This document shows positions 1-64,000 of a stretch of DNA of 64,000 nucleotides, piece by piece (position 1 is the first letter of the stretch; each line of letters starts with the position of its first letter). The translations under genes were made by a program, and so were the position numbers. The notes beneath the pieces were generated by a model. That model searched no databases. It saw only the letters and a list, made by a program, of their open reading frames with translations, and was not told the DNA's origin. The stretch is taken from sequence record NC_052661.1, one strand, 5' to 3'. This DNA comes from Escherichia phage ukendt.

Positions 1-17
1 TTATTTCATAAAACCGC

Positions 18-77
18 TTGCAATACTGCAAAAATAAAGTAAACTATATTCATCAAGGCGGGGAATGGTCCGCCGCC
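18..77 (+). promoter_or_regulatory. sigma70-type promoter (TTGCAA/TAAACT) plus GC-rich hairpin at predicted transcript 5' end
   Basis: -35 at 18-23, -10 at 40-45, inverted repeat GGCGG..CCGCC 57-77, then RBS and ATG at 102. Confidence 0.5.
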
Positions 78-101
78 TAACAAAGAGAAGAGGAAAACAT
101 C

Positions 102-275
102 ATGATCACTTTCGCTACCCGTGAAGCCGCTCGCAACGTTGCACGTAAAGTTAACGCCGCCAACCTGGGCGCTACACTTAAAGCCCCGGTGAAAGATGAA
201 TCAGGCAAATGGATCTTCCCTGGTCTGCGTCATGCTGACAAGTTAGGTACTTTAAGCCTTAAAAATAATCGTTGA
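102..275 (+). CDS. hypothetical small protein (57 aa, MITFATREAARN...)
   Basis: ATG after RBS gaagaggaaaac; N-terminus MITFA shared with next ORF; below ORF-track size cutoff. Confidence 0.5.
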   Translation: MITFATREAARNVARKVNAANLGATLKAPVKDESGKWIFPGLRHADKLGTLSLKNNR

Positions 276-306
276 CTTTTCGTTATAGCGCCTTACAATG
301 GGCGCT
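272..306 (+). promoter_or_regulatory. promoter (TTGACT) with hairpin TAGCGCC-N7-GGCGCTA
   Basis: -35 TTGACT 272-277 overlaps stop of previous ORF; perfect 7-bp inverted repeat 286-306. Confidence 0.45.
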
Positions 307-342
307 ATAGAGAAGAGAAACCACTATTAACAAGGAAACATC

Positions 343-564
343 ATGATTACTTTTGCTATTGTCGCCGTTGTTGCTGGTCAGGTTTACGTAAATGATACAT
401 TCACCACAGAAGACAAGGCAGCAGGAGACATCACCGCCGCTTATAATGAGTGCAAGGCAGTAGAAAGGATGTTAGCGCCTTGTATGCTAATGAGTGAACG
501 CCAGGACGGAATAACAGTATTTACTAACATTGAAACAGGGTACCAAATGGTAGTAACAAAATAA
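343..564 (+). CDS. hypothetical small protein (73 aa)
   Basis: ORF track; RBS aaggaaa; N-terminal MITFA like ORF 102-275. Confidence 0.55.
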   Translation: MITFAIVAVVAGQVYVNDTFTTEDKAAGDITAAYNECKAVERMLAPCMLMSERQDGITVFTNIETGYQMVVTK

Positions 565-567
565 AGC

Positions 568-626
568 TTGACACCGATTTAATTTTTAGTAAACTGTTAC
601 ACGTAGGGCGGGAATAGTTCCCGCTC
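568..626 (+). promoter_or_regulatory. promoter TTGACA-N16-TAAACT plus hairpin GGGCGGG-AATAGTT-CCCGCTC
   Basis: -35 568-573, -10 590-595, hairpin 606-626. Confidence 0.6.
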
Positions 627-643
627 AAAAAGAGAGAAAGACC

Positions 644-997
644 ATGAAAGCACAAAATGCAATTAAAGAGTACATCCTTGCCGCTATCGATTTTAATGAT
701 TACGGTATTACAACCGAAAAAGAGAAGATCGCGGAATTGATGCGCCGTTTTAATTCCGAGTACTGGTACCCTGATAACCAATCACGTTTTAATTATAGTA
801 TTGTTAAAGCACTTGCATCATGGTTACAAGGCTTGCCATCAGATATCAATATCGCTTTCGAATATTGGGAAATTGATCGCCTGTTAACATCCTGGGGATA
901 CATTAAAGAGAATAGCAGCGATGATAAAATCCAACGAGAAAGGGAAAATTATTGGCTTTATATTGCAGGCGTGATCCTTGCTTGCTCTTATGAATGA
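644..997 (+). CDS. hypothetical protein (117 aa)
   Basis: ORF track; RBS agagagaaag 6 nt upstream. Confidence 0.55.
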   Translation: MKAQNAIKEYILAAIDFNDYGITTEKEKIAELMRRFNSEYWYPDNQSRFNYSIVKALASWLQGLPSDINIAFEYWEIDRLLTSWGYIKENSSDDKIQRERENYWLYIAGVILACSYE

Positions 998-1003
998 TAA
1001 ACC

Positions 1004-1056
1004 TTGACAATTTTACAAAACAGTTTAAATTAACAATATAGCGGCAATGGTGCCGC
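1004..1056 (+). promoter_or_regulatory. promoter TTGACA plus hairpin GCGGC-AATGGT-GCCGC
   Basis: -35 1004-1009; hairpin 1041-1056. Confidence 0.55.
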
Positions 1057-1076
1057 TCATATGAAGAGGAAACAAA

Positions 1077-1223
1077 ATGAATACATCTAATCGCGCAGAA
1101 AAAATTCAATCTTCCAAGATCCGCAAGGCCTGGAACGAGGAAGTGATCCGCAAAGGCGACAAGCGCAATAAAACAAAGCGCGGGAAGAGTGACAAATATA
1201 ATTGGATGGATTTAGAGGATTAA
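1077..1223 (+). CDS. hypothetical small basic protein (48 aa)
   Basis: ATG after RBS gaagaggaaac; Lys/Arg-rich; followed by intrinsic terminator. Confidence 0.45.
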   Translation: MNTSNRAEKIQSSKIRKAWNEEVIRKGDKRNKTKRGKSDKYNWMDLED

Positions 1224-1231
1224 CATAACAA

Positions 1232-1257
1232 GGGCGCATCAAGCGCCCTTTCTTTTT
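1232..1257 (+). terminator. rho-independent terminator GGGCGC-loop-GCGCCC-TTTCTTTTT
   Basis: GC stem plus T-tract; same sequence recurs at 5857-5882. Confidence 0.7.
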
Positions 1258-1278
1258 ACATGTAGAGGATAAACAAAA

Positions 1279-1464
1279 ATGATTTTAAACGAGCTTAAAA
1301 CAGCCTACAACGCAACATTAAAAATAGCCGTGCGTTACCGTGATGCGTACGGTTTTATCGCGCAGGGCGTGATCCTGGGCTTTTCTGACGATGGTTTGAT
1401 CTATGTTGATGCACATCACAACAAGGTTAAACCGGAAAACGTTATCAATATAAAATATCTTTAA
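1279..1464 (+). CDS. hypothetical protein (61 aa)
   Basis: ORF track; RBS agaggataaac. Confidence 0.5.
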   Translation: MILNELKTAYNATLKIAVRYRDAYGFIAQGVILGFSDDGLIYVDAHHNKVKPENVINIKYL

Positions 1465-1470
1465 AAGTGG

Positions 1471-1527
1471 TTGACACCATAACCGGACCTGTTAAACTGT
1501 ATTACATCAGGCGGGGAATAGTTCCCC
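1471..1527 (+). promoter_or_regulatory. promoter TTGACA-N16-TAAACT plus hairpin GGGG-AATAGTT-CCCC
   Basis: -35 1471-1476, -10 1493-1498, hairpin 1513-1527. Confidence 0.55.
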
Positions 1528-1550
1528 CACCATACAAAAAGGTAAATATT

Positions 1551-1757
1551 ATGATCACCGCAAAACAAGAAAAAATCATTATCGACGTTGCAGCCGTTGC
1601 CGCTATTGCTATTATTGGATCTTATTATGATACCCGTTTCCCGTCGGCTATGCATGAGATCGCCGCCGTTGCATCAGTCGGCGTGCTGTTTTACGTTGGT
1701 AAACGCTATTTATCACCAATGATTAACAAGCTGACACCGTGGAAAAATAAAGGTTGA
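1551..1757 (+). CDS. hypothetical small membrane protein (68 aa)
   Basis: In-frame ATG after RBS aaaaaggtaaat; track ORF from 1467 would span the promoter; two hydrophobic segments. Confidence 0.5.
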   Translation: MITAKQEKIIIDVAAVAAIAIIGSYYDTRFPSAMHEIAAVASVGVLFYVGKRYLSPMINKLTPWKNKG

Positions 1758-1808
1758 TCCTGTTTTATATTGTGTTATAGTTATCGTGTAGGGCGGCAAT
1801 GGTGCCGC
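1754..1808 (+). promoter_or_regulatory. promoter (TTGATC) plus hairpin GCGGC-AATGGT-GCCGC
   Basis: hairpin 1793-1808 preceded by GTAGG box. Confidence 0.5.
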
Positions 1809-1829
1809 GCCCCCTTTGAGGATGAAATC

Positions 1830-2114
1830 ATGAGTAAAGCTAACACCGTGCTAATGTTTTCCCTGATTAATGATCCCGCTTACTTGTCCAACATGACGCA
1901 GGAGGGTAACACATTAACGGCAACATTCACCAATAAGCTTGACCGAGTGATCATCATCTCACTGAAAACAGTTAGTAAAGGCTTTTACTCGTTAGCTTAT
2001 CATTGGATCACCGATACCGATGAGACAAGCCAGGACTATAGCGCCCCTTTCCCTGAATCAATGGCACGGGAGATCATCGCCGCCGTTGTAAATGATGGTT
2101 TGTTTACTGCATAA
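1830..2114 (+). CDS. hypothetical protein (94 aa)
   Basis: In-frame ATG after RBS tttgaggatgaa, downstream of hairpin; track ORF start 1770 lies inside the promoter. Confidence 0.5.
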   Translation: MSKANTVLMFSLINDPAYLSNMTQEGNTLTATFTNKLDRVIIISLKTVSKGFYSLAYHWITDTDETSQDYSAPFPESMAREIIAAVVNDGLFTA

Positions 2115-2131
2115 ATAATTTAGAAAAAGGC

Positions 2132-2188
2132 TTGCAATCATTTTGAGATAGTGTATATTTAATTCATAGGGCGGCGGGAATAGTTCCC
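2132..2188 (+). promoter_or_regulatory. promoter TTGCAA plus ATAGGGCGGCGGG-AATAGTT-CCC element
   Basis: -35 2132-2137; conserved box 2168-2188. Confidence 0.5.
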
Positions 2189-2211
2189 AAAGCAAACGAG
2201 AGGATTACACG

Positions 2212-2331
2212 ATGAGCAAGTACACAGTAGAATACACGGTAGAAAATCCGGCAGTATCCGAAGGTAAAAAGATGACATTTGCCATCAGTATAATCGCTTT
2301 CGTTGTCACTATCTTATCAATCATCTTATAA
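2212..2331 (+). CDS. hypothetical hydrophobic peptide (39 aa)
   Basis: ATG after RBS gagaggatta; C-terminal hydrophobic stretch. Confidence 0.35.
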   Translation: MSKYTVEYTVENPAVSEGKKMTFAISIIAFVVTILSIIL

Positions 2332-2341
2332 GGTGCACACC

Positions 2342-2503
2342 ATGAAAACAACAGATATTATCAAAGAGATCGCCCTTGCCGCTGGCGTTGAGATCGAGGA
2401 AGTGATCGCGCTCAATCTTACAGAAAACGATCTGCGCAACTATGAAGCGGAAAGCGTGAAAGCAAGCGGTGCGATCCTGGCATATAATCCGGCTAACAAG
2501 TAA
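2342..2503 (+). CDS. hypothetical small protein (53 aa)
   Basis: In-frame ATG after RBS taaggtg; track ORF begins upstream at 2303. Confidence 0.45.
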   Translation: MKTTDIIKEIALAAGVEIEEVIALNLTENDLRNYEAESVKASGAILAYNPANK

Positions 2504-2512
2504 GGGGATAAC

Positions 2513-2623
2513 ATGAATCCGAAAGATATGCAAGCATGGAAAGGGTACGACGATCTGAGCGCCTTGCGTAATAAGTCCAGCCGTAACCTTAGACGATTGC
2601 AAGCAAAGAAAAAGAAAAAATAG
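2513..2623 (+). CDS. hypothetical basic peptide (36 aa)
   Basis: ATG after RBS taaggggataac; Lys-rich C-terminus. Confidence 0.3.
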   Translation: MNPKDMQAWKGYDDLSALRNKSSRNLRRLQAKKKKK

Positions 2624-2624
2624 T

Positions 2625-2680
2625 TTGACAAGTCCGCTTAATCTGATAATATGTATCTTGTAGGGCGGCAATGGTGCCGC
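2625..2680 (+). promoter_or_regulatory. promoter TTGACA-N16-TAATAT plus hairpin GCGGC-AATGGT-GCCGC
   Basis: -35 2625-2630; hairpin 2665-2680. Confidence 0.6.
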
Positions 2681-2701
2681 TCACAAGAAGAGAGAAAAAT
2701 C

Positions 2702-2986
2702 ATGAAAATCACAAAAAGCCTAACTAATTATGCAGCACGTCGCGGATTATGTTTAACCGTTGAAAACTTAGGGAAAGAAGACTTTTTGTGTTTTTGGGAG
2801 CTTGAAAACGATTGCGAGTGGATGTTTTCCTATTCTATCTGCGAAGATCAAAACGGTTGTTTGTTAACCTGGCGCGGTAATATTTATTTACCGGAAGAAA
2901 TTAAAGAGGAATTACCAGGTACGATCATGACAGAGAGACAGCTTAAGGAAATGATTAATTTTGTAGGGCAAAACATTAAAAAATAA
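2702..2986 (+). CDS. hypothetical protein (94 aa)
   Basis: In-frame ATG after RBS agagagaaaaatc. Confidence 0.5.
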   Translation: MKITKSLTNYAARRGLCLTVENLGKEDFLCFWELENDCEWMFSYSICEDQNGCLLTWRGNIYLPEEIKEELPGTIMTERQLKEMINFVGQNIKK

Positions 2987-2987
2987 T

Positions 2988-3049
2988 TTGACAGCACGCA
3001 AACAACGTAGTAAAGTTTACCACATAGGGCGGCGGAATGGTCCACCGCT
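2988..3049 (+). promoter_or_regulatory. promoter TTGACA-N17-TAAAGT plus imperfect GGCGGCGG-AATGGT-CCACCGC hairpin
   Basis: -35 2988-2993; conserved CATAGGGCGG box. Confidence 0.55.
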
Positions 3050-3071
3050 CACAACAGAAGAGAAACAAATC

Positions 3072-3242
3072 ATGATCCCGACTATGTTTTATGTATCGCG
3101 CAAAGGTCACAATATTTTTTGGTCTGAAGATTTAAATGAAGCCATGACGTTTGCCCGTGATCGTGTTGCTATCGGTGGCGTTAACATCACCGTAACCGAT
3201 GAAAATGGCATTGAATACTATAACGGCGACGATGAAGAGTAA
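3072..3242 (+). CDS. hypothetical small protein (56 aa)
   Basis: In-frame ATG after RBS agaagagaaacaaatc. Confidence 0.45.
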   Translation: MIPTMFYVSRKGHNIFWSEDLNEAMTFARDRVAIGGVNITVTDENGIEYYNGDDEE

Positions 3243-3249
3243 TTAATGA

Positions 3250-3267
3250 GGCGGGGAGTACCCCGCC
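3250..3267 (+). promoter_or_regulatory. GC hairpin GGCGGGG-AGTA-CCCCGCC with no recognisable -35/-10
   Basis: perfect 7-bp stem right after stop of previous gene, before RBS of next. Confidence 0.4.
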
Positions 3268-3286
3268 GTCAATAAAGAGGTAAATC

Positions 3287-3556
3287 ATGAAAATATCATT
3301 GGACGTTGCAATCAAGGCCATCGAATCCGGTTACATCCTGGTAAAAGATGATAAGGCTAAAATAGTGCATCATGTTAACAAGGAAACAGGCGAGAGCATG
3401 ATCACATATAAAGCCGCCTACTTTCTCCAATCAGTAGCAGATCCGCGCGTACAACGCCAGGTTACAGCGGCTATTGCTAAAAAATTATGTGCTTTACAGG
3501 GTGCAAGTTTTAACGAGATTGCCCCGTGTTTTGAGTGGTCAAGCTTGAAAAAATAA
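3287..3556 (+). CDS. hypothetical protein (89 aa)
   Basis: ORF track; RBS aaagaggtaaatc. Confidence 0.55.
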   Translation: MKISLDVAIKAIESGYILVKDDKAKIVHHVNKETGESMITYKAAYFLQSVADPRVQRQVTAAIAKKLCALQGASFNEIAPCFEWSSLKK

Positions 3557-3557
3557 T

Positions 3558-3619
3558 TTGACAACAATTATAAATCGGGTAGAATGTATTTCGTAGGGCG
3601 GGGCAATAAGGCAACGCCC
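3558..3619 (+). promoter_or_regulatory. promoter TTGACA-N16-TAGAAT plus GGGCG..CGCCC hairpin
   Basis: -35 3558-3563; GTAGGGCGG box 3594-3619. Confidence 0.55.
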
Positions 3620-3634
3620 ATTAATGAGGGTAGA

Positions 3635-3742
3635 ATGATGTTAGAGAAAATTTTCACGGTTGTAATAGTGGGCCTGGCGTTATCGGTTGGAGTGGTTGCA
3701 ACTATGGCTAACATGATCCTATCTTCCCACGGTATCGGCTAA
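3635..3742 (+). CDS. hypothetical hydrophobic peptide (35 aa)
   Basis: ATG after RBS tgagggtaga; single predicted TM segment. Confidence 0.3.
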   Translation: MMLEKIFTVVIVGLALSVGVVATMANMILSSHGIG

Positions 3743-3752
3743 GGTGAAACAA

Positions 3753-3968
3753 ATGATCACGAATAAGACAGGTAAAACGGAATTTTTACGCGGCTTGCAA
3801 GTTGGTAAACCTGAGATCTGGCATTGTACTAAATCCGCGCATAATGAAATGAAAGATTTTACCGCTACTTTACAACGTGTTAAAATATCTATCACACAGA
3901 AAAAAGCCTTGTTAGTAGTAGAAAACGAGATCCCGCAAACTATTATTATTGTCGAGCGTACAGCATGA
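3753..3968 (+). CDS. hypothetical protein (71 aa)
   Basis: ATG after RBS aaggtga; track start 3744 is an upstream GTG. Confidence 0.45.
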   Translation: MITNKTGKTEFLRGLQVGKPEIWHCTKSAHNEMKDFTATLQRVKISITQKKALLVVENEIPQTIIIVERTA

Positions 3969-4351
3969 AAACAGAAATCATTATTGAAATCATCAACGGT
4001 TATAAAGAAGCCTTTATTTTTGCTGAATCAGCAAGGGATCATGAAGGTAATTTTATTGAAAACTTAGACGATTATGATTTTTCTCCTAGCGCGGACGAAC
4101 GGATCGCCCAGGATGTAACAGCCTTTATTAATGCTAATCTTGCCGCTATCTCTGAGGCAATGAGCGACGGCGCAACAGCCAACCAGATCGGGAATGATTT
4201 ACATTTTACCCGTAACGGTCACGGCGTAGGCTTTTGGGATCGCCCTGAAATATACACCACTAACACGGCGAACCGCCTAACCAATGCAGCTAAGTTTATG
4301 CCGAACGTGTCGGCTTACATTGGTGAAGATAATTTGATTTATATTGAATAA
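3965..4351 (+). CDS. hypothetical protein (128 aa)
   Basis: ORF track; ATGA start/stop overlap with upstream gene. Confidence 0.55.
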   Translation: MKTEIIIEIINGYKEAFIFAESARDHEGNFIENLDDYDFSPSADERIAQDVTAFINANLAAISEAMSDGATANQIGNDLHFTRNGHGVGFWDRPEIYTTNTANRLTNAAKFMPNVSAYIGEDNLIYIE

Positions 4352-4357
4352 AAAGTA

Positions 4358-4414
4358 TTGACACAGATCGCCAGTGTGCTAATATTTACCACGTAGGGCG
4401 GCAATGGTGCCGCC
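4358..4414 (+). promoter_or_regulatory. promoter TTGACA-N17-TAATAT plus hairpin GGCGGC-AATGGT-GCCGCC
   Basis: -35 4358-4363; perfect hairpin 4397-4414. Confidence 0.6.
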
Positions 4415-4432
4415 GATAATGAGGAAAGTAAA

Positions 4433-4732
4433 ATGGAAACTATCGCTATTGTTACCGTAGAAAAACTGGTTGTTGGTGATGTATTCGCGTTAATGGTGCC
4501 TAACAGCAGCAAGCTGGGCGCTTATGAAGTAATGGATCATAAAAATGAATCATTTGGCGACGGTTGCACAATGGCGGTAAAATCTTTAAAGGATGGAATT
4601 ATCCGCCAGGCTAACTGGCACAAAGGGAATCAAGTCGGTTTAATATCAGCTAATTTCTTGCCAGAAGAGCAAACGTTAGACCAACTATCAGGCGGTAAGA
4701 CGTTAGCCGAACTACTGGAAACAGCGATCTAA
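4433..4732 (+). CDS. hypothetical protein (99 aa)
   Basis: ORF track; RBS aatgaggaaagt. Confidence 0.55.
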   Translation: METIAIVTVEKLVVGDVFALMVPNSSKLGAYEVMDHKNESFGDGCTMAVKSLKDGIIRQANWHKGNQVGLISANFLPEEQTLDQLSGGKTLAELLETAI

Positions 4733-4740
4733 TCGACAAG

Positions 4741-4756
4741 GGGCGGCAACGCCCCC
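4741..4756 (+). promoter_or_regulatory. GC hairpin GGGGCG-GCAA-CGCCCC (tetraloop) with no promoter
   Basis: perfect 6-bp stem between two cistrons. Confidence 0.4.
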
Positions 4757-4785
4757 ATTAAACGCAATAGGAAGAGGATAGACAC

Positions 4786-5076
4786 ATGAAAAAGATGATC
4801 GCAGTAGTTGCCCTGGTTGTTGGTATTAACGCGCCTGTAATGGCGAAAGAGTTGCCAGAATCCATCACGTTAACCGATATCAACGCAATAAACCGGATCG
4901 GCGTTAATTATCGCCTATGCCTTGCCGCTAAAACTTTCCAGGACGGCACAACAGAGTACTACGGATTCGAGGGTACCCGCTGCGGTGAGCTTGCACGCGA
5001 CCTTAAGGAAGATCCAGACCTTGAGGCCATACCGATGACCGTAAACGGTAAAGCTTACGTAAACCGCCAACAATGA
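4786..5076 (+). CDS. hypothetical secreted protein (96 aa, N-terminal signal peptide)
   Basis: ORF track; MKKMIAVVALVVGINAPVMA signal-like N-terminus. Confidence 0.55.
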   Translation: MKKMIAVVALVVGINAPVMAKELPESITLTDINAINRIGVNYRLCLAAKTFQDGTTEYYGFEGTRCGELARDLKEDPDLEAIPMTVNGKAYVNRQQ

Positions 5077-5207
5077 GAAAGGTAATCATCACAATGGGGA
5101 TCGTAGTAGCAACGCTGGCGCTTATCCCCTTCATGGTTGAACATGTGCTGATCAGTGTTGTCCTTGTAGTCAGTGACCTATTGGAAACGGTTGGCACCTG
5201 GTTTTAA
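5073..5207 (+). CDS. hypothetical small membrane protein (44 aa)
   Basis: ATGA overlap with upstream stop; hydrophobic. Confidence 0.35.
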   Translation: MRKVIITMGIVVATLALIPFMVEHVLISVVLVVSDLLETVGTWF

Positions 5208-5222
5208 GATAATAAATAGGGC

Positions 5223-5280
5223 TTGCAATAGTCCTATTTTTTGTTATACTTATTGAACGGGCGGCACCTGGGAGCAGGGG
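5223..5280 (+). promoter_or_regulatory. promoter TTGCAA plus degenerate GGGCGGC box, no ORF immediately downstream
   Basis: -35 5223-5228; followed by about 120 nt without an ORF. Confidence 0.35.
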
Positions 5281-5381
5281 AAGATAATCACCGGAAGACC
5301 CCGCTATATATTGATAACTAACGCCTATCAAACAACAAAACATCAAAGGAACAAACTATCAAATCTTTACAATTCTACCTA

Positions 5382-5424
5382 TTGACACCGGATCACGCTT
5401 ACATTATTATTTATCACGTAGGGC
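5382..5424 (+). promoter_or_regulatory. promoter TTGACA with CACGTAGGGC box but no hairpin
   Basis: -35 5382-5387; box 5415-5424. Confidence 0.5.
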
Positions 5425-5456
5425 AAATCATTTTAAACGGTAAACGAGGAATCACC

Positions 5457-5840
5457 ATGAGCAATATCATCAACCTGGCAGCGACTGTAAACGGTAAAGA
5501 CTTTAACGGCGCTGTAGACCGTGATCCTATGTGGTGCTTGTCAGTGTTTAAAGGTGACTTGGTTGAAGTTAGAACAACCGAAGGGTATAGCGATGATTAT
5601 AAATGCGAGATCCATTTACATAACTGGTACACGGGTAAAACTTATGCGCTGAATCATGCGTTTATCGGCAAGGTTGAATATAGAGAAATGATCGACGATG
5701 AAACGGGGCAGGATTTTAGCGAAAACGTTTATATTCGTTCCGAGACATTAGCCGAACGTTTGATCGAGAAAATGAAAGCAAAAAATAAAATTAATTTATC
5801 TCATTGGATTGATATAACAAACGATCCAGCTTATCAGTAA
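5457..5840 (+). CDS. hypothetical protein (127 aa)
   Basis: In-frame ATG after RBS aacgaggaatcacc; track ORF from 5382 would span the promoter. Confidence 0.55.
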   Translation: MSNIINLAATVNGKDFNGAVDRDPMWCLSVFKGDLVEVRTTEGYSDDYKCEIHLHNWYTGKTYALNHAFIGKVEYREMIDDETGQDFSENVYIRSETLAERLIEKMKAKNKINLSHWIDITNDPAYQ

Positions 5841-5856
5841 ATAACATTTCATACCA

Positions 5857-5882
5857 GGGCGCACAAAGCGCCCTTTCTTTTT
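5857..5882 (+). terminator. rho-independent terminator, same sequence as 1232-1257
   Basis: GGGCGC-ACAAA-GCGCCC plus TTTCTTTTT. Confidence 0.7.
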
Positions 5883-5889
5883 GCCCGAA

Positions 5890-7370
5890 CAATGTTGATA
5901 GCTTTCGCCTATGAAAAACCGACACAGAACAAAACTGAATAAATCACGGTATCAAGCTAATCGACCATTAAACGAATAACCATACATCCCAGGGCAACAG
6001 GCTGTTAGAGAGCTATTTAGAGCGGTTAAAATCGATCAACAACCAACAACAAACCATCAAAAACACCCTTTTACCTCCTTTCTAGTGCAATGATAACCAT
6101 TATCATCTACCCATGATTATCTATGCAATATAAGCGCATAATTATAATGTTGATAATAGTTCGCAACAACTAACCAACAAACAACATAAAACAATAAGCA
6201 AACTAATCATAATCAAAGGAATAATAGCAAGATGATTGATAACGACAAACAATCAAACCATGATGAATACTAAGCAAAACAACGATAACACGACAAAACA
6301 ACCAACTAACGAACAATAACAAACGAAACCATTAAAATAACAACTATTAGCAAAATAGTGCCTAAATGAAATCATTACAAAACGAATCATTCACAGGATC
6401 ATCATTAGCACGCTATGCCGGACACATAGCGAGCTAATAATAAGCCAACTACACCCCAACAATCATAACCATCGGTGACGGTTATTTCTTGTTACTGCGT
6501 AGCTTGCAATAATTGCAAGCGTAATGACGCTTACACTTATTGCGCTGGCTTATTATTAGCATTATATGTAATTACCAAGATCATAACATTAGCGCAATAA
6601 CAATAATCATTGTGGTAATTACAAGATGAAATCATTAGCAAGATGAATAATTGCACGTAGCAACATGAGCGAATAGCGACAGGTTGCATAGTGTGCACAT
6701 AGTGTATAAACATACAAGAAAATAAAGGCTAATCTTTTGGGGGCGAATACTATCGCGTAGCGATATGTTGAGCACCTTCTCTTAAACGTAAATAAAATCA
6801 GAAAATTCTTGATTTATTTTAGTTTTTATGTTAATAAACGTTTAAATAATAATCATTCTCATATAAATAATAGTCTGCTTGTCATGAGCGGGATTAGTTG
6901 ACAATGTTCCGTCATATGATGAAGTTGCCAAACCATTGATAAATAAGTGTTTGTGTGATTTATAATCAAGTGGCCCACCTTGTCGCTATGTTGGCATGAG
7001 CCTTGCATAAGTCATTGAATACGAATGATAATTATTCTCATTCGCATGATATTTGGGAATTGTCGCTGCGTGGACCTGACGGCCCGAAAATTCGCGTTAA
7101 GCACTTCTTACGTATGCGCCATGATTTTTGCCATATGATATTGATTCTATTAGATATTCTTGCCATGAAACAAGGTGTGTCGAAATAATCTCTCCCCGTA
7201 GATATTTTGGGTTACTTTTTATACAAGAGTGGGGTGTCAAAAATAATCGGTATATATGGGATAATTGATAGGAATCCCCTATGGTAATTCGATTGTAATT
7301 CCTTAAGATTGATCGTATGATGTTGGTGATTGATGATTGCCATGAAAGATGGCTAACGATGAGAGGAGAT
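5890..7370. other. 1.5-kb ORF-free region: A+C-skewed tract (about 5930-6430), 19-bp palindrome GCTTGCAATAATTGCAAGC (6503-6521), ATCATTAGCA-like direct repeats
   Basis: no ORF with RBS; strong strand compositional asymmetry; palindromes and repeats read directly. Confidence 0.5.
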
Positions 7371-7374
7371 TGTC

Positions 7375-7749
7375 ATGCAAGAGAGTAAAAATATTCCGTT
7401 GAGTAGTGCAACATTGCTTCGCTTCTATAAAGCATGGATTGCCAACTATCCTGCAATGAATCGCACAACGAGTGGCTTATGTGGTTGTCTGGTAGATTAT
7501 GTAGATGATTTTGTTGGTGAGACAACTAGAGAAGAAGATAGAAGATGGCGTGATCATTTGTTGGACCGTTTGAAATATGAAATGAGGAAACAATTTACAT
7601 GTGCAGGGCTGGACTACAATCTTCCGTTCAATGCAGATTGCATGGATTACCTTTCAGAGTGTATAAACTTGGCGTGTCATACCAACACGTTACGTCTTCA
7701 ATGGGTGAAAGATCGGATTGAAGATGCAAATAATGCTTGCATTGAATAA
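7375..7749 (+). CDS. hypothetical protein, member 1 of WVKDR paralog family
   Basis: ORF track; RBS gagaggag; shares FY..W...GLC....PF....WVKDRI pattern with 11626, 14846, 18145, 19450. Confidence 0.6.
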   Translation: MQESKNIPLSSATLLRFYKAWIANYPAMNRTTSGLCGCLVDYVDDFVGETTREEDRRWRDHLLDRLKYEMRKQFTCAGLDYNLPFNADCMDYLSECINLACHTNTLRLQWVKDRIEDANNACIE

Positions 7750-7798
7750 AGATGTTTGTATAATGGATGACATAACAGATAGCCAATGAGGAGATGAA

Positions 7799-8008
7799 AT
7801 GAAGAATTTGAAAACTGTCACAATGTTCTTGACTGATCCTACACGTGTGCAAGCACTGGCTAAAGCCAGCCGTGTAGCTGTAGAATTCCAAAACTTTAAG
7901 CCGTCCGTTGTGACAGGCAGTGAAACGTGTGTTATCGATTTCATTAACGAATACTTCCGAGGGAATCCGGTTGGTCGTTACTTTATTAAGGGTCTGAAGG
8001 ATGCATAA
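7799..8008 (+). CDS. hypothetical protein (69 aa)
   Basis: ORF track; RBS gaggagatgaa. Confidence 0.5.
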   Translation: MKNLKTVTMFLTDPTRVQALAKASRVAVEFQNFKPSVVTGSETCVIDFINEYFRGNPVGRYFIKGLKDA

Positions 8009-8231
8009 CATGAAACGCATGAAAATTCGTATTGAGAATGGTGGTGGTTATAAAGGATTGGCACATGCAAAATTTCCACTTGTGTTGGAAGCTACAGTGG
8101 AATACAGTGGGCTTGCTCATGTGCGATTCTCGAAGATGATGGAAGTGCAGGAATGGTTTTGGGACGAGATAGATGCACGAGAAGGAGAAGATTATGTTTT
8201 CTTTCCTCACGAATATAACATTGTCTATTAA
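8001..8231 (+). CDS. hypothetical protein (76 aa), DYVFF-motif pair with 12336
   Basis: ORF track; MKIRI...WF.E...EG.DYVFF shared with 12336-12557. Confidence 0.5.
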   Translation: MHNMKRMKIRIENGGGYKGLAHAKFPLVLEATVEYSGLAHVRFSKMMEVQEWFWDEIDAREGEDYVFFPHEYNIVY

Positions 8232-8234
8232 AGG

Positions 8235-8483
8235 TTGTGTGCAATGATCACACCACAACAGAATGAAGCAGCAATGGATCTTCTTGATAGTTTGTATTTC
8301 GATAATTGGTACTCTGAATGTGAATGGATGAATGTGCAAACTCTGAAAGAGAAGACAGAAGCGTTGATTACCGTAGATCAATTTCTTGCAGAGACGGAAA
8401 GAATGAATTATGATATGGCATCTCGCGCACGACGCGTTTCCATTTTCAATAAAATGTTAGCATTATGGGGAGGTAGAAAATGA
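8235..8483 (+). CDS. hypothetical protein (82 aa)
   Basis: ORF track. Confidence 0.5.
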   Translation: MCAMITPQQNEAAMDLLDSLYFDNWYSECEWMNVQTLKEKTEALITVDQFLAETERMNYDMASRARRVSIFNKMLALWGGRK

Positions 8484-8941
8484 GACAATTCACTATACTG
8501 GCAGCTTATGTGCAATGTGTTCACGACTATGTTAGTGCTCATACAGGTGTGCTGGAAGTTACCAGTAAAATTGAAGGTAATATGGGTACTGTCTGTGTGC
8601 AACATACTTTATCCAATGTGCCGTTTAAAGTGTTCACTGTTGTAGCTGCCGATTACAATCGTGTAGATGTGCGTTTCTTGGATCATAATTTTCGTAACGC
8701 ACTAGATAATATCGAAGATTATCTTCCCGTGAAACCTTTGTCATTTCCACCGAGTCGTGCAAATAATGTAGTGACAAACCTTAATGAAAGGAATGTGGCT
8801 ATGCACAAAAAAGTTCGTCAATTGAAAATGCTGATGGAAATGCAAGAAGAGATTGAAAAAGAACTGAAAGAAGATTTCGGTATGCTTCCAAAAGACGCTT
8901 TGAAATGGTATGATGAACTAGGAGGAGAAAGTTATGAATAA
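8480..8941 (+). CDS. hypothetical protein (153 aa)
   Basis: ORF track; RBS ggaggtagaaa; ATGA overlap. Confidence 0.55.
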   Translation: MRQFTILAAYVQCVHDYVSAHTGVLEVTSKIEGNMGTVCVQHTLSNVPFKVFTVVAADYNRVDVRFLDHNFRNALDNIEDYLPVKPLSFPPSRANNVVTNLNERNVAMHKKVRQLKMLMEMQEEIEKELKEDFGMLPKDALKWYDELGGESYE

Positions 8942-9128
8942 AGGAACTACTGTATATTTAGTGACTAAGAACACCCCAGGTTGGAATCAGTGCACAACAA
9001 CTCCATATAAAGTCTGTGCAACACTGGAATTAGCACAACGTGCAGAAGCAGAAGTTGATGCTATGCAATACAGCTACGGTGAAATCATTCCTTTTACTCT
9101 TGAACAAGAAGGAGCACATCATGTTTAA
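8934..9128 (+). CDS. hypothetical protein (64 aa)
   Basis: ORF track; RBS ggaggagaaagtt. Confidence 0.5.
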   Translation: MNKGTTVYLVTKNTPGWNQCTTTPYKVCATLELAQRAEAEVDAMQYSYGEIIPFTLEQEGAHHV

Positions 9129-9906
9129 AGTAGGTTTTGTTTATAATTTCAAATCGGAAGATACCAAAAAGAATTTTGGTAAAGCCAGTATTCGTAACGC
9201 TTTCTTTGTAGGTTGCATTCAAGATAGTAAGTTTAAAGTTTTAGATGTTGATTTTCTAGGTTCTGTGTCAAAGGTGAAGGTATTAGACACAAATAAGATC
9301 ATCGAAGGTAGTTCTGGGCTTTTTCCTGAAGGCTATAAGCTTGTAAGTTGTATAGATTATAGTCGTTTTGAAGAACATCCTCCTGAAGATTATGAGGATT
9401 CTCCTACAGGAGGTTGTGTCTTTGTAGAAGGTGGTGTCTATAAGTTTGCAAGTGAACAAGATCGTAAGCTTTTCGCCAATTATATTGACGGCGGACAAAC
9501 GACAAACAATGTAAACCGAAAAATTTCCGATCTTATTGGCGATGATCCTTTCGTGATCACAAAGATGGTTGGACAAGATGTAACAGCAATCCGTAGGCTT
9601 GTATGTAATACAAATCATGTAGCAGGTGAAGGTTGGTTCAAGGAAGCTTGTGCGCTGCTAATCAAAAGTGATAACCCTTATTTTAAAAATATTAAAGATG
9701 TTGTTGAGCCTAAACAAGAGGAACCCGCAGCGAATTTTAAACACTATGCTATTGTTAAAGGTATGAATGTCCAACTGGTGTCACATTCTTACGAAGAGAT
9801 CGCCACAGAAGCAAAAAAGATGAAGGAAGAATACCCAATTTCTACTGTTGAGATCTATGAGCGTATTGGTGTTGTTAGTATTGAGCCTACTGCGGTAATA
9901 AAATAA
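9121..9906 (+). CDS. hypothetical protein (261 aa), N-terminus MFKV paralogous to 9916
   Basis: In-frame ATG after RBS aaggagcacatc; track start 9040 overlaps upstream gene. Confidence 0.55.
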   Translation: MFKVGFVYNFKSEDTKKNFGKASIRNAFFVGCIQDSKFKVLDVDFLGSVSKVKVLDTNKIIEGSSGLFPEGYKLVSCIDYSRFEEHPPEDYEDSPTGGCVFVEGGVYKFASEQDRKLFANYIDGGQTTNNVNRKISDLIGDDPFVITKMVGQDVTAIRRLVCNTNHVAGEGWFKEACALLIKSDNPYFKNIKDVVEPKQEEPAANFKHYAIVKGMNVQLVSHSYEEIATEAKKMKEEYPISTVEIYERIGVVSIEPTAVIK

Positions 9907-9915
9907 GGAGCTATT

Positions 9916-10353
9916 ATGTTCAAAGTTAATGCTGTTTACTGTTTCAAAAGCAAAGCTGCATGTGAAGCTTTCTCTATGATCTCTGATGAAAATTTCAAAA
10001 TGGCAGCTTTGATTGAAGGGTCTTGTTTCCGCGTCGAAGATGTTAGTGAATCAGGGTCTGTTTGCTCATTGACTTTATTGGACAGCGGAGATATTATTGA
10101 AGCTGGACAGTATCCGTTCAGAAGTTGGGAGATATTGTTAGCTCGCGGAGAGCGTAACTTTTTTATGTGCGTGTCTGCGGGGGAAGTTGTGAAAGAAACT
10201 AAGGATGTTTCTGTTTACAATTCTGAATTTATAAGTTATAGTGAGTATCAACATCTGGAAGGCATTGTTGGTCACTTGTTATCTCTGATTGACATTGAAT
10301 GTGACTTGCCTGAATCATTGAAAGAAGAGTTGAAAGCATTAGATCTGCTGTAA
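9916..10353 (+). CDS. hypothetical protein (145 aa), MFKV-type N-terminus
   Basis: ORF track; RBS aataaggagctatt. Confidence 0.55.
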   Translation: MFKVNAVYCFKSKAACEAFSMISDENFKMAALIEGSCFRVEDVSESGSVCSLTLLDSGDIIEAGQYPFRSWEILLARGERNFFMCVSAGEVVKETKDVSVYNSEFISYSEYQHLEGIVGHLLSLIDIECDLPESLKEELKALDLL

Positions 10354-10380
10354 TGTTCCGCACAACGAAAGGAGAATAAA

Positions 10381-10680
10381 ATGAATCTGACCGAACAGTT
10401 ACGCCGTATTGCAAAAGAAGCTTCCTTCAACTTCCCTGTTGAAGAAGTGATCGAGACATGTTTTGCTGAAGCACGAGCGGGAAACTCTTCAAGAAATTTC
10501 ACGCCATCTGATTTTGGTCTGGATAATTCCCCTACCCACCCAGGGGAGATCTACAATCAGGTGAAGTGGATGGATGAAGCAGTAGCAATTCTTCGTGAGC
10601 GTGGGCTTATTGTTTATAAAGAAATGGATCTGAACGGGGCATACGAGTGGATCACTATTGATTGGTCGGAGGTGAAATAA
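10381..10680 (+). CDS. hypothetical protein (99 aa)
   Basis: ORF track; RBS aaaggagaataaa. Confidence 0.55.
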   Translation: MNLTEQLRRIAKEASFNFPVEEVIETCFAEARAGNSSRNFTPSDFGLDNSPTHPGEIYNQVKWMDEAVAILRERGLIVYKEMDLNGAYEWITIDWSEVK

Positions 10681-10889
10681 TGGTTACTATCACATTGACA
10701 GTTACACAAGAGCAAGCAGAAGAATTACGTGATGCAGTGGCATACATGGGACGCTCTTATTATATGCCTTATAAATCACAAGATGTTTTTGCTACAGCCA
10801 TTGAGAAAGCTTTAAACAAATATCGAGAAACTCATGCCGTTCCTAAAGTATCAGCAGAAGAGTTTGGCACTTGGCACGAAGTTAACTAA
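10680..10889 (+). CDS. hypothetical protein (69 aa)
   Basis: In-frame ATG after RBS ggaggtgaaata; 1-nt overlap with upstream stop. Confidence 0.5.
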   Translation: MVTITLTVTQEQAEELRDAVAYMGRSYYMPYKSQDVFATAIEKALNKYRETHAVPKVSAEEFGTWHEVN

Positions 10890-10899
10890 GGAGGTATCG

Positions 10900-11133
10900 A
10901 TGAAAGGTAACAAGATGAAAGTTAATCAGGTACCGAGTGCATACACTTTGTGGCTTGCGCGAGCGTTACACCAGACGATCAAAAATCCTAAGAAGCCAAT
11001 GAAGAGTGGGAAGAAGTTTATGTCTAAGGGCAAAACAACCTTTGGCTTCACTCGTATGTCTGTTAAGATGGAAAGGCTGGGGTACAAGCCAAACTACGCT
11101 CGTTACCCTTCCGAATACAACTGGTTTGACTAA
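10900..11133 (+). CDS. hypothetical basic protein (77 aa)
   Basis: In-frame ATG after RBS taaggaggtatcg. Confidence 0.5.
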   Translation: MKGNKMKVNQVPSAYTLWLARALHQTIKNPKKPMKSGKKFMSKGKTTFGFTRMSVKMERLGYKPNYARYPSEYNWFD

Positions 11134-11148
11134 AGAGGAGAACAAAAC

Positions 11149-11433
11149 ATGAAAACATCTATTCGCGTGAAACATGATCCGAACAGCAGTTACCCATACG
11201 TGTATGTTGAACGTCATGAAGGGGACTATTACACCATAAAACGTAAAGTCCCAACTGACACAGGGTTTAACTTCGATGTTATCGCACTGGATGATCAAGG
11301 TGTTGATAATCTGGTGAATGCATTACTCGCATTGAAGGAAGTACGACATGAAAATCAGACTAAAGGTAAAGTGGCTTTCGATTCTTGTGATCGTTTAGCC
11401 GAAGAGATTGCCGAATGGCGTGATACTCACTAA
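11149..11433 (+). CDS. hypothetical protein (94 aa)
   Basis: ORF track; RBS aaagaggagaacaaaac. Confidence 0.55.
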   Translation: MKTSIRVKHDPNSSYPYVYVERHEGDYYTIKRKVPTDTGFNFDVIALDDQGVDNLVNALLALKEVRHENQTKGKVAFDSCDRLAEEIAEWRDTH

Positions 11434-11448
11434 AACAGGAGAAAGATT

Positions 11449-11625
11449 ATGGCTACTTTTCAACAACTCAAAGATGTTTCACGTTTAGTAAGAAAAATCC
11501 GAGAAGCAGACGCTGCTGTGCGGAATGCATTAACGCCAGCAGAGCGTGAAGATCTTGAAGAGGAGGTGAAAACAGCCGAGAATGCTTTTGCTGCGTATCT
11601 TTCAACACTGTACACAGGAGGTTAA
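11449..11625 (+). CDS. hypothetical protein (58 aa)
   Basis: ATG after RBS aacaggagaaagatt; fills gap between track ORFs. Confidence 0.45.
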   Translation: MATFQQLKDVSRLVRKIREADAAVRNALTPAEREDLEEEVKTAENAFAAYLSTLYTGG

Positions 11626-11940
11626 ATGTCAGAAGAACTTAAAGAATTTTATCAGGCATATCATAACTGGCTGTTAGCTGGTGCTCCAGATAATAATCCT
11701 TTCTGGCACGATAAAGGGTTATGTAGTTGCCTCTACCTTTGGACTGGTGGTTACGATGATCTAAATTATGAAATGCAAATGCAATTTCGAGAAGCAGGGT
11801 TGTCTGAAGAATACCCGTTTGATGACGGGGACAGGTTTAAATATGATTTTGCACAAAGAAACGGGCTGCTACATTTGAATGCTGCCCGTATAAAATGGGT
11901 AAAAGATCATGCTACACAGGAGGATGTGCAATGCCTATAG
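11626..11940 (+). CDS. hypothetical protein, WVKDR paralog family member 2
   Basis: ORF track; conserved GLCSCL and KWVKDH motifs. Confidence 0.6.
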   Translation: MSEELKEFYQAYHNWLLAGAPDNNPFWHDKGLCSCLYLWTGGYDDLNYEMQMQFREAGLSEEYPFDDGDRFKYDFAQRNGLLHLNAARIKWVKDHATQEDVQCL

Positions 11941-12131
11941 TGTTTGTTTTCTTGGCGATTGTTATTGTAGTTCTTTTCGCTGCATGGCTTTGGGATTTTG
12001 ACCCAGGAGCCGCGCAGCAAAGAGCTACAGACTTGAAAGAACAATGTATTGTGCTCAAACATGAACGAAATGCGGAGAAATTTCTTGACCTGGAGTGTGA
12101 TCGCCTTGTAAGATACAAGCAAGATAAATAA
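11931..12131 (+). CDS. hypothetical membrane protein (66 aa)
   Basis: In-frame ATG; hydrophobic MPIVFVFLAIVIVVLFAAWLW. Confidence 0.45.
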   Translation: MPIVFVFLAIVIVVLFAAWLWDFDPGAAQQRATDLKEQCIVLKHERNAEKFLDLECDRLVRYKQDK

Positions 12132-12145
12132 CCTTGAGGTGCAAA

Positions 12146-12334
12146 ATGGTAATTGAGATTAAACTTGAATATGCTGGGGCTGTTGCCTTGATCGCACAAA
12201 TGCTTGGAGCAAAGATTGAAGAAGTGTATATCAATGCCTGGAGCGTAGAGATTGATGTTCCTATGGATAACATTGCTAATCGCTTGCTGGTAGCAGAGTG
12301 TGAACGCACCAACATAATCTACAAAGGAGCATAA
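12146..12334 (+). CDS. hypothetical protein (62 aa)
   Basis: In-frame ATG; track start 12134 is TTG. Confidence 0.45.
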   Translation: MVIEIKLEYAGAVALIAQMLGAKIEEVYINAWSVEIDVPMDNIANRLLVAECERTNIIYKGA

Positions 12335-12335
12335 T

Positions 12336-12557
12336 ATGAAAATTAGAGTTTGTGATGTATTGGGTTATGTTGGTTTTGAGAATGTTCAGATTCCTTTTGT
12401 TGTTGAAGCACATCTTGTTAGCGATGATATGACAACATTCTTTGTTACGATAGAAGAAATGTCTAAAGTTGAGGGATGGGAGTGGTTTGAAGAAGATGTT
12501 TGGGAAGGTTGTGATTACGTATTTTTCTCTGACGAAGTGAATGTTCTTTCGGAGTAG
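12336..12557 (+). CDS. hypothetical protein (73 aa), DYVFF-motif pair with 8001
   Basis: ORF track; RBS caaaggagcataat. Confidence 0.5.
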   Translation: MKIRVCDVLGYVGFENVQIPFVVEAHLVSDDMTTFFVTIEEMSKVEGWEWFEEDVWEGCDYVFFSDEVNVLSE

Positions 12558-12559
12558 GT

Positions 12560-12766
12560 ATGTCTTGTTTTACAAAAGCAGTGTCCATATGTAAGAAACA
12601 GTATGAAAGTGATTACGGAATATTTAATCTTCCAGTGGATCATACGGAGTATTGTTCATGTGGTGGCAGGATGAAGAAAACAGTGATTTATGCGGATAAT
12701 GGAGATGAACTTGTTCCGGTTATGGTTTGCAAAGCTTGTCATTCTGTTAAAACATTAAAAGCGTAA
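12560..12766 (+). CDS. hypothetical Cys-rich (zinc-ribbon-like) protein (68 aa)
   Basis: ORF track; CSCGG...CKACH pattern. Confidence 0.5.
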   Translation: MSCFTKAVSICKKQYESDYGIFNLPVDHTEYCSCGGRMKKTVIYADNGDELVPVMVCKACHSVKTLKA

Positions 12767-12861
12767 GGAGTCGGGACACCCGACGATTGGAGCTAAAAAT
12801 TTTGCGTACAACCCTTTCCGCCCAACAGGGGCGCGTCGGGTAAATAAAGAGGAGAGTTTAT

Positions 12862-13260
12862 ATGAAAAAGATCATCGTAGGTTTCTTGTTACTCATTGCA
12901 TCACTTGGAACAGCAAGTGCGTCTCAAGTTTATGAGTGTGTGTCAGATGTGGTTGTTAAAAATCTGAAAGGTGAAGTGATTTCTGGTCCTAAGAAAATGG
13001 CTTCTGTTATCATTAATAAAGATAACTCCTTTATCCTTAAAAATTCGGGTGGTGCTTTGATGAGTGGCATTCTGCAATACACAGGAGAAAAAAGTAAAGA
13101 TGGTAGTGCTATGTACGGTTCACAACAGTTTATTGGCACTACTGAAGTTGTGATGATGCGCACAGAGTATCGAGACACTTTGGCTTGGTTTGCATTTCTA
13201 AAAAATGATAAAACAATAACGAATGTTCTTACTCTAGAAGCTGATTGCACGCAACGATAA
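12862..13260 (+). CDS. hypothetical secreted protein or lipoprotein (132 aa)
   Basis: ORF track; signal-like N-terminus MKKIIVGFLLLIASLGTASA. Confidence 0.55.
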   Translation: MKKIIVGFLLLIASLGTASASQVYECVSDVVVKNLKGEVISGPKKMASVIINKDNSFILKNSGGALMSGILQYTGEKSKDGSAMYGSQQFIGTTEVVMMRTEYRDTLAWFAFLKNDKTITNVLTLEADCTQR

Positions 13261-13269
13261 GGGGTATTT

Positions 13270-13716
13270 ATGACTAAAATGAGACATTATGCTGTAAACT
13301 GTAACGATGTTTGGCGTTTGTGTCCTGATGATCCGACAGAAGGCACATTTGTAAGATATGAGGATTATAAAGAGTTATCAGATGCTGTGATCGCATTGTT
13401 AACTGATATCCGTTCACGTTATCCAGGACAAGATTTCACTTGCCCTCACATCAAACTTCTTGCTTGTCTGGTAGAAGGTGAGAAAGAAGTGGAAGATGGC
13501 TTCAAGCGTGTAGAGTATCAAGGTGAAACTTTAGAGGTTCCTGAATTTGTTAATTATATTGCAACAGATTCGAGTGGCGAGCGTTATGGCTACAGCCATA
13601 AGCCAGAGATTCCTGATTGGATTCCCGCTTGGAGATATTCCGTTAGTACCGGAGACTATATCTTCCTTGGTGTAGGTAGTAGTAAGGATTGGCGTTTCTC
13701 TTTGACAGAGGTTTAA
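13270..13716 (+). CDS. hypothetical protein (148 aa)
   Basis: ORF track. Confidence 0.55.
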   Translation: MTKMRHYAVNCNDVWRLCPDDPTEGTFVRYEDYKELSDAVIALLTDIRSRYPGQDFTCPHIKLLACLVEGEKEVEDGFKRVEYQGETLEVPEFVNYIATDSSGERYGYSHKPEIPDWIPAWRYSVSTGDYIFLGVGSSKDWRFSLTEV

Positions 13717-13720
13717 TAAT

Positions 13721-13984
13721 ATGAAAGAGACATTGCCAGCAGCATACCGTTTGAATGATGAACGTATTTGGGAGTGGACCGACGTTTCTTGTTTTTACCC
13801 TGAAATAGTTCAATATTGGCGAGCGAAAGGGTGTGTTGTAGTTATCAACCCTTGTGGACCAGTAGATGAAGATTGCTTGTATCTCGATGGAAAGTGGCAC
13901 AGTTATTGTCGCTGGCCTTTTGAGTGGATGTGTAAAGAAGATCTCCCAGAGGGTTGGGAGTATCCAAAAGCAAATAGGAGATAA
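13721..13984 (+). CDS. hypothetical protein (87 aa)
   Basis: ORF track. Confidence 0.5.
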   Translation: MKETLPAAYRLNDERIWEWTDVSCFYPEIVQYWRAKGCVVVINPCGPVDEDCLYLDGKWHSYCRWPFEWMCKEDLPEGWEYPKANRR

Positions 13985-13985
13985 T

Positions 13986-14348
13986 ATGTCTAAAGATTTT
14001 GTTGAAGTGTTTGTCAAAGACGAAGAAACTGGTTTAGGCACAGGTTTCATTTGTGAAGAAACCTTTAAGCGTGAACAAGAAAAAGCTATTCTTATGCGAA
14101 ACTATGATCACGCATTAGAACAATGGAAAAATGCAGAACAAAAATGCAAAAACCTTTATGCAGAAAATAGAAAACTACAAGATCAAATGGAGTTGTTAGC
14201 TATCAGTTTACGATCTCTCATTTTGGCTGTAGAAGATGGTTTTAAAAATCCAGATGGTTTTCCTGTGAGCGATATTGAACATGATTTGTATCTTGCTCGT
14301 GGTGCTTACTTTTATGTTAAACAGAAGTCTGTAGAAGGAGAGAAGTGA
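13986..14348 (+). CDS. hypothetical protein (120 aa)
   Basis: In-frame ATG after RBS aataggagataat; track start 13866 overlaps upstream gene. Confidence 0.5.
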   Translation: MSKDFVEVFVKDEETGLGTGFICEETFKREQEKAILMRNYDHALEQWKNAEQKCKNLYAENRKLQDQMELLAISLRSLILAVEDGFKNPDGFPVSDIEHDLYLARGAYFYVKQKSVEGEK

Positions 14349-14545
14349 TGGAAGAAAAACTGGAACGTATTATCGAGTTAGCCATGTCTATTGGCTACGA
14401 CGATTGTTTTATCCAAACTATTGGAGAAACACAGAACGATTACGACTCTTGGGTGAAAGAGTTGGAAGAACTCAAAACTTCCTTGATTGCTGACTTTGCT
14501 GAAGCAGAGGATAAAGCAGATCGTTACAACTATCTGTGTCGATAA
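14348..14545 (+). CDS. hypothetical protein (65 aa)
   Basis: TGATG overlap with upstream stop; RBS gaaggagagaag. Confidence 0.5.
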   Translation: MEEKLERIIELAMSIGYDDCFIQTIGETQNDYDSWVKELEELKTSLIADFAEAEDKADRYNYLCR

Positions 14546-14548
14546 ACC

Positions 14549-14585
14549 TTGACATTTATTTTATGTATGGTATACATACATTATC
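14549..14585 (+). promoter_or_regulatory. putative sigma70 promoter (TTGACA)
   Basis: -35 at 14549-14554 in intergenic gap before 14608 gene. Confidence 0.4.
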
Positions 14586-14607
14586 AACGTGAGCAAGGTG
14601 GTGTAAT

Positions 14608-14880
14608 ATGAATAAAGATCGGTTTCTTTCTTTAGTCGCGGAAGCGCCTTTTGATGTTCTTGGGGTGAGATTATGGAAAGACAGAAACTATGGGTTAGAT
14701 GTTCAAACATATTCTCTTTGGTTGGTTGGGGAGCACAGCTTAGATGAAAGCTTGTGCATGGGTAGGGATTCTCGTTCCCTTTGTTTAAAGTTCAGAAGCT
14801 TAGAACGCGCAAACAAAGAGCAAGAAAAACTAACGAGGTGGCTAAATGAAAACAAGCACAGGGTTGATGGAGTTTTATAA
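14608..14880 (+). CDS. hypothetical protein (90 aa)
   Basis: ORF track; RBS aaggtggtgtaat. Confidence 0.5.
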   Translation: MNKDRFLSLVAEAPFDVLGVRLWKDRNYGLDVQTYSLWLVGEHSLDESLCMGRDSRSLCLKFRSLERANKEQEKLTRWLNENKHRVDGVL

Positions 14881-15172
14881 AATTTATCTAGCATGGATTG
14901 ATGTTGGTGCTCCTGATGGTAAACCTTTTCGGCGGGATTGTGGTTTGTGTGCCAACTTGTTCGATTATGTGCACAGAGGTAATTACAACCCCATTATAAC
15001 AACCTTGTCAGATGAAATGCACGCACAGTTTTACCATAAAGGGTTGAATCAAGGACTCCCTTTCAATGAGAACTACGATGCATATGTCTTAGAGTCAGAT
15101 GCAGATGCCTGTCACCTGAACGTGGACAGAATTAATTGGGTAAGAGATCGTATTGCAGAGGAGGATGAATAA
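14846..15172 (+). CDS. hypothetical protein, WVKDR paralog family member 3
   Basis: ORF track; GLCANL and NWVRDRI motifs. Confidence 0.6.
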   Translation: MKTSTGLMEFYKIYLAWIDVGAPDGKPFRRDCGLCANLFDYVHRGNYNPIITTLSDEMHAQFYHKGLNQGLPFNENYDAYVLESDADACHLNVDRINWVRDRIAEEDE

Positions 15173-15399
15173 TGTCGGATTATAACTGGTATGAACTTGA
15201 AGCTGTTTGTCAGTTTTATGATTCAATAGTTCTACGTGATCCAATCTGTCAAGAATTGAGTCGCCGTGCAAGTGCATTGGCAATCCGTGTTAAAATAAAT
15301 GGTTGGAACCCAGACTTGGAAAAAGAGTTGGAATTTCTCTTAGAAACAACACGTGTCTTCCACAAAGTGTTCCCTGAATGGTTCGAGATGGAAGAATGA
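15172..15399 (+). CDS. hypothetical protein (75 aa)
   Basis: ORF track; TAATG overlap. Confidence 0.5.
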   Translation: MSDYNWYELEAVCQFYDSIVLRDPICQELSRRASALAIRVKINGWNPDLEKELEFLLETTRVFHKVFPEWFEMEE

Positions 15400-15617
15400 T
15401 CATGTGGATTGTACGTCTTAAATATGATGGCCCTGATCCTTGGGTGCATAACGTTTGCGGTTGTGATTCCGAAGAAGCAGCACATAAAGCAGGAAGAGCA
15501 GTAAGTGCCTTCTATAATGACAAACCTTTTTGTTTAGAAATGGCAGGTGTGGTTTGTATGAGCATGTTCGAATACTACTCTTATGAAATCAAAGAACACC
15601 AAGGGGAATGGAAATAA
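15396..15617 (+). CDS. hypothetical Cys-containing protein (73 aa)
   Basis: In-frame ATG; ATGA overlap with upstream gene. Confidence 0.45.
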   Translation: MIMWIVRLKYDGPDPWVHNVCGCDSEEAAHKAGRAVSAFYNDKPFCLEMAGVVCMSMFEYYSYEIKEHQGEWK

Positions 15618-15621
15618 ATCG

Positions 15622-15650
15622 TTGACAGAAGGATCTGTCTTTGTCATAAT
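15622..15650 (+). promoter_or_regulatory. putative promoter TTGACA-N17-CATAAT
   Basis: hexamers at 15622-15627 and 15645-15650. Confidence 0.45.
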
Positions 15651-15679
15651 CATCTCATCGAAACAAAGAGGAGAAAATC

Positions 15680-16093
15680 ATGAAAAAGTTTATTTGCACC
15701 CGTTCCACTAACAGTGATATCCTTGTAGGTAAGGTTATCAAAGGAGAACTCTTCCATGCAAATGGTAAGAAATATATTCTGCTGAAAGATTCTTTCAACG
15801 GGGAATATCCGCGCTGCACTTTCTTCAATTACAACACTCCATTTGCTTTAGAAGGAGATGCTTGGGAATGGGCTGAACTCAATCCTTGTTATGAGGAAGA
15901 AGAATCTATGTTCTTAGGTTTAAACGTTTACCGTGTAGATTACACCATGTGCGGAGCGGAACATTCTGTTCGCGTAGAAGCCGAATCCAAACTACAAGCA
16001 CCTTTCAAGGCAGGATTGACTTTGGGTCATTGTTTGGCAAACATTGAAGATGTTGTGATCCAAAGAGTTGTTTTAGAGAAAGAGGCTATTTGA
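15680..16093 (+). CDS. hypothetical protein (137 aa)
   Basis: ORF track; RBS caaagaggagaaaatc. Confidence 0.55.
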   Translation: MKKFICTRSTNSDILVGKVIKGELFHANGKKYILLKDSFNGEYPRCTFFNYNTPFALEGDAWEWAELNPCYEEEESMFLGLNVYRVDYTMCGAEHSVRVEAESKLQAPFKAGLTLGHCLANIEDVVIQRVVLEKEAI

Positions 16094-16147
16094 CAGAAGA
16101 CGGTACAATATTTAAAATATAAAGATTAACCACAAAAGGAGAGAAAC

Positions 16148-16447
16148 ATGCAAGTTGAAGACCTGATCAAGATTCTGAATAAAGCCAAAGAGAAGGGTGC
16201 TATCAAAGACTGGAAACGTGAAACAAGTGAAGATTTATCTCATTGTTGTCGAGAATTTTACATTGAAGGTATTGCTAACGATCATTATACTATTGAATGG
16301 TATATTAACTTAATGACTCTTAAACACGGTTCATTTGAGGTTTGGTTTGATGACATTGATGTAAATGGTTTTCATCCTGGCTATAAAATCGCTATGCAGT
16401 TATCTTATCGTAGAGAAGTTGTAGCACATTTGGGTTTACATAACTAA
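16148..16447 (+). CDS. hypothetical protein (99 aa)
   Basis: ORF track; RBS caaaaggagagaaac. Confidence 0.55.
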   Translation: MQVEDLIKILNKAKEKGAIKDWKRETSEDLSHCCREFYIEGIANDHYTIEWYINLMTLKHGSFEVWFDDIDVNGFHPGYKIAMQLSYRREVVAHLGLHN

Positions 16448-16457
16448 GGAGAAAAGA

Positions 16458-16781
16458 ATGCAAGCAGTTGTTAACGAAGCTATTATGAACTTATCCTTCT
16501 TGTTAGCTGGTTTAGGAGGTGTTCTCATAGGTTTGGCTCTTATCTGGTGTATTCGTCGATTAATCGGGTACCGACAAAAAGGTGTTTCATGTTTTGTATC
16601 TTACAATTTTACAACTGCTTACAGCAATGAGGTTGGATCTGGTAATGCTCAAGCATTTTTACCAACATATCCTCCTACGGTGGAAGATATTCGAAACTTG
16701 GAAGTAGAACTTATGGGACTAAGTGATAACTATACATCTCTCGTTATTCAAAATATTTTTCGACTAAAACAGGAGGCGTGA
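16458..16781 (+). CDS. hypothetical membrane protein (107 aa)
   Basis: ORF track; hydrophobic N-terminal segment. Confidence 0.5.
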   Translation: MQAVVNEAIMNLSFLLAGLGGVLIGLALIWCIRRLIGYRQKGVSCFVSYNFTTAYSNEVGSGNAQAFLPTYPPTVEDIRNLEVELMGLSDNYTSLVIQNIFRLKQEA

Positions 16782-16994
16782 ATGAAGGCACATTACCCTC
16801 ATCCCTTTGATCCTAAAAACAAAGCCGTAATTCTTCGTCAGTGGCAACGGGTTTGTCGTACTAAATGTCCAATTAATAGCCAACACAATGTGGACAAGGA
16901 TTATCTTGGGACATTTGTTGAATACACTTACATAGACAAAAACAAGCGTAAACAACATGTCGAGGAATACTGCTTAAAAGTAGAATGGCTGTAA
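16782..16994 (+). CDS. hypothetical protein (70 aa)
   Basis: ORF track; RBS aaacaggaggcgtga. Confidence 0.5.
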   Translation: MKAHYPHPFDPKNKAVILRQWQRVCRTKCPINSQHNVDKDYLGTFVEYTYIDKNKRKQHVEEYCLKVEWL

Positions 16995-17006
16995 ATAATA
17001 AATACC

Positions 17007-17035
17007 TTGACAAGTGTTTATTCGTTTTGTAAAGT
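17007..17035 (+). promoter_or_regulatory. putative promoter TTGACA-N17-TAAAGT
   Basis: hexamers 17007-17012 and 17030-17035 upstream of recombinase gene. Confidence 0.45.
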
Positions 17036-17064
17036 GAGAATACAGCAATGGTTTAGGAGTGGTT

Positions 17065-17736
17065 ATGAAAAAGTTTGTTGTTTACAGTCGTCTTTCTAAA
17101 CAGAAAAAAGGTGAGGCACAATATGGTATGGAGAGCCAAGAGAACGATATCCGTTACTTCTTAGACTCTGTGCCTGACGCTGAAGTTATTGGTCAATTTT
17201 CTGAATACTATTCGGGTAAGGGCGATTGGAAGCAACGTAAGGAACTGGTTAAAGCGGTTGAAATGTGTAAAGCTACCGGAGCAACTTTATTGGTAGCTAA
17301 AGTTGACCGCTTGGGTCGTAACAACGCCTCCGTAGCAACTCTCCTAGAAATGATCGATGTTAAGATAGCCATCATGCCAGACGCAGATAAAATGGTTATA
17401 CAGCTTCTGTCTGTTTTGGCTGAACAAGAAGTTAGAGGTATTGCTGATCGTATTAAAAAGGGTCTTGCTGTAGCAAAAAGCAAAGGTGTTTTATTAGGCA
17501 GTGCTAATCCTAAAACTGCCGCTGCACGTAGAAAAGGAAAAATGGAATACAACTCTGTTAAAGCAGACGCTTTTGCAGAGACATTCCGTGAACGCTTGGA
17601 GATCCTTAGAGATTTAAATACACCTTACAAAACTATTGCTGAAAAATTTAATAGTAAGAAAATAGCAACAGCACGTGGTGGTAAATGGGATGCTAAGACT
17701 GTTTCTCGTTTGTGTGCCAGACTGAACATTAAATAG
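17065..17736 (+). CDS. serine recombinase (resolvase/invertase family)
   Basis: YSRLSKQ catalytic-Ser context, VAKVDRLGRN and ADRIKKG motifs, C-terminal HTH; track start 17059 is GTG. Confidence 0.75.
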   Translation: MKKFVVYSRLSKQKKGEAQYGMESQENDIRYFLDSVPDAEVIGQFSEYYSGKGDWKQRKELVKAVEMCKATGATLLVAKVDRLGRNNASVATLLEMIDVKIAIMPDADKMVIQLLSVLAEQEVRGIADRIKKGLAVAKSKGVLLGSANPKTAAARRKGKMEYNSVKADAFAETFRERLEILRDLNTPYKTIAEKFNSKKIATARGGKWDAKTVSRLCARLNIK

Positions 17737-17744
17737 GAGAGGAT

Positions 17745-18167
17745 ATGAAACAAGAAAATGAATCTGTAGATCACTTAATCATGCTGTCAGCCCTTTTTGC
17801 AGGATGGGACGTATTTTTTGAAAATTTGTTCAATTCTGCTACAGATGGTTCCGATTTTATGCGCCAGTTTAAACGACGAACTGTTGAGGACTATGCTTTC
17901 TATTCAGGTCGGATTGAAAAAGGTTACGAAGATACAAATACAACACTCACCATTAAAGTTTTAGATGTGATGTTTAGTGTTATAGATGCTATCGACGAAA
18001 GTCTTCCGATCCTAGACAATTGTAATACGAAAGCCTATGTTTACAAAATAGCTCGTGCTTATGTGTCTGCAAACAGTTGCCTTCTTTCCACCCAGATTGC
18101 CGTGAACAATCTTGCCAACTTGTTCGATGAAGGAGAAACTTTTTATGACAATCGATTTGAAGTGTAA
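17745..18167 (+). CDS. hypothetical protein (140 aa)
   Basis: ORF track; RBS taggagaggat. Confidence 0.5.
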   Translation: MKQENESVDHLIMLSALFAGWDVFFENLFNSATDGSDFMRQFKRRTVEDYAFYSGRIEKGYEDTNTTLTIKVLDVMFSVIDAIDESLPILDNCNTKAYVYKIARAYVSANSCLLSTQIAVNNLANLFDEGETFYDNRFEV

Positions 18168-18510
18168 GAGGATTCTTTTAGATTTCTATAATAATTGGTT
18201 AGAACACCTCCGTCTCTTTCCAAGAGAAAGTGGTTACGCTGATGTTGGCTTATGCCGAGGTCTACGTATGTATATAAGTGATGAATTTCGGGCCGAGCAT
18301 TCTTTAGCATATTCTGTTTATGGTATGCAATTAGCCAGTTTTGAAAACGCTGGCTTAGATACAACTTTCCCATTTAACACAGCAAAATCTTTTGAGCAAG
18401 AGTGTAAGGAAAAACGTTGCATGTTTAATGAAAAACGTGTACAGTGGGTTAAGGATCGAGTTAAACAACTGGAACAAGAGTTGGATTTCTTCTATGATGA
18501 GGCAGAATAA
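18145..18510 (+). CDS. hypothetical protein, WVKDR paralog family member 4
   Basis: In-frame ATG after RBS gaaggagaaac; GLCRGL and QWVKDRV motifs. Confidence 0.6.
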   Translation: MTIDLKCKRILLDFYNNWLEHLRLFPRESGYADVGLCRGLRMYISDEFRAEHSLAYSVYGMQLASFENAGLDTTFPFNTAKSFEQECKEKRCMFNEKRVQWVKDRVKQLEQELDFFYDEAE

Positions 18511-18782
18511 TGGATAGACAAACCTTAAAAACAATGGCAGATGCCACTAATTCCCCGTACTTTGAAAAAGTAAGTAAATTGGTAGCTCAAGCCGCAGAGG
18601 AAGGATATTATAACATAAACATCCACAACCCAAGTCTTATACTAGAAATGCCAAGTGATAAGAAGATACAAGAGAGTATCTGTGAAGGTATTGTTAGTTA
18701 CTGGCGCGAGCGTGGGTGTGGTGCAAACATGGCTTTAGACAGTGCAAACATTGTAAGATATATAAATATTTCTTGGGGGTGA
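18510..18782 (+). CDS. hypothetical protein (90 aa)
   Basis: ORF track. Confidence 0.5.
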   Translation: MDRQTLKTMADATNSPYFEKVSKLVAQAAEEGYYNINIHNPSLILEMPSDKKIQESICEGIVSYWRERGCGANMALDSANIVRYINISWG

Positions 18783-18786
18783 TTTT

Positions 18787-19398
18787 ATGATTCAATGCAC
18801 TCATATCCAAATTACTTGGAGAGATGAACTTTACCATTTGGGACAATTTACTGTAGGGGAAACATACCCTATCATTAAACATAATCCTAACATCGCAAAC
18901 TTTGACAGGATGGTTCTTGTTGAGGACGATCTAGGTCAAACTTATTCTTTAGATCTAAAATATCCGTTTTCTTACGGCTACGATTGGATCGTTACTTTTG
19001 AAGACGTGGAGGAAAATAAAACAATGAACGAAAAAAATTCTTGGTATTATCGTTGTGAACTGCCACCAGTAGGTGAAAAGGTTATCTTTGTCCCTGATTT
19101 GGAAAGATATTCTTGGGACAGTTCTTATTCTGTTCCTAAAGAAGGCACCGAAGTTGAAGTTATTGCACATCGCACAACTTCGCATGGTAACGATGTAGCA
19201 GTTGTTTTCTGGGATGATGAAGGCGCTGCTTGTGCAGGTGGCTTTGTTGCAGGTAATTTTGAACCCCTGCCAGATCCTTTGAAGGAGGCAATTTTAGGCG
19301 TAGCTTCTTTTGGACTCTCTTACACATCTGCACAAGAGATCGTAGAAGGTATTTTAAACGGTACCGTTCCAAACGAAATTTTTAAACAGATTAAATAA
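18787..19398 (+). CDS. hypothetical protein (203 aa)
   Basis: ORF track. Confidence 0.55.
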   Translation: MIQCTHIQITWRDELYHLGQFTVGETYPIIKHNPNIANFDRMVLVEDDLGQTYSLDLKYPFSYGYDWIVTFEDVEENKTMNEKNSWYYRCELPPVGEKVIFVPDLERYSWDSSYSVPKEGTEVEVIAHRTTSHGNDVAVVFWDDEGAACAGGFVAGNFEPLPDPLKEAILGVASFGLSYTSAQEIVEGILNGTVPNEIFKQIK

Positions 19399-19449
19399 TA
19401 GTTGCACCCCGTTCTGCGGGGTGTTATTGTATATGTAAAGGAGGCGCTA

Positions 19450-19788
19450 ATGTATTACACTGAAGACTACATATTGTATAACTTTTTTAAAGGTTGGTTG
19501 AAATGGGCGGAACAAGCTCCTGTCGGAGATTGTGTTTTTCCTTGGGATTCTCGTCAAGGCTTGTGTCGTTGTTTGGAAGATTGGCTTATAACCACAAACT
19601 ACAATTCAGAAACTAAGAAATCTACATCAAACAGATTAAAAATGTTATTTGAAGAAGATGGTTTAGATCCAATTTATCCTTTCGGTGCTGAAAGCTTCCA
19701 CAATAGTCTTTTTCTTGGCACTCAACATTATGACAAAGATCGCGTAGATTGGGTAAAAGAAAAGGTAGCACAGTATGAATGGGGCTAA
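19450..19788 (+). CDS. hypothetical protein, WVKDR paralog family member 5
   Basis: In-frame ATG after RBS aaaggaggcgcta; GLCRCL and DWVKEKV motifs. Confidence 0.6.
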   Translation: MYYTEDYILYNFFKGWLKWAEQAPVGDCVFPWDSRQGLCRCLEDWLITTNYNSETKKSTSNRLKMLFEEDGLDPIYPFGAESFHNSLFLGTQHYDKDRVDWVKEKVAQYEWG

Positions 19789-19978
19789 GACTTATCATCG
19801 TTGGTTAGAAAGTTATATTAAGAAATGTGAACTTGGTGTTCCAGGTTATACTTACGACACGGACGAGATTCTTGATGAGATGGAAGTTTGGTTTAAAGAG
19901 CCTCGTGAACTATTGTCAAATATTCTAATGGCTTGGGATGGTACAGCACAAAGCATCGGAGGAGGTAGAAATGAGTAA
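19775..19978 (+). CDS. hypothetical protein (67 aa)
   Basis: ORF track; overlaps upstream gene end. Confidence 0.45.
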   Translation: MNGAKTYHRWLESYIKKCELGVPGYTYDTDEILDEMEVWFKEPRELLSNILMAWDGTAQSIGGGRNE

Positions 19979-20105
19979 GAAATTGTTTAATATTCGTGAG
20001 AACCGTGATGGATCGTTCTCTGTAGTTAATGAGTTTAACGTTTCGGTTGGGACTTTTATTACTAAACGTCAAGCAGAACAAGTAAGAGATACTTTAAACA
20101 AGTAA
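19971..20105 (+). CDS. hypothetical small protein (44 aa)
   Basis: ATG after RBS ggaggaggtagaa. Confidence 0.4.
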   Translation: MSKKLFNIRENRDGSFSVVNEFNVSVGTFITKRQAEQVRDTLNK

Positions 20106-20122
20106 GTTTTTAAGGGGGACTT

Positions 20123-20542
20123 ATGTTAGGTAAGATCAAAGCTTTTTTCAAACGTATTATTGAAGGAAGTCCAACAGAAGGTGCATTAGGAAGATCTCTA
20201 ACAGGAGAACCACTTTCCATAATTTCTATCAGTCGGTATGGTGGATATTCAATTCGACAAACACCTTTAGGTATAGAAGGTAGTATGCTTTCTTGGACAA
20301 TATCTCAAGTTGGTGATAACAGACTTGCAGCTATAGCGTTACTTCGTGGGGAGTATGACTACTGTTTATCAGCATCTTGTAAAAAGCACCTCATAGAGCA
20401 CATTAGAGACAGAGTAGAAAGAGAAGGCGGATACTTCTTCGAAACTAAGAGAAACGAACAAGGAACTCTTGACTTCACTAAGGTTTACTGGGACAATCAT
20501 ACTCGTCAAACTGTTGAACAACTTCTGGAGGAAAGATGTTAA
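20123..20542 (+). CDS. hypothetical protein (139 aa)
   Basis: ORF track; RBS taagggggactt. Confidence 0.55.
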   Translation: MLGKIKAFFKRIIEGSPTEGALGRSLTGEPLSIISISRYGGYSIRQTPLGIEGSMLSWTISQVGDNRLAAIALLRGEYDYCLSASCKKHLIEHIRDRVEREGGYFFETKRNEQGTLDFTKVYWDNHTRQTVEQLLEERC

Positions 20543-20745
20543 AAGCTTTTGCTATATACTCTACTGTAGGATTCTTTTATTGGATTATAGTTATTGTTGG
20601 ATGTTGGTTAGGTTCTTCTGTTGTGATGGGAGAATGGTTAACATACAATGTATTTGAATGGGATGTATTTTGTAGATCATTACTTGTTATATGGACTGTT
20701 ATTGTTTGTTGGATAACTGTTAGTCTAACATTAGATCTATACTGA
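20536..20745 (+). CDS. hypothetical membrane protein (69 aa)
   Basis: ORF track; two hydrophobic segments. Confidence 0.5.
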   Translation: MLKAFAIYSTVGFFYWIIVIVGCWLGSSVVMGEWLTYNVFEWDVFCRSLLVIWTVIVCWITVSLTLDLY

Positions 20746-20749
20746 TTAA

Positions 20750-21100
20750 TAGATGGTAGATAGATGATTATAGTTTATCTACCTTCACTTACGTTTCATA
20801 CCTCACTATCGTGAGTAACATGAAACATTATTATATAGAAATCTACTACTCGCTATCGCTCGTAAACATATGTTTAGGGTACCATATTTTTTTGAAAAAG
20901 TCAATGCTGGTTCACCTATCAATTATGTGTTTAAGATAAGTCTTACCTATCAATCCAATTCTTACTTTATATTACACCCATAGTAAGACTATTCTTATGG
21001 TTATTAATCACCTTCTTCTGTAGAATGTAATTAGATCCTTGACAAACTCACAAAGCTTGTGTTACATTATGTCTCACAGGTGAATAATACCGAACAGGAG
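20750..21100. other. intergenic region with several short inverted repeats (GGTAGATA/TATCTACC, AGTCTTAC/GTAAGACT, CTCAC/GTGAG) and a TTGACA promoter at 21039
   Basis: no ORF; inverted repeats read directly. Confidence 0.45.
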
Positions 21101-21105
21101 GAAGA

Positions 21106-21321
21106 ATGAGTTCCAATTTTCTATACAAAGCAAAAGATTCACGAGATGGAGAGAACCATTGGTGGTTGATCACAGAAGATGGTGTTATCATCCTACCGTG
21201 GGACGGAGAGACGAAAGTTCAAATACTAGAGAAAGTAAAAGGCGTTAGTTTTAATGTTAGTCATGACATAACAACTTTCAAAGCTTTTGCTATGAATCCT
21301 AGTCTTATTGCTGAATGGTAA
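21106..21321 (+). CDS. hypothetical protein (71 aa), C-terminal LIAEW
   Basis: ORF track; RBS gaacaggaggaaga. Confidence 0.5.
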   Translation: MSSNFLYKAKDSRDGENHWWLITEDGVIILPWDGETKVQILEKVKGVSFNVSHDITTFKAFAMNPSLIAEW

Positions 21322-21334
21322 TCCAGGAGAAAAT

Positions 21335-21553
21335 ATGACTAAAATGTATGCAGCCGTTGATAAGCTGGATGGGTCTGATTCTGTTTTTATTTTGAATAAA
21401 ATGGGTGTCTTAGTTTATGCCCGAACTTCTCAAAACATAGAGCACCAAGTGGAAGCAGCACAAATTTTAGAGCAAATAACCCCTCCATACCTATACTCAA
21501 ATGTTGAGCGTTTTAACGATGCACTTGGTTTGACGTTAATAGCGGAATGGTAA
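21335..21553 (+). CDS. hypothetical protein (72 aa), C-terminal LIAEW like upstream gene
   Basis: In-frame ATG after RBS ccaggagaaaat. Confidence 0.5.
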   Translation: MTKMYAAVDKLDGSDSVFILNKMGVLVYARTSQNIEHQVEAAQILEQITPPYLYSNVERFNDALGLTLIAEW

Positions 21554-21753
21554 TAATGGCGAAAATGTTGGAAATTGATAATGTCGTAACAATCACTACG
21601 TCCATACCTTGTCCTCCTATACCTTGCCCCTATTGTGGTGGTGCAGGATATGTTATGGCAGATGTAGGTCAAATTTACGAGTGTAACCCGTGCAAAACCA
21701 CAGGCTATATCGAAATAGAATCAGAGGAGAAACACTATGAGCCAAAACGCTAA
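21547..21753 (+). CDS. hypothetical Cys-rich protein (68 aa)
   Basis: ORF track; CPPIPCPYCGG...CNPCK. Confidence 0.5.
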   Translation: MVIMAKMLEIDNVVTITTSIPCPPIPCPYCGGAGYVMADVGQIYECNPCKTTGYIEIESEEKHYEPKR

Positions 21754-22186
21754 AGAAAAAGAAGTAATCACGGCAATCCGTCAGATGGAAGGTGCCGAAA
21801 ACAATGCTTTTGTTACTAAGATTCTTCTTAATATCTTTGAAGATATTATTTTAAACAATCCTGGTCATAAAGATTATCAGTATGATGTTATGATGGGTGC
21901 TTTGCTTGAGATTAACAAAAACACTTTTGCTGAATATGAGCAACACATGCTTTTACCAGAGGAAGATCAGGATTATTTGTTATCTGGTGCTTTAAGTGCA
22001 CAAGAAAATTTCTACCACGTTCTTAATATGGCTTATGCAGATGAACTGGCTGTATCCCTTGAAGAGCGGATTCAAATGGTCCGTGATGTAATGAATGAAC
22101 AGATCCAAGAAGTTGAAGATTTGGTAGCAGAACCTTTAGCAGAAGTTCGTGCAGCTATTGAAAAACAAAAAGGAACTCAATCATGA
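21737..22186 (+). CDS. hypothetical protein (149 aa)
   Basis: ORF track; RBS gaggagaaacact. Confidence 0.55.
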   Translation: MSQNAKEKEVITAIRQMEGAENNAFVTKILLNIFEDIILNNPGHKDYQYDVMMGALLEINKNTFAEYEQHMLLPEEDQDYLLSGALSAQENFYHVLNMAYADELAVSLEERIQMVRDVMNEQIQEVEDLVAEPLAEVRAAIEKQKGTQS

Positions 22187-22350
22187 TGCAAGTAGGTGAT
22201 GTGGTTTGTCTTAAAGGTGCAAACAAACAAATGACAGTAATAGAAAGTTATGGCGAATCTTGTAAAGTAACGTGGTTCGATGAAAACGGAGAGTTGCAAC
22301 ACGCTATATTCGATCAAAAAGCTTTGCGGAAGGTTGAAGAAAAAGAATGA
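22183..22350 (+). CDS. hypothetical small protein (55 aa)
   Basis: ATGA overlap with upstream stop and with next start. Confidence 0.4.
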   Translation: MMQVGDVVCLKGANKQMTVIESYGESCKVTWFDENGELQHAIFDQKALRKVEEKE

Positions 22351-22610
22351 GCTATCCGTCAATATTCTTCTGTTTTGTAGATCTTGAAAACGAATCTTTA
22401 ATCGTTGATAGTGATGGTTACTTCACTTATTGGGAATCCGAGCACGAAACTATAAGTGTAGTGAAAGAAATTATGCAAACTAATCCAAACCTACCAGCAC
22501 ATAAGTACGGTATTGCAAAAGTGTTTGTTACTAAAACAGAGTACACAAAAGAGCGAAGCACTTTGTATCATAATATTGAAGTGATTCACTATTTCAAAGA
22601 TGTTATTTAG
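22347..22610 (+). CDS. hypothetical protein (87 aa)
   Basis: ORF track. Confidence 0.5.
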   Translation: MSYPSIFFCFVDLENESLIVDSDGYFTYWESEHETISVVKEIMQTNPNLPAHKYGIAKVFVTKTEYTKERSTLYHNIEVIHYFKDVI

Positions 22611-22618
22611 GAGGTTAT

Positions 22619-23227
22619 ATGGAAGAGAAGATTTGGGATGGTAAAGATCCTTTAGAAGTGGGACATGTAGCACGTGTCAAAAAATCTACTACAGGCCCTG
22701 GTTTTTCTGGTTTGTATCATATACCAGAAGAGGGTCAGCACGTTACAATTTTGGCTCGTGACAAACAAAACGGATCAACACCTGTGTGGATTGTTCGTTG
22801 GTATGACAAAGATCTTAACATTTGCTTGTCACCTATTATGGCTCATTTGCTGGAAGCCCCTTGCTCTGAAGAAGCTCTCATTTTTGTTTCGGCTTTTCAG
22901 AAAGCCACAGGTTTAACATTAGATGCAAAAGATGTGCAAAAAGCATTTGACATTATTCAGGAAGACAACGATACTACATCTAACGACGAACTGGTTGAAG
23001 TTACAATCTTATCTTCAGCAGATATTCGAGAGATTGATAATTGTGATTTTCCAATCACATTTAAAATGTCACAGAAAGACGTGCAGTCATCTGGAAGTTG
23101 TTTTGGTATACCTCGTTGGTTTTTTGATTCTATCAAAAATTCTACTACAGAGGGATCAGATTATGATCAAGATGACATGCTTTGGTTCTTAAAAAACCGA
23201 GAGATTGTTCTCTCACCACTTAAGTAA
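22619..23227 (+). CDS. hypothetical protein (202 aa)
   Basis: ORF track; RBS ttaggaggttat. Confidence 0.55.
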   Translation: MEEKIWDGKDPLEVGHVARVKKSTTGPGFSGLYHIPEEGQHVTILARDKQNGSTPVWIVRWYDKDLNICLSPIMAHLLEAPCSEEALIFVSAFQKATGLTLDAKDVQKAFDIIQEDNDTTSNDELVEVTILSSADIREIDNCDFPITFKMSQKDVQSSGSCFGIPRWFFDSIKNSTTEGSDYDQDDMLWFLKNREIVLSPLK

Positions 23228-23236
23228 GGAGAAATA

Positions 23237-23338
23237 ATGGTTTCATTTATCGTAGGTGTAGTTGTAGGCTATCTTATTAACAAATATCAAGACGTTATCA
23301 CGGCAAAAGTAAAAGACATTTTAGACTCATCTAAATAA
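23237..23338 (+). CDS. hypothetical peptide (33 aa)
   Basis: ATG after RBS taaggagaaata; followed by hairpin terminator. Confidence 0.35.
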   Translation: MVSFIVGVVVGYLINKYQDVITAKVKDILDSSK

Positions 23339-23347
23339 TCTATCAAA

Positions 23348-23376
23348 GCTGCATCTTCAATAGGTGCAGCCTTTTA
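23348..23376 (+). terminator. putative intrinsic terminator GCTGCA-loop-TGCAGC plus T-rich tail
   Basis: inverted repeat followed by CTTTTA. Confidence 0.4.
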
Positions 23377-23390
23377 AAAGGAGATACGGC

Positions 23391-23564
23391 ATGACTAAAC
23401 GCACTGATTTTAAATGTATGCATTGTGGGAAATCTTTTGGGGATCATCAAGCTCGCACATTCAATTGTCCACGTAAAGGTCGCGGAAATTTTAAAGGTTT
23501 TAATCCCGCACATGTTTATTCTCCAGATTACGATAAACCAGAAGAAGAAAAATTTGTTATTTAA
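23391..23564 (+). CDS. hypothetical zinc-finger-like protein (57 aa)
   Basis: ATG after RBS aaaggagatacggc; CMHCG...CPRKG. Confidence 0.45.
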   Translation: MTKRTDFKCMHCGKSFGDHQARTFNCPRKGRGNFKGFNPAHVYSPDYDKPEEEKFVI

Positions 23565-23576
23565 TAAGGAGGTAAT

Positions 23577-23858
23577 ATGGAACTCGTTCAAGAACTGTAT
23601 AATGCTTTAGGAGCAAAAGGAAAAGATTGGCCCGAACATGCGCTTATTGCTATAAGAGACTCCGATGGTGAGATTAAGTTTTCAAGCGTAAGTAAAGAGC
23701 ACATTGTACAAACAAAACTGGGTATTTATATGCGTGGAACTTATTGCTTATTCAACACCAGAATGGTAGAAGCCCCTGTTATCGAGGATGGAACAAAAGG
23801 TTGCCCCACAATCGTAACAAAAGCTGAATATGAGAAGTTTTTCTACGCTAAGGCTTGA
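23577..23858 (+). CDS. hypothetical protein (93 aa)
   Basis: ORF track; RBS taaggaggtaat. Confidence 0.55.
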   Translation: MELVQELYNALGAKGKDWPEHALIAIRDSDGEIKFSSVSKEHIVQTKLGIYMRGTYCLFNTRMVEAPVIEDGTKGCPTIVTKAEYEKFFYAKA

Positions 23859-23903
23859 CACAGAAACAATACTATAGGATAGTGATTCTATCGTAGCAAT
23901 AGA

Positions 23904-23925
23904 ACCCGCTTCGGCGGGTTTTTTC
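23904..23925 (+). terminator. rho-independent terminator ACCCGC-TTCG-GCGGGT-TTTTT
   Basis: GC stem with TTCG loop plus T-tract. Confidence 0.7.
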
Positions 23926-23949
23926 ATATCTGTAGCAATAGGAGGTCGT

Positions 23950-24180
23950 GTGTTAAATAAAATCGAAGAAGGTTGTATGGCATTTTTGGTAGATAACCCG
24001 TTTCCGTTTATGGTTAAGATCCATGTAGGAGAGTATTTAGGTAATGACGAATGGGATTGTAGTATCAATAGCGAAATGCACTACTACCAACCAACAATAC
24101 TTAAGACGGATCAAATGGCGCGTATTACAGTAGAGGATGAATTGATCATTGAGTTATACGAGAGAGCACTGCACAAATAA
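23950..24180 (+). CDS. hypothetical protein (76 aa; start uncertain, GTG 23950 or ATG 23977)
   Basis: ORF track. Confidence 0.4.
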   Translation: MLNKIEEGCMAFLVDNPFPFMVKIHVGEYLGNDEWDCSINSEMHYYQPTILKTDQMARITVEDELIIELYERALHK

Positions 24181-24224
24181 GCTAGAACCCACCTAAATCG
24201 AACAGAGACGCTCTAAAATAGAAA

Positions 24225-24250
24225 AGGCACCCACTTGGGTGCCTTTGTTT
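24225..24250. terminator. bidirectional terminator AGGCACCC-ACTT-GGGTGCCT between convergent gene blocks
   Basis: perfect 8-bp stem flanked by T-runs on both strands at the plus/minus block junction. Confidence 0.65.
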
Positions 24251-24522
24251 TATTCTTCGTTAGATTGCGTTTCAGATGCGTTAAATTCGGTTTCAGTACA
24301 ACTTGCTAGGTAACTTATATTTTGCATCACTACAACTACAGGTGTTTGAAGTTTATCTTCTAGCCCCGCAGCTACTTGAGCCAAGGCATTATCAATATTT
24401 GATTTCCTAACACCTGTTCCATGTCCTGTTGCCAAGTAAAGATTACCTTCCCCTTTTTGTGTAGCATTAGCAAAGTAGTAAACGTAATGTGCAAGGTAGT
24501 AATCACGGATTTCTTCAGTCAT
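24250..24522 (-). CDS. hypothetical protein (90 aa)
   Basis: ORF track. Confidence 0.45.
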   Translation of the reverse strand: MTEEIRDYYLAHYVYYFANATQKGEGNLYLATGHGTGVRKSNIDNALAQVAAGLEDKLQTPVVVVMQNISYLASCTETEFNASETQSNEE

Positions 24523-24542
24523 TTTATTCTCCTAATAAGAAA

Positions 24543-24560
24543 GGGGCCGAAGCCCCTTGA
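24543..24560 (-). terminator. hairpin GGGGC-CGAA-GCCCC (identical copies at 36631 and 42797)
   Basis: palindromic stem-loop followed by T-run in minus sense. Confidence 0.5.
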
Positions 24561-24565
24561 GTGGT

Positions 24566-25366
24566 TTATTTGTTTAAATGGTCTTCAACCATTTTGATAA
24601 AGCCTTCATCACTGAAGACTGTTCCTGCTTTCTCTCGGTAGACAAGCACTCCACGTTCTTCGTAGAGAGTTTGTTCTACAAAATTCAAACCTGGGTTAAC
24701 TACAACCATCTTAACCCCAATATTCAGGGCAGGGAAGAGTTCCCAGTTGAAGTTGATTACTTGGTTAGAGCAGCCTACAACGATAACCATATCTTGTGAT
24801 GTTAGTTGATCCAGTTTGTGATACATGTCTGTGTAGAGCGGTGCATTCTCACCAAAAAACACCACATTAGGCTTCACATATTTGTAATCGTCTACATCAA
24901 TAGCTGCGTAACCCACATCTTTGATAATTTTGTTATCAACAACAACTTCTGGCAAGAAACCATGAACGTGCAATATTTCTTCTCTATCGATTCCAGCGCG
25001 TTCTAATAGATCGTCAACGTTAGTAGTGATGTTAATAATCCTTTCTGCACCGTATTTTTCGAACCATTCTCCAATCTGAAGATGTGCTGGATTCGGGTCA
25101 ACTTTCTCTAATTCCACGCGACGTTTATTGTAGAAGTCGTGAGTTTTACGGTAGAGGTTATATCCTTCCACATCTAAGCCACCCATAGCATCAGGAATAC
25201 CCTGTTCTTGCTGATAACCGTCACGGAAGTTGAAAATGTCACAGACTTCTGTCAAATCGTATTCATCCCATAATGCCTTTCCAGAATCTGTTTCTGTGCG
25301 AAATGTTTGGATTCCGCTGTCAGCACTTAGTCCCGCACCACTAATAAAATATACACGTCTTGGCAT
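24566..25366 (-). CDS. Sir2-like NAD-dependent deacylase/ADP-ribosyltransferase family protein
   Basis: sirtuin motifs GAGLSADSGIQTFR, ITTNVDDLLERAG, HVHG, KPNVVFFGE; no Cys4 zinc module. Confidence 0.65.
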   Translation of the reverse strand: MPRRVYFISGAGLSADSGIQTFRTETDSGKALWDEYDLTEVCDIFNFRDGYQQEQGIPDAMGGLDVEGYNLYRKTHDFYNKRRVELEKVDPNPAHLQIGEWFEKYGAERIINITTNVDDLLERAGIDREEILHVHGFLPEVVVDNKIIKDVGYAAIDVDDYKYVKPNVVFFGENAPLYTDMYHKLDQLTSQDMVIVVGCSNQVINFNWELFPALNIGVKMVVVNPGLNFVEQTLYEERGVLVYREKAGTVFSDEGFIKMVEDHLNK

Positions 25367-25839
25367 TATTCGTCCTCCTCAAATGGATCATAAGAATCAT
25401 ATTCGTAAGTATCATCTTCTGAAAATTCTACTTCAAAATAAATATCAAACTCTGCAAATAGACAGAGGATGTTAGACATGCTATAATAATTATCGTAGGC
25501 AGATTCAGCTTCATAATAAACATAAAGCAAATGGTTAGCCTTATCATCTTCCAAATATTTCCCGTCTGCATAAGCATAATCCGCATATGCTTTACCTGCA
25601 TCTTCTACAAAGGAACGATCAAGCAGAGTAGGAAAGGGTTTCTCTTTTTCTTTTAGTTTGCTCACCAACCAATGTGCAATCTCACTCCAGTCTGCATCCA
25701 TTCCACTGAAACAACTGGCACCTTCACCAAATTCTGCTTCTCCTAAGTCCCCTTTAATAGTAACTACAGTAGAGCTATTGTAACCGCAATCTTCACAGTC
25801 TGAATAACTATTGTGGACATTAATTTCTACTTGAAACAT
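25366..25839 (-). CDS. hypothetical acidic protein (157 aa)
   Basis: ORF track. Confidence 0.5.
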   Translation of the reverse strand: MFQVEINVHNSYSDCEDCGYNSSTVVTIKGDLGEAEFGEGASCFSGMDADWSEIAHWLVSKLKEKEKPFPTLLDRSFVEDAGKAYADYAYADGKYLEDDKANHLLYVYYEAESAYDNYYSMSNILCLFAEFDIYFEVEFSEDDTYEYDSYDPFEEDE

Positions 25840-25896
25840 ATTCCCTCCTATAAAGAAAAGCCCCCTGAAACAGGAGGCTTTGTTCAGATGTTGGCA

Positions 25897-26550
25897 CTAT
25901 ACCAGACTTTGTAGGTATTTGTCAAGGGCTTCTTGATCACCTTGGCAAACATAGCAACGGAAGTCTTGAGACGAAGGTTGTTTATTTTCATCCCAATCCC
26001 AATAAACATTACCTTTATAACGTGAGCCAGGAAACTCAAAAGAGGCTGTATGTGTAATGTATCCTGGGCCACCAGTGAAATCACAGAATGAGAATTGAGG
26101 GTATGCCGCCTTTACTGCCTCAATAAACCAAGCTTTACGATCTAATGCTTCATTGATGCTATATGCATGTCTCTCCATTTCTTCCCAAGTTTTCCAGACA
26201 CTTCTCTCATCAGGAGAAAAGACAAGCCATTCTGGAAGGTAGAGAGTGTCATAGTAATCATCATATTCGATCTCGGAGGCGCACGAAGCTGACTCCTCCA
26301 GTTTTGAGTAATCAAAAGCCGAATATACCCACCAACCATCTTCCAGTAAGGCTTTGATAGGGACGAAGCCTTTATCAACATATTGATCGAATTGTTTGAC
26401 ACGGTGGCTTGTGCAGTCTTCAAACTCACATTCTAAACGATAGGCACCTTTTCGACGAGCCTCAAGACCGTGTGTACTGAAAATAACAACACTTCCTTCA
26501 CCATCGTTACGATCTACTTGATAAGCAACTACTGGTTTTGAATTTGACAT
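25897..26550 (-). CDS. hypothetical protein (217 aa)
   Basis: ORF track. Confidence 0.5.
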   Translation of the reverse strand: MSNSKPVVAYQVDRNDGEGSVVIFSTHGLEARRKGAYRLECEFEDCTSHRVKQFDQYVDKGFVPIKALLEDGWWVYSAFDYSKLEESASCASEIEYDDYYDTLYLPEWLVFSPDERSVWKTWEEMERHAYSINEALDRKAWFIEAVKAAYPQFSFCDFTGGPGYITHTASFEFPGSRYKGNVYWDWDENKQPSSQDFRCYVCQGDQEALDKYLQSLV

Positions 26551-27233
26551 TATTTCTCCTTATCTAGAAGATTGTTAGACAAAAACACGGCACGAGCAAA
26601 ACCACGTGCGGTTAGGGATCTAAGTTGTTTTGTTTTTGCACTAGCTCCACCTAAGCTTTTCCAACCCCAGAAGCAGCCTATATGATCTACTGGTTTCTTC
26701 ACTGGTTGAACAAAACCATTGCCGTGCCAAATACAAGTTTTCTTTGTATACCCATCACGGGTAGGCATTTTAGGATGAAAGCTCCCTTCCTCTTCAAACA
26801 AATACCCACCATACTCATAAGGATCAAAGTAAAAATCGGGTTTACGCCATAAGGTTGAAAGTTTACCTACTGGGTTCTCAATCATCCAAGGAACATTATA
26901 TTTGTTACCCAAAGCTTCCACTACACGAATATTAGCTAAAGCTTCATCCAATTCCTCTGTGCTACGTTCGTGTTTGCTACCACTACCTGCTAACATAGTG
27001 CAAGGTGGAAATCCAAAAATAATATCGGGTTTAGGTATCCCATGATCTTCAGGGTTGAATGTAGAATCTATCCAAGCATTCACATAGGTTATGTTTGGGT
27101 GCTCCATCCTAACCTCGTATTTACCGTGATCCCCTTCATCAGCGTTTACACAAAAACACTTGTGACCTGCTTCGGCATAACGTAACACCATGATCCCAGA
27201 TCCGTCAAACATAGACAAAACTGTTTTACTCAT
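26550..27233 (-). CDS. DNA cytosine-C5 methyltransferase-like protein (short, atypical)
   Basis: motif I FDGSG, motif IV GFPPCT (PCQ-like), motif VI ENPVG; start placed at MSKTV after RBS ggagggg. Confidence 0.4.
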   Translation of the reverse strand: MSKTVLSMFDGSGIMVLRYAEAGHKCFCVNADEGDHGKYEVRMEHPNITYVNAWIDSTFNPEDHGIPKPDIIFGFPPCTMLAGSGSKHERSTEELDEALANIRVVEALGNKYNVPWMIENPVGKLSTLWRKPDFYFDPYEYGGYLFEEEGSFHPKMPTRDGYTKKTCIWHGNGFVQPVKKPVDHIGCFWGWKSLGGASAKTKQLRSLTARGFARAVFLSNNLLDKEK

Positions 27234-27639
27234 TACCCCTCCATTCAAGACAAGCCATAACTTTACGCCAATCACTTTCTGTAAGAAAAATCTCGTTTGC
27301 TTTCTTCCACAAATCTAAATCGTGAAGGGTTGGAATACGATATGTTAGTTCACAGAATCTATGCTCTTCTTCTGTAATATAACCAAAATGCAGAGCCACA
27401 TCGTGAAACCAACACCAACCATGCATCTCTCGAACAACATGGTCATGCTGAGACATTGTTTTATGCCGTAAACCTAACCAACAAGGAACAGATACTTTAG
27501 TAGTCTTTAATCTGTGATCAACAATATTAGAGTATTCAATAATAGCTGTCAGTTTCAATCGTGCTTTTTCTAAATCCTCGTGGGTCACTTTGAAATAACT
27601 TTCTGAAAGATATCCACACATATTAATAACCTCCTTCAA
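27226..27639 (-). CDS. hypothetical protein (137 aa)
   Basis: ORF track. Confidence 0.45.
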   Translation of the reverse strand: MKEVINMCGYLSESYFKVTHEDLEKARLKLTAIIEYSNIVDHRLKTTKVSVPCWLGLRHKTMSQHDHVVREMHGWCWFHDVALHFGYITEEEHRFCELTYRIPTLHDLDLWKKANEIFLTESDWRKVMACLEWRGNE

Positions 27640-28564
27640 AAGGCTTAACTACATGTTGATTAGCTTTAAAACGTTCAACATAGTCGTTTTCACCCATGTT
27701 TTCATATAGCTTAGTAACAACATAAAAGTTTTCCCAAGCATATTCCCTAAACCAACCACTAGTGATGGATGTGCAGACTTTAGATAAAGCCATTATAAAA
27801 CTTTGCTTAGGGGTTGGACCTCCGATCTCTCCACCGAAAGGAATTTGTGAACGTTCCAAAGCCAAAACACACGCTTCTTCATAAACACCTAACAGGCGCA
27901 CATGTTTTGGTTGAGCAAAAAACTTTTCTTTGCTGGTCATAACTTCACTTCCATCCTTCATATAAGATTTATATGCTGGAGCATCCATTACTGCGATTGC
28001 TTCATGAATAGAGTCATGATCATAAACATACGGAACCTCATCACCTTTAAAGAAGTCTTTACTTCTCACGTTTAAGTTTGGATGAGAGTAAGTGTATGTT
28101 TCTTTCTCACGCAACTCATAAATACTCTTAAGATTTTCTGGGATCTTTGCGCCTAGTGATCGCATGAAATGAATATCTTTCATAGTTTTAAAGAAGTGAG
28201 GACTATCCTTTTTAAAACGATGACTCATTTTAAGAAGGTAGAGCACATCTAAAGGAGCAACAACGTGTCCAGCGTAAGTTCGACGAATATCATCAGAGTC
28301 TTCACAATAACTAATCAAAGCTTCTGTGCTATCTCCTTGAGAAGCAATATCGTATTCCAAGTGTGCACCAGCTATCATTTTGACATGGCCCTTGTTCCCT
28401 TTACGCTCTACAAGTTCAACAAACTCATCTTGAGAGAACATTTTTGATAATTCTTCCCACTCTTGTTCTGTACAGAGATAATCTAAATCTACACAAGGGC
28501 GATACAAGTCTTTTCCCATGTCCATAGCATGAATTTGTAATGCACGGCTACCAATTAACACCAT
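27623..28564 (-). CDS. hypothetical protein with possible Pol-beta-type nucleotidyltransferase signature
   Basis: N-terminal IGSRAL...VDLDYL resembles the hG[GS]..Dh[DE]h minimal NTase motif. Confidence 0.35.
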   Translation of the reverse strand: MVLIGSRALQIHAMDMGKDLYRPCVDLDYLCTEQEWEELSKMFSQDEFVELVERKGNKGHVKMIAGAHLEYDIASQGDSTEALISYCEDSDDIRRTYAGHVVAPLDVLYLLKMSHRFKKDSPHFFKTMKDIHFMRSLGAKIPENLKSIYELREKETYTYSHPNLNVRSKDFFKGDEVPYVYDHDSIHEAIAVMDAPAYKSYMKDGSEVMTSKEKFFAQPKHVRLLGVYEEACVLALERSQIPFGGEIGGPTPKQSFIMALSKVCTSITSGWFREYAWENFYVVTKLYENMGENDYVERFKANQHVVKPFEGGY

Positions 28565-28624
28565 AATATTTCTCCTCTATTGGTTGATAGGTTAAGTTTA
28601 TCAAGCTTCCAGATTTCTGTCAAT

Positions 28625-28644
28625 AAAAAACCCGCCGAAGCGGG
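28625..28644 (-). terminator. rho-independent terminator CCCGC-CGAA-GCGGG
   Basis: stem-loop followed by T6 in minus sense. Confidence 0.6.
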
Positions 28645-28654
28645 TTATTATTTA

Positions 28655-28927
28655 CTAACACATTGAGGAAGAAGAGATCCAAACACCTCTTGTGGTTAAA
28701 CCATTTTCATCCAACTCTACACCATAATCTTCACAAATGAAATCAATATAGTGATCTGCGGCTGGCGTTCCTGTAGGGTAATAAGTTTCTCCGTTACCGT
28801 AGTCACCTATCCAAGCTTGTTCCTGAAACTGTTCACAAAGTTCTTCAATCTCCTTACGAAACTTTCTTTGTGCTTGTTCCATCTCTTTAACTTTCTTTTT
28901 TATCAGCAGTTCGCCTTCAGACTCCAC
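28655..28927 (-). CDS. hypothetical small acidic protein, C-terminal W-x-SSS-x-C
   Basis: ORF track; C-terminus GVWISSSSMC paralogous to 28937 and 29442. Confidence 0.5.
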   Translation of the reverse strand: MESEGELLIKKKVKEMEQAQRKFRKEIEELCEQFQEQAWIGDYGNGETYYPTGTPAADHYIDFICEDYGVELDENGLTTRGVWISSSSMC

Positions 28928-28936
28928 AATCTCTCC

Positions 28937-29197
28937 TTAACAGCTACTACTGTGCCAAACGCCTTGAGAATTAACGACGAAACCATCATCACCTTCACCA
29001 TAACAAGAAGAGGATTGCCAATCTTCAAAACAGATTGCGTCATTTTCTAAACTAAGACCAAAACCAGCATCTTCAGCTTCTTTTGTAAGTTCGTCCACTA
29101 AAGCCATAATAGCTTGGGCTTTTTCAGTTAATTCTTCAACATTACGATCACTCATTAGTATTTCTCCTCTGGTTGGAAAACTGAACGACAAGCCCAC
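28937..29197 (-). CDS. hypothetical small acidic protein, C-terminal GVWHSSSC
   Basis: ORF track; paralog of 28655. Confidence 0.5.
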   Translation of the reverse strand: MGLSFSFPTRGEILMSDRNVEELTEKAQAIMALVDELTKEAEDAGFGLSLENDAICFEDWQSSSCYGEGDDGFVVNSQGVWHSSSC

Positions 29198-29469
29198 ATA
29201 CTAGCTTCTTTTAAATGTTTAATAGCACAACGGATTTGATCAATACGTTCGTATGCAAGATCTAATTCTTTTTCTGTGCCGTCAAAAGACCCATGATATG
29301 CTTCACAATACTCTTCCTCTAAAGCTTTGAAGATTAAACCTAAACGCTCTTCTGCATCTTTAATAGCGTTAACCTTGCCAATCTTATCGTCAGTATGCGC
29401 CTTATAACCTTTGATATCTTCGATTCCCACTTTACCTCCTATTAACAACTTAAAGAAGATGGGTGCCAA
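29155..29469 (-). CDS. hypothetical protein (104 aa)
   Basis: ORF track. Confidence 0.45.
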   Translation of the reverse strand: MAPIFFKLLIGGKVGIEDIKGYKAHTDDKIGKVNAIKDAEERLGLIFKALEEEYCEAYHGSFDGTEKELDLAYERIDQIRCAIKHLKEASMWACRSVFQPEEKY

Positions 29470-29639
29470 TTTGTTCCAGTATTCTCATTTTCATCTTCTG
29501 GATCATAATAGCCACCCATCCCATATTCAGGGGAGAAACGGAAACCTTTACCAGTCTCATCTGCTAACTGCTCTGCTTCCGCTAAAGCCTCATAAGCTGC
29601 TTTTACGGCTTCTTCTACTGTTTTAAACTTGGTCGTCAT
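29442..29639 (-). CDS. hypothetical small acidic protein, C-terminal WHPSSLSC
   Basis: ORF track; third member of the SSC-tail family. Confidence 0.45.
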   Translation of the reverse strand: MTTKFKTVEEAVKAAYEALAEAEQLADETGKGFRFSPEYGMGGYYDPEDENENTGTNWHPSSLSC

Positions 29640-29913
29640 AAAATTTCTCCTCTCCTAAAGACATGTTGACATGAAATGCACGATATGTAAATTCGTTGTC
29701 CGTTGTGTTTGAATAAAACTCAAATTGAACAACACCGTCTTGAGAAGACAGATACATGCCAATTTGAACTGTTCCTTCTGGTACCAGGTAAGCATACTCT
29801 GGACGTAGTGTTACATTGTAAAAATAAAGTTCCCCAACACCCATTTCATCCCAAGCTTCCCAAGCGGTAACGAAGTTACTTTCAAAACTTGTTACTGATC
29901 TGAACTCTGCCAT
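29623..29913 (-). CDS. hypothetical protein (96 aa)
   Basis: ORF track. Confidence 0.5.
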   Translation of the reverse strand: MAEFRSVTSFESNFVTAWEAWDEMGVGELYFYNVTLRPEYAYLVPEGTVQIGMYLSSQDGVVQFEFYSNTTDNEFTYRAFHVNMSLGEEKFYDDQV

Positions 29914-30404
29914 AAAACCTCCTCAATCTTGTAGTTTGACTCCATCTCCAACACATTTCCACGAACGTCTCTCCGAAGAAAGGCATAAGCTTTATTAGGT
30001 ATTGTAGACTCATATTTAACCATATCTGGCACAGCAAAAGATACTACTACTCCTGCTGGGCTTCTGTCAAGAGCCTTATTAATATTTCTAAGGATATCGT
30101 TAGCCAAGATTTCTGCCAATTCTCCAAGAACGGTTTCGGTTATATCTTTATATCCCATTAAGTATTTGTTGATATCTTTCATCTCTGTATTGTTCAGAGT
30201 ATAATCCAAAGGATAGAAATTCAAAGCGGAGTCACTTTTATGTGTCCACATGAAATGCACCCGATCCGAGCAGAATCGTAACCCTCTTTGAAGAATATCT
30301 TCTACAACAGGCAGAATTTCTTTTGTCACATCATTAACCATGTTGTAATCTAAGATTTCTGCCAAGTTTGTTCTTTGTTCACCACGTTTACGTTTAGGAA
30401 TCAC
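29892..30404 (-). CDS. hypothetical protein (170 aa)
   Basis: ORF track. Confidence 0.5.
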   Translation of the reverse strand: MIPKRKRGEQRTNLAEILDYNMVNDVTKEILPVVEDILQRGLRFCSDRVHFMWTHKSDSALNFYPLDYTLNNTEMKDINKYLMGYKDITETVLGELAEILANDILRNINKALDRSPAGVVVSFAVPDMVKYESTIPNKAYAFLRRDVRGNVLEMESNYKIEEVLWQSSDQ

Positions 30405-30975
30405 TTGTTATTGCCCTCATTACCAAAGGTCGTAGAAAATCGTAAATCTCTTGTTTTGTTTTCCCACGAATGTTTAAACAAGGAACATTATTGGCTTTAG
30501 CTATCTTCCAAGCCGTAGCTGTTCCGCCTTTTGCATCCCCATGTTTATCAGTATTAGCACAAGCCAACAAGAAACACGATGGAGCAGGATTCTCCAAATC
30601 TCTGCCTAACACCTGATGCACATTACGTTGGTGCAATTTTCTAGCACCCTGCTTAAGCTTTTCATAAGCTGGGTGAACATCTTTGATCCATTGCACAGAG
30701 ATAGCATAGTTCATTGTATCTGGTTTTGCAAGAACAATAACATCACCTGGAATCTGATTACCTTTGAAATTTTCCCAAGGAACATAAATCTCCTTGTTAG
30801 TAGGATTTTCAGACTCTTGGACACCTGTTTCAAAAGCAGAATCACTACCCTCTGCCTTCCCAGACCTTAATTTAAACCCAAGGTTTGAAAGCCATTTCCC
30901 TATGCCTACCATCAAAGCCCACTCTTCTTCAGATATATCTCTACTTCCAACTCCCGTATAGAACAGTTCTGCCAT
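30394..30975 (-). CDS. DprA/Smf-like (SLOG-type) Rossmann-fold protein
   Basis: GVGSRDIS ... SGKAEGSDSAFETG resembles the DprA GSR / SG.A.G.D signature; start at MAELFY after RBS gaggtga. Confidence 0.35.
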   Translation of the reverse strand: MAELFYTGVGSRDISEEEWALMVGIGKWLSNLGFKLRSGKAEGSDSAFETGVQESENPTNKEIYVPWENFKGNQIPGDVIVLAKPDTMNYAISVQWIKDVHPAYEKLKQGARKLHQRNVHQVLGRDLENPAPSCFLLACANTDKHGDAKGGTATAWKIAKANNVPCLNIRGKTKQEIYDFLRPLVMRAITSDS

Positions 30976-30982
30976 AATCACC

Positions 30983-31291
30983 TCAACAAGTAATTTCAAA
31001 AGGTGTATAGGGTTCCGTATTTCTCATGATCCAAGGACTGCTAGGATTGCTCGGATCATAAGGACCAAAAGGTTTTATGGTAGGTTGTGTTTCTTTCTTC
31101 TGAATCTCTTCAAAAATACGACGAAGTTCAGAATATTCTTGATCCACCATAAGATTCGGTGCATCCGATTCTACAGTTTGCAGGTTATCTTCCTTAAAAA
31201 CAATCTCACGAACAAGATTAACATCTTCTGTTTCTAAGATAACTTCTTTACGGATATTACCTACACTTTGAATAATTGTAATCTTATACAT
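30983..31291 (-). CDS. hypothetical protein (102 aa)
   Basis: ORF track. Confidence 0.5.
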   Translation of the reverse strand: MYKITIIQSVGNIRKEVILETEDVNLVREIVFKEDNLQTVESDAPNLMVDQEYSELRRIFEEIQKKETQPTIKPFGPYDPSNPSSPWIMRNTEPYTPFEITC

Positions 31292-32034
31292 TAATCCTCC
31301 TCAAGAGTTGAATAAAATTGAAGACCACCGTCCATATCGAAATAAGCAAATGTTAAGTTATTATTGAACACAGATCCAGTATCCATATAAACACGATTCG
31401 CATTGATAATAGGTGTTTTTACATAAGAGTGTCCATGGAACACATAGTCCACACCCATCACAACAGGAAGTTTCATTCCCTCTTTAGCACAGTCCACCAT
31501 ATCTCTGTCCCACATAAGTGCTTCAGCAAAACGGTTTTCCTGTGTTTTTGTCATCTTCAAAGTGTATTCTGGAATATCTGTTACAGGGAGATATTCCAAA
31601 GAAGATGGATACCCACCATGAATAAACGCAAGTTTCATGCCTCTGTAGTTAACAATGAGAACAACAGGTAAATCTTCTGTCATCATTGCTAAGGCTGTAG
31701 CTCCTTCTTCACCACATTCTTCAAGGACTGTATATCCTCCATTTTGATACCAACACTCGAAGTAGCTACGATCTCCTTCCAGCATACCTTTAATCATCAT
31801 GTCTTCATGATTTCCACGAATAGCGTAGCGATTGTGTTTACGAGTAAATTCTAAAACACAACGAAAGTTTTGCTTTCCACGGTCAGTAAGATCTCCTAAA
31901 GATACAACTACATCTGTATCTCGGATACCTAACTTTGCCTTTCCTTTTTCATACAAATTATAACAACCGTGTAGATCTCCAATTATAAAAAGATCTTGAT
32001 CGCTTTTAACAGTAATTTCTCTATGTATGATCAC
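31291..32034 (-). CDS. Ser/Thr protein phosphatase (calcineurin-like metallophosphatase)
   Basis: GDLHG, GDLTDRG, GNHE motifs. Confidence 0.8.
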   Translation of the reverse strand: MIIHREITVKSDQDLFIIGDLHGCYNLYEKGKAKLGIRDTDVVVSLGDLTDRGKQNFRCVLEFTRKHNRYAIRGNHEDMMIKGMLEGDRSYFECWYQNGGYTVLEECGEEGATALAMMTEDLPVVLIVNYRGMKLAFIHGGYPSSLEYLPVTDIPEYTLKMTKTQENRFAEALMWDRDMVDCAKEGMKLPVVMGVDYVFHGHSYVKTPIINANRVYMDTGSVFNNNLTFAYFDMDGGLQFYSTLEED

Positions 32035-32360
32035 TTATCCTCCTCAAAATCTAAGAAAATAAAAATATTCACCTTTCCTTCAATCTCTTGTTCTAAAACA
32101 AGATCGGCAAATTCTGCATAAGCTTTCTCTTCAACTTTTTCAATATGCTCTGCGGCATCTTTAAAAGGTGTATCCCCATCCACCTTTACTAATAAGAAAA
32201 GAGATCGCATTTCGACGCTTTTACTGTTACGAGGAAGGAAATCTACAGCTTCAACAATTCTCCAACCCAAATAGCCAGGAGTTTTATGAATCTCCCCTAA
32301 ATGCTTTTCTAAGATTTTACGACCCTCGTCGATAAGGGCTTGTTCTGTAGTAATTTCCAT
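32031..32360 (-). CDS. hypothetical protein (109 aa)
   Basis: ORF track. Confidence 0.5.
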   Translation of the reverse strand: MEITTEQALIDEGRKILEKHLGEIHKTPGYLGWRIVEAVDFLPRNSKSVEMRSLFLLVKVDGDTPFKDAAEHIEKVEEKAYAEFADLVLEQEIEGKVNIFIFLDFEEDK

Positions 32361-32370
32361 TCCTTCCTCC

Positions 32371-32961
32371 TCAAATTATTAACGAAACCGCATGACTAAA
32401 TTTTGGTTCAGATATAACCTCTGCTACAGTCACATATGTATCGTGCAGCCAAAAAGATTCTACTCTACAAACACAAATACCGTTGATAATGAAATCTACA
32501 CAGGCTTTATTATTTTCGCACACTTGTTGTCTATAAACAACCCCTAAAGAGTCATAAAGTGATCTCACTGTTGCTACCATTTCATCTGTTTCATCTTCGT
32601 GCGAAACAAAGAAAACGAATACAGACAAGTTGTTAGCGAAAGTACTGCTATTCTCTACTTCAACCGACTTACAAGGTAAAAAGGAGTAATATTTACCGTT
32701 AGGTATCAATTTCGCCTCAACCTGGTTAAGTATGCTTTGAGATGGTTTTGTTACATAAAAAAGATTTTCTGTTGGGTTTTCAACATTACTCCTTACTATG
32801 CAACGAGTGGGGTTCGAAGGATCAAAAACATGATCGAAATCGACACACACAGGTAAGTTAACAACTTTAAACTTTTTGCTAAGAATGCTTACTGCGGTAA
32901 AAATCAAACCAGCGTTTATTTTGCCAGTGAAAGTTGAACGCATAACTACTCCTCGGATCAT
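32371..32961 (-). CDS. hypothetical protein (196 aa)
   Basis: ORF track. Confidence 0.5.
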   Translation of the reverse strand: MIRGVVMRSTFTGKINAGLIFTAVSILSKKFKVVNLPVCVDFDHVFDPSNPTRCIVRSNVENPTENLFYVTKPSQSILNQVEAKLIPNGKYYSFLPCKSVEVENSSTFANNLSVFVFFVSHEDETDEMVATVRSLYDSLGVVYRQQVCENNKACVDFIINGICVCRVESFWLHDTYVTVAEVISEPKFSHAVSLII

Positions 32962-33152
32962 TCTACCAAAGAGAATTCCGCCTCTTCCAGGTAGATTACA
33001 GACCTTGTTGCATGATATTTAACGCTCCAGAAATTACCTTCGCGCCGTAAAAGTATCTCATTCACATCAAGATTGCTTAGAAAAACCATATAACTTAAAG
33101 CTTGTTGACGCGTTGAGAATTGTTTCTCTAAAAGTTCTTCTCCGCTCTGCAT
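32958..33152 (-). CDS. hypothetical protein (64 aa)
   Basis: ORF track. Confidence 0.45.
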   Translation of the reverse strand: MQSGEELLEKQFSTRQQALSYMVFLSNLDVNEILLRREGNFWSVKYHATRSVIYLEEAEFSLVE

Positions 33153-33198
33153 AATCCCTCCTTAAAAATACTCCCTCCGAGAAGGGAGTATAAGTATA

Positions 33199-33402
33199 TC
33201 ACGTAGTTGTTATGTTGTCTTCTTGGATACCAGAATCCACTTCTGCAAACATATCTTCTGCACTGTAATTATTTCCAGTCCAGCGTGATAGAAGGATAGC
33301 ACCAATCTCTTTTGCATGAGATTCAGACTCCGCATAAACGTTAGTCCCAGTGTCACCTTTTTTCTTTTCATGTGCATAAATGCAGTAATAATTGTAAGCC
33401 AT
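33199..33402 (-). CDS. hypothetical protein (67 aa)
   Basis: ORF track. Confidence 0.45.
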   Translation of the reverse strand: MAYNYYCIYAHEKKKGDTGTNVYAESESHAKEIGAILLSRWTGNNYSAEDMFAEVDSGIQEDNITTT

Positions 33403-33638
33403 TAGTCTTCCCAGTCATTGTCCTCGGTAGAGTGAACCAAAGCTCGCACGATGCCGCCATAGTCTACTGCTTGGTTTGCAGCATGTTCGGCATAAACTTC
33501 AATAGCTTTTTTGAAGAAAAGAGCAGTAGCTGCTTCAATATTATCCATTTCACCCTCTACATCAGTAGAAAGTGAAAGGTTGAGGCTTTCATCTACTTCA
33601 TCAAAATCAATAGCCACTGTCATAATTAGTTTACCCAT
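33402..33638 (-). CDS. hypothetical acidic protein (78 aa)
   Basis: ORF track. Confidence 0.45.
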   Translation of the reverse strand: MGKLIMTVAIDFDEVDESLNLSLSTDVEGEMDNIEAATALFFKKAIEVYAEHAANQAVDYGGIVRALVHSTEDNDWED

Positions 33639-33650
33639 AGTTCACACTCC

Positions 33651-34160
33651 TTAAACAAAATAAAATGGTTGAGAGAGGCCCAAACGATTCTTTGGGTCGT
33701 ATACATACCAAGCGTATGCTGTCTTATCTGTTCCACCTGCAACAAACGAAGGCCGTTCTGAAAGAACTATAAGGTTTGTCGGTGGATTCTTTTGATGGAA
33801 CTCTCGTCGTTTCTTTGACTCCAAGAAGCCCAACCGAAGAAGATAAATACAAACATCCGCCTCTTTTAAGCTCTTTTCCAAGAACTCCATTGCTAACTTA
33901 AATGGAGGGTTTGTGATTATAATGTCGGGACGATTTTCCCACTCGTGACTAAAATAATCCTTACCTTCTTCAAGTTCACAATATTCTGAACCTTCAGGAA
34001 AATGGCGATAAATCGCTTCAGCTTCACCTCTGCAAGGTTCTGCAAAAACCCAACCTTCTTCCTTTAGATTTTTGAAATCTATAACACTAAACAAACTATT
34101 GATTGCTTTTTGCGGTGTAGGATAATAATCGCTCGTTGGGCGATCATAATCTAATGCCAT
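33651..34160 (-). CDS. putative N6-adenine methyltransferase (NPPF motif)
   Basis: DIIITNPPF catalytic motif IV; small (169 aa). Confidence 0.55.
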   Translation of the reverse strand: MALDYDRPTSDYYPTPQKAINSLFSVIDFKNLKEEGWVFAEPCRGEAEAIYRHFPEGSEYCELEEGKDYFSHEWENRPDIIITNPPFKLAMEFLEKSLKEADVCIYLLRLGFLESKKRREFHQKNPPTNLIVLSERPSFVAGGTDKTAYAWYVYDPKNRLGLSQPFYFV

Positions 34161-34578
34161 CTAAAATCTCCTCTTTTGTAATATTATCCAACTCTTTAAA
34201 AGATGAAATCTCGTTTAATAATCCTATTTGATCAGCCTCTAGAGGATAAGTGTTTTTATCTGTTTTTCTAGACAGAATATCCTCAACAAACTTATCAATA
34301 GCCAAAGAAGAATCATAAAATTTTAAAAGTTGGTAATCCATAGGAGATATTTTGTCATCTCTTAGAAATATTTCTAACATGTTTTCAGGAGTATCGTGGT
34401 TTAGTTTATGTTCACCAAAAATATTAACTTCGTAAACATCTTTGCCAAACCAACGTTTCTTCTTTTCAACAGTATAGGTTTTTGCCACCAGACCATCTAA
34501 ACAGTTTCTTGCCCTCTTACATGTTTGACGGTAAGAGTGGATAGCGCCTTCAACAAACTTAGCAGGAACTTGTAACAT
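34144..34578 (-). CDS. hypothetical protein (144 aa)
   Basis: ORF track. Confidence 0.5.
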   Translation of the reverse strand: MLQVPAKFVEGAIHSYRQTCKRARNCLDGLVAKTYTVEKKKRWFGKDVYEVNIFGEHKLNHDTPENMLEIFLRDDKISPMDYQLLKFYDSSLAIDKFVEDILSRKTDKNTYPLEADQIGLLNEISSFKELDNITKEEILDGIRL

Positions 34579-34602
34579 TATTAATCTCCTATGTTTAAGA
34601 AA

Positions 34603-34618
34603 TGCCCCCGAAGGGGCA
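34603..34618 (-). terminator. rho-independent terminator TGCCCC-CGAA-GGGGCA
   Basis: stem-loop followed by TTTCTT in minus sense, downstream of the HslV-like gene. Confidence 0.6.
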
Positions 34619-34623
34619 GTTTG

Positions 34624-35316
34624 TTAAATAGCGGTTCCTTCGAAATCCGCCACATTTACGAGATTAATATTTTCAGATTTAGAAGTCAAGTTGTTTTCTG
34701 CAACAGATTTTTCTTCAGTATCCGCCTCGTTACCTGCCACGTTACGAGGTTCTTCTTCACCGTAGGGATTACCGAATTTCAAAAGATTGATCAATTCTTC
34801 TTTGGAGAAGTTTTCTAAATCATCGTCTGTTAATTCAATAATCTCGTCTTGTTCTTCAACAAATGTTTCACCACCAGAAAAAGCATCTCGCTTTTTAGCT
34901 ACTTCCATAGCTTGTTCTGGTGTTGCCCCTGCGTCAAGAGCAGCTAAAGCAAAGTCTGACCCACTTCCTACTGCATAATATTCTTCATCAATCGGATATG
35001 CACGTGTTGGGTTGTTACCTTCGTGCAGGAAAATACGCCCGTCTGGATGAACAACAAGTGCAATAAACTCTTCATCTTCTTTATCTGGATCAGAGTGAAT
35101 CATCAAACCAGGGACAGCATCACGTGCTGCTTCGCACTGTAGATTTTGTTCAAACCATTGAAAGAAAGAAAGCACGGAGGTCAGACGACCAGCACCACCT
35201 ACAAGGTAATCTCCAATTTTTCGGACCTTTTTGAAATTAATAGAATCTACACGTCCACCAAAAGTTACCTTACCGTCACTCAAAATCTTATTTTTGGTTG
35301 CAATAATTGTCGTCAC
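34624..35316 (-). CDS. HslV-like Ntn-hydrolase peptidase with acidic C-terminal extension
   Basis: N-terminal MTTIIA (Thr nucleophile), KKVRK, GGAG, AVGSGSDFALAALDAG align in order with E. coli HslV as recalled. Confidence 0.65.
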   Translation of the reverse strand: MTTIIATKNKILSDGKVTFGGRVDSINFKKVRKIGDYLVGGAGRLTSVLSFFQWFEQNLQCEAARDAVPGLMIHSDPDKEDEEFIALVVHPDGRIFLHEGNNPTRAYPIDEEYYAVGSGSDFALAALDAGATPEQAMEVAKKRDAFSGGETFVEEQDEIIELTDDDLENFSKEELINLLKFGNPYGEEEPRNVAGNEADTEEKSVAENNLTSKSENINLVNVADFEGTAI

Positions 35317-35819
35317 TATTCTTCCTCCTCTGTTAATGTTTTAAGAACCGCTTTCCCGCCATTCACATATTTGCAGATGTATTCTATCGCACGTAGTGTC
35401 TCTTTGTCAACAAAAATTTGATCAGACGTTGCGAGCGGGTTATTAAGAAGATCACTACAATCACGAACAAGCAGTGCTTTCTTATTAAACAAATTACTTA
35501 AGAACAGTAACTTCGCCTCTTCTTCTGTTATGTGCAGAAGGCTAGGATCGGAGCCAGCTATTCCTATTATACAATCAAACAAGCTTTCTTTACTATCAGA
35601 AAGTTCTTGAAAATGGTTTAAAAGCCAATCTTCTCCTAGACACCAACATTTAAACATTTCCAGCTTATCTCGGAGGGTCATATTCTCTAAAGTAAGAGCA
35701 ATCTCTTTTTCAATATGGTTTACACAAATTTGACGAAATTCGTTAGGTTTTACGAGTCCCGTTTGATAGCACTCATCTATACCGCTTCTTCCGATAGCTA
35801 TTGTTGCTACACCCATCAA
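35316..35819 (-). CDS. hypothetical protein (167 aa)
   Basis: ORF track. Confidence 0.5.
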   Translation of the reverse strand: MMGVATIAIGRSGIDECYQTGLVKPNEFRQICVNHIEKEIALTLENMTLRDKLEMFKCWCLGEDWLLNHFQELSDSKESLFDCIIGIAGSDPSLLHITEEEAKLLFLSNLFNKKALLVRDCSDLLNNPLATSDQIFVDKETLRAIEYICKYVNGGKAVLKTLTEEEE

Positions 35820-35851
35820 TCCTCCTTATAAATGGCTTCCCTGCCACGTTA

Positions 35852-36610
35852 TTAAATAAACACTTCAGTAATCAGTTTAGACAAACGTCCACGTTTATTA
35901 TCGTCCGTTGTCAGTTCAACATATCCAATAAAATCTACAATTGGCTCACGAACACCTTCTTCATTCTCTGGATATAAAAGTTCCAAAATTTGATGCAGAC
36001 CATTGCTACGTTTTTTAATTGCATATGTCTGGCGAACATCGCCTAATACAATAACATGCGTATTAATACCTGCACGTTCAATAAGAAGTTTAAGTGTTTC
36101 TGTTGACATAAGTTGTGCTTCGTCAATAATGACGATTGTATTATCCAGGGTAGCCCCCAACAAATAGTTAGGAATATTCAATTCGATCTTACCTGATCCA
36201 ATATCGTTTTCCAATTTGTTAGCTGTCATGAATTGCTGGAAAATACGTTTTGTAGATTCATAGTGTGCTGCTAGTTTATCTGTTTTATCCCCAGACAAGA
36301 AACCAATCTGGTCATCTCCGACTTCAGTAGGGTTCTTGATAAAAAGTAGTTTACGGAAGTCTCCTGAACGAAGCATCTGCAAAGCTTTCCATAAAGCAAC
36401 AGAGGTTTTACCAGTCCCTGCCGGAGCATTTACAACAGTCAGATCATTCCAAATCATGCTTTGAACAATCTTATTTTGGTCCCCTTCAGGCATAAATTCA
36501 TCTAAACGGTAATCGTCATTACCTACCGCTTTTGCTGCATAACGGCTTTCAATCTTTGCTGAATTAGCCAGTTTCTGCCGTTGTGTTTTAGCTGCGGTTT
36601 TATTTCCCAT
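35852..36610 (-). CDS. phoH: PhoH-like ATPase
   Basis: Walker A APAGTGKTS and PhoH-like layout; start placed at MGNK after RBS aaggag because the upstream ATG lies inside a hairpin. Confidence 0.75.
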   Translation of the reverse strand: MGNKTAAKTQRQKLANSAKIESRYAAKAVGNDDYRLDEFMPEGDQNKIVQSMIWNDLTVVNAPAGTGKTSVALWKALQMLRSGDFRKLLFIKNPTEVGDDQIGFLSGDKTDKLAAHYESTKRIFQQFMTANKLENDIGSGKIELNIPNYLLGATLDNTIVIIDEAQLMSTETLKLLIERAGINTHVIVLGDVRQTYAIKKRSNGLHQILELLYPENEEGVREPIVDFIGYVELTTDDNKRGRLSKLITEVFI

Positions 36611-36630
36611 AGTAGCACTCCTTTTAGAAG

Positions 36631-36644
36631 GGGCCGAAGCCCCT
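36631..36644 (-). terminator. hairpin GGGGC-CGAA-GCCCC after the lysozyme gene
   Basis: identical to hairpins at 24543 and 42797. Confidence 0.45.
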
Positions 36645-36647
36645 TTA

Positions 36648-37148
36648 TTAGTTGTAAGCATCTAAAGTTCCAGAAGTCAGAACTTTAATTACTCGTTCAG
36701 CACGGTTTGGCGTCTGGCTATACCATCGGCTTTTACGCATGTTTTTACCTGCTTGAGTATAATATGCATTGCTGATTAAAGTCAAGCTATTTTTAAACCC
36801 TTCAGCACCTTTTAACCCCAACTGGAAAACCATGTTGATTATTCCCAATTTACGAGTATCACTCACCTTATCATAGATTGGTGATAAGATAGCACTGTTT
36901 TTTATGTCTCTCTTCACTTTTGCAACATCGTCAGCAAAGATTTGACGGGCTTCTTTTTCTGTGATAACTCCATTGGTCTTACGACCAAGGAGATTATCTA
37001 AGATTTGAATAGCCTTTGCTTTATCTTTTATTTTAGTCAGAAGGTGTCCTATGCCGACTGTCCAATAACCAAGATGATCTTGGTAAACAGTAAGCTTCAG
37101 TCCTTCATCGACTCGTAGCATATCAAACTCATCTACTACTTTAGCCAT
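36648..37148 (-). CDS. T4-type lysozyme (GH24 endolysin)
   Basis: MLRVDEGLKLTVYQDHLGYWTVGIGHLL matches the T4 lysozyme catalytic region. Confidence 0.9.
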   Translation of the reverse strand: MAKVVDEFDMLRVDEGLKLTVYQDHLGYWTVGIGHLLTKIKDKAKAIQILDNLLGRKTNGVITEKEARQIFADDVAKVKRDIKNSAILSPIYDKVSDTRKLGIINMVFQLGLKGAEGFKNSLTLISNAYYTQAGKNMRKSRWYSQTPNRAERVIKVLTSGTLDAYN

Positions 37149-37155
37149 TTACTTC

Positions 37156-37302
37156 CTATTCGTCGTCTCCTACTCCGTGATCCAACTCATTAAACAACAG
37201 ATGTTCTGGAGAAGTTTCACGTTTTGGTTTCGTTTTCTTTATGTTGGACTTCAGCTCATTTGCCAAAGCACGAGAAAAGATCTTACGTTTCTGTTTACTT
37301 TT
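37156..37302 (-). CDS. hypothetical small basic protein (48 aa)
   Basis: ATG after RBS ggagtaacaatt; not in ORF track. Confidence 0.35.
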   Translation of the reverse strand, partial: KSKQKRKIFSRALANELKSNIKKTKPKRETSPEHLLFNELDHGVGDDE

Positions 37303-37310
37303 CATAATTG

Positions 37311-37571
37311 TTACTCCGCAATTTGAGCCATGAGATCACGCAGTTCGGTAAAACCGCCTACGTATGTTACCTCCCCGTTCACTTCAGACAGAATTTGTGG
37401 AAATGTGCGTGGAGGAACTCCGGTAAGATCAACAACTGTTTTAGTCATTGATTCTAAATCGTAGTCTTGGTCAAGACTTAAATATTCAAACTGTTTATTG
37501 CGCATGGTTAATAGTTGTTTTGACATTTCGCAAAATTGACAGTTAGGTTTACCAAAAATTACAAATTCCAT
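37311..37571 (-). CDS. glutaredoxin/NrdH-like redoxin
   Basis: CQFC active-site motif in a small thioredoxin-fold protein adjacent to rml and nrd genes. Confidence 0.75.
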   Translation of the reverse strand: MEFVIFGKPNCQFCEMSKQLLTMRNKQFEYLSLDQDYDLESMTKTVVDLTGVPPRTFPQILSEVNGEVTYVGGFTELRDLMAQIAE

Positions 37572-38413
37572 TACCTCTCCTTATTAAGTAATACTGCTAA
37601 AGACCGTTCAATACCTTTATTTAAATCTGATTTTGTAAGATAGTGACTGGTTACTAATTGTGACTTCACCGGACGTGCTGCTGGAGCATTATAGGTTGAA
37701 GCTGATACCGCCGATATCTTAACAGGTTCTGGCATCTGTGTCAAGATCTTTTCCGCAAACTCCGCCCAAGAAATAAGATGGCTTCCTGCAAAATGGTAAG
37801 TCTTAACAGACCTTGACCAACCTGTTTTTAATACTTCAAAAATAGCTTCTGCTAAATCTGGAGCATATGTTGGACAAGAGAACTGATCAGCAACAATAAT
37901 AAAATCACGTTGTCCATCATTATAGCGAGACAACATGGTTTTTAGAAAGTTATTTCCAAATTCGCTATATACCGAGGCTGTTCGAATAATATATGCATTT
38001 GGGTTAACTCCTCGCACCATTTTTTCACCAAGTTCTTTCGTATACCCATAATTGTTTATTGGGTTAGGTGTAGTATCTTCAAAAATAGGATGAGAATAAT
38101 TAAAAATATAGTCTGTAGAAATATGCACAAAATCAATTTTAAGTTTACTGCACACTGCTGCAATGTTTGCAGGGCCGTAGGCATTAACAGCCAAAGCAGT
38201 AGCAAAATCATGTTCTGCTTTATCTACAGCCGTATAAGCAGCGCAATTAATAACACCATCTACATAATCTTCAATAATAGCGTTGCGCACGGCTTCAAAA
38301 TTTGTAATATCTACACGTTCTTTAGGATAAATTAAAGATACGTTTGAAGGAGCCACTTTACGTAAAGCTTGTCCCAGTTGTCCATTACCACCCAATACCA
38401 GATATGTTAGCAT
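37571..38413 (-). CDS. rmlD: dTDP-4-dehydrorhamnose reductase
   Basis: N-terminal GGNGQLG Rossmann motif, RmlD-like length, last gene of the rml operon. Confidence 0.8.
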   Translation of the reverse strand: MLTYLVLGGNGQLGQALRKVAPSNVSLIYPKERVDITNFEAVRNAIIEDYVDGVINCAAYTAVDKAEHDFATALAVNAYGPANIAAVCSKLKIDFVHISTDYIFNYSHPIFEDTTPNPINNYGYTKELGEKMVRGVNPNAYIIRTASVYSEFGNNFLKTMLSRYNDGQRDFIIVADQFSCPTYAPDLAEAIFEVLKTGWSRSVKTYHFAGSHLISWAEFAEKILTQMPEPVKISAVSASTYNAPAARPVKSQLVTSHYLTKSDLNKGIERSLAVLLNKER

Positions 38414-38973
38414 ACACCCTCACTACGTAGCTGTTGAAAAGACTTAGCCATTGCATCTTTTGTTGATAAGATAGGTTTAAAATCTTCGTCAAAAATCATA
38501 TCGAAGCCCCAATCAATCCCTATATCAGGATCATCCCAACGTAAACTTTGCTCGCTGGAAGGGTCGTATGGAGTTGTGCATTTGTATTCGAAGATAGCAT
38601 CCATACTCAAGACTATAAAGCCATGTGCCAAACCAGGTGGAAGCCAGAACTGTGTATGGTGTCGTGCACGAAGAACAACACCGTCCCAAGCACCGTAAGT
38701 TGGACTGTCTTTACGTAAGTCTACAGCGAAATCCAATACTTCACCACTTACACAACGAACAAGCTTGCCTTGTGGATTATTTGTTTGGAAGTGCATTCCT
38801 CGCAAAACACCGAAGTTTGATTTAGACATGTTATCTTGAACGAAAGTTTGTTTACCAATAATATCTTCGTATTTTTGTTCATTGTATGTTTCTAAAAAGA
38901 AACCACGATCATCTTTATAAACGTCTGGTTTGATAATTACCGCACCTTCGATTTTTGTTTTTTCTACTTTCAT
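38407..38973 (-). CDS. rmlC: dTDP-4-dehydrorhamnose 3,5-epimerase
   Basis: [10 protein letters not shown] and RGMHFQ motifs; start at MKVEK with ATGA overlap to rmlA stop. Confidence 0.85.
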
Positions 38974-39848
38974 TTTCTCTCCGCTAATTTGAGTAGGTAT
39001 TGCCCGTACTCTGTTTTCTTCAGTGAGTTTCCATGGTACACCAAAGTCTCTAAAGAAATCCACCCTTTTTTGAAAGCAATTTCTTCCAGGCACGCAATCT
39101 TCAATCCTTGGCAGTTCTCAATAGTCTGCACGAATTGACCAGCTTCCATCAGACTGGCGTGTGTTCCTGTGTCAAGCCAAGTAAATCCTCGTCCGAGAAC
39201 TTCTACTTGTAACTTCCTGTCTTCGAGGTAGCTGCGATTGATATCTGTGATCTCCAGTTCTCCACGCGAGGAAGGGGTTACTTCTAGTGCGCGTTGAACA
39301 ACAGAATTATCATAGAAATACAAACCTGTGACAGCATAATCTGATTTAGGATTTTCAGGTTTCTCTTCAATAGAAATAGCTTGACGATTACTCCCAAATT
39401 CAACCACGCCGAATCGTTCAGGATCTTTCACCAAATACCCAAAGATACAAGCTCCGCCCCAAACATCTACCATCTCACTGGCATTAATCAGTAGTTTACC
39501 AAAGCTTTGTCCGAAGAATAGGTTGTCACCTAAAATAAGAGCAACAGAGTCTTCTCCGATAAAATCTTTACCGATGATGAAAGCCTCCGCAAGACCTCGT
39601 GGCTCGGATTGGATTGCGTAAGTGAGTTTTATCCCAAACATAGACCCATCTCCGAGAAGATACTTAAAGTCTTCCTGATCGCCTGGTGTGGTGATGATTA
39701 AGATATCTTTAATGTCAGCCAACATCAATACCGATAAAGGGTAGTAGATCATGGGTTTGTCATACACAGGGAGCAATTGCTTGCTCACACTGCGTGTTAC
39801 CGGATGAAGGCGGGTTCCACTTCCTCCCGCCAAAATAATACCTTTCAT
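38970..39848 (-). CDS. rmlA: glucose-1-phosphate thymidylyltransferase
   Basis: [19 protein letters not shown]-terminal motif. Confidence 0.9.
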
Positions 39849-39856
39849 AACCCTCC

Positions 39857-40849
39857 TTAAATCTTCTCACTCCACCATTGAGGGTTGTTTAAGTACCATT
39901 CAATCGTTGAGTAGAGATCTTGTTCAAATGTAGAGTTTGCACTCCAACCCAGTTCAGACTCTATTTTAGAAGGATTGATTTCATAACGCAAGTCATGTCC
40001 TTTACGATCTTCAACAAAAGTTATCAAGTTGGAAGAAGGGTAGGTTCCTGCTTCTGGATGTACAGCATCCATGTAGTCACAAACCATATAGATGATCTCC
40101 ATATTGGTTTTGGGATTACGTGTTCCAATATTATACGTTTGACCTGGTTCTCCACCTGTTGCCACTTGAAGAATAGCTCGCGCATGATCCTCCACAAAAA
40201 GCCAGTCTCGCACCTGATCGCCTTTACCATACACTGGAATCTTTTTATTCGTCAAGATACTTGTGATGATTTTTGGGATCAGCTTTTCTGGATGTTGATA
40301 AGGTCCAAAGTTATTGGAGCAGTTGGTTATCACAACAGGTAAGTCGTAGGTACGGTGCCAAGCTTTCACAAGATGGTCAGATGCTGCCTTAGACGCACTG
40401 TACGGGCTTGAAGGGGCATAAGCTGTCTCTTCGGTAAAAGGAACGCCAGAGTCTGCCATATCGCCGTACACTTCGTCTGTGGAGACGTGTACGAACATCT
40501 TCAGTTTATTCTTTGGGAGGAGCCTTGCAGCTTCCAATAAATTGTATGTACCAATAATATTGGAGTCGATGAAAGCTCGTGGATTCTTGATAGAATTATC
40601 CACATGACTCTCTGCCGCTAAGTGAATGATGAAATCGGGATTGCACTCTACTACTAAACTTTTGACCTGGGCTTCGTTTGCCAAATCTGTTATACTTAGT
40701 TTAGCGTGAGTGATATCGCCTACATTCTTAATGTCTGCTGCATAGCTCATCTTATCAACGACAAAAACTTCGTTATTGGGATCTTGACAAAGAGAGCGCA
40801 CCACGGCGCTCCCAATAAAACCAAGACCACCTGTTACCAGATAGCGCAT
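39857..40849 (-). CDS. rmlB: dTDP-glucose 4,6-dehydratase
   Basis: [13 protein letters not shown] Rossmann motif and SDR catalytic region. Confidence 0.9.
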
Positions 40850-40858
40850 ACGTTCTCC

Positions 40859-41185
40859 TTACCAGACGTTTTGTGATACTAACGTTTCAGTTTCAATATT
40901 ATACTTATTAAGTAGTTCAAAATAGACCTCATTTGCTTTTTTATTTAAGCTTGTGAGGTCTATGGCACAAGCACCACAACCGCTACACAGCTTGATACCG
41001 AAGACACAATCTTCAGGATCTGCATCATACCACGGGGAAATGTTTTCCAAGCCCAAACCTTCGCAGAGAAACCAATTAAAGTCCCCATCGAACTGGTCTT
41101 CGACTTGTGGATCGTCTCCAAATATTTCTTTCCATTTATCATATGGTGCACCCTGTAACATACGCCATTCGATATCAATACCCAT
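40859..41185 (-). CDS. hypothetical Cys-containing protein (108 aa)
   Basis: ORF track. Confidence 0.5.
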   Translation of the reverse strand: MGIDIEWRMLQGAPYDKWKEIFGDDPQVEDQFDGDFNWFLCEGLGLENISPWYDADPEDCVFGIKLCSGCGACAIDLTSLNKKANEVYFELLNKYNIETETLVSQNVW

Positions 41186-41339
41186 TTTTCATCTCCTCCT
41201 CTTCTTGAGCAGCTTTAATAATTGCTTCATAAATATCGTAAGCAATGCCTCCACAACATCTAGCTTCGAAAGCTATTGCTTCTGCAATGTGATCTGTTAA
41301 TTCTCGTGGAATGCGAACATACTCTTTTTCACTCTCCAT
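41175..41339 (-). CDS. hypothetical small protein (54 aa)
   Basis: ATG after RBS ggaggtagaag; stop overlaps next start; not in ORF track. Confidence 0.4.
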   Translation of the reverse strand: MESEKEYVRIPRELTDHIAEAIAFEARCCGGIAYDIYEAIIKAAQEEEEMKNGY

Positions 41340-41481
41340 CTTCTACCTCCAACCCTTCTTTTTCAAAGATTACTACTCGTCCTTCACCATGACAATTCAG
41401 GCAAGGAAATGTTACCATAATCTCCACTTCCATTTGTCCAGTCCCACCACACACAGGACAAAAAATAAGTTTTTCAGCCAT
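41329..41481 (-). CDS. hypothetical zinc-ribbon protein (50 aa)
   Basis: CPVCGG...CLNCHG; RBS aaggaggaata; not in ORF track. Confidence 0.45.
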   Translation of the reverse strand: MAEKLIFCPVCGGTGQMEVEIMVTFPCLNCHGEGRVVIFEKEGLEVEDGE

Positions 41482-41690
41482 TATTCCTCCTTAATTATTT
41501 CAAACTTGGCAACACCATTTACAATAATATGACCACAAGACATAACTCCTAACCAAGGATCGCCGTTTTTCTTCAGGCGTTTACCGAATACATCACAAAA
41601 ACCATTCTTCATTTCGGAGGCTTCATAAGAAGCCCCTTTGTCAAAAACGTCTTTGAATGTGTCGATTATACCAACACATCTCAGAATCAT
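41481..41690 (-). CDS. hypothetical protein (69 aa)
   Basis: ORF track. Confidence 0.45.
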   Translation of the reverse strand: MILRCVGIIDTFKDVFDKGASYEASEMKNGFCDVFGKRLKKNGDPWLGVMSCGHIIVNGVAKFEIIKEE

Positions 41691-42775
41691 TAGAAGTCAA
41701 GCTCCTCATCATCAGAAAGATCTTTGTTAGCTGAATTCAACTTGTAATTAGTTAACTGAATCTCTTGGGCTGCTGACTGAATCAAATCAGGATTCAACCA
41801 TTTTTCCATCCAAGCTAAAGGACTATGTTTAGGTGCTTTAAACTTGGCTTTCATTTTCAATCGACGATAAATAGGAGCAGCATTGAAATAAACCCACTGT
41901 TTAGACAATTCGGCGTTAAGACCTACAATAAAACGACCTTCACTAAACAGGTAGTCACACCACTGTTCCTCTTGTTCAACAACAGTGTCGAGGATCAAAG
42001 TCAACTCTTCAATATTGTCTTCGTAAATTTTACGCCAAATTGGGTCATGCATCAATGCATCAATTACAGCATAATCCATCTTAACATGCAAGATTTCATC
42101 TAGCATAATTTTCTGGATCAGTTTACAAGCCCCAACAAACAGTTGTTGTTCTGCCATAGCAAAAGTAGCAGAGAAGGAAGATATGAACTGAATACCTTCT
42201 AATCCAATCAGGGCTACCATCCCTTTAAGAATCAGCAATCGAAGTTCATCGTTAGCTTCAATCAATCCTAGAGCATACTTATGACCAGCTTCTTCCAACT
42301 GACCCATGATATCAGCAATGATACCCATACGATTGAAAATTTTATCATTAATCATAATCTGATTGATGACTTCAATTGGATCTGGAGTACATTGACGGAT
42401 TATTTCAGAATATGTTAACGCATGGAGAACTTCCATTTCACTCTGCTTCATCATCATAGCACAGGCTTCATTGTTACTCAAGAATGGAGAGAACAAAGTG
42501 ATGATTGATTTTGCAAGAGAATCATTTTCCCATTGGAACGATAAGTTTTTAATCATAACATCATAGTTGTTTTTAGAACAAGCTACGAAATCTTTACGTG
42601 TCTGATCCAGATTGACTTCATTCTCATCCCAATCTTGTGCTTTTTGAAGTTTGTAGAGTTTATGCATTTCTGGATAAGTTACGTTAACAGAATCAAAAAT
42701 CCCTAATTGTTCTCCTAAAAATACTGGATATTTTCCTGTTTTGTAAACTTCATTGTGTAAATTAATTGCTGCCAT
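41690..42775 (-). CDS. nrdB: ribonucleotide reductase class Ia beta subunit
   Basis: R2-type diiron/tyrosyl region and length. Confidence 0.9.
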   Translation of the reverse strand: MAAINLHNEVYKTGKYPVFLGEQLGIFDSVNVTYPEMHKLYKLQKAQDWDENEVNLDQTRKDFVACSKNNYDVMIKNLSFQWENDSLAKSIITLFSPFLSNNEACAMMMKQSEMEVLHALTYSEIIRQCTPDPIEVINQIMINDKIFNRMGIIADIMGQLEEAGHKYALGLIEANDELRLLILKGMVALIGLEGIQFISSFSATFAMAEQQLFVGACKLIQKIMLDEILHVKMDYAVIDALMHDPIWRKIYEDNIEELTLILDTVVEQEEQWCDYLFSEGRFIVGLNAELSKQWVYFNAAPIYRRLKMKAKFKAPKHSPLAWMEKWLNPDLIQSAAQEIQLTNYKLNSANKDLSDDEELDF

Positions 42776-42796
42776 TTAAAATTCTCCTCAATAAAA

Positions 42797-42810
42797 AGGG
42801 GCCGAAGCCC
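42797..42810 (-). terminator. hairpin GGGGC-CGAA-GCCCC between nrdA and nrdB
   Basis: identical stem-loop followed by T5 in minus sense; possible attenuator. Confidence 0.5.
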
Positions 42811-42819
42811 CTAGTTTCA

Positions 42820-45060
42820 TCACATCTTGCAAGCTTCACAACCACCATCAGAATCTTCTTGTGCTAAAGAATCTGCTGATTTTGTTCTACTATTAAGGTA
42901 ATACAATGACTTACCACCCAGTCTAGCAAAGTTCAAAATAAATTTCATCTCTTCTTTAACTGATAAACGTCCCCCTACCAATTTAGAATAATCTAACCAA
43001 GAATCACAAGAAATTCCTTGGTCCGTAAACTTGGTAAAGATACCATACATTTCTGCAAGATCTTTAGCCGGAGTATCCCAGGCGGACTGGTAAAACATTT
43101 TCAGTTTTTCATAGTCTGGAACAATAAATAATACACTACCTTTCTGACTTTGTTTATACATAATAGTATCACGAACAGGATACAGAGAGTTAGTAGTATT
43201 GCTTACCAAACTGCTGGACTCATTAGGTGCAATAGCAGCCAAGACACTGTTACGGATACCACCTTGTTCAATGATTTCAGCACGTAAGCCTTCCCAGTCC
43301 ATTTTAAGATCAAAATTACCGATACTGTCTACTGTTTTAGCATAAGTGTCAATTGGTAGCCAACCTTGAGGCCATTTGGTTTTATCGATCCATTCCGCAT
43401 TGCCTTTTTCCTTAGCCAGACGCAGAGAGGCTTTTGCCAACCAAAAGTAATGACGTTCTGCAAGTTCATGCATTAATTTTTTAGCATAAGCATCTGAATA
43501 ATTTACAAAATTACTTGCCAAGTAATGCGCTAAGTTTGTAATGCCTACACCAATAGATCTACGTGCTTTAGCAGTTATTTCGTTATGTTTAAATGGATAA
43601 TCCATTGTTTCAATAACGTTGTCAATTGTCAATACAGTGTAGTATGCAACATCCTCATATTCTTCAGGTAAGACACGACCAGCAACAATAGAAGATAAGA
43701 AGCATAAAGCCAATTCTTGATCTTCTGTATTCTCACCAGTAAAGAGATCCGGCATACTGTGGAAAGCTTTAGTTGGTAAGAAGATCTCTTGACACAGGTT
43801 TGATTGATACACCGTATCCAGGAAAGGTGTATGGTTGTTAACGTTGTCAGCAAAGAACATGTAAATACGTCCTGTTTCTGCACGTTGAACAATAATCTCT
43901 GTCAGAAGATCACGAGCCTTAACAAATTTTTTCTTAATGCGACGACGGCTTACTTTGTCATAAACTGCATCAAACTCTTCTTCACTTTTATACAAAGCTT
44001 CATAAAGTTCAGGAGCATCATCACAACTAACTAACATCCAGTCTTCGTTTTTTGCTGCTCGACGCAAGAACGAACGGTTAACAACAATAGAATAATCTAG
44101 TTTGTCTACTCGTTTATCTATAGGTGTTGTTGGATTCTTCAGTCGAATCAGATCGTCGAAGTCTGGTTCAAGTATGGTAAAGGTAACTGTAGCACTACCT
44201 CCACGGCTTGCTTGCTTCGAAGCTCCAACACTATCTTCCATCCATTTCAGATACGGAAGAAGACCACCATGAATAATACGATTATTCTTAACACCTTGAC
44301 CTGTGGCACGAGTTTGAAGATTAACACCAATACCTGCGTTATTCAACGTATACTCATGAGCTAAGTAATTAGCAATGGCTAAAGATTCTGCCGTATCGTC
44401 TGCACGGAATAAACAACAAGACGCACTTCCTTTGATTGGAGTTCGTAGAGTTGTCAGATACGGCGATGGCAGATTAATCTTAAGATCGCTAACATAAGTA
44501 TAAAGTTTTTTAATATCTTCTATACGGCGTTCTTTTGGTTGGATCTCCATAACCTTCATTGCGATACCAATGAAAAGAAACTGTGGAGACTCATGCACCA
44601 CATCGTTTACTGCATCTCGAATAAGATATTTATCTACCATCTGACGTAAAACAGAATAACCATAAGTTAGATTTTTATTATGCTTTACAATCTTACCGAT
44701 TTCTTTGATCTCTTCATCAGTATAATCCATTTTAGCCCAATGTCCACGTTCTACCATATCATGATAAAAGGTATTCAGTGAAGGGATACTGTGGTATCCC
44801 CCATGAGCCTGTTTGTAAATCATACCCAGAAGAAGCCTTCCTGCCATATCACTGTAAGCTTGTGTTTTCTTGTCAATACACGCTGCAATCATTGCTTTAT
44901 GCAGATCACGTGTAGACACACCGTCATAACACCGCTTCACAGCTTCTAATTCAATTTCAGACCAGTTTAGTTTACCTGCTGCAAATTCAGACCACTTGCG
45001 AAGTTTTTCTGGATTAAACTCCTCTGTCTTACCGTTAGATTTAGTTACAAAACGAATCAA
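42820..45060 (-). CDS. nrdA: ribonucleotide reductase class Ia alpha subunit
   Basis: N-terminal ATP-cone, SNLCQEI catalytic motif, 746 aa. Confidence 0.9.
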   Translation of the reverse strand: MIRFVTKSNGKTEEFNPEKLRKWSEFAAGKLNWSEIELEAVKRCYDGVSTRDLHKAMIAACIDKKTQAYSDMAGRLLLGMIYKQAHGGYHSIPSLNTFYHDMVERGHWAKMDYTDEEIKEIGKIVKHNKNLTYGYSVLRQMVDKYLIRDAVNDVVHESPQFLFIGIAMKVMEIQPKERRIEDIKKLYTYVSDLKINLPSPYLTTLRTPIKGSASCCLFRADDTAESLAIANYLAHEYTLNNAGIGVNLQTRATGQGVKNNRIIHGGLLPYLKWMEDSVGASKQASRGGSATVTFTILEPDFDDLIRLKNPTTPIDKRVDKLDYSIVVNRSFLRRAAKNEDWMLVSCDDAPELYEALYKSEEEFDAVYDKVSRRRIKKKFVKARDLLTEIIVQRAETGRIYMFFADNVNNHTPFLDTVYQSNLCQEIFLPTKAFHSMPDLFTGENTEDQELALCFLSSIVAGRVLPEEYEDVAYYTVLTIDNVIETMDYPFKHNEITAKARRSIGVGITNLAHYLASNFVNYSDAYAKKLMHELAERHYFWLAKASLRLAKEKGNAEWIDKTKWPQGWLPIDTYAKTVDSIGNFDLKMDWEGLRAEIIEQGGIRNSVLAAIAPNESSSLVSNTTNSLYPVRDTIMYKQSQKGSVLFIVPDYEKLKMFYQSAWDTPAKDLAEMYGIFTKFTDQGISCDSWLDYSKLVGGRLSVKEEMKFILNFARLGGKSLYYLNSRTKSADSLAQEDSDGGCEACKM

Positions 45061-45076
45061 CTTCTCCTCCCTATTA

Positions 45077-45331
45077 TTAATGCATATTCAAAACATCTAC
45101 ATCATAACCGAACTTCATTTCATTAAAAAGTCCATTAGCATATAGAAAACCTTCAAAATGAGTTATGTCATCAAACCCTTTTGCTTTTGCTCGACGGTCT
45201 GCTTCTTGTCTTTTAGGAGATAAACGTTTTGAAGTGTCTAGAATTACAGTTACATTACAACCAACAGTTTCATCAAAATAGACTTCGATTTCACAGCCTT
45301 CATATTTATTATCAGTCATTGTCCCTCTCAT
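45077..45331 (-). CDS. hypothetical protein (84 aa)
   Basis: ORF track. Confidence 0.5.
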   Translation of the reverse strand: MRGTMTDNKYEGCEIEVYFDETVGCNVTVILDTSKRLSPKRQEADRRAKAKGFDDITHFEGFLYANGLFNEMKFGYDVDVLNMH

Positions 45332-45739
45332 TGATTAGTATCATCTGCTTTCGCAGGATCATAAGAGTTACCGAAATCATCCATCTTAATATGTGACGCA
45401 CCCCAACCTGTAAATTCTTCATCACCAAAATGAAAAATATCATTTTCTTGATAGATTCGTTTAAAACCACAATTAGGTGAAACAGGGAAAGTGAAAAGCG
45501 TTGTATTTGCAAACACTACTCGCTTATCGTTATTGCTTCGGATATTCACATTACGCTCAACAGAATAGTGTGAATCTTCAGCCATACCCAGCATTACAAG
45601 CGACGCTCTAATAACAGCATTTTGTTTCTCGTGTGGGATATTACCATTGTGTTTATTTGATTCTAGTTTCCAGATAGGGGTAGACATTACAGTAGACATG
45701 CTTACGGTAGCCCAAGTTGTAGTATTTACTAATGACATA
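45328..45739 (-). CDS. hypothetical protein (136 aa)
   Basis: Start at MSLVNT after RBS aaggagaaaat. Confidence 0.5.
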
Positions 45740-45836
45740 TTTTCTCCTTCATTTTGAATGGGAGGACTCACCTCCTCCCAGTATTGTGCTATATTATACT
45801 AAAACTAATACTAAAGTCAATAACTATTTAAACAGA

Positions 45837-46835
45837 TCACCATTTAGTATGATTTGTTAAAAGTTGACGATGTTGAATCCAGCCTTTGAAATTGCCAGAC
45901 CAAAACTTACCATTACGATCTACATGGGTAATACCTGGTTCCCAAGAGTTAAAATCCCAAGGAGCATTGATAAACAAATCTTCAAAACAGTTCTCTCCAT
46001 ATTGTTCGCATGTTTCTTGAATTGGAGTGGCTTGATGTTCAAACGGAGAAGCATGAACCTTGCGCCCAGTCAGCAAGCGACCATAGATATCTAAAGCTTT
46101 ATCTTTAGTTGCATTTAAACGACGATAGCTAACCTGTGCACAACATGAAGCTGAAATAGCTTTGGCTTCTTCCAAAGTAAGCACAACAACTTCTCCAGAT
46201 TCATCTTGAACGTAGTATCCACCAAAAACAAAATGATCGTCACCTTCTGTGCCAATATTATCGTAGAAATGGTCTACATAAGGTGTGTGCCATTGCCCTG
46301 GTTTCAGAACTTCTGGTGTAGATCCTTCATACTCTTTGTGCATCTCTTTAGCCAAAGCTTCGATAGTAGGATCGGCTTCTTTGTCATCACGTAGCCACCA
46401 GAAATTTTCATATTCTGTTGCTGTCAGAACTGTTTTAATTCGTTGGAAAGGTTCCAGAAGACGGTTTGCAACTTGTTTGTGGTACCCTGCCAAAGAGAAT
46501 TCTTCTGCAAAACGTGCTGCACTAAGCGCGGCAAGATCCCACCACTCTTGAGCAGTATAACCTGCATCAATAAGAGCGTCATGATCAACACCTTTATCCT
46601 GCATACCAGGTTGGTTAGCCCCAAAACGATAAGGACGAGCAGGTTGATTTCGCACCATTTCAATCAGTGTTTTAACAGGTATAGCACGGCTAGAAGCAGC
46701 ATTACGACTGAACAGGCGGTGAGTCATCAATTCTGAATGAATAATACGTGGATATTCTAGTTCAAAAGTTACAATCTCTTTTCCGTCTTCAGTGATGGAA
46801 TGCGCAATAATACTAGCCGAAATCTGTTTTGTCAT
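45837..46835 (-). CDS. thyX: flavin-dependent thymidylate synthase (ThyX family, long form)
   Basis: ThyX signature THRLFSRNAASSRAIP (RHR..S) and C-terminal HASPFEH; 332 aa. Confidence 0.8.
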   Translation of the reverse strand: MTKQISASIIAHSITEDGKEIVTFELEYPRIIHSELMTHRLFSRNAASSRAIPVKTLIEMVRNQPARPYRFGANQPGMQDKGVDHDALIDAGYTAQEWWDLAALSAARFAEEFSLAGYHKQVANRLLEPFQRIKTVLTATEYENFWWLRDDKEADPTIEALAKEMHKEYEGSTPEVLKPGQWHTPYVDHFYDNIGTEGDDHFVFGGYYVQDESGEVVVLTLEEAKAISASCCAQVSYRRLNATKDKALDIYGRLLTGRKVHASPFEHQATPIQETCEQYGENCFEDLFINAPWDFNSWEPGITHVDRNGKFWSGNFKGWIQHRQLLTNHTKW

Positions 46836-46844
46836 TTTTTCTCC

Positions 46845-47453
46845 TTAGTTTTTAAAATTGTTCAAAGTGTTAAAAACATCCAAACATGTTAGCCACTGAT
46901 CTTCTAAACCTGTGATCACAACATTTGGTTTTTTCTTTAGTTCTTCTAGATGGTTATCTTTATAAGGCGTATTAAAATATATTTTAACCACTTCATCTGG
47001 AAAATATAGTAGGTTATCAGCCCTGTCATCTATTGCTATATCACAAGGCAATAAGTATTTTTCTTTCGTAGCAAAAAAGCCGTTACCAGATCCTTTGCTA
47101 AAATCAATCGTATCTAACGTTCTTAAAACATGCTTATGTTTAGAACTTAAGTGACCACCTTTTGTCACACTTGCGATCAAAAGATTGCTACCTTTCCTTG
47201 AAACATACTTTAAGAAATCTGGCATACCTGGAACAAAACCCATTGTATCATAGAGATGAGGATTATCCAGAAATCCGTAAGGATCTATATTGAACTCCTC
47301 CCTGAAACCAGGAAAGTAGTTGGTAAGATCATAGTCTGCATTTTTTGTGAATGTGTCTATCTTAACACCAAGTCCACTAATCTTATTCAACCATTCTAAC
47401 CAAGCAATATCTAATGGAGCCACAACTAAATCCCAATCACATACTATCTGCAT
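46845..47453 (-). CDS. putative 5'(3')-deoxyribonucleotidase (HAD-like)
   Basis: N-terminal DWD in place of the HAD DxD motif; identification tentative. Confidence 0.45.
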   Translation of the reverse strand: MQIVCDWDLVVAPLDIAWLEWLNKISGLGVKIDTFTKNADYDLTNYFPGFREEFNIDPYGFLDNPHLYDTMGFVPGMPDFLKYVSRKGSNLLIASVTKGGHLSSKHKHVLRTLDTIDFSKGSGNGFFATKEKYLLPCDIAIDDRADNLLYFPDEVVKIYFNTPYKDNHLEELKKKPNVVITGLEDQWLTCLDVFNTLNNFKN

Positions 47454-47489
47454 AAAACCTCCTCTCTCTTTTAGTATAGTTATCTTATA

Positions 47490-48065
47490 CTAACTTTCAA
47501 TTTCCTGCAATAGGATTTTGACTATTTGTTTACGGCGTTTTGCTACTGTGCTTTCAGGTTCTATTTTACGCTTCTTCAGCCACGCTTTATCTTTCTTAGC
47601 TCTACACAAAGCTATCGCTTCTTTTTCAGCTTTTGCTTCTTCAAAAGATATGTCTTGCTTGTCTGCATAAGCAAGAATAGAGTTGCACAATTTACAAACC
47701 ATTCGCAAATCTTCTTCTTTCACATAGATCAAACGGAAAACAAAAAGGGGAATATCCTCAAAACATTGAAGTTGTTTTGCTGCGTGAATATGATCCACTT
47801 GGAAGTCTTTCATTCCTCCTTTATGTCCACATATTTCGCACTCACAATTCCAAACTTGTTTTGGTTTTCCAGTTTTCTTGTCTATCATTACATTGCCGTC
47901 TTTATCTACACGATCAACTTTAAAACGCCTTGCATTGATAACCTTAATTTTATTAGGGTGTCTCATCCATGCTTTTCTAAAACATCCCCTAAGATAAGTA
48001 TAAAATTCAGCTTGTGTTTTCCAGGGTGTTCCTTCACCCCACATTATTTTTGGTTCACCTGCCAA
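47490..48065 (-). CDS. HNH endonuclease-like protein
   Basis: CECEICGHKGG...VDHIHAAKQ HNH motif. Confidence 0.6.
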   Translation of the reverse strand: MAGEPKIMWGEGTPWKTQAEFYTYLRGCFRKAWMRHPNKIKVINARRFKVDRVDKDGNVMIDKKTGKPKQVWNCECEICGHKGGMKDFQVDHIHAAKQLQCFEDIPLFVFRLIYVKEEDLRMVCKLCNSILAYADKQDISFEEAKAEKEAIALCRAKKDKAWLKKRKIEPESTVAKRRKQIVKILLQEIES

Positions 48066-48232
48066 TATTGCTCACCTTTTTAGCTGTATATTCCCCTGGT
48101 GGGATATTATGTTTAAAAAACAAAAGGCGGTCTAACCCCGCCTTGCACATTGTTTCTGGAATAGTCAAAGTTAGTAAAAGTTTATCACCTTTTCGGTTGA
48201 ATATTTTATAAACTTCTCCTGCTCCATATTGT

Positions 48233-48634
48233 TTAGTATTGCTCGCCACTAATACGTTCCTTAAGTTGTTTAATAGCTTCAACTGCATCTACATAAGAAG
48301 AGTTATACATGTGTTTCAGTGCCACTCGGATTAAAGGATCTTTTGTGAAGAAATCAATAAGAAGCATAGCTTGATCATGTTTAGCTGCATTTGTCATAGA
48401 TGGATAATTTTCACGAACCATATACGTGTTATTTTGCATAAGGGTTCTTTCTAGTTCAATACAATGAATAGCTTTATCTAGGTTAATCTGACGTTCACCT
48501 TTAATACGTGTTGCATATTTTGCCAATTTGCAAAAACAAGGTGTGCCACCAACCAAATAAGCTAGTTCAATAGGTTGCATTGCCATTTTTGTGTAGTGAT
48601 CACCGTCAACCTGATTATCAAAAGCATTAGACAT
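48233..48634 (-). CDS. hypothetical protein (133 aa)
   Basis: ORF track. Confidence 0.5.
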   Translation of the reverse strand: MSNAFDNQVDGDHYTKMAMQPIELAYLVGGTPCFCKLAKYATRIKGERQINLDKAIHCIELERTLMQNNTYMVRENYPSMTNAAKHDQAMLLIDFFTKDPLIRVALKHMYNSSYVDAVEAIKQLKERISGEQY

Positions 48635-48890
48635 AATTTTCCTCCTGAATTCCTACTGCGCCTTCTTCTGGGTAGTCTGTATAATAAGCTACCCTACCTT
48701 GATAGATAACATCACCATCATTATTGTAGATTGCTGTATCTTCTTGAATTGTTATTTCAACATCAAGTAAATCTGGGTCTTTCTCGATGGTATAGTTCAA
48801 ACCTAACATTTCAAACAGTTCGAAAATTTCGTTACCTGTTAATGTAATGCTCATATTTCCTCCTTTTATTGTGGTTAGCAGAGTATACAC
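48627..48890 (-). CDS. hypothetical protein (87 aa)
   Basis: ORF track. Confidence 0.5.
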   Translation of the reverse strand: MYTLLTTIKGGNMSITLTGNEIFELFEMLGLNYTIEKDPDLLDVEITIQEDTAIYNNDGDVIYQGRVAYYTDYPEEGAVGIQEENYV

Positions 48891-48940
48891 TAATATAAAA
48901 TTTTTGTCAATAAAAAAGGGAGCAATAAGCTCCCTGATTA

Positions 48941-49900
48941 TTAGATTCCAATGATAGTTGCTGCTCGTTTATCCTTGGATCTGGTGTTTGCTCTACTACG
49001 TGACAAACCTCCGCAAGATTCACAACGAATGATATCGAAAGAACTTACCGCAGTGTGGTATTGTTTACCAGTAACAACGTGAACGTGATCACTGCCACAA
49101 CGAGAACAACGGACCTTCTCATCTGGGTAATAAGCGGATAAGTTAGGATGCTGCGGAATCCACGGAAGGATTTTCATATACAAATCACGGAGTGAAACAA
49201 CATCACCATCATTGTAAATCTGCATACGTTCAAAAGCATCACGATCACCTTCACAACATGCTTTCCATAAAGGGAACCCCTCGTTATCCAGTTTTTCACT
49301 TTCTGTTTCGAAATATGCTCCCATTTCTTTAAGGGAGTTGGAAGGAAGTGCAAATTGTTTCTTAGCTGCCTTCAATGTATCAACAACTACATAATTAGAA
49401 GGAGGAGCCATATCGTGATATGCAAATCGTTGGTTAATGTATGCACGGTCAAACTTATATCCGTTGTGTGCCACAACTACATCTGCCTCATTCAGAAGGT
49501 TCCAAAGATCTTGGCAAAGCTCCCAATCATCTGTATGATCAATATCAAAAAGAGGATAAGAAGACAAGTTCTTACCTTCTACCTCACCAGTATACAGGTC
49601 AGCAGAAGAGTAAGATAACAAATAACCCCTACGAATTACTTGATCTGGAGAAATGAAGGCTTTGAATCGACGGAAAGTATATGCAATCTCTGGTGCAGTT
49701 TCAACATCAATAATTTTAATAACTGGTTGTTTCTTTTTAACTGGCTCTTGTTTACTTGCTCCAAATCGTGCAAGGAAATCGTTCACTGTGCTTTTTCTTG
49801 TTGGACTACCTAAAACAATTGCTGCAATATTGCGAGAAGACATACCCTCTGCACTCATACTAAGGATATCTGCTTTCTGCTCTTCTGTTAATCTGCTCAC
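48941..49900 (-). CDS. DnaQ-like (DEDD) 3'-5' exonuclease with N-terminal HTH and C-terminal zinc ribbon
   Basis: Exo I IDVETAPE and Exo II VVAHNGYKFD motifs; CSRCG...CESCGG. Confidence 0.55.
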   Translation of the reverse strand: MSRLTEEQKADILSMSAEGMSSRNIAAIVLGSPTRKSTVNDFLARFGASKQEPVKKKQPVIKIIDVETAPEIAYTFRRFKAFISPDQVIRRGYLLSYSSADLYTGEVEGKNLSSYPLFDIDHTDDWELCQDLWNLLNEADVVVAHNGYKFDRAYINQRFAYHDMAPPSNYVVVDTLKAAKKQFALPSNSLKEMGAYFETESEKLDNEGFPLWKACCEGDRDAFERMQIYNDGDVVSLRDLYMKILPWIPQHPNLSAYYPDEKVRCSRCGSDHVHVVTGKQYHTAVSSFDIIRCESCGGLSRSRANTRSKDKRAATIIGI

Positions 49901-51015
49901 TCTGCCTCCTGTTGCGAGATGTATGACTGAAGCATACTCTCAAATGTTGTATCGTCATTATCCCAGCGTTTCATGTATACCAACTGGAAAATTGTTTCTA
50001 TCCATTCATCTGTTGTCATATGGACTTCTTCTCCATCCCAAGAAGTAAAATTAACACCATCTGGGAACCATGAGTAGTAAGTATCTTTAACTGTTTGGAA
50101 AAGTTCTGCTTGAGTTTTACAAGCTGAAAGAAGATTAAAACAAGTAATATCTCCGAACTTAATATCAAAATCTTGATAAGGTCGGATACTATCTGTTTTA
50201 TCTCCCATTAGCATCTGATATGCTAACCAGTAACTGCCCCAACCTTTAACTTCTTTCTTTTTACCTTTATCTACGATCCATATATCGCCAATAGACTCGT
50301 CAATAAGAATTATATCTGGATTTTTAAATACTCCATCCTCTTTGTAGAAATTAAAAAGGATACTAGGAGTATGTAAACTATCTTTATCTATAGACACTAC
50401 GATATAAGAAAATTTACCCGTCCTTTTATAATCTTTATAACCTTGGAAACCATACTTCTCTAACTCATCATCAGCTTCTATTACAGTAACAACATCACCA
50501 TTGTGGAACTCCACAAGATAATCTTTGGTTTCTGAAAGCTGAAGTGGTTTGATATCTAATCGTTCAGATTTATATTCTACAGGCATTTTGAAGGCGTGTC
50601 TGAAAGTTTTTCCTACGCCAATAACTCCGCAATATTTTTCTAAACGTAGATGTTTTAGAATACCTAAGACTTTTGTTTTAGCTGCTTGGAAGGTGTGTCC
50701 GATATCTTCTGGCGGGTATTGCTTATCAATGATTTCGAACTCTTCCTTTGTGAAGGGACGTTTGTTTTTGGAGGCTCTTTCTGCATTTGTATCTCCTAGC
50801 CAACCTCCAATTTTAGTCTTGCTTTTACCCCAAAACTCTGTCTTATTTTTAAATTCCTTTTGAGCACCTGAAGGGATGTGCTTCGCAATGATTGTTCTTT
50901 TCTCTAATGCAGACGCTGCTTGGAAAGCGATCTGATCATAATCAATTGCAGCTATTGTTTCTTCGTTGACATATAAATGAAGATCTTCAGGTTTAATTAA
51001 AATATAACCGCTAAT
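49897..51015 (-). CDS. 5'-3' exonuclease / flap endonuclease; start codon non-canonical or unresolved
   Basis: FEN motifs GVGKTFR...EYKSER, VIEADDE, LMGDKTDSIRPY; FEN-like N-terminal residues lie upstream of the first ATG (50586) in a stretch with no in-frame ATG/GTG/TTG; 5' end set at ATT 51015 after AGGGGGA. Confidence 0.7.
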   Translation of the reverse strand: MSGYILIKPEDLHLYVNEETIAAIDYDQIAFQAASALEKRTIIAKHIPSGAQKEFKNKTEFWGKSKTKIGGWLGDTNAERASKNKRPFTKEEFEIIDKQYPPEDIGHTFQAAKTKVLGILKHLRLEKYCGVIGVGKTFRHAFKMPVEYKSERLDIKPLQLSETKDYLVEFHNGDVVTVIEADDELEKYGFQGYKDYKRTGKFSYIVVSIDKDSLHTPSILFNFYKEDGVFKNPDIILIDESIGDIWIVDKGKKKEVKGWGSYWLAYQMLMGDKTDSIRPYQDFDIKFGDITCFNLLSACKTQAELFQTVKDTYYSWFPDGVNFTSWDGEEVHMTTDEWIETIFQLVYMKRWDNDDTTFESMLQSYISQQEAE

Positions 51016-51027
51016 ATTTCCCCCTAA

Positions 51028-51237
51028 TTATTCATCGTCATCCTCTGTTGAGAATGTTTTAGTATACGGACATTGACGACTTTTCGGGATTGCTATAACT
51101 TCATCTTGGTTAGCGTTAGAATAGTAACAATATTTTGTATTGCCATTAACTTCAGAATCAGACAAGATTAAAGTAATTTGACCTGCTGCTACTGTGAAAC
51201 TAAAAGCTAAAAGAATGACTGTTAGAATCTTTTTCAT
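51028..51237 (-). CDS. hypothetical secreted protein (69 aa)
   Basis: ORF track; signal-like MKKILTVILLAFSFTVAAG. Confidence 0.5.
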   Translation of the reverse strand: MKKILTVILLAFSFTVAAGQITLILSDSEVNGNTKYCYYSNANQDEVIAIPKSRQCPYTKTFSTEDDDE

Positions 51238-51309
51238 AACGCCTCCTAAAAAGCCTACCTCATTAAGTAGGTAGGCATAGTATCATAACTAATCCCGCAA
51301 GTCAAGAAC

Positions 51310-52188
51310 TTATTTAAGGATTGTTGCTTTGGTTAAATCTTCCATCAGACCTCGAATCTCATTGAAGCACAGAAGGACTGAAGCTTCAATACTGCCTTCT
51401 TCGTCTGCAAAATATTTCGGAAAACGTAGTTTAGAAAGTTTAAACTCTTTATCCACTACAAAATCTACAACACCGTCATATTCAAGACCGATTGCAACAA
51501 CATCTTTACCATCTTCTTTTAGTTCGACAGCTTTAGACTCGTATAGGGATTCTTTACTCCAAACAACAACGCCCTCGCTATCCTCCATTTTGATATAATT
51601 TCCTAGAGTAATACGATCTGCTTCGTGATTCTCCAGCAATTCACCAAAACCTTTTACAATAGCTTCTTCGTGCACACTAAAACCTACCGAAGGGAAAGTC
51701 CCCAGAACGGAACGGAGGAAAGAAGTAATCTCTTCTGCAACCTTTTTACTTCCATTAAGAACATAAAGAAGATTCGTAGTTTTATCCAAGACAACATAGT
51801 TAAAGAAATCTTCAGGTTCTGTTTCAGGCAATAGTGCAAATTCAATATCTTCTTTCATTGCTTTGACTACTTCTTTATCGACATAAAACTCTTTACCCTC
51901 GCTCTCCATATCCTGACGCATTTCTTCTAGACGTTCATTCAGAATACGTTTAACTTTCTTTTTATCTACCTTCTTCACAGATTGACCTACATTAAGCAGT
52001 TCAAGATCTGAAAACTCTTTTACAAATTTGGAGTCATCTTCGAAACGAACAAGACCGATAGTGTGTGACTGGGAGCCTTCTGCTGTTACAAATTCCAGAG
52101 GAATATCTGTAATGTTGTTAAGGGATGCTACAGAAGCATTGTCACCAACAACCATAGGCAGAGCGGATTTAAAAGATTTTACAAACAT
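51310..52188 (-). CDS. hypothetical protein (292 aa), possibly RdgC-like
   Basis: ORF track; weak resemblance to RdgC from memory. Confidence 0.35.
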   Translation of the reverse strand: MFVKSFKSALPMVVGDNASVASLNNITDIPLEFVTAEGSQSHTIGLVRFEDDSKFVKEFSDLELLNVGQSVKKVDKKKVKRILNERLEEMRQDMESEGKEFYVDKEVVKAMKEDIEFALLPETEPEDFFNYVVLDKTTNLLYVLNGSKKVAEEITSFLRSVLGTFPSVGFSVHEEAIVKGFGELLENHEADRITLGNYIKMEDSEGVVVWSKESLYESKAVELKEDGKDVVAIGLEYDGVVDFVVDKEFKLSKLRFPKYFADEEGSIEASVLLCFNEIRGLMEDLTKATILK

Positions 52189-52244
52189 GTTTCCTCCTAT
52201 TTAATACATCTCACATTACCGCCCGTAAAGGGCGGCTTACAACA

Positions 52245-52970
52245 TTACTTGTTAATAATACCTGCAATATTAGGTTTGACAAAGGTCGATGGTTTCATGA
52301 TCTTACCTTTATCATCAAAGAACACATACACTTTCTGTTTTTCATTATAAACAGCATGAACACCAGTGTATGCCCCTTCTGGACGATTGGCATTTCGTTC
52401 TTCAATTGCAGCGCATTCTTGTGCAATGGCTGAATCGATATCCGAAGTTTTCCAAGTTTTCAGCAACTGTTGTTTAGTTGGATACTTGGAATCATTACTT
52501 TTCAATACCTCTTTAATAACTTTCTTTTCTGGATATTTTGAACGGATTAGAGTGTCACGAGACATACGCATAATACCAGCAGCCATTAGTGCCATTTGAA
52601 CTGGCTCTGTAAATGTTTGTTCCAAAGCATCAAAATCAGTATACACAGTTGGAGTAAAAACATCGCCTACAGCATAGTCCAAGAAATTCATCGTATGTTC
52701 TTCACCAAAGAACATGTAAGTCAGATAACTGGATACTACAAAAATATCTGCTGCTGCGTCCAAGAGTTCTACATGATCGTTTACTTTCGCGGCTGTTTCA
52801 TACTCTTTAAGTTCTTCACGAACGAATCCGATTTGGGACATAAATAGCTCTTGAGTGAATTCAGGTTGTTCACCACCTCGTGCTTTGGCATTCCAATCAA
52901 TCACGTGCTTTGCTGCATTTTTGAAAAATTCAGTATCGAATTTAATATCTTTAAAAAAATTCTCGATCAT
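52245..52970 (-). CDS. hypothetical protein (241 aa), possibly an all-alpha NTP pyrophosphohydrolase
   Basis: ORF track; EELKEYE...ELLDAAAD acidic helix pattern only. Confidence 0.3.
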   Translation of the reverse strand: MIENFFKDIKFDTEFFKNAAKHVIDWNAKARGGEQPEFTQELFMSQIGFVREELKEYETAAKVNDHVELLDAAADIFVVSSYLTYMFFGEEHTMNFLDYAVGDVFTPTVYTDFDALEQTFTEPVQMALMAAGIMRMSRDTLIRSKYPEKKVIKEVLKSNDSKYPTKQQLLKTWKTSDIDSAIAQECAAIEERNANRPEGAYTGVHAVYNEKQKVYVFFDDKGKIMKPSTFVKPNIAGIINK

Positions 52971-52979
52971 TATAACTCC

Positions 52980-53162
52980 TTATTTAAAATAGCTTTCTAG
53001 AAAGTTGCTAATATTTACTACAGTCTCACCCATGTAAATTCCTGCGAAACCGAAAACAAGCATACGTGGAATATTGAAATACCATTTATCCGCTGGAAAA
53101 GATGCCAGAATTACAATAGCAATTGCTATCAGCATCATAAGAATTGTTGCTAAAATTATCAT
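52980..53162 (-). CDS. hypothetical small membrane protein
   Basis: Start at internal Met after RBS ctggagg; hydrophobic. Confidence 0.4.
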   Translation of the reverse strand: MIILATILMMLIAIAIVILASFPADKWYFNIPRMLVFGFAGIYMGETVVNISNFLESYFK

Positions 53163-53353
53163 AAAAATGCCTCCAGGTATTTTGAACAATGATAAGCTAA
53201 GAAACAAGAAACTACCGCATACCCAACTCCAGACATACATGAATCAATCACAACACATACGGTTCTTTTCTTTGAATTCTTAGGAAAGTTTTCCGAAGCA
53301 TTCATACAATAAAAAGAAAGCACACTGAAAACAATTAAAATGGCTAAGAACAT
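53159..53353 (-). CDS. hypothetical small membrane protein (64 aa)
   Basis: ORF track. Confidence 0.4.
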   Translation of the reverse strand: MFLAILIVFSVLSFYCMNASENFPKNSKKRTVCVVIDSCMSGVGYAVVSCFLAYHCSKYLEAFL

Positions 53354-53362
53354 TTTTCCTCC

Positions 53363-54490
53363 TTACTCTGCTGGTTCCCAAGTGCCTGGGATCATTTCTC
53401 GAATACGAACACCAACAGGTTTTGTTGGAATACCTTCATCTGAAAATTCTTCATACTCTATTTCAACGAACTGATTAATCAAGGTAGAAGCATTCTCTGC
53501 TTTACGATAATTGATAGTCTCATGAGCATCTTTACGCATTAAGAATTCGACTACTTTACCATTTTCCATCTCACCTGTCAACACTCCATCACCATTTTTA
53601 TCACTTTTTGAATTTGTTACTTTAACTTCAAGGGTGTGGCGAGGCTTACGTTTAATAACGTCATAAGAACGTTTATCAAATTCGTAAACTCCGTTAGCAT
53701 TACGATATACTACACCTTCAGCTTTCTCAAGTAAAGCTTTTTCATAGAAAGCATCAAACTGTTCTTGGTTTTCAATATACTCTGTATGAACTACGCAAAT
53801 AAGCTCGTCAAGACCATAATCTTCAACTACTGCCTTAAGAGCAGCAAGAACATCAACACGTTTTTCAAACGGTAGATCTGGAACTGGAATATCATATACG
53901 TAATAATTCAGCAAAGGTGTATTTGCATTATGCTTCTTCCAGGCACTGTTAATTTGTTGCAGACTAAGGACACCTAACCCAGCAAACACTTCACCATCAA
54001 GAGGATGACCAACAACTTCACTAATAAAGTTTGGAATACCTTTCCAATGAGGTGGCAGGTTATACACTTCCCCAGCTTTTGATAAACACTCTCCTTTCAT
54101 GTTAATCATAGAACGTAACCCGTTCAGTTTGTATTGTGCATAACCAGGGAACACAACCCTTTCAGGATAATCTTTATAATCCTGGCATTTCATTGGTGTG
54201 GAAGGAACATGGTTTTCAGCTTCTTCTTTTGTTTTATAATAGCCATTCTTTAACTGTTTTGTCCATTTGGCAAAAGCTTCAAGTTCAGCTTGTTCTTCCG
54301 GTGTTGTTTCATTGGAACGACCAATGTTTTTTGCTTCTGCTGTATAAGATTTTTCTGTGATTTTTCCACCTACTCTTCCATGAGCTACAGTAACAACTGC
54401 ACCATCTGTATACACTGTCCACTGTTTAAGTTTTCCTTTTGAATCTTTACCATACAGCGTTTGATTTGTTTGTTGCATCAGTCCTCCCAT
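53363..54490 (-). CDS. ATP-dependent polynucleotide ligase (nucleotidyltransferase superfamily; DNA or RNA ligase)
   Basis: motif I KLNGLR, motif IV EGVVYR, motif V K-x-K. Confidence 0.55.
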   Translation of the reverse strand: MGGLMQQTNQTLYGKDSKGKLKQWTVYTDGAVVTVAHGRVGGKITEKSYTAEAKNIGRSNETTPEEQAELEAFAKWTKQLKNGYYKTKEEAENHVPSTPMKCQDYKDYPERVVFPGYAQYKLNGLRSMINMKGECLSKAGEVYNLPPHWKGIPNFISEVVGHPLDGEVFAGLGVLSLQQINSAWKKHNANTPLLNYYVYDIPVPDLPFEKRVDVLAALKAVVEDYGLDELICVVHTEYIENQEQFDAFYEKALLEKAEGVVYRNANGVYEFDKRSYDVIKRKPRHTLEVKVTNSKSDKNGDGVLTGEMENGKVVEFLMRKDAHETINYRKAENASTLINQFVEIEYEEFSDEGIPTKPVGVRIREMIPGTWEPAE

Positions 54491-54699
54491 TTAAAAACTG
54501 AAATTTTCAATCTATTACACACTTCATCCAAATCTGCGTCGAGTAACGTTGTAGATGTTGCCAATATGTAATCAATGCTTGTGAAACCTTGTCCTTTGGC
54601 ATAGTCAAGCATATCTTCATACATATCTTCAAGATCACCGTCATCAAAAGTAGCTAGAAAATCCTCGTCTCCGCTACGAACATAAAATGCAGTACTCAT
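54478..54699 (-). CDS. hypothetical acidic protein (73 aa)
   Basis: ORF track. Confidence 0.45.
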   Translation of the reverse strand: MSTAFYVRSGDEDFLATFDDGDLEDMYEDMLDYAKGQGFTSIDYILATSTTLLDADLDEVCNRLKISVFKWED

Positions 54700-54887
54700 T
54701 CTTCTTCATCCCAAGATTCAAAAGCACAACAATCATCGGTTTCTATAATACCAACACGTCCGCAGGTATTGCAAGTGATTTTATCCCCGTAGAATAAATA
54801 ATTTTTATCACCCTCTGTGTTTACAGTTATGTCATTACTACCACAAGGGCAAGTCAGCCAACCAACAACAACGATATCTTTTTTCAT
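54696..54887 (-). CDS. hypothetical zinc-ribbon protein (63 aa)
   Basis: ORF track; CPCG...CNTCG. Confidence 0.45.
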   Translation of the reverse strand: MKKDIVVVGWLTCPCGSNDITVNTEGDKNYLFYGDKITCNTCGRVGIIETDDCCAFESWDEEE

Positions 54888-54896
54888 AATCCCTCC

Positions 54897-55223
54897 TTAA
54901 GCGTTAAGTTCGTTGTTGAGTTCGTAAATCTCTTCTTGAAGAGCATCAATCTCTTCCTCCAAACGGGAGATCTCTTCTCTTAGATATACCATTTCGGATT
55001 CTTTCTCTTCTAATTCATTTTCAAATTTTACTTTATTAGCCTCATTTTCATAATGCAGTTCAGCGTAATCATCACGCATTTGTTCAATAAGATGAATCAG
55101 AGACAAGATATAATTGTCTCCCGTTTCATCACGCCACTCTTCACCGTGACGGAGAACGGTAATTCGTCCAGTATCTTCATCTAAAATTGTCTCATATTTA
55201 CGATCATCTGTATAAATCTGCAT
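54897..55223 (-). CDS. hypothetical coiled-coil protein (108 aa)
   Basis: ORF track. Confidence 0.45.
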   Translation of the reverse strand: MQIYTDDRKYETILDEDTGRITVLRHGEEWRDETGDNYILSLIHLIEQMRDDYAELHYENEANKVKFENELEEKESEMVYLREEISRLEEEIDALQEEIYELNNELNA

Positions 55224-55232
55224 TATTTCTCC

Positions 55233-55637
55233 TTATTGAAGTTTAAGTGAACCACGAAGACGTTTCTCTTGCTGATCACGGATATATTGTGGAACCTCGT
55301 GAATTGAATCATTACCGTGCCTATTTTCAACAACTAAAGAGATAACTTGATAACCAAACTCTTCAGCAAGAGCTAGATAAGGTTTAAGTTCTTTCTCTGT
55401 GGTTGAAGTATTAGAAACAATAATCTTGTTAAGATTAGATGCCATAGCATCACGAACAATACCCTGACACCATGCGTGTGCTTTACCTACATTTTCTGGC
55501 TTCCAATCGTAAACACCACTCTCTGTGTAATGATATTGATCTGCCTCACAGATAGGCCAATAACCTTCAGAAATAATTTCTGCTACTGTAGATTTACCAG
55601 CACCTGAAACGCCACGTAAAATGATAAGTTGTTTCAT
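55233..55637 (-). CDS. P-loop polynucleotide kinase-like protein (T4 Pnk kinase-domain-like)
   Basis: Walker A GVSGAGKST in a 134-aa protein immediately downstream of the RNA ligase. Confidence 0.55.
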   Translation of the reverse strand: MKQLIILRGVSGAGKSTVAEIISEGYWPICEADQYHYTESGVYDWKPENVGKAHAWCQGIVRDAMASNLNKIIVSNTSTTEKELKPYLALAEEFGYQVISLVVENRHGNDSIHEVPQYIRDQQEKRLRGSLKLQ

Positions 55638-56570
55638 TTATCCTCCAAAAAAGTTTTCGATTTTTTCACGTCGCTCTTGCTGATTTAAAGCAGCCCATTG
55701 AATCTTCGTAAAATTATTTCGAATCCATTCTAACAAAGCGTAATATTCTTCGTCAACCATTTGTTTGGCATTTTTTGGATTATCCCAAATCAGATCCCAC
55801 TTTTTATCTCCACCGCGCATAAGAAACTTCTTAGTAAGATAGTGTGGTGATTTAATTTTTAAAAGTAAGTTGAACGGATAGTTTGTTTCACGAACTACAA
55901 ACCCTTCGTGTTTACAATGTTTAGACATTTCAACAACATCTGAAAACTTAACCATTGGATGAACTTCAGGACGCTTAAATTTGGTGACAGAAGCAATTCC
56001 ATCAAGAGCACCTTCAGGTAACATAAAACTTGTCCCATCAGGATTTTGAATTCTGGCACCAATTAAGTATGCACCTGGTTCTTCTTCGACAATATGCGGA
56101 TCAGAAGGATCACAGATTTCAAAAAGGAAAGTTGCTTTTGCGCTCTCTGTCCATTTGATGAAATGTTCTATGTCATCACACTCTGAAACAATATGATTCT
56201 TTGCAATACTTGCAAAATCTGATTCAAGGCTTCCTGTTGTCGATACAATAAGTTGACCTTTATATACACCTACAGAGGCCATAAAACCATTTACTTTACG
56301 AACCACATCTACAAGTTCATCCGCTGGTAGATCTGTGCCATTCTCAAAACGATTAAAAATCTTAGTGAAAGGCCAAATAACAACATTGTCATCAGCATCA
56401 ACAACGATTCCGCGACATTCTAGAAGACGAGAATCAATGCTCCATAAGTTATCCCAGAAAACTTTGTTCTTATACTTAAGAACAGATAGACCAGAATACT
56501 CTCCTTCTTTATATGTTTTCTTATGAACTAAACCTTTTTCAACCAAATCGTCGCAATTAAATTTAGTCAC
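55638..56570 (-). CDS. RNA ligase (T4 Rnl1-like)
   Basis: LECRGIVVD...FNRFEN and motif I KVNGFM resemble T4 RnlA as recalled; EGFVVR and LKIK motifs. Confidence 0.7.
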   Translation of the reverse strand: MTKFNCDDLVEKGLVHKKTYKEGEYSGLSVLKYKNKVFWDNLWSIDSRLLECRGIVVDADDNVVIWPFTKIFNRFENGTDLPADELVDVVRKVNGFMASVGVYKGQLIVSTTGSLESDFASIAKNHIVSECDDIEHFIKWTESAKATFLFEICDPSDPHIVEEEPGAYLIGARIQNPDGTSFMLPEGALDGIASVTKFKRPEVHPMVKFSDVVEMSKHCKHEGFVVRETNYPFNLLLKIKSPHYLTKKFLMRGGDKKWDLIWDNPKNAKQMVDEEYYALLEWIRNNFTKIQWAALNQQERREKIENFFGG

Positions 56571-56571
56571 A

Positions 56572-57123
56572 TTACTCTCCTTTGATTATTTTGTGATGGT
56601 CTACAGTCACGATATCTCGTTTACTCATCATAGAAATTATCTCATCAAAATGCAAGATTTTTCCGTGTGCATCCCAACCCACATCTAACATTTTACCATA
56701 AGCTTCATCAGGGAAAGATCCGTGGGAATGCCCATGTAGCATGATTGATCCACGACCTTGTTTATTCCAGGAGGCAATAGGGTAATGACTTAAGACGAAG
56801 AACAGCTTCTGGTATTTCACTTCGTCATAATACACCACTTCGCCATACTCTGCAAGCACTTCTCGGTGTTTGCTGTAGTCATGGTTCCCAACACAGTAGG
56901 TGATATCTCCTTGGAGACGGGAAGCAATTTTACGGGTATCTTCTTCAGTTCCGAAACAGAAGTCGCCCAAATGCCACATCTTAACACCAGGAGTAGTAGC
57001 ACATTTGTTCCATGCTTCGATCAAGGCTTCTGTCATGTGGTCCATATCTTCCCACGGACGATATTCAGGAGCAAACTCTCGAATACGTTTATGCATAAAA
57101 TGCAAATCGCTTGTAATAAACAT
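56572..57123 (-). CDS. calcineurin-like metallophosphoesterase
   Basis: DLHF, GDFCFG, GNHD, GHSH metal-binding motifs. Confidence 0.7.
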   Translation of the reverse strand: MFITSDLHFMHKRIREFAPEYRPWEDMDHMTEALIEAWNKCATTPGVKMWHLGDFCFGTEEDTRKIASRLQGDITYCVGNHDYSKHREVLAEYGEVVYYDEVKYQKLFFVLSHYPIASWNKQGRGSIMLHGHSHGSFPDEAYGKMLDVGWDAHGKILHFDEIISMMSKRDIVTVDHHKIIKGE

Positions 57124-57479
57124 TAGTATAATCCCTCGCTAAATAATTCATGATCGTGACCATTACGCTCATGGTCGATCTGGTCAGCATTTTCCGCGAT
57201 GATGTAAGCATCCGCACGACTCCACCAATTGTAATACTGATCGATAAAGCCTTGATTATCTGGTGTGCACAAAGTTTTGTTGATTACACCTGCTTCTTTC
57301 AACACGTTTAACTGTGCATATAGTACAGGATTTGCATGTCGAACACAAGGAATAATTAACTCTTCACCATTATTCAAAATATACTTATTTGCAGCACAGA
57401 CGATAACACGTTGCGCATAATGACCCTCACCCATCCAGGTAAGAGGTTGGTAACAAATATTGTTTTCAATACCACTCAT
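57123..57479 (-). CDS. hypothetical protein (118 aa)
   Basis: ORF track. Confidence 0.5.
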   Translation of the reverse strand: MSGIENNICYQPLTWMGEGHYAQRVIVCAANKYILNNGEELIIPCVRHANPVLYAQLNVLKEAGVINKTLCTPDNQGFIDQYYNWWSRADAYIIAENADQIDHERNGHDHELFSEGLY

Positions 57480-57638
57480 TGTTTCCTAATCCTCCTCTCT
57501 TAAGTTATCCTCGAAAAAACTAGTGTCTGGAAGTAAAAGATCATTACTTGTGTCGGGCCAATCCTCTTCTTCTCGGTAGATAAAGTAACCTTCGTCCTCT
57601 TCTTGTTCCGACCAAACCGAATGATGCATGTTCTCTCC

Positions 57639-57995
57639 TTAATAGTGCACACGAATCATTTTAATACCATAACGCAGCATGGATTCTTTTGCAAGCATGA
57701 ATTTATCCCCAGCGGCGGGATTAGAAGTATGCACGAAAATGGTAGGTGAACCAAAGCAAGGTTTACCAAACGCCAAAAGTTCTTCCAGGCGCAGGAAAAC
57801 ATCATACCCATCTTGGTCAGAATCTTCACCCAAATCGTTGTCAAAATGCCACTCGTCTACAAAACGATAACCCTTCTGCACCTCGTTCATGTAGCGAGAG
57901 GCAAGAAGTTCCTGTGATGTTTTAAACCAGATTGCATCTGGACAACCATAATCTTTTGGATCACGTAAATCATCAAGCCAAATAATAGTACCCAT
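57639..57995 (-). CDS. hypothetical protein (118 aa)
   Basis: ORF track. Confidence 0.5.
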   Translation of the reverse strand: MGTIIWLDDLRDPKDYGCPDAIWFKTSQELLASRYMNEVQKGYRFVDEWHFDNDLGEDSDQDGYDVFLRLEELLAFGKPCFGSPTIFVHTSNPAAGDKFMLAKESMLRYGIKMIRVHY

Positions 57996-58005
57996 ATAAC
58001 CTCCT

Positions 58006-58476
58006 CTAAGCTGGCATGATTAAAAAAGAACTCTCCACTTCAAAATGCCAATCATCTACAAGCCCTGATTCCCAATCCTTCTCTTCATGGAAAGAGCAAA
58101 TCCAACGGTACATACCTGGCGGTGTATTCTCAACATCTTCTGGCAACCCATAATCCAAAGCTGTCTTACCGTTCTCGGTAAAACCAGGATGGAGATTAGG
58201 AGCTTTCAGTACAGAAACCATACCTCCAACATCTACAGCCACGATCCACTCTGTCATGTATGGGCTGTCATATTGAGGCTCATCAGAACCTACCTCAACA
58301 GCCTCTGTGCGTAAGATGATAATAGCCTGCTCTGTGATTGGGGCTTTGACAATATACCCGTGATCCTCAAAAAGATCGATAACCTCGAACTCATCGCCGT
58401 TTTCGATACCATAGCTCTTATTCAAAGAGATAAACTTCGGGTTATCATCGTAAGCTTTAGTTACTTTAATTTTCAT
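58006..58476 (-). CDS. hypothetical protein (156 aa)
   Basis: ORF track. Confidence 0.5.
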   Translation of the reverse strand: MKIKVTKAYDDNPKFISLNKSYGIENGDEFEVIDLFEDHGYIVKAPITEQAIIILRTEAVEVGSDEPQYDSPYMTEWIVAVDVGGMVSVLKAPNLHPGFTENGKTALDYGLPEDVENTPPGMYRWICSFHEEKDWESGLVDDWHFEVESSFLIMPA

Positions 58477-58697
58477 TTTTCCTCCTTCACTTTAACCTCA
58501 AATTCTACAGGCTTACCCTCAATGTAAAAACACTGATACTCTGCCTTATCATCCTCATCACGAGGCCAAGTTACCAAGGAGTTATAGCAATCTTCTGGTG
58601 CTTTGAAGATGGTTTTAGTCTCCACAGTAACATTCCCATTAAGTGTTGCCAATACCACCCACCCAGCTACAGGGATCATAGTGCCTCCACTTTCCAC
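58473..58697 (-). CDS. hypothetical protein (74 aa)
   Basis: ORF track. Confidence 0.45.
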   Translation of the reverse strand: MESGGTMIPVAGWVVLATLNGNVTVETKTIFKAPEDCYNSLVTWPRDEDDKAEYQCFYIEGKPVEFEVKVKEEK

Positions 58698-58858
58698 GTT
58701 TTACCCTTATCAACCAAGGTCTTTGCTACAGCATACTCCTTCCCATTAACAATGAAATAATAAACTATAAAAGATTTTCCGATTGTTACTGTCTTAGTAA
58801 CCTCTACGCGTTTAACACCTTGCATGTATTTCGCCTTACCGGAATAAAGTAAAATCAT
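58676..58858 (-). CDS. hypothetical protein (60 aa)
   Basis: ORF track. Confidence 0.4.
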   Translation of the reverse strand: MILLYSGKAKYMQGVKRVEVTKTVTIGKSFIVYYFIVNGKEYAVAKTLVDKGKTWKVEAL

Positions 58859-59136
58859 TTTGCATTCCTCTTATTATTGATAACATCCATAGCAGTATAT
58901 GGTTTATTAGTGCCATGATACTCCAGAATCATTGGAGAGCCTTCTTGCACTACTTCAAAAATACCATAAACAGAACTTTCAGCAAATACCATTTGCTTCG
59001 TGCCTTCATCGTTTACAACGAGAGAAAACTTCTTGCCTGTCCCGTTGAGGATCTCGTATTTCTTGCCAGCAGTGAATAATCCAGAGTACCACTCGTTATC
59101 TGTTGCTTTTACACACTTCAGGAAAGTCTTGATCAT
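58855..59136 (-). CDS. hypothetical protein (93 aa)
   Basis: ORF track. Confidence 0.45.
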   Translation of the reverse strand: MIKTFLKCVKATDNEWYSGLFTAGKKYEILNGTGKKFSLVVNDEGTKQMVFAESSVYGIFEVVQEGSPMILEYHGTNKPYTAMDVINNKRNAK

Positions 59137-59486
59137 TTCTTTTTGCTCCTCTTTTTAGATTTCTCATACAAACCTAACACAGCCGCCTCTTTTGCACAAG
59201 TAGGAACTGAAGTCATTCCTCTTCGTTTTGCTTCTGGTAGTTGCAAAGTCCATATTCCCCACCAATAAATTTGGTCTGCCGTGAGTGGTTCAGCCATTGG
59301 ATCTGCCTCCTGCTCCTCAAGACGTTGCAACGCTTCTTCAATCTTCTCGATTGGTGTGTCAAAGACGAATGCCTCCGTATCAAATTTATCTTTCTTAGGA
59401 ACTGATTTGGCTACTTTGAGAACCTCGTTTTTCGGTTTCTTAGTAACGTTCTTTGGCTTTGATAACTTCTTCGGTGTTTTCGCCAC
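59133..59486 (-). CDS. hypothetical Lys-rich basic protein (117 aa)
   Basis: ORF track; basic N- and C-termini. Confidence 0.45.
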   Translation of the reverse strand: MAKTPKKLSKPKNVTKKPKNEVLKVAKSVPKKDKFDTEAFVFDTPIEKIEEALQRLEEQEADPMAEPLTADQIYWWGIWTLQLPEAKRRGMTSVPTCAKEAAVLGLYEKSKKRSKKK

Positions 59487-59679
59487 TTACTACCTCCATA
59501 CGATCTAAAAAGTCATTCACAAATCTCCAGTAACGTTGACCTGTTCTAAGATCTTCATAGATAACCACAGGATCAAACACTTTAGATATTCCGGCAGGTT
59601 TTGGAAATTCCACTACCGTATATAAACCACCTTTTGCTACACAAGAATAGGTTACGCCTGTAATTGGATAGTTGCTCAT
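59440..59679 (-). CDS. hypothetical protein (79 aa)
   Basis: ORF track. Confidence 0.45.
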   Translation of the reverse strand: MSNYPITGVTYSCVAKGGLYTVVEFPKPAGISKVFDPVVIYEDLRTGQRYWRFVNDFLDRMEVVSGENTEEVIKAKERY

Positions 59680-59870
59680 TTCTTTACGTACTCCATGATT
59701 GGGGTATGGTCGCCAGTAAGTGTAACACGGCTGTAGGACACATCTTGTGTCTTCAGTGTATCAATCCACTCTAAGAAGTGTTCTTTCGCTTCTGTGTAGT
59801 TCTGTGTGCCTTTAACAACGTGTATACCATCTAGAGTTACACGGAATACCATTTGAATAACGTCTTTCAT
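59676..59870 (-). CDS. hypothetical protein (64 aa)
   Basis: ORF track. Confidence 0.45.
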   Translation of the reverse strand: MKDVIQMVFRVTLDGIHVVKGTQNYTEAKEHFLEWIDTLKTQDVSYSRVTLTGDHTPIMEYVKK

Positions 59871-59983
59871 TTCTTACCTCCTTTGTTGTCAAAATAACTT
59901 ACCAGAACATCGTGAACCACACACATGGCAAAAATCAGAACAATTGTTGTCAGGACTGGATTCTCACTAATTAGTGCTATCAT
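59867..59983 (-). CDS. hypothetical small membrane peptide
   Basis: Internal Met start chosen to limit overlap with upstream gene. Confidence 0.3.
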   Translation of the reverse strand: MIALISENPVLTTIVLIFAMCVVHDVLVSYFDNKGGKK

Positions 59984-60290
59984 CTTTAACCACCTCCAAT
60001 TGCCTTTCGAGTTTGACTTTGTTTGAGAACTGATAATGACACAACTTACATTGCATGTCAACAATCTGATCGTGATTTAACCCTACAATTTTAACTTCCT
60101 TTGCACCATCCCATTCCAAATACTCAAAGCCATCCAAATGATTACTCTTGTCCAACAGGAATGCTATCTGCTGCCATTCAATCTGAATATCATTTAAATG
60201 ATATGCTGCACAGAAGATATCCTCATAGTAAAAGACGACCATTGTCATTGCTTCGTCCAGTACAACTACCTCTTGTCTTGTAAATCTCAT
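59967..60290 (-). CDS. hypothetical protein (107 aa), first gene of minus-strand block
   Basis: ORF track. Confidence 0.5.
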   Translation of the reverse strand: MRFTRQEVVVLDEAMTMVVFYYEDIFCAAYHLNDIQIEWQQIAFLLDKSNHLDGFEYLEWDGAKEVKIVGLNHDQIVDMQCKLCHYQFSNKVKLERQLEVVKDDSTN

Positions 60291-60299
60291 TCTAGCCTC

Positions 60300-60770
60300 C
60301 TAAACGCGTCTCTGACGCACTTTTTATATATAAGATGATAAATCACCTTACCTAGTAAGTAAACTTGCTCTACGAGCCTCTTATGAAGCTTATGTTATAG
60401 GCTATACTATTGCTACCTGTTTAAGCAAGGTTTTTGCACACAGAAAATAATTTTTAATAAAACTCTTGACTTTTGTGTTCGAAGTATGCTACCCTAGAAA
60501 TCTATTAACGAGCGAAGCGAGTTAAGGTTTTAGGTTGTTGATGTAGTACTCTGTACTCAAGTACTGTACTCCGTACTAGATTAATAATTATTAAATATTA
60601 ATAATAAATAATTATTAGATCTAACAAACAGGTACAGTGTATCAGAACTGGTACGTACAGATCAACTTCTATCAATTAAAAAATAAAATAATAAATTATT
60701 ATAAATAATACTTGATCTATAGATCAGTATGAAGTATAGTACGGAACATCTTAACAAGAATGGAGGTGTG
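60300..60770. other. divergent intergenic control region with GTACT repeat cluster (60544-60577) and AT-only palindromes (60581-60618)
   Basis: no ORFs; GTACT occurs 5 times in 34 bp; TTAATAATTATTAA is a perfect palindrome. Confidence 0.5.
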
Positions 60771-60772
60771 CA

Positions 60773-60958
60773 ATGATTAGTGAGAATCCGTGCAAATGGC
60801 ATCATGTGCCTATTAAAGATTGTATGTCTTGTAATCCACGTTCTATTTATAACATTGCATCTTATGATGATGACAATGTGTTAGACGATGATGAAGGCTG
60901 GGAGGATTTAGATTGGACTGGTTATGAAACCAAAAAGGATAAAATTATTCCTAGTTGA
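60773..60958 (+). CDS. hypothetical protein (61 aa)
   Basis: ORF track; RBS gaatggaggtgtgca. Confidence 0.5.
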   Translation: MISENPCKWHHVPIKDCMSCNPRSIYNIASYDDDNVLDDDEGWEDLDWTGYETKKDKIIPS

Positions 60959-60995
60959 CTTAAGATATCCTTCGTGCTAAACTAGAAATGAGGAG

Positions 60996-61247
60996 ATGCC
61001 GATCACTCCCCATTTGGGGTTCGAAGGATATATGCAAAATAGCTTTTATTTTAGGTGCCGTGCTTGTAATAGGCATTTGACAAACCACTCCAGACGTGAT
61101 AAAAATGGAGTCATCAAGGAATCAGACCTCTGTTCTATTTGCACAGGTTTGGCTTTTGATGATAGTCCCGAAAGGGTTTATCAGCATCAATGTATAACAG
61201 ACGTTCTCGTGTCAAACTTGGTAGAGGACGAACAACTAACAGATTAG
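60996..61247 (+). CDS. hypothetical zinc-finger protein (83 aa)
   Basis: ORF track; CRACNRH...CSIC. Confidence 0.5.
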   Translation: MPITPHLGFEGYMQNSFYFRCRACNRHLTNHSRRDKNGVIKESDLCSICTGLAFDDSPERVYQHQCITDVLVSNLVEDEQLTD

Positions 61248-61255
61248 GAGGAACA

Positions 61256-61504
61256 ATGTCTCTATTAGAAAAACACGTGTTTGAAGATGGTAACGGCAAT
61301 GCAGTTTTTCTTTTCCATCCAGAAAAATACACATCTGAAAACAATGGTACAACTTCTATTGTAATCACTAAAGATGTTAAAGTTATTGATTTCTTGGCTC
61401 TGATGCGAGAGATGGATCTTGAAATTAATACTTTTAACGCAGAAGCTTTGGTTGTTGCTCTTCTGGAAAAGAAAGATAGTGAAGAAGTAGCAGAATATGC
61501 TTAA
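61256..61504 (+). CDS. hypothetical protein (82 aa)
   Basis: In-frame ATG after RBS attaggaggaaca. Confidence 0.5.
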   Translation: MSLLEKHVFEDGNGNAVFLFHPEKYTSENNGTTSIVITKDVKVIDFLALMREMDLEINTFNAEALVVALLEKKDSEEVAEYA

Positions 61505-61512
61505 ATAACTAT

Positions 61513-61542
61513 TGACAAACGTATCCTTCATATGTTAGGATA
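61513..61542 (+). promoter_or_regulatory. promoter TTGACA with TG-n-TAGGAT, upstream of tRNA cluster
   Basis: -35 61513-61518; same TATGTTA(R)GAT architecture as 62100 and 63828. Confidence 0.5.
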
Positions 61543-61751
61543 CGTTCATCAAGTGTGGTAACAGGGTCGTTGACTTTTGTTAAGAGAGGCTTGCACTGCG
61601 GATAGTGTTAGAGACTACTTCTTCAGAGGTTAGCTACCAAAGAGGAAAAGGAATAGTCTCGGCTCAAGAACTTTTACGCTGAAAGTTGGGCTTGGTCTTA
61701 GAGAATGTAGCGGTTCTCTACAATCGTCAGCGTCTCTGTTACCACATTTAT

Positions 61752-61823
61752 GGCCCTGTAGCTCAATGGGAGAGCTGTCGGCTCATAACCGATAGGTAGC
61801 TGGATCGAAACCAGCCAGGGCCA
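61752..61823 (+). tRNA. tRNA, anticodon CAT (elongator Met or lysidine-modified Ile2)
   Basis: cloverleaf folded by eye; anticodon loop CUCAUAA; T-arm GCTGG-ATCGAAA-CCAGC; CCA encoded. Confidence 0.75.
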
Positions 61824-61828
61824 CCAAC

Positions 61829-61900
61829 GTCTTTATGGTGTAATGGATAGCACAGGAGTCTTCTAAACTCTTAGTCAAGGTTCGATTCCTTGTAAAGACA
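61829..61900 (+). tRNA. tRNA-Arg (anticodon TCT)
   Basis: acceptor GTCTTTA/TAAAGAC; loop CTTCTAA; T-loop TTCGATT. Confidence 0.75.
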
Positions 61901-62099
61901 CCAGAACATTTTAACATGAATTAGCTCAAGTGATTTGAACCCACTACTGATCATGGTGGCAGAGAATGAGGTAAGTATGTCAGACATTATAAACAAAGGC
62001 CACGGTTATATTAGAAGACATAAATGCTCGAAGAGCACCGTTCGCTGAGAACGGGGGTTGGTGGAGTCACCATTCATGGTAAAATGTTTTAAAAAACTA

Positions 62100-62128
62100 T
62101 TGACAACTAACACTATTTTATGTTAGAT
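62100..62128 (+). promoter_or_regulatory. promoter TTGACA-N17-TTAGAT inside tRNA cluster
   Basis: hexamers 62100-62105 and 62123-62128, immediately before tRNA-Ser. Confidence 0.5.
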
Positions 62129-62137
62129 TATAAGCAT

Positions 62138-62225
62138 GGAAGGGCAAATCGACGTGGCGACGAAAACGGTCTTGAAAACCGCCGAGCTTGAAAGAGCCTT
62201 GGGAGTTCGACTCTCCCTCCTTCCG
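62138..62225 (+). tRNA. tRNA-Ser (anticodon TGA), class II
   Basis: acceptor GGAAGGG, loop CUUGAAA, long variable arm, discriminator G, CCA encoded; D-arm irregular. Confidence 0.7.
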
Positions 62226-62232
62226 CCAGATT

Positions 62233-62315
62233 GGTAGATTGGTGAAATGGTAGCCACGACAGTTTGCTAAACTGTAGTCGGAAACGGCGTGTAGGTTCGA
62301 GTCCTACATCTACCG
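62233..62315 (+). tRNA. tRNA-Ser (anticodon GCT), class II
   Basis: stem ACAGT/ACTGT, loop TTGCTAA, long variable arm, discriminator G. Confidence 0.75.
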
Positions 62316-62448
62316 CCAAGTTCTTTTTAATGTAGCTTACTTTAGCAGAGTAAATCTTCGGCAAGTGGCGGTAACCACTTTACCGATACCTCATAGTTAG
62401 TGGTGTGAACACTGGCTATTTTAAAAAGAATTTAAATATTAGTATTTA

Positions 62449-62533
62449 GGTGAGTTAATTCCGTAGGGGTAGCGGGGCAGACTGTAAATCTGTTATCATT
62501 GCGATTCGGGTGGTTCGACTCCATCACTCACCA
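62449..62533 (+). tRNA. tRNA-Tyr (anticodon GTA), class II
   Basis: loop CTGTAAA, long variable arm, discriminator A; 5-nt spacer between acceptor and D-stem is atypical. Confidence 0.65.
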
Positions 62534-62542
62534 CCAAATTAA

Positions 62543-62625
62543 GATGAGTTGGCTGAATGGTTTAAGCGGCGGACTGTTAATCCGTGTTCGAAAGAACAAT
62601 ATAGGTTCGAATCCTATACTCATCG
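62543..62625 (+). tRNA. atypical tRNA: Ser-type class II body with anticodon GTT (Asn codons)
   Basis: acceptor GATGAGT/ACTCATC, 3-bp D-stem, stem GCGGA/TCCGT, loop CTGTTAA, 15-nt variable arm, discriminator G. Confidence 0.6.
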
Positions 62626-62635
62626 CCAGAATTAT

Positions 62636-62711
62636 GGACTTGTAGAGTTAAGGTAAACCCCCAGTCGCCAATAGGCTTCTGGAATTGCAGGTATCGAATC
62701 CTGCCGAGTCC
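62636..62711 (+). tRNA. tRNA-like element (acceptor and T-arm pair, anticodon arm not foldable); possible pseudo-tRNA
   Basis: GGACTTG/CGAGTCC acceptor pairing and GCAGG..CCTGC T-stem with 8-nt loop; no canonical anticodon stem found. Confidence 0.25.
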
Positions 62712-62718
62712 CAGCATT

Positions 62719-62790
62719 GCTCCTATAGTATAATGGCTATTACAACGGTTTTGTAATCCGTGGATCTCTGTTCGATTCAGTGTGGGAGCA
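62719..62790 (+). tRNA. tRNA-Thr (anticodon TGT)
   Basis: acceptor GCTCCTA/TGGGAGC, loop TTTGTAA, T-loop TTCGATT; a few stem mismatches. Confidence 0.65.
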
Positions 62791-63065
62791 CCAACACAAC
62801 ATTAAGAGCACTGTGATTGATCGTCGTATCCTGTGCACAAGGTCTGCTCGAAAGACAGTGTTCTTAGTATTGTGTTGATCACAAAAAGAGTCACCCGAAA
62901 CTTGACCGGAGTAGGGTTGGATGGGGCAAAATGAGAAGCGGCTCTCCCATCGACAGCAACGAAGAATAATATTTGACTTTGGTTTTGTATTATTTAAGTT
63001 AGCTTACCGAACGTAGGGCTAGTCACCCAACGGGATACTCGTCACTGTCCCAATCAATAAAAGTC

Positions 63066-63095
63066 TTGACAACAAATAGTAAAATGTAGTATAGT
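63066..63095 (+). promoter_or_regulatory. promoter TTGACA-N18-TATAGT before tRNA-Gly
   Basis: hexamers 63066-63071 and 63090-63095. Confidence 0.5.
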
Positions 63096-63106
63096 AAAGA
63101 TATAGG

Positions 63107-63177
63107 GCGTTCTTGGTGTAGCGGTAGCATTCCGTCCTTCCAAGTCGGCGGCACGAGTTCGATCCTCGTAGAACGCT
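63107..63177 (+). tRNA. tRNA-Gly (anticodon TCC)
   Basis: acceptor GCGTTCT/AGAACGC, loop CTTCCAA, T-arm ACGAG-TTCGATC-CTCGT, discriminator T; D-arm weak. Confidence 0.6.
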
Positions 63178-63277
63178 CCAAATTATTTAATAAAGGGTTG
63201 CCAGAAAACTTTCTCTTTTACTCATGGTTTTCTCCTTCTCTCACACTTCTTCTGGTTGCCCTTCATTAAATGATTTT

Positions 63278-63350
63278 TGGTTTGTAGTGTAGTCCGGTAG
63301 CACACGACACTTTGACTGTCGTAGGTTTGGTTCAAATCCAGACAGACCAG
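63278..63350 (+). tRNA. tRNA-Gln (anticodon TTG)
   Basis: U1-A72 start, stem CGACA/TGTCG, loop CTTTGAC, discriminator G, CCA encoded. Confidence 0.75.
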
Positions 63351-63358
63351 CCATATAA

Positions 63359-63432
63359 CGGAATTTAGCTCAGTTTGGTAGAGTGTACGCTTTGGGAGCG
63401 TATTGTCGCAGGTTCGAATCCTGCAATTCCGA
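63359..63432 (+). tRNA. tRNA-Pro (anticodon TGG)
   Basis: acceptor CGGAATT/AATTCCG, stem TACGC/GCGTA, loop TTTGGGA, T-arm GCAGG-TTCGAAT-CCTGC. Confidence 0.8.
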
Positions 63433-63441
63433 CCAATTAAA

Positions 63442-63512
63442 TGTTTCGTAGTTCAATGGTAGAACCCACGACTGATAATCGTGAGACACAAGTTCGATTC
63501 TTGTCGAAACAA
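63442..63512 (+). tRNA. tRNA-Ile (anticodon GAT)
   Basis: acceptor TGTTTCG/CGAAACA, D-stem GTTC/GAAC, stem CACGA/TCGTG, loop CTGATAA. Confidence 0.75.
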
Positions 63513-63517
63513 CCAGT

Positions 63518-63587
63518 TTCCCGTTAGACTTACAGGATAAGAGTTCCACAGCTTATTGTGATGCTGGTTCGAATCCAGCACGGGATA
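63518..63587 (+). tRNA. tRNA-like element with canonical T-arm but non-canonical anticodon arm; possible pseudo-tRNA
   Basis: T-arm GCTGG-TTCGAAT-CCAGC and acceptor pairing present; only a 5-bp stem with 4-nt loop (CACAG-CTTA-TTGTG) found. Confidence 0.3.
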
Positions 63588-63593
63588 CATAAT

Positions 63594-63669
63594 AGCGGGA
63601 TAGAGGAGTCTGGTCGTCCTCGCCAGTTTCATATGCTGGAGATCATTGGTTCAAATCCGATTCCCGCCT
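63594..63669 (+). tRNA. tRNA, anticodon CAT, initiator-like (1:72 mismatch, T-loop TTCAAAT)
   Basis: acceptor AGCGGGA/TCCCGCC with A1-C72 mismatch, D-stem GAGG/CCTC, stem CCAGT/GCTGG, loop TTCATAT. Confidence 0.6.
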
Positions 63670-63787
63670 CCAAATATCGCTTGCCAGCGGTATCTTTGAA
63701 GACCTTGCCTGGTTCCTTCTAAGATGGAGGGGTGCGACTCCTTAACGCACAATTATAATAAAGCATTTCAAATTAACAGTATTTATT

Positions 63788-63811
63788 AGCCTCCTTATTG
63801 GAGGCTTTTTG
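63788..63811 (+). terminator. rho-independent terminator AGCCTCC-TTATT-GGAGGCT-TTTT
   Basis: perfect 7-bp stem plus T-tract after tRNA cluster. Confidence 0.75.
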
Positions 63812-63827
63812 CTATCTATTGAATAAA

Positions 63828-63855
63828 ACTTGACTTATTATTTTTTATATGTTAA
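63828..63855 (+). promoter_or_regulatory. promoter TTGACT with TG-n-TAAGAT
   Basis: same architecture as 61513 and 62100; followed by RBS aggagg and ATG 63881. Confidence 0.5.
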
Positions 63856-63880
63856 GATAAAGTTTAGGAGGATTTTATTA

Positions 63881-64000
63881 TGCCTAAACTAAAACGTGGT
63901 CGTGGAAGACCAACAGCCGAAATGCAACAGATCTACGCAATGGATGCGGCGCAAGCAAGTGTAAAAGAATTATTTGCAGAGCATTATTTAGAAGCTATGC
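63881..64000 (+). CDS. hypothetical protein, 5' partial at window edge; N-terminal KRGRGRP AT-hook-like motif
   Basis: ATG after RBS aggaggatttt; ORF runs off the window. Confidence 0.5.

Follow-up and report, generated by a model that had tools for sequence, protein, structure and literature searches.

The rml genes of Phapecoctavirus and related coliphages are not new: the operon is already known, annotated and discussed. It is annotated at 97-98% identity in more than 40 GenBank records, that of phAPEC8 included, and two publications have dealt with the genes in this phage group (PMC7552041; PMC8594841). Records of the phAPEC8 type name the products 4,6-dehydratase, glucose-1-phosphate thymidylyltransferase, 3,5-epimerase and reductase. 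The window analyzed here, a stretch of 64,000 nucleotides, belongs to a phAPEC8-like Phapecoctavirus. phAPEC8 and the other members of this genus carry the same operon and neighbors at 97-98% nucleotide identity and differ from it in nothing material, while the phi92-like phages of the genus Justusliebigvirus carry the same operon and neighbors at about 65% nucleotide and 54-70% amino acid identity.

The bacterial counterparts, the rfbBDAC/rmlBDAC and rffG/rffH genes of Escherichia coli and Salmonella, encode the same four families with the same catalytic residues. The phage locus departs from them in several respects. Its gene order is B-A-C-D, whereas that of the bacterial O-antigen clusters is B-D-A-C; it has no adjacent glycosyltransferase (GT), flippase (Wzx), polymerase (Wzy) or ABC transporter and is therefore not a cluster of the rfb type; it is embedded in nucleotide-metabolism genes and shares at most 63% nucleotide identity with any E. 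coli copy. What the present analysis adds to the published descriptions is a two-part history of the operon, a reading in which the host supplies part of the pathway, and the location of GT genes elsewhere in the genomes of relatives.

Organization of the locus

Five co-directional minus-strand open reading frames (ORFs), tightly spaced or overlapping, fill positions 37311-40849 in the order rmlB-rmlA-rmlC-rmlD-grx. All five are intact, with no frameshift or internal stop. The features discussed below are as follows:

37311..37571, minus strand: glutaredoxin (grx), 86 aa, CQFC motif (Pfam Glutaredoxin)
37571..38413, minus strand: rmlD, dTDP-4-dehydrorhamnose reductase, 280 aa (TIGR01214); conserved core
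38407..38973, minus strand: rmlC, dTDP-4-dehydrorhamnose 3,5-epimerase, 188 aa from the ATG at 38973 (TIGR01221); conserved core
38970..39848, minus strand: rmlA, glucose-1-phosphate thymidylyltransferase, 292 aa (TIGR01207); accessory cassette
38978..38982, minus strand: GGAGA, Shine-Dalgarno of rmlC and downstream copy of the direct repeat (sequence comparison)
38983..41069, no strand: haplotype-variable segment comprising rmlA, rmlB and the 3' part of the 108-aa ORF (alignment to phage nepoznato)
39857..40849, minus strand: rmlB, dTDP-glucose 4,6-dehydratase, 330 aa (TIGR01181); accessory cassette
40854..40858, minus strand: GGAGA, Shine-Dalgarno of rmlB and upstream copy of the direct repeat bounding rmlBA (sequence comparison)
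40859..41185, minus strand: conserved 108-aa ORF directly upstream of rmlB (phrog_15453, a PHROG of unknown function, E 6.5e-47)
41690..42775, minus strand: nrdB (annotation of aligned relative)
42797-42812, minus strand (read 42812-42797): terminator-like hairpin between nrdB and nrdA (sequence)
42820..45060, minus strand: nrdA (annotation of aligned relative)
45837..46835, minus strand: thyX (annotation of aligned relative)
46845..47453, minus strand: NT5C-like deoxynucleotidase (Pfam NT5C, 25.8 against 24.8)

The stop of rmlB and the start of rmlA do not overlap; the sequence between them reads TAAGGAGGGTTATG, an 8-nt spacer containing a Shine-Dalgarno motif. The ATGA overlap of the rmlA stop with the rmlC start, reported in the initial annotation, is indeed seen in the sequence, and it is followed by a 7-nt overlap at the rmlC/rmlD junction (ATGCTAA) and a 1-nt overlap at the rmlD/grx junction (TAATG). 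Together with its motifs and family scores, this five-ORF arrangement lies far beyond chance. The neighborhood comprises grx, a lysozyme gene, PhoH, small ORFs and nrdAB, and grx lies 3' of rmlD in every subfamily member examined. Pfam matches and the annotation of a relative bear out the earlier statement that the rml set adjoins glutaredoxin, nrdAB and thyX in a nucleotide-metabolism block.

This position, within the nrdAB-thyX-nucleotidase-glutaredoxin block and translationally coupled to glutaredoxin, would suit a function in controlling the nucleotide pool. dTDP-rhamnose is an allosteric inhibitor of RmlA, and unconsumed dTDP-L-rhamnose could feedback-inhibit host RmlA/RffH and thereby spare dTTP and glucose-1-phosphate during replication. 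We regard this as very unlikely: the use of dTDP-sugars frees dTDP for recycling and little would thus be saved, an additional phage RmlA raises consumption, and the four conserved GTs described below would be left unexplained.

Identity and integrity of the enzymes

The four Rml products were assigned with NCBIfam equivalog profiles and their curated cut-offs, and Pfam was in agreement. RmlB scores 431.7 bits with TIGR01181 (cut-off 365.1) over profile positions 1-319 of 321, and its GxxGxxG (7-13), T124-D125-E126 and Y150/K154 motifs are all intact. Its best solved relative is Salmonella enterica RmlB (1g1a, E 1.7e-111), in which the last two motifs align to what we take to be T133-D134-E135 and Y167/K171 in the reference numbering. 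RmlA reaches 465.3 bits with TIGR01207 (cut-off 360.65), carries the motifs GGSGTRL (8-14), LGDN (106-109), EEKP (EKP 161-164) and LDTGT (225-229), retains the catalytic residues K23, D108, K163 and D226, and aligns end to end with the structures 4ho0 (E 3.4e-124) and 1lvw. RmlC, at 225.8 bits with TIGR01221 (cut-off 155.75; profile positions 1-174 of 176), keeps the motifs of solved RmlC enzymes, namely RGMHFQ (H61), GKLVR (K70), EYKC (Y130) and WDDP (D147/148), with structure matches at E of about 6e-56. RmlD displays the motifs GxxGxxG (8-14), STDY (T100) and YGYTK (Y122/K126), and among solved structures it matches 3sc6 and 1vl0 best (E about 1e-43); its score of 237.4 bits with TIGR01214 exceeds the cut-off of 224.05 by a narrow margin of 13 bits. 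The glutaredoxin scores 38.1 against a Pfam threshold of 22.9 and possesses the C11-x-x-C14 pair.

The set had initially been described as a whole four-enzyme dTDP-L-rhamnose pathway, to be checked for inactivating changes or frameshifts. The description holds, since all four products lie above their equivalog cut-offs with catalytic motifs kept and the motif alignments revealed no such lesion. The dN/dS values of the four rml genes (0.03-0.30) point to purifying selection. As judged from sequence, the region is predicted to encode a functional route from glucose-1-phosphate and dTTP to dTDP-L-rhamnose.

The least typical member is RmlD. It is the most diverged of the four, with 54-65% identity between genera, and lies closer to the Firmicutes/Bacteroidota type of the enzyme than to Salmonella RmlD (153.8 bits with 3sc6, of the Firmicutes type, against 105.2 with Salmonella 1kbz); its matches at about 42% identity bear Bacteroidota names. 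Talose-forming reductases share a superfamily with RmlD, and an RmlD-like reductase of different stereospecificity could yield another 6-deoxyhexose such as dTDP-6-deoxy-L-talose, an idea to which this divergence, including the distance to cellular proteins and the 13-bit margin, lends itself. Such a product is nevertheless highly improbable: the protein passes the rmlD equivalog threshold with no other family near, and the depositors of its best solved relatives named each of them a dTDP-4-dehydrorhamnose reductase or an orthologue.

Two evolutionary parts: the rmlCD core and the rmlBA cassette

The locus had first been read as one operon. A complete rmlBACD set is present, but it is not a single unit, since rmlCD and rmlBA are two evolutionary units. 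Sequence comparisons indicate that rmlC-rmlD is an old phage-specific core, inherited vertically across the Stephanstirmvirinae, and that rmlB-rmlA is an optional cassette of higher GC3, exchanged recently between lineages. The GC3 values are 0.405 for rmlB and 0.413 for rmlA, 0.302 for rmlC and 0.231 for rmlD, around a window mean of 0.305 (sd 0.046).

Within the genus, rmlBA is absent from about 19 of 63 near-identical records (about 30%), and ESCO37 has been described as likewise devoid of it (PMC10269720). Three states occur in the phage collection: all four genes, grx-rmlD-rmlC only, and more distant full sets. The second state breaks exactly at the rmlC start, and the match of many genus records is limited to query positions 1-1672. 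Phages nepoznato, ESCO37, Mt1B1_P17 and others have this rmlCD-only haplotype; the window has the rmlBACD haplotype. Nepoznato is 98.7% identical to the window up to 38982 and 97.5% identical from 41070, and contains 211 bp only between these points. The 3' two-thirds of the 108-aa ORF is replaced along with rmlBA, and phages without the cassette have the homologue of this ORF directly upstream of rmlC. At the upstream repeat boundary the window reads TAAGGAGA followed by ACGTATG, and the rmlCD-only phage reads TAAGGAGAGAAAATG; at the downstream boundary, GCGGAGA is followed in the window by GAAAATGAAA, and homology with nepoznato breaks at 38982.

Divergence between lineages separates the two parts as well. 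Phage phiWec179 shares 94% of RmlB and 97% of RmlA residues with the window, against 64% for RmlC and 65% for RmlD, and its dS is 0.56-0.68 in rmlB/A against about 1-3, or saturation, in the flanks. Cellular RfbA proteins are 70-71% identical to the RmlA of the window, as close as the sister genus. The relatives of RmlD form a phage-only clade down to about 50% identity, below which cellular proteins appear at about 42%, and among cultured phages RmlD is essentially limited to the Stephanstirmvirinae.

The GC3 of rmlB and rmlA, higher than that of their neighbors, might also arise from host contamination or from a chimera with a bacterial rfb fragment. We reject this artefact as practically impossible. 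At 97-98% identity, 44 independent phage records show the same arrangement and flanks, and about 55 others do so at about 65%; synteny is kept in more than 100 phage genomes, and the nearest proteins sit on phage-sized contigs of 140-157 kb. The best match of the rml span in E. coli genomes stays at or below 63% nucleotide identity without long coverage, which excludes contamination and assembly chimerism alike.

Glycosyltransferases

According to the initial annotation, no rhamnosyltransferase was recognizable. This holds within the window, where neither the ORFs of at least 150 aa nor a tblastn search with the relatives' four transferases yielded a GT, but not genome-wide: close relatives carry four conserved GT genes elsewhere. 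These are consecutive in a relative 98% identical over the rml span, match PHROGs at E 1e-79 to 1e-149 and comprise two GT-A-like and two GT-B enzymes. The cluster is found in 132 phage records of Phapecoctavirus, Justusliebigvirus and, in part, Klebsiella relatives. It lies outside the window, about 75 kb from the rml span of relatives, and the 63 matching genus records suggest that it is present in this exact genome too. In this subfamily its site is near Ter genes and the primase and polymerase genes of replication, and not among structural genes.

The donor and acceptor of these enzymes cannot be read from their matches, because all Pfam matches to the four transferases fall below gathering thresholds and the fold matches are generic. 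For gp028, the TAGT profile PF20691 yields 19.2 bits against a gathering threshold of 27.5 and covers the generic DxD region alone; the similarity to phrog_842, the T-even beta-glucosyl-HMC alpha-glucosyltransferase, has an E of 4e-6 over about 40 residues. The high-confidence model of gp029, a GT-B enzyme, has a GT4-like fold with generic matches, and neither the alpha- nor the beta-glucosyltransferase of T4 is among its top 50 PDB matches.

T-even phages glucosylate hydroxymethylcytosine, and a phage GT could similarly transfer the sugar of dTDP-rhamnose to a modified DNA base, allowing evasion of host nucleases. Use on DNA has been proposed (PMC7552041), and phage clusters pairing nucleotide-sugar synthesis with DNA GTs exist (preprint 10.1101/2023.12.21.572611). 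The location of rml amid DNA and nucleotide genes, that of the GT cluster beside primase and polymerase, the weak similarities of gp028 and a protein with C5-methyltransferase-like motifs at 26550-27275 all fit this proposal. Yet the C5-methyltransferase similarity is very weak (E 0.21), the gp028 and gp029 matches are as generic as described above, and the phage has an ordinary thyX. Neither a dCMP/dUMP hydroxymethylase nor a TET/JBP enzyme was found by profiles among window ORFs of at least 150 aa or in the annotation of the remaining genome of a close relative. Moreover, exceptional sensitivity to restriction-modification systems has been reported for phi92-like relatives that carry these genes (PMC8594841), which weakens the case for DNA as acceptor further and leaves it distinctly unlikely.

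Homologues of the GT module constitute a mobile phage module in Pseudomonas, Serratia and Enterobacter phages, and many temperate phages of different hosts have it after lysis genes and immediately ahead of terminase and head genes. One Enterobacter prophage encloses an RmlB-like SDR of the 4,6-dehydratase type within the same GT trio, and a GT homologue lies 3' of an invasin/intimin-type adhesin gene in Burkholderia and Trinickia. The position ahead of terminase and the adhesin neighbor give hints as to the acceptor. Since rml genes are missing from the vicinity of most temperate-phage copies, rhamnose is not necessarily the sugar that the transferases use. The clade-wide co-occurrence of rmlCD with the GTs amounts to essentially one evolutionary observation.

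Proposed role of the pathway

On balance, and with moderate confidence, we favor a scheme in which the rml pathway, with its two-part history, supplies the phage's own GT cluster and the acceptor is phage-associated. The rml genes would be expressed within the long minus-strand early/middle gene array. Enterobacterial hosts make dTDP-4-keto-6-deoxyglucose via RffH/RffG for the enterobacterial common antigen (ECA), and rml-type genes were found in 5423 of 5426 complete E. coli genomes. Since the host can supply this intermediate, rmlCD alone can reach the product; the core would then act on host-made dTDP-4-keto-6-deoxy-D-glucose, and the rmlBA cassette, moving by recombination, would make the sugar supply host-independent. 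dTDP-L-rhamnose would most likely be the sugar donor for the four GTs, and the acceptor a phage-associated molecule, most plausibly a virion protein. The literature searched contained no report of rhamnose in these virions and documented no glycosylated virion protein for the subfamily.

The sugar might instead be destined for host surface glycans, either by addition of rhamnose to LPS, O-antigen or ECA, or by a drain of dTDP-4-keto-6-deoxyglucose from ECA synthesis; receptors altered in this way would reduce superinfection or the loss of progeny on debris. RmlC and RmlD sit at a branch point shared with dTDP-Fuc4NAc synthesis, and rmlCD alone is the conserved unit. Relatives have also been proposed to use ECA as primary and LPS core as terminal receptor (PMC8594841). 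Several observations make this role unlikely all the same. If the phage simply drained this intermediate, it would be difficult to see why rmlBA, which adds to the very pool being drained, has been acquired and kept repeatedly; the GT-module homologues belong to phages of Pseudomonas, Serratia and Enterobacter, whose envelopes differ, and this favors a phage-borne acceptor; no flippase, polymerase or ligase-type gene was found among window ORFs of at least 150 aa or in the annotation of a close relative; and lasting seroconversion is not open to a lytic phage.

A more ambitious form of the favored scheme, in which rml and the four GTs constitute a self-contained phage glycan-building system placing a rhamnose-containing oligosaccharide on the particle, or less likely on DNA, is advanced only tentatively. 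If true, it would be the first phage-encoded glycan-building system defined in a lytic coliphage, the haplotypes with and without rmlBA would tune dependence on the host sugar supply, and a function could be assigned to the GT pair that temperate phages widely carry between their lysis and terminase genes.

Comparison with known glycosylation systems

Described DNA-GT clusters (10.1101/2023.12.21.572611) and T-even phages likewise combine sugar activation and GTs near DNA metabolism genes. The known systems adjoin a C5-methyltransferase and a TET-type oxygenase, or a hydroxymethylase of the thymidylate synthase type, and the GT-B enzymes of those clusters match T4 beta-glucosyltransferase (10.1101/2023.12.21.572611). 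The present system differs from them on both counts, with no such base-modifying enzyme found among window ORFs of at least 150 aa or in the relative's annotation and with a GT-B model that matches generic GT4 enzymes. Giant viruses, which synthesize rhamnose, and mycobacteriophages decorate their particles by means of their own sugar and/or GTs. The rhamnose of giant viruses is activated as UDP-L-rhamnose by enzymes unrelated to the Rml set, and the transferases of mycobacteriophages sit among structural genes, unlike the Stephanstirmvirinae cluster.

Gene set and integrity

Five closely packed genes were read from the sequence on the minus strand at the coordinates (37311-40849) where the initial annotation had placed a complete dTDP-L-rhamnose operon:

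40849-39857, minus strand, rmlB, 330 aa
39848-38970, minus strand, rmlA, 292 aa
38973-38407, minus strand, rmlC, 188 aa
38413-37571, minus strand, rmlD, 280 aa
37571-37311, minus strand, glutaredoxin gene (grx), 86 aa

Direct reading bore out the reported ATGA overlap between rmlA and rmlC. The rmlB and rmlA genes are separated by an 8-nt spacer containing a Shine-Dalgarno sequence, and the rmlC/rmlD and rmlD/grx junctions consist of ATGCTAA and TAATG overlaps, respectively. The identity of the gene set was also confirmed, each Rml protein scoring above its curated NCBIfam equivalog cut-off: RmlB 431.7 (cut-off 365.1), RmlA 465.3 (360.65), RmlC 225.8 (155.75) and, narrowly, RmlD 237.4 (224.05). 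Pfam assignments are concordant, the four proteins align end to end with solved RmlA-D structures and the full complement of catalytic motifs is retained. The dN/dS ratio ranges from 0.03 to 0.30 across rmlA-D, and the four genes are under purifying selection. The predicted pathway is very probably active and would yield a dTDP-6-deoxy-L-hexose, almost certainly rhamnose. A different sugar product is conceivable because the margin by which RmlD clears its threshold is narrow; we consider it very improbable.

According to the annotation of an aligned relative, the rml genes are flanked on one side by genes for lysozyme, PhoH and an HslV-like peptidase and on the other by small ORFs, nrdB, nrdA and thyX. 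A promoter scan revealed no convincing dedicated promoter upstream of rmlB, and the rml genes are treated here as members of a long co-directional array. That they would serve to control the dTTP pool via feedback inhibition is improbable. A strong terminator-like hairpin at 42797-42812 on the minus strand (AGGGGCTTCGGCCCCT, then a T-run) separates nrdA from nrdB within what otherwise resembles a single transcription unit. Directly downstream of thyX, an NT5C-like deoxypyrimidine 5'-nucleotidase is encoded at 46845-47453 on the minus strand (25.8 bits for a cut-off of 24.8).

Genes are encoded on the plus strand up to ~23.2 kb of the window and on the minus strand between 24.5 and 59.5 kb; past 61.7 kb, tRNA genes lie on the plus strand again. 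The GC skew changes sign at ~24000 and ~60500, both at coding-strand switches, and the ten tRNA genes (Met, Arg, Ser, Asn, Thr, Gly, Gln, Pro, Ile and Met) form a cluster at 61752-63672 on the plus strand. Two minus-strand ORFs recall DNA methyltransferases. The first (26550-27275, 241 aa) displays FDGSG, FPPC and ENP motifs reminiscent of C5-cytosine methyltransferases with a Pfam DNA_methylase match of only E 0.21, and may be a degenerate or divergent enzyme; the second (33651-34160, 169 aa) is annotated 'DNA methyltransferase' in relatives, with an NPPF motif but no more than very weak Pfam matches (EcoRI_methylase, E 0.02). Four accessory genes are unusual in a lytic phage:

17059-17736, plus strand, serine recombinase (Resolvase domain)
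24566-25366, minus strand, Sir2-family protein
31291-32034, minus strand, calcineurin-like phosphoesterase
34624-35316, minus strand, HslV/proteasome-like peptidase

Relatives and origin

The genus Phapecoctavirus groups the phAPEC8-like myoviruses of E. coli within the subfamily Stephanstirmvirinae. More than 40 deposited genomes in this genus share 97-98% identity with the 3.5-kb rml span, and most of them name the four rml genes in their annotation. Some records (MG065650.1, MH252123.1 and others) are named as Campylobacter, Klebsiella, Acinetobacter or Pseudomonas phages yet are 97-98% identical to this genus, and these host labels look doubtful. Complete E. coli genomes match the rml span at 63% nucleotide identity at best, only in pieces and over no long stretch. 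Host contamination and assembly chimera, either of which the initial annotation had recognised as fatal to its proposal, are therefore excluded, as is recent capture from E. coli. The gene set is real and correctly identified, and was already known from this well-sampled phage genus.

An old core and a younger cassette

A sensitive DNA search sorted the rml content of phages into three states. The entire set is found in ~44 Phapecoctavirus records; about 19 of 63 near-identical records, GenBank/RefSeq duplicates counted, match grx-rmlD-rmlC only; and ~55 phi92-like records carry all four genes at ~65% nucleotide identity. The rmlC-rmlD pair without rmlBA also occurs in a Klebsiella relative, and phage ESCO37 has been described as devoid of the thymidylyltransferase and dehydratase genes (PMC10269720, 2023). 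Compared with phage nepoznato, which carries rmlCD only, the window is 98.7% identical up to 38982, just before the rmlC start, and 97.5% identical again from 41070. The 2,087 bp in between (38983-41069, spanning rmlA, rmlB and the 3' portion of a 108-aa ORF) correspond to 211 bp in nepoznato. The presence or absence of rmlBA is a polymorphism within the genus: among near-identical records, ~30% carry the 211-bp replacement. Two Shine-Dalgarno sequences form the copies of a GGAGA direct repeat on either side of the rmlBA block.

The two gene pairs also differ in composition and in their divergence from phiWec179, a phage of another lineage.

Composition of the rml genes and divergence from phiWec179 (window GC3: mean 0.305, sd 0.046)
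rmlB: GC3 0.405; protein identity 94%; dS 0.68
rmlA: GC3 0.413; protein identity 97%; dS 0.56
rmlC: GC3 0.302; protein identity 64%; dS 1.84
rmlD: GC3 0.231; protein identity 65%; dS 2.92

Other flanking genes show dS values of ~1 or saturated. The lineages resemble each other far more closely in rmlBA than in the sequences around it. The relatives of RmlD form a phage-only clade on contigs of 140-157 kb down to ~50% identity, followed by cellular enzymes at ~42%. Cellular RmlA relatives from Vibrio and Pseudoalteromonas are 70-71% identical, as close as the sister genus, and the RmlA protein search returned no cellular homolog above ~71%. For rmlB, a pattern scan of genome contigs for a bacterial donor found only ~50% amino acid matches and, resting on few peptide patterns, is a poor guide to the true nearest relative. 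From these comparisons we conclude that rmlCD and grx constitute an old, vertically inherited core and rmlBA a younger cassette spread by recombination.

Enterobacteria produce dTDP-4-keto-6-deoxy-D-glucose for the enterobacterial common antigen (ECA) through RffH and RffG. In line with such a supply, rml-type genes are present in 5423 of 5426 complete E. coli genomes. Since the host provides this intermediate, rmlCD alone could suffice: phage RmlC and RmlD would convert it to dTDP-L-rhamnose, and acquisition of rmlBA would free the dTDP-sugar supply from the host. An alternative reading, in which the phage remodels host glycans or drains their precursor, is unlikely. The gain, exchange and retention of rmlBA under purifying selection put a pure drain of the ECA precursor low in the ranking; such a history is easier to reconcile with selection for synthesis of the product than with mere draining of an intermediate.

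Candidate glycosyltransferases

The initial annotation recognised no rhamnosyltransferase and suggested searching the unassigned ORFs for a glycosyltransferase. Within the window its observation stands: neither tblastn with the four transferases of relatives nor Pfam analysis of the 29 unassigned ORFs of at least 150 aa detected one. It probably does not hold genome-wide, since a relative 98% identical across the rml span (NC_052654.1, here L004) encodes glycosyltransferases outside the window:

L004:13401-16545, four consecutive glycosyltransferase genes, gp027-030 (187, 227, 315 and 314 aa)

The cluster is flanked by a Ter-like gene set and primase/helicase genes. The adjoining tellurite-resistance-like set (L004:4476-12078), in a lytic phage, comprises a TerC membrane protein, a 'tellurite resistance' protein, a vWA-TerF-like protein and TerD; TelA-TerF-TerD occupy the matching position on a related metagenomic contig (L098).

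All four proteins fall into PHROGs glycosyltransferase families (E 1e-79 to 1e-149), and Pfam gives weak matches below threshold, two to GT-B enzymes and one, also weak, to a TET-associated family. Within the subfamily, 132 phage records contain the cluster, 63 of them at 95% identity or above, the phi92 group at ~70% and Klebsiella relatives in part; RmlD in cultured phages is essentially limited to this same subfamily. A sequence search of gp027-030 against solved structures gave nothing useful. The AlphaFold model of gp029 (pLDDT 94) is a GT4-like GT-B fold with generic matches such as BshA, PglA, SdgB, Gtf3 and TarM, so that donor and acceptor cannot be deduced from the fold search.

Bacterial-labelled homologs of gp029 at 40-50% identity occur in two settings. 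In temperate phages of Pseudomonas, Serratia, Enterobacter and other hosts, the lysis genes and terminase are separated by a GT-A resembling gp028 and a GT-B resembling gp029, in some cases accompanied by a gp027-like protein. These two- or three-gene modules are located on the following contigs:

L090:7797-10921
L092:5589-7670
L089:9357-10960
L095:714-2317
L099:6358-7960

In the Enterobacter prophage the transferase trio encloses an RmlB-like 4,6-dehydratase-type SDR of 340 aa, a second, independent association of the module with 6-deoxyhexose chemistry. The other setting is chromosomal: in Burkholderia dolosa and Trinickia symbiotica (L093:3025-8440; L094:2742-9026), the gp029-like GT-B directly follows an invasin/intimin-type adhesin and a ~560-aa protein, which hints at protein (adhesin) glycosylation. 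The module moves among phages whose hosts have differing envelopes, which would favor an acceptor carried by the phage over one specific to the host.

Destination of the sugar

Why a strictly lytic coliphage should carry a dTDP-rhamnose pathway is a question raised in print in 2020-2021. Olsen et al. called the phage rhamnose genes peculiar and suggested DNA glycosylation (PMC7552041). We regard modification of DNA by the phage-made sugar as quite unlikely. The window ORFs of at least 150 aa and the remaining annotation of a close relative yielded no enzyme that would hydroxymethylate or oxidise bases. Maffei et al. (2021; PMC8594841) credit the related phi92-like phages with a 'putative dTDP glycosylation machinery' yet report their exceptional sensitivity to restriction-modification systems. 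Unlike known DNA GT-B enzymes (preprint 10.1101/2023.12.21.572611), the gp029 model has no prominent match to T4 beta-glucosyltransferase, no T4 DNA glucosyltransferase being among its top 50 structure matches. The literature searched contained no report of rhamnose on DNA or virions of this phage group. With moderate confidence, we favor an active pathway whose dTDP-sugar would feed the phage's own transferases, with virion protein as the leading acceptor.

phAPEC8- and phi92-like phages are under development as therapy against avian-pathogenic and multidrug-resistant E. coli; if their virions bear a phage-made glycan, immune recognition, stability or host range could change. The purpose of the pathway is now more tractable: rmlCD emerges as the conserved core, near-isogenic phages with and without rmlBA exist in nature and four candidate transferases can be named as users of the sugar. 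The rml set is ordinary within its phage group and represents no new kind of system; what is new here is its core and cassette anatomy and its link to a conserved, mobile glycosyltransferase module.

Follow-up and report, generated by a model that had tools for sequence, protein, structure and literature searches.

A ThyX-family protein of Escherichia phage ukendt with an apparently displaced cofactor-site segment

The window analyzed here, a stretch of 64,000 nucleotides of DNA from Escherichia phage ukendt (sequence record NC_052661.1), contains on its minus strand a 332-aa ORF with an ATG start, a stop codon, and an AAGGAG ribosome-binding site 6 nt 5' of the start codon. The DNA of this region is 99.4–99.5% identical to that of Escherichia phage phAPEC8 and its relatives (Phapecoctavirus, Stephanstirmvirinae), and at the protein level the identity with the phAPEC8 'putative thymidylate synthase' is 100%. 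Given this identity and the ribosome-binding site, the ORF is a genuine gene that was previously annotated in phAPEC8. Two records with other host labels, OP562383.1 (Acinetobacter phage vB_AbaM_ABPW7) and MH252123.1 (Klebsiella phage ZCKP1), are 99.3–99.4% identical to phAPEC8 over a 3.1-kb region, and the 146-kb record MG065689.1 (Campylobacter phage A110a) carries a 72%-identical copy that is typical of enterobacterial phages. The Acinetobacter, Klebsiella and Campylobacter labels may be in doubt; if they are right, the host range is uncommonly wide.

The genes surrounding the ThyX-like gene belong to nucleotide metabolism, as an earlier note on this DNA had proposed (Table 1). The upstream neighbor is a homolog of NT5C-like deoxyribonucleotidases that carries an N-terminal DxD motif (CDWDLV) and is 35% identical (E 7e-30) to CB7_209, a 'putative 5'(3')-deoxyribonucleotidase'. 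Downstream, two small ORFs separate the gene from those encoding the large and small subunits of ribonucleotide reductase (RNR). Just upstream of the nucleotidase and ThyX genes lies a free-standing gene for an HNH endonuclease. A different HNH gene divides the annotated NrdA of phage CB7 into pieces (L011, 1876–5925). The nucleotide-metabolism module seems to be a repeated target of homing endonucleases.

Table 1. Positions in the window of the ThyX-like gene, its parts, and neighboring genes
Feature	Position	Strand	Basis
Whole gene, rearranged (non-collinear) ThyX-family protein	45837..46835	-	332 aa + stop
Residues 1-19, N-terminal strand (model strand 6-14)	46779..46835	-	AF2 secondary structure
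Residues 20-176, core of the ThyX fold from beta3 onward, corresponding to T. maritima ThyX ~60-203	46308..46778	-	Thy1, TIGR02170, hhalign
Residues 38-51, variant ThyX motif THRLFSRNAASSRA	46683..46724	-	Translation, TM0449 alignment
Residues 177-185, linker LKPGQWHTP	46281..46307	-	hhalign junction alignment
Residues 186-218, beta-hairpin (strands 188-193, 202-210, 216-219)	46182..46280	-	AF2 model
Residues 219-267, displaced alpha1-alpha2-'PFEH' segment LTLEEAKAISASCCAQVSYRR...KVHASPFEH	46035..46181	-	Translation, profile/hhalign
Residues 268-332, C-terminal tail	45840..46034	-	Translation
HAD-type NT5C-like 5'(3')-deoxyribonucleotidase homolog, 202 aa (upstream neighbor)	46845..47453	-	Pfam NT5C 25.8 bits, cutoff 24.8
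Free-standing HNH endonuclease	47490..48065	-	phrog_1985, E 3e-65
Class Ia ribonucleotide reductase large subunit NrdA, 746 aa (downstream neighbor)	42820..45060	-	ORF, phAPEC8 annotation
Ribonucleotide reductase small subunit NrdB, 361 aa (downstream neighbor)	41690..42775	-	ORF, phAPEC8 annotation
Glutaredoxin and dTDP-rhamnose-type ORFs (37311-40849)	37311..37571, 37571..38413, 38407..39093, 38970..39848, 39857..40849	-	phAPEC8 annotation

Immediately downstream of NrdB are a glutaredoxin gene and a four-gene block of the dTDP-rhamnose type, annotated in phAPEC8 as glucose-1-phosphate thymidylyltransferase, dTDP-glucose 4,6-dehydratase, 3,5-epimerase and reductase. Because this block accompanies the ThyX-like gene, both the predicted synthesis of dTMP and a nucleotide-sugar pathway that consumes dTTP would be phage-encoded. 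A 'putative dTDP glycosylation machinery' has been described in phi92-like relatives (Maffei et al., PMC8594841). Window and phAPEC8 coordinates differ by about +446 at NrdB and by +125 at NrdA; about 320 bp are therefore missing from the window between nrdB and nrdA (window ~42775–42820), where phAPEC8 has a 408-nt ORF, gp160 (42316–42723). The GC skew of the window changes sign at ~24 kb (+ to -) and at ~60 kb (- to +), and the switch at ~24 kb coincides with the change from plus- to minus-strand genes in phAPEC8 (terminator 23789–23806).

A similar arrangement is found in other phages. In both slur16 (Vequintavirinae) and the Pectobacterium phage CB7 the order of genes is DNA-polymerase exonuclease, deoxyribonucleotidase, ThyX, two small ORFs, NrdA, and NrdB. 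Slur16 has the form of ThyX described here, whereas CB7 has a canonical ThyX of 226 aa at the matching position. The synteny between the window and CB7 is anchored by one verified homolog, the nucleotidase, together with the annotated RNR genes, and the small ORFs downstream of ThyX show no homology between the two. The gene also lies near RNR genes in PaP1 and ICP1. Searches of the window with tblastn identified no homologs of ThyA, DHFR, or dUTPase (best E 0.12), and the phAPEC8 record lists no second thymidylate synthase within its first 50 kb. The earlier proposal that this phage uses ThyX instead of ThyA is consistent with these results, over the extent of sequence that they cover.

The assignment of the protein to the ThyX type is upheld both by a curated model and by the predicted structure. 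Pfam model PF02511 (Thy1) matches at 33.3 bits (E 5e-8), above its gathering threshold of 24.8 bits, and a match at 1e-107 is found to phrog_85, a phage-specific family labeled 'thymidylate synthase'. The ThyX fold is present in an AF2 model of the monomer without cofactor (pLDDT 74.8; 59–73 in the tail, and low confidence at residues 232–239). The best structural matches include PolB, a ThyX-fold enzyme that has a changed range of substrates, and a search of BFVD with the model gave nothing further. At the sequence level, the relationship to characterized ThyX proteins is distant. A phmmer search of all PDB sequences with the single sequence gave no match at E<=1, a profile of 55 family members (A2) was needed to reach the ThyX proteins in the PDB, and tblastn with Thermotoga maritima ThyX (TM0449) did not detect the gene in the window at E<=10.

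The matches to the curated models are partial. The Thy1 match is limited to residues 22–174, corresponding to profile positions 59–190 of 191, and the thyX equivalog model TIGR02170 of NCBIfam aligns residues 22–176 with model positions 60–207 at 31.1 bits, below its curated cutoff of 87.9. The N-terminus therefore lacks the first ~58 positions of the Thy1 profile, and the 156 residues that follow the matches are unmatched; the C-terminal part on its own has no Pfam match. One reading of these boundaries is a collinear ThyX with an appended C-terminal domain of separate origin, and an extra domain in the C-terminal extension had been suggested from the sequence previously. However, the positions missing from the N-terminus turn up at residues ~230–267, with the signature H-x-S-P-F-E-H and an equivalent of S30 of T. 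maritima ThyX.

In canonical ThyX proteins the order of elements is beta1-beta2, alpha1-alpha2-'PFEH', beta3 with the RHR motif, and then the core. The protein encoded in the window does not have this collinear order, in which the alpha1-alpha2-'PFEH' segment lies ahead of beta3 and the RHR motif; instead, the canonical N-terminal segment that contributes to the cofactor site lies behind the core. When aligned with TM0449, the family profile A2 matches in three non-collinear stretches. Profile positions 216–259 ('ISxSCCAQVSYR...vHASPFEHQ') correspond to the canonical N-terminal 'LSAVRAARVSF...HETPFEHI', the N-terminal 'ittfeleypr...tHRlfSRNaaSSR' of the family corresponds to canonical 'VFTFHVKAP...RHRIASYNELSGR', and positions 133–176 correspond to the canonical 'NFLNLRAD...' region. 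A BLASTP comparison with the canonical ThyX of CB7 gave its best local match between residues 227–273 and CB7 residues 17–63, which at E 0.15 is weak taken alone.

Restoring the canonical order improves the match to the curated model. With residues 186–267, 177–267, or 221–267 placed before residue 20 or 21, the Thy1 score rises from 33.3 bits to 45.5–51.2 bits, and the match becomes a single stretch covering profile positions 14–190. Controls in which the module was reversed or the tail was placed in front remain at 29 bits and at profile positions 59–190. Similar results were obtained by comparing profiles, using a canonical alignment (A3) of the validated TM0449 and eight phage ThyX sequences. 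Against A3, hhalign aligns the family in two separate pieces (E 1e-8 and 2.8e-4), the first pairing family positions 33–190 with canonical positions 57–213, but against a self-concatenated A3 it produces one collinear alignment that runs over the junction (225 columns, score 88.6, E 3.7e-11). By itself, the C-terminal module aligns with canonical positions 22–63 (E 1.5e-5).

The effect of order is consistent throughout the family. Using an HMM built from canonical sequences only, 127 of 128 representatives score higher in the canonical than in the native order, with medians of 34.3 and 14.9 bits and a median gain of 19.4 bits, and the start of the match shifts from HMM position 64 to 23. The gain for the reversed-module control is 0.2 bits. 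As the representatives are mutually related, the evidence lies in the consistency of the gain and not in a p-value. Since placing the segment in front adds 12–18 bits for the protein in the window and raises the score in 127 of 128 relatives while the controls stay flat, we consider an appended domain of separate origin extremely unlikely. The suggestion of an extra domain is not borne out, as the C-terminal region holds the alpha1-alpha2-'PFEH' segment that is missing at the N-terminus.

The protein is predicted to begin just before beta3 and to continue with the core, a linker, a beta-hairpin, the 'HASPFEH' segment, and a tail. The linker, in which H183 and P185 are found in all 129 representatives, joins what is the C-terminal side in canonical enzymes to the relocated module. 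In the alignment with the doubled profile the hairpin is paired with T. maritima K2–V16, making it a possible counterpart of canonical beta1-beta2, but it brings no gain in score family-wide, and the N-terminal strand placed before the alpha1-alpha2 segment changes the score by -0.1 bits. Neither element has measurable similarity to beta1-beta2, and both score like reversed controls. For this reason, even though the junction alignment is collinear, the arrangement may reflect a transposition of the alpha1-alpha2 segment alone instead of a strict circular permutation, in which every element of the parent fold would be kept in shifted order and the former termini linked. A vestigial second beta3-alpha3-'RHR' in the tail was also sought, and hhalign gave nothing credible (probability about 2%).

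The tail is variable over residues ~272–312, and this portion is absent from relatives of 265–290 aa (P0245, P0253, P0266). These short-tail relatives have the spacing PFEH-x14-17-GW-x3-R, which resembles the canonical PFEH59...W76...R80. The motif at the end of the tail, GNFKGWIQHRQ (GNFxGWxQxRQ in the family), is conserved at N315, Q321 and R323, with R323 invariant.

The signature motif of the core differs from that of canonical enzymes. Residues 38–51 read T-H-R-L-F-S-R-N-A-A-S-S-R-A compared with the canonical RHRxxSxNExSxRY, and they keep the histidine, the second arginine, both serines and the final arginine (H39, S48, and R50 among these). The 'RHR..S' quoted in the earlier note differs from the sequence, which reads T-HR...S...SSR-A, and the first arginine is replaced by threonine in 124 of 129 representatives.

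Canonical ThyX is a homotetramer that binds FAD and whose active sites are formed by several subunits. Alignment with the T. maritima protein gives the core equivalences H39=H79, R40=R80, S48=S88, R50=R90, R125=R147, N144=N169, and R149=R174, and in the displaced segment S236=S30, H261=H53, S263=T55, E266=E58, and H267=H59. The T. maritima residues are those that bind dUMP and form the flavin/folate site; R174, R90, R147, and S88 contact uracil and phosphate. The mapped catalytic residues are kept in 123–129 of the 129 representatives, with the exception of R40 (105/129), although these proteins are only ~37–55% identical to the query. For the dUMP-binding equivalents the counts are 127 (S48), 128 (R50), 128 (R125), and 129 (R149), and for those of the flavin/folate site 129 (S236), 129 (H261), 127 (S263), and 123 (E266). 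About 20 positions are invariant across the representatives, including all mapped substrate and cofactor residues.

Substitutions at three residues in or near the active site of canonical ThyX are systematic. R78 corresponds to T38 (124/129), Y91 to A51 (128/129), and R165 to T140 (126/129). E86 is also replaced, by alanine or serine across the representatives and by A46 in the protein encoded in the window. Conversely, four invariant residues (K120, H183, P185, and R323) lack an equivalent in canonical ThyX. The relocated segment would pack at the site occupied by the canonical N-terminus, rebuilding the same active site, and K120, H183, and R323 may compensate for the loss of R78, R165, and Y91.

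Relatives of 556–683 aa (P0128, P0135, P0143, P0157, P0255) were considered as candidate intermediates of a tandem duplication; they are in fact intein-bearing genes. They have matches to Pfam Intein_splicing (59.7 bits) and to an HNH or LAGLIDADG_3 homing endonuclease. The inteins are found at three conserved sites, 'VH|C...GN|CELMTHR', 'THR|C...HN|CFSRN', and 'H|C...GN|SSPFEH', which correspond to residues 33/34, 40/41, and 261/262 of the protein in the window and so lie before the signature motif, inside it, and inside 'H|SPFEH'. Homing inteins usually occupy essential active-site motifs. Their positions in both motifs therefore provide independent support for the functional importance of these regions.

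When 1.84 billion cluster representatives were searched exhaustively with the 332-aa protein, 4,982 passed as relatives at E<=1e-3, of which 1,608 reached E<=1e-30; among the best 150 of the 4,982, most align with the query from end to end. By tblastn, 1,033 phage records contain the gene, 989 of them with a match over 80% or more of the query. For comparison, canonical ThyX is found in 2,142 phage records. The carriers include rV5-like, PVP-SE1-like, PaP1/PAK_P1-like, N4-like and phiCbK-like phages, ICP1, and phages of Cellulophaga and Flavobacterium. A scan of 185,579 species-representative genomes with two peptide patterns identified ten loci, all on MAG contigs and none in isolate genomes, which is consistent with a phage-borne family.

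The protein was previously noted as being about 100 aa longer than typical ThyX. This is correct with respect to canonical ThyX. However, the length is not unusual within the subgroup, whose median is 318.5 aa with a 5–95% range of 280–359 aa (134 representatives without inteins and shorter than 450 aa), and the apparent anomaly disappears because 332 aa is a normal size for a large subgroup of phage ThyX proteins. Only ~85–95 residues are truly extra, namely those of the N-terminal strand, the linker, and the tail, and ~40 of these are absent in the short-tail relatives.

The loss of the first arginine of the RHR motif and of the motif tyrosine, together with the marginal scores on curated ThyX models, could point to a degenerate and non-catalytic relic of ThyX, such as a nucleotide-binding or regulatory protein. 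We consider this very unlikely given that all mapped substrate and cofactor residues are among the invariant positions at 37–55% identity, that inteins occupy both motifs, and that the gene is kept near RNR genes in more than 1,000 phage genomes of many lineages.

The gene probably encodes a phage-borne, rearranged ThyX that makes plain dTMP for phage DNA synthesis. The predicted enzyme would be a flavin-dependent thymidylate synthase of class EC 2.1.1.148, converting dUMP to dTMP with methylene-tetrahydrofolate, FAD, and NAD(P)H, and the ordinary dTMP would feed phage DNA synthesis alongside the deoxyribonucleotidase-like enzyme and NrdAB. We favor plain dTMP as the product because a canonical ThyX occupies the matching position in CB7 and because related phages are sensitive to restriction. 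Vequintavirinae and their relatives have been described as exceptionally sensitive to restriction-modification systems (Maffei et al., PMC8594841); these data come from Vequintavirus and phi92-like phages, with Phapecoctavirus itself not included. Searches of the open-access literature returned no biochemical or genetic assay of any member of the subgroup.

A ThyX-fold enzyme with altered chemistry or an altered substrate, which forms 5-hydroxymethyl-dUMP or methylates another pyrimidine and so feeds a modified base, is an unlikely alternative, as is the modified-pyrimidine role raised in the earlier note. The nearly invariant threonine, alanine, and threonine in place of R78, Y91, and R165, the new invariant residues K120, H183, and R323, the failure to reach the TIGR02170 equivalog cutoff, and the structural match to PolB would all be compatible with such a change. 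However, the equivalents of the uracil- and phosphate-binding residues R174, R90, R147, and S88 are invariant, and the canonical ThyX of CB7 and the restriction sensitivity of related phages argue against it as well. In addition, known routes of thymidine hypermodification begin with dUMP hydroxymethylases of the ThyA family and not with ThyX (PMC8989533), and no DNA-hypermodification genes (base kinase, aGPT-Pplase type) are annotated near the rearranged gene. It is distinctly unlikely that the clade as a whole is a naturally permuted ThyX with an active site rewired so as to alter the substrate or product, by releasing 5-hydroxymethyl-dUMP from the exocyclic-methylene intermediate or by methylating another pyrimidine nucleotide. 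If it were so, more than 1,000 sequenced phages (rV5-like, ICP1, PAK_P1-like, N4-like, phiCbK-like) would make a non-canonical pyrimidine pool.

Near-identical genomes give the gene different names ('thymidylate synthase', 'ThyX', 'FAD-dependent thymidylate synthase', 'hypothetical protein'), possibly because the curated HMMs (Thy1, TIGR02170) recognize the core alone. The ThyX match spans two annotated features in several rV5-like records. The inconsistent naming would be mended by a model built specifically for the rearranged form. Our search of the literature, restricted to open-access full text, found no description of a rearranged ThyX. While the gene and its annotation were already known, the rearrangement may be undescribed in the open-access literature.

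ThyX works by an unusual mechanism and is a target for antibacterial drugs. An abundant branch that keeps the catalytic residues while it relocates the cofactor-binding segment, loses the first arginine of the signature motif and the gate tyrosine, and gains new invariant residues would offer a natural test of which architectural features ThyX requires. In the phage ukendt window the gene would be an ordinary part of the nucleotide-supply module, and it is the rearrangement across the family that offers a structural and mechanistic lead.

The canonical ThyX (FDTS) references are TM0449 (PDB 1O26/1KQ4) and A674R of PBCV-1 (PDB 2CFA/4FZB). Compared with these, the protein in the window has the alpha1-alpha2-'PFEH' segment behind the core, T-HR..S....SSR-A in place of R-HR..S....S-R-Y, and threonine for R165. 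About 100 aa longer, it also has a strand added at the N-terminus, a linker with invariant H183 and P185, and a tail containing the invariant R323. The closest comparison by gene neighborhood is with gp206 of CB7 (Vequintavirinae, Certrevirus), where the gene order is alike, but the CB7 enzyme is collinear and has 226 aa, whereas the protein in the window has 332 aa and is rearranged.

The ThyA proteins of E. coli and T4-like phages have the same presumed role, the conversion of dUMP to dTMP, which in the phages serves nucleotide supply. However, their fold and mechanism are unrelated to those of the rearranged ThyX. The ThyA reaction produces dihydrofolate, and a DHFR usually accompanies the enzyme. 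PolB of Streptomyces cacaoi (PDB 4P5A/4P5B), a C5-methylase of UMP and dUMP in the secondary metabolism of polyoxin biosynthesis, differs in another way. It is collinear with ThyX, matching TM0449 at 121 bits over residues 6–208, and by sequence the profile of the rearranged family barely reaches it (E 2.1).

Follow-up and report, generated by a model that had tools for sequence, protein, structure and literature searches.

AUU, AUC and AUA, codons that IF3 discriminates against, initiate translation in good contexts at a level about 4-8-fold below that of AUG. In neutral reporters, AUA, AUC, AUU and CUG were reported to initiate at 1-2% (0.02-3%) of AUG (bioRxiv 10.1101/063800), and excess IF3 inhibits non-canonical starts (PMC2268962). 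At the infC junction, which reads UAA GGU AUU, the output is 4-fold below that of AUG and is composed of re-initiation and de novo initiation (PMC3592434). In pcnB, the gene of poly(A) polymerase I, the inefficient AUU holds down translation of an enzyme whose excess does harm (Binns and Masters, 2002, cited in PMC3592434).

Here, a nuclease gene of phAPEC8-like E. coli phages, which has a predicted role in DNA repair/replication, is compared with these systems. It was studied in a stretch of 64,000 nucleotides from Escherichia phage ukendt (NC_052661.1), referred to as the window. Comparative sequence evidence indicates, with a probability of about 0.85, that the gene is one intact 372-codon CDS, encoding a T7-gp6/SP6-type 5'-3' exonuclease of flap-endonuclease (FEN) fold and starting at the AUU at 51015-51013. 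Like infC, it has an AUU that follows a Shine-Dalgarno sequence (SD) and lies within a few nucleotides of the stop of the preceding cistron; the layout is UAA GGU AUU in infC, TAA-12 nt-ATT in the window and TAG-8/9 nt-ATH in relatives. The stop-to-start spacing is longer and variable in the phages, and the phage start is a prediction from sequence. The infC product is IF3 itself, which closes an autoregulatory loop, whereas the IF3 dependence of the phage gene would be one-way. With pcnB the phage gene shares an AUU start, and limiting a harmful enzyme would be the most likely logic for the nuclease as well, but the proteins are unrelated and the nuclease is only presumed to be toxic in excess.

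Organization of the nuclease locus

The features of the locus are as follows:

49897..51015, minus strand: full-length CDS of the predicted FEN-fold 5'-3' exonuclease, 372 codons and a TGA stop, proposed to begin at ATT
51013..51015, minus strand: ATT (AUU), the proposed non-canonical start, which is the codon nearest downstream of the SD and is placed by homologous-codon comparison
51020..51025, minus strand: Shine-Dalgarno sequence AGGGGG, followed by a 4-nt A/U spacer, AAAT (51019-51016)
51028..51237, minus strand: upstream 69-aa signal-peptide ORF (PHROG 4641), in the same frame as the nuclease, with its stop TAA at 51030-51028
50584..50586, minus strand: internal ATG (Met144), the start in most GenBank records, which gives a truncated 229-aa product
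48941..49900, minus strand: downstream gene of an RNase_H_2-type 3'-5' exonuclease, whose GTG start overlaps the FEN stop (GTGA)
51305-51277, minus strand: promoter-like TTGACT-17-TACTAT, just upstream of the ribosome site of the 69-aa ORF
51276-51253, minus strand: GC hairpin with T-run, directly after the promoter-like element and before the ribosome site of the 69-aa ORF

A terminator is annotated in the ASO2A record at the site matching the hairpin and T-run. The homolog of the 69-aa ORF in phi92, gp086, is annotated with a signal peptide.

The minus-strand frame that ends with TGA at 49899-49897 is open back to the TAA at 51030-51028 and comprises 376 sense codons. Its first ATG, GTG or TTG is the ATG at 50586-50584, which is preceded by 143 codons counted from the ATT and 147 counted from the upstream stop. 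The junction reads TAA TTA GGG GGA AAT ATT on the minus strand, with the TAA 12 nt before the ATT and abutting the SD. The absence of a canonical start before 50586 and the TAA shared with the 69-aa ORF were thus found exactly where the original prediction had placed them. The ATT behind an SD was also confirmed, but its distance needs a trivial correction: it lies 4 nt after AGGGGG and 3 nt after AGGGGGA, not 4 nt after the latter.

ATG, GTG and TTG together account for 5.3% of the internal codons of 75 window genes, and at this rate a given stretch of 146 codons would be free of all three with P of about 3.5e-4; other window genes do contain internal runs of this kind, 123 and 109 codons long. 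The stop-to-canonical-start distance is at most 27 codons in every other real gene of the window, and no other conserved-coding frame devoid of a canonical start was detected in the window among frames of at least 120 codons. The SD at the ATT forms a duplex with the 16S 3' end of -9.3 kcal/mol, compared with a median of -8.8 for the 75 genes, and is therefore of average strength, typical for the genome rather than exceptionally strong. When the 100 nt surrounding the start were folded as RNA, nothing emerged beyond shuffled controls (z = -1.26), and there was no sign of a structural switch. Taken together, the frame offers no canonical start, and an AUU stands at the proper SD distance at the 5' end of a conserved coding region, as expected of a near-cognate AUH (AUU, AUC or AUA) start.

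Identity and fold of the predicted nuclease

The flap endonuclease identity given in the original prediction is supported by several lines of sequence and model evidence. PHROG 107, 'exonuclease', matches the nuclease with an E-value of 1e-55. A Pfam scan of the 376-aa frame yielded nothing above threshold, neither PF02739 (5_3_exonuc_N) nor PF01367; PF02739 is precomputed on nine distant homologs of 26-50% identity, the window protein itself being below the Pfam threshold. Neither the protein alone nor a 12-sequence profile found real matches in sequence searches of the PDB, and fold comparison was used instead. The AF2 model is one compact fold (pLDDT 96) with a PIN-like alpha/beta core, a helical arch and an H3TH module, as in FENs, and its top structural matches are all FEN/5'-3' exonucleases. 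The product is thus supported as a predicted FEN-superfamily 5'-3' exonuclease. Among known systems it stands closest to T5 D15 flap endonuclease, E. coli ExoIX, T4 RNase H and the T7 gp6/SP6 exonuclease family, and its identity to solved FENs is only 12-21%. The phage protein is about 100 residues longer than T5 FEN owing to insertions.

Conserved carboxylate clusters of the metal-binding type are found in both the N-terminal and the central parts. In the N-terminal part, D25, D27 and E38 show no variation across 12 sequences and reach at least 90% conservation among 68 homologs; E180, D182, D183, D210, D212, D272 and D275 are invariant in the 68 homologs. These residues probably correspond to active-site residues of T5 FEN.

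Start region in relatives and competing explanations

In 14 lineages with 53-100% protein identity, AGGAGG or AGGGGG is followed after 4-5 nt by ATT (5), ATC (7) or ATA (2), and ATG, GTG or TTG stands at this position in none of them (0/14). The degenerate DNA pattern scans used in this comparison gave 36 loci, more than half of which were chance matches to unrelated genes for GYILIEPE-like peptides (GroES-like and others), and loci were kept only where the DYDQxAFQ motif follows. The window sequence ATT-AGC-GGT-TAT and the ATC-GGY-TAY of metagenomic relatives lie at the position of the outgroup starts (M/V-G-Y...), which are ATG in PBES02 (ATG-GGT-TAT) and ChuuTotoro (ATG-GGT-TAC) and GTG in Seunavirus/Mydovirus (GTG-GGA-TAT); rV5 has a TTG start. 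Initiation at a rare codon, one of the options raised in the original prediction, is favored by this conserved arrangement and by the ATG or GTG of most outgroups at the same place. The same prediction had set against itself homologs that start at the equivalent of 50586; the upstream region proved to be conserved, and homologs start near the ATT. A third base that is T, C or A but never G would fit a sense Ile codon equally well and alone is no proof of start function, so it is the in-frame stops just before this codon that carry the start-codon argument. The missing G in 14 lineages is weakly significant, since the lineages are not independent, and is not used as a main argument.

Downstream TTG or GTG codons in phiWec179, phi92 and some metagenomic relatives were considered as true starts and rejected, as they are not conserved and vary synonymously as Leu or Val. 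The TTG of phiWec179 is an ordinary Leu codon, given that CTT, CTG, TTA or CTA is found at the equivalent codon elsewhere, and a start at the GTG of phi92 would cut off the DxD motif. In the distant lineages L065 and L066, an ATG 8 codons downstream could serve as the start there. For the window gene, initiation at one or more other non-canonical codons just downstream of 51015 (such as ATT at residue 5 or 7, or ATA at residue 21) is improbable. Several in-frame ATT or ATA codons do occur within 25 codons, and near-cognate initiation is inefficient everywhere, so that sequence by itself does not pin down the exact site. But an SD at 4-5 nt precedes only the first AUH, and this pairing is what is conserved; the outgroup ATG and GTG starts align to that codon and not to later ones. 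Moreover, the following S-G-Y-I-L-I is conserved as protein while its codons differ synonymously, and the model has a strand at residues 5-7.

The possibility that the gene is degenerate or split, with only the C-terminal 229 residues made from the ATG at 50586 and the upstream 440 nt decaying, is very unlikely, although most public records are annotated in this way and no canonical start precedes this ATG. The ATG lacks an SD (+0.4 kcal/mol), and Met is not conserved in the Met144 column of the outgroups. The N-terminal 143 codons have a pN of 0.16-0.26 and a pS of 0.63-0.84, which indicates purifying selection across a divergence that saturates synonymous sites, and neither stops nor frameshifts are found in this part in 14 lineages or in more than 120 genomes. 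The invariant D25, D27 and E38 lie here, inside the single predicted FEN fold, and tblastn matches from residue 1-20 onward reach rV5, PBES02, ICP1 and PAK_P phages. The 143 codons before the ATG are coding, and they are conserved.

Read-through or suppression of the TAA at 51030-51028, perhaps by a phage tRNA, would make the nuclease a C-terminal extension of the 69-aa protein. The two ORFs of the window are indeed in the same frame with one TAA between them, several metagenomic lineages with 9-nt spacing have the nuclease and the upstream ORF likewise in one frame separated by TAG, and a public protein database holds a 444-aa 'fusion', P0005. Despite this, the explanation, also proposed originally, is extremely unlikely and was discarded. 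The preceding stop lies 8, 9, 11, 12, 17 or about 119 nt from the start codon, depending on the lineage, and the gaps of 8 nt (phi92-like), 11 nt (phiWec179-like and L064), 17 nt (L063) and about 119 nt (L067) either break the shared frame or leave the two genes widely separated in these lineages; a common frame is therefore not conserved. Directly ahead of the ATC, L015/L027 and L035 have a second TAA in frame. The upstream gene varies and is a DNA methyltransferase in L065, and outgroups encode a separate nuclease gene with its own ATG or GTG. A suppressor tRNA was rejected, as all 12 window tRNAs, including two missed by default ARAGORN, have sense anticodons. P0005 was likewise rejected as a natural fusion; it is a gene-caller artefact in which the TAG of the DNA is read as Gln. 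A cleavable signal peptide would also be an implausible fusion partner for a cytoplasmic DNA nuclease.

A sequencing or assembly error that removed an ATG, for which nothing speaks beyond the oddity itself, has a negligible probability: 124 phage records, produced in many laboratories and on many platforms, match the start region (with no difference over the 60 nt in most of the 52 records at ≥99% identity), it is also present in IMG/VR and independent metagenome assemblies, and diverged lineages carry ATC or ATA.

Annotation and proposed function of the AUH start

The identical 372-codon CDS from the ATT, with an RBS feature, is annotated in ESCO13 (KX552041.2, AQM50955.1); this is annotation only, and the ATT start is not mentioned in the ESCO13 genome announcement. 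In the other records inspected (all but one of a dozen or so), the nuclease is truncated to 229 aa, given an internal GTG or TTG as its start, or split. The gap left by a truncated annotation is sometimes filled with spurious ORFs. The 229-aa product would lack part of the putative active site. At least 124 deposited phage genomes carry the start region, for which the correct model is 372 aa from the ATT, and gene callers limited to ATG, GTG and TTG will keep repeating the truncation. Literature searches turned up neither N-terminal peptides nor ribosome profiling or reporter data for the nuclease gene, and nothing specific on its start or on AUU starts in phages.

From E. coli initiation biology, the initiator fMet-tRNA would pair with the AUU through a third-position mismatch, and the protein would begin with fMet-Ser-Gly-Tyr. 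The weak AUU probably serves to hold a potentially harmful nuclease at a low and IF3-sensitive level. In addition to de novo starts, some initiation may come from ribosomes that have just terminated on the preceding gene, as happens between thrS and infC; such re-initiation is conceivable because the preceding stop is 8-17 nt upstream in most lineages, overlapping or abutting the SD, and coupling to upstream translation is not essential, as shown by the one lineage with a gap of about 119 nt. A phage initiator-like tRNA(CAU) that alters start-codon stringency is a remote possibility; the tRNA at 63594-63672 has an unpaired 1:72 position and, in its anticodon stem, none of the three G:C pairs.

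AUU initiation itself is well known, which limits the conceptual novelty, and the finding is solid but modest. To our knowledge, a near-cognate AUH start has seldom been found conserved throughout a clade of orthologs. With a third base that drifts among U, C and A but never reaches G, the clade offers a natural system for investigating why a nuclease gene of a virus retains a weak start that IF3 discriminates against. It is tentatively suggested, as a possible but rather unlikely explanation, that the AUH codon is a selected regulatory device kept through the history of the clade, rather than a weak start that is simply tolerated, and that through it nuclease synthesis would track the IF3-to-ribosome ratio in the infected cell and, by re-initiation, translation of the preceding cistron. 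If so, either input would time or cap the nuclease during infection, and a change to ATG would be deleterious to the phage.

Start region of the flap endonuclease gene

The window is a segment of a Phapecoctavirus genome (phAPEC8-like, Stephanstirmvirinae), and a 2.1-kb query around the start of the flap endonuclease (FEN) gene matched 63 phage records at 95-99.5% identity. The FEN frame, on the minus strand, is open for 376 sense codons between TAA 51030-51028 and TGA 49899-49897, and its earliest ATG, GTG or TTG is the ATG at 50586-50584 (Met144). The same TAA also ends an in-frame signal-peptide ORF of 69 aa (51237-51028), and is followed by TTA GGG GGA AAT ATT AGC GGT TAT. The original prediction had described this start-less frame, the shared TAA and the Shine-Dalgarno (SD) sequence with its ATT, and the sequence agrees with it in every detail.

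Features upstream of and at the proposed FEN start
51253-51305 (within), minus strand: good sigma-70-like promoter TTGACT-17-TACTAT with extended -10 TG, plus hairpin/T-run
51028-51237, minus strand: 69-aa ORF, PHROG 4641, function unknown, predicted signal peptide
51025-51020, minus strand: SD AGGGGG, followed by a 4-nt spacer and ATT
51015-51013, minus strand: proposed start ATT, first codon after SD and spacer

ATG, GTG and TTG together make up 5.3% of the internal codons of 75 window genes, which gives P ~3.5e-4 for a given 146-codon stretch with none of them; internal runs of this kind reach 123 and 109 codons elsewhere in window genes. When all window frames of at least 120 codons were compared, the distance from upstream stop to canonical start was 147 codons in the FEN frame versus at most 27 in every other real gene. 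It is the position of the start-free run that makes the FEN frame unusual. Two further frames of this size, 11912-12364 and 61135-61500 (both minus strand), have canonical-start-free leaders of 55 and 44 codons; they contain no ATG at all and are probably non-coding shadow frames.

Initiation at the ATT, one of the options raised originally, is supported, with a probability of roughly 85%: the SD lies at a suitable spacing, 14 lineages keep an AUH codon (AUU, AUC or AUA), and the outgroup starts align with it. The SD duplex at ATT 51015 was calculated at -9.3 kcal/mol versus a genome median of -8.8, and ATG 50586 has no SD (duplex +0.4 kcal/mol). The 4-nt spacer is shared with neighbouring genes (AGGAGG-CGTT-ATG and AGGAGG-CAGA-GTG), and no significant RNA structure was found around the FEN start.

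Start codon in related lineages and alternative readings

Start regions were gathered from GenBank phages, IMG/VR, metagenome contigs and Logan/ENA assemblies. All 14 distinct lineages (53-100% protein identity to the window) carry AGGAGG or AGGGGG, 4-5 nt and then ATT, ATC or ATA, and none of them has an ATG, GTG or TTG at the AUH codon or 5' of it.

Proposed FEN start codon by lineage (L numbers denote collected lineages or loci carrying the same gene region)
ATT: window type, phi92 type, L064, L065, L067
ATC: phiWec179 type, L014, L015, L031, L034, L035, L063
ATA: L056, L066

An in-frame TAA lies immediately 5' of the ATC in L015/L027 and L035, leaving no space for another upstream start. 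The variation 3' of the AUH codon is synonymous (GGT/GGC/GGG, TAT/TAC, ATT/ATA/ATC, CTT/CTG/TTA/CTA/TTG), which is the behaviour of coding sequence, and 5' of it the SD alone is conserved. The homologous start is GAGGAG-TGAGTA-ATG GGT TAT (M-G-Y-P) in PBES02, ATG GGT TAC in ChuuTotoro, GTG GGA TAT in Seunavirus and Mydovirus, and AGGAGG-GTCT-TTG in rV5; the window sequence aligned to these starts is ATT AGC GGT TAT (I-S-G-Y). The third base of the AUH start drifts among T, C and A within the clade, and sister groups use ATG, GTG or TTG. The new element is this comparative evidence that an AUH start is kept across the whole clade. Internal GTG or TTG codons that annotators or gene callers picked in some lineages, such as the GTG of phi92 inside the motif DYDQ-V-AFQ and the TTG of phiWec179, which is Leu11, were rejected as starts, these codons not being conserved.

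Initiation at a later near-cognate codon of the FEN frame appears disfavoured: the SD spacing and the outgroup alignment point against it, and residues 2-7 are conserved. Read-through or suppression of the TAA, which would join the nuclease to the upstream ORF, had also been proposed and is excluded. The stop-to-AUH distance is 12 nt in the window, 8 nt in phi92-like phages and L065, 9 nt in seven lineages (six metagenomic plus L066), 11 nt in phiWec179-like phages and L064, 17 nt in L063 and about 119 nt in L067, so that in many cases the upstream ORF is in a different frame from FEN or lies well away from it. Furthermore, the upstream gene in L065 is a methyltransferase, and none of the 12 window tRNAs has a stop anticodon. 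A 444-aa entry of a public protein collection (P0005; L058 1501-2835) presents the signal-peptide protein and the nuclease as one 'fusion'; it is an artefact of a gene caller that took TAG as Gln where the DNA reads TAG, and apparently it was the gene without canonical start that made the caller favour a recoded code for the contig. The suggested sequencing error is refuted by the match of the 60-nt start region to 124 phage records, 52 of them with at least 99% identity.

Identity of the nuclease and its annotation

The FEN protein has no Pfam match, and it matches PHROG 107 'exonuclease' over residues 14-371 (E 1e-55). Relatives were found by tblastn in 1,211 phage records, with alignments starting at query residues 1-29 in rV5, PBES02, Seunavirus, PAK_P, ICP1 and others, and PF02739 (5'-3' exonuclease N-terminal domain) is present on nine distant homologs. 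The AlphaFold2 model, built from 68 homologs, is a single compact fold (mean pLDDT 96.4, pTM 0.90), with a strand already at residues 5-7. D25, D27 and E38, encoded 5' of the first ATG, do not vary in a set of 12 diverse sequences and show at least 90% conservation among the 68 homologs. The acidic residues E180, D182, D183, D210, D212, D272 and D275 are the same in every one of the 68. The 229-aa product that most records annotate would be without part of the active site. In comparisons of the window with eight related lineages, pN of the N-terminal 143 codons is 0.16-0.26 versus a pS of 0.63-0.84; with pS essentially saturated and pN low, this part is under purifying selection as protein. 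A decayed N-terminus is ruled out by these data and the structure model, and the FEN gene is a real and intact FEN-type nuclease gene.

The 372-codon CDS from this ATT is already annotated, with an RBS feature, in KX552041.2 (phage ESCO13), and the ESCO13 genome announcement does not mention the ATT start. The gene is mis-annotated in all other records inspected: ATG 50586 is taken as the start in phAPEC8, ev052, iGC_PHA_EC001 and ASO2A, an internal GTG in phi92 (with the remark 'No RBS identified; weak Prodigal statistics') and Antha, and an internal TTG in phiWec179. In the PATM record the gene is split and accompanied by an antisense CDS named 'putative exonuclease' (L060 1335-1559), and phAPEC8 fills the gap with a 40-aa ORF, G377_gp266, in another frame (window 50664-50786, minus strand); these ORFs, filling the gap left by a shortened FEN, are spurious. 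The ATT start is a useful annotation correction.

Gene neighbourhood, tRNA cluster and proposed mechanism

The genes rdgC, 69-aa ORF, FEN and an RNase_H_2-type 3'-5' exonuclease form a tightly packed block that is probably translationally coupled. The FEN stop overlaps the start of the exonuclease gene (GTGA, 49897-49900, minus strand), which has AGGAGG 4 nt 5' of its GTG and likewise starts at a non-ATG codon. The 69-aa ORF, with conserved cysteines (..KYCYYSN..RQCPYTKTFSTEDDDE), is immediately 5' of FEN in 11 of the 14 lineages; small ORFs of similar size, uncompared, lie directly 5' in L066 and about 119 nt 5' in L067. A small predicted secreted protein sits within a DNA-metabolism gene block. 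The promoter-like site is adjoined 3' by an 8-bp GC-rich hairpin and T-run, which extends as far as the 69-aa ORF's ribosome site, and 51253-51305 could combine a terminator for upstream rdgC with an overlapping promoter, or it could hold an attenuator close to its promoter.

The tRNA cluster comprises 12 rather than 10 members (Met, Arg-TCT, Ser-TGA, Ser-GCT, Tyr-GTA, Asn, Thr, Gly, Gln, Pro, Ile-GAT and tRNA(CAT)), two being overlooked by default ARAGORN; the phAPEC8 record annotates 11.

Selected tRNAs of the cluster
62138-62227, plus strand: tRNA-Ser(TGA), best Rfam match tRNA-Sec, 37 bits, below threshold
62449-62536, plus strand: tRNA-Tyr(GTA), Rfam tRNA 39 bits
63594-63672, plus strand: tRNA(CAT), last of the cluster, 79 nt, Rfam tRNA 47 bits

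As to suppressor function, neither tRNA-Ser(TGA) nor tRNA-Tyr(GTA) has a stop anticodon. The tRNA(CAT), labelled 'tRNA-Pseudo-CAT' in phAPEC8, has an acceptor stem topped by an unpaired A1xC72, and the acceptor and T arms (GCGGG..., GGTTCAAATCCG) look like those of the E. coli initiator tRNA. Its anticodon stem lacks the three G:C pairs, and its D stem is odd (5 bp with a 9-nt loop). An initiator-like phage tRNA would be of interest in a genome with an AUH start.

Initiation at AUU is well established for infC and pcnB. From what is established on initiation in E. coli, binding of the 30S subunit to the FEN SD would bring AUU into the P site, and fMet-tRNA would pair with this codon despite a mismatched third position. 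In neutral reporters, AUU, AUC and AUA were reported to initiate at ~1-2% of AUG, with a range of 0.02-3% (bioRxiv 10.1101/063800), and AUU is 6-8-fold below AUG in a standard 4-nt-SD single-cistron reporter and 4-fold below at the native infC junction UAA GGU AUU, whose translation sums re-initiation and de novo initiation (PMC3592434). Near-cognate starts are selectively disfavoured by IF3 (PMC2268962). As at the infC junction, the phage upstream stop overlaps or abuts the SD and is followed by an A/U-rich spacer and AUH; the ~119-nt gap in L067 shows that FEN does not have to be closely coupled to the upstream ORF. By analogy with pcnB, for which a weak start was argued to keep an enzyme harmful in excess low, the likely purpose would be low, IF3-sensitive synthesis of a nuclease harmful in excess. 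The conserved AUH start on a phage nuclease is, with no new mechanism involved, a clean natural example of a weak start.
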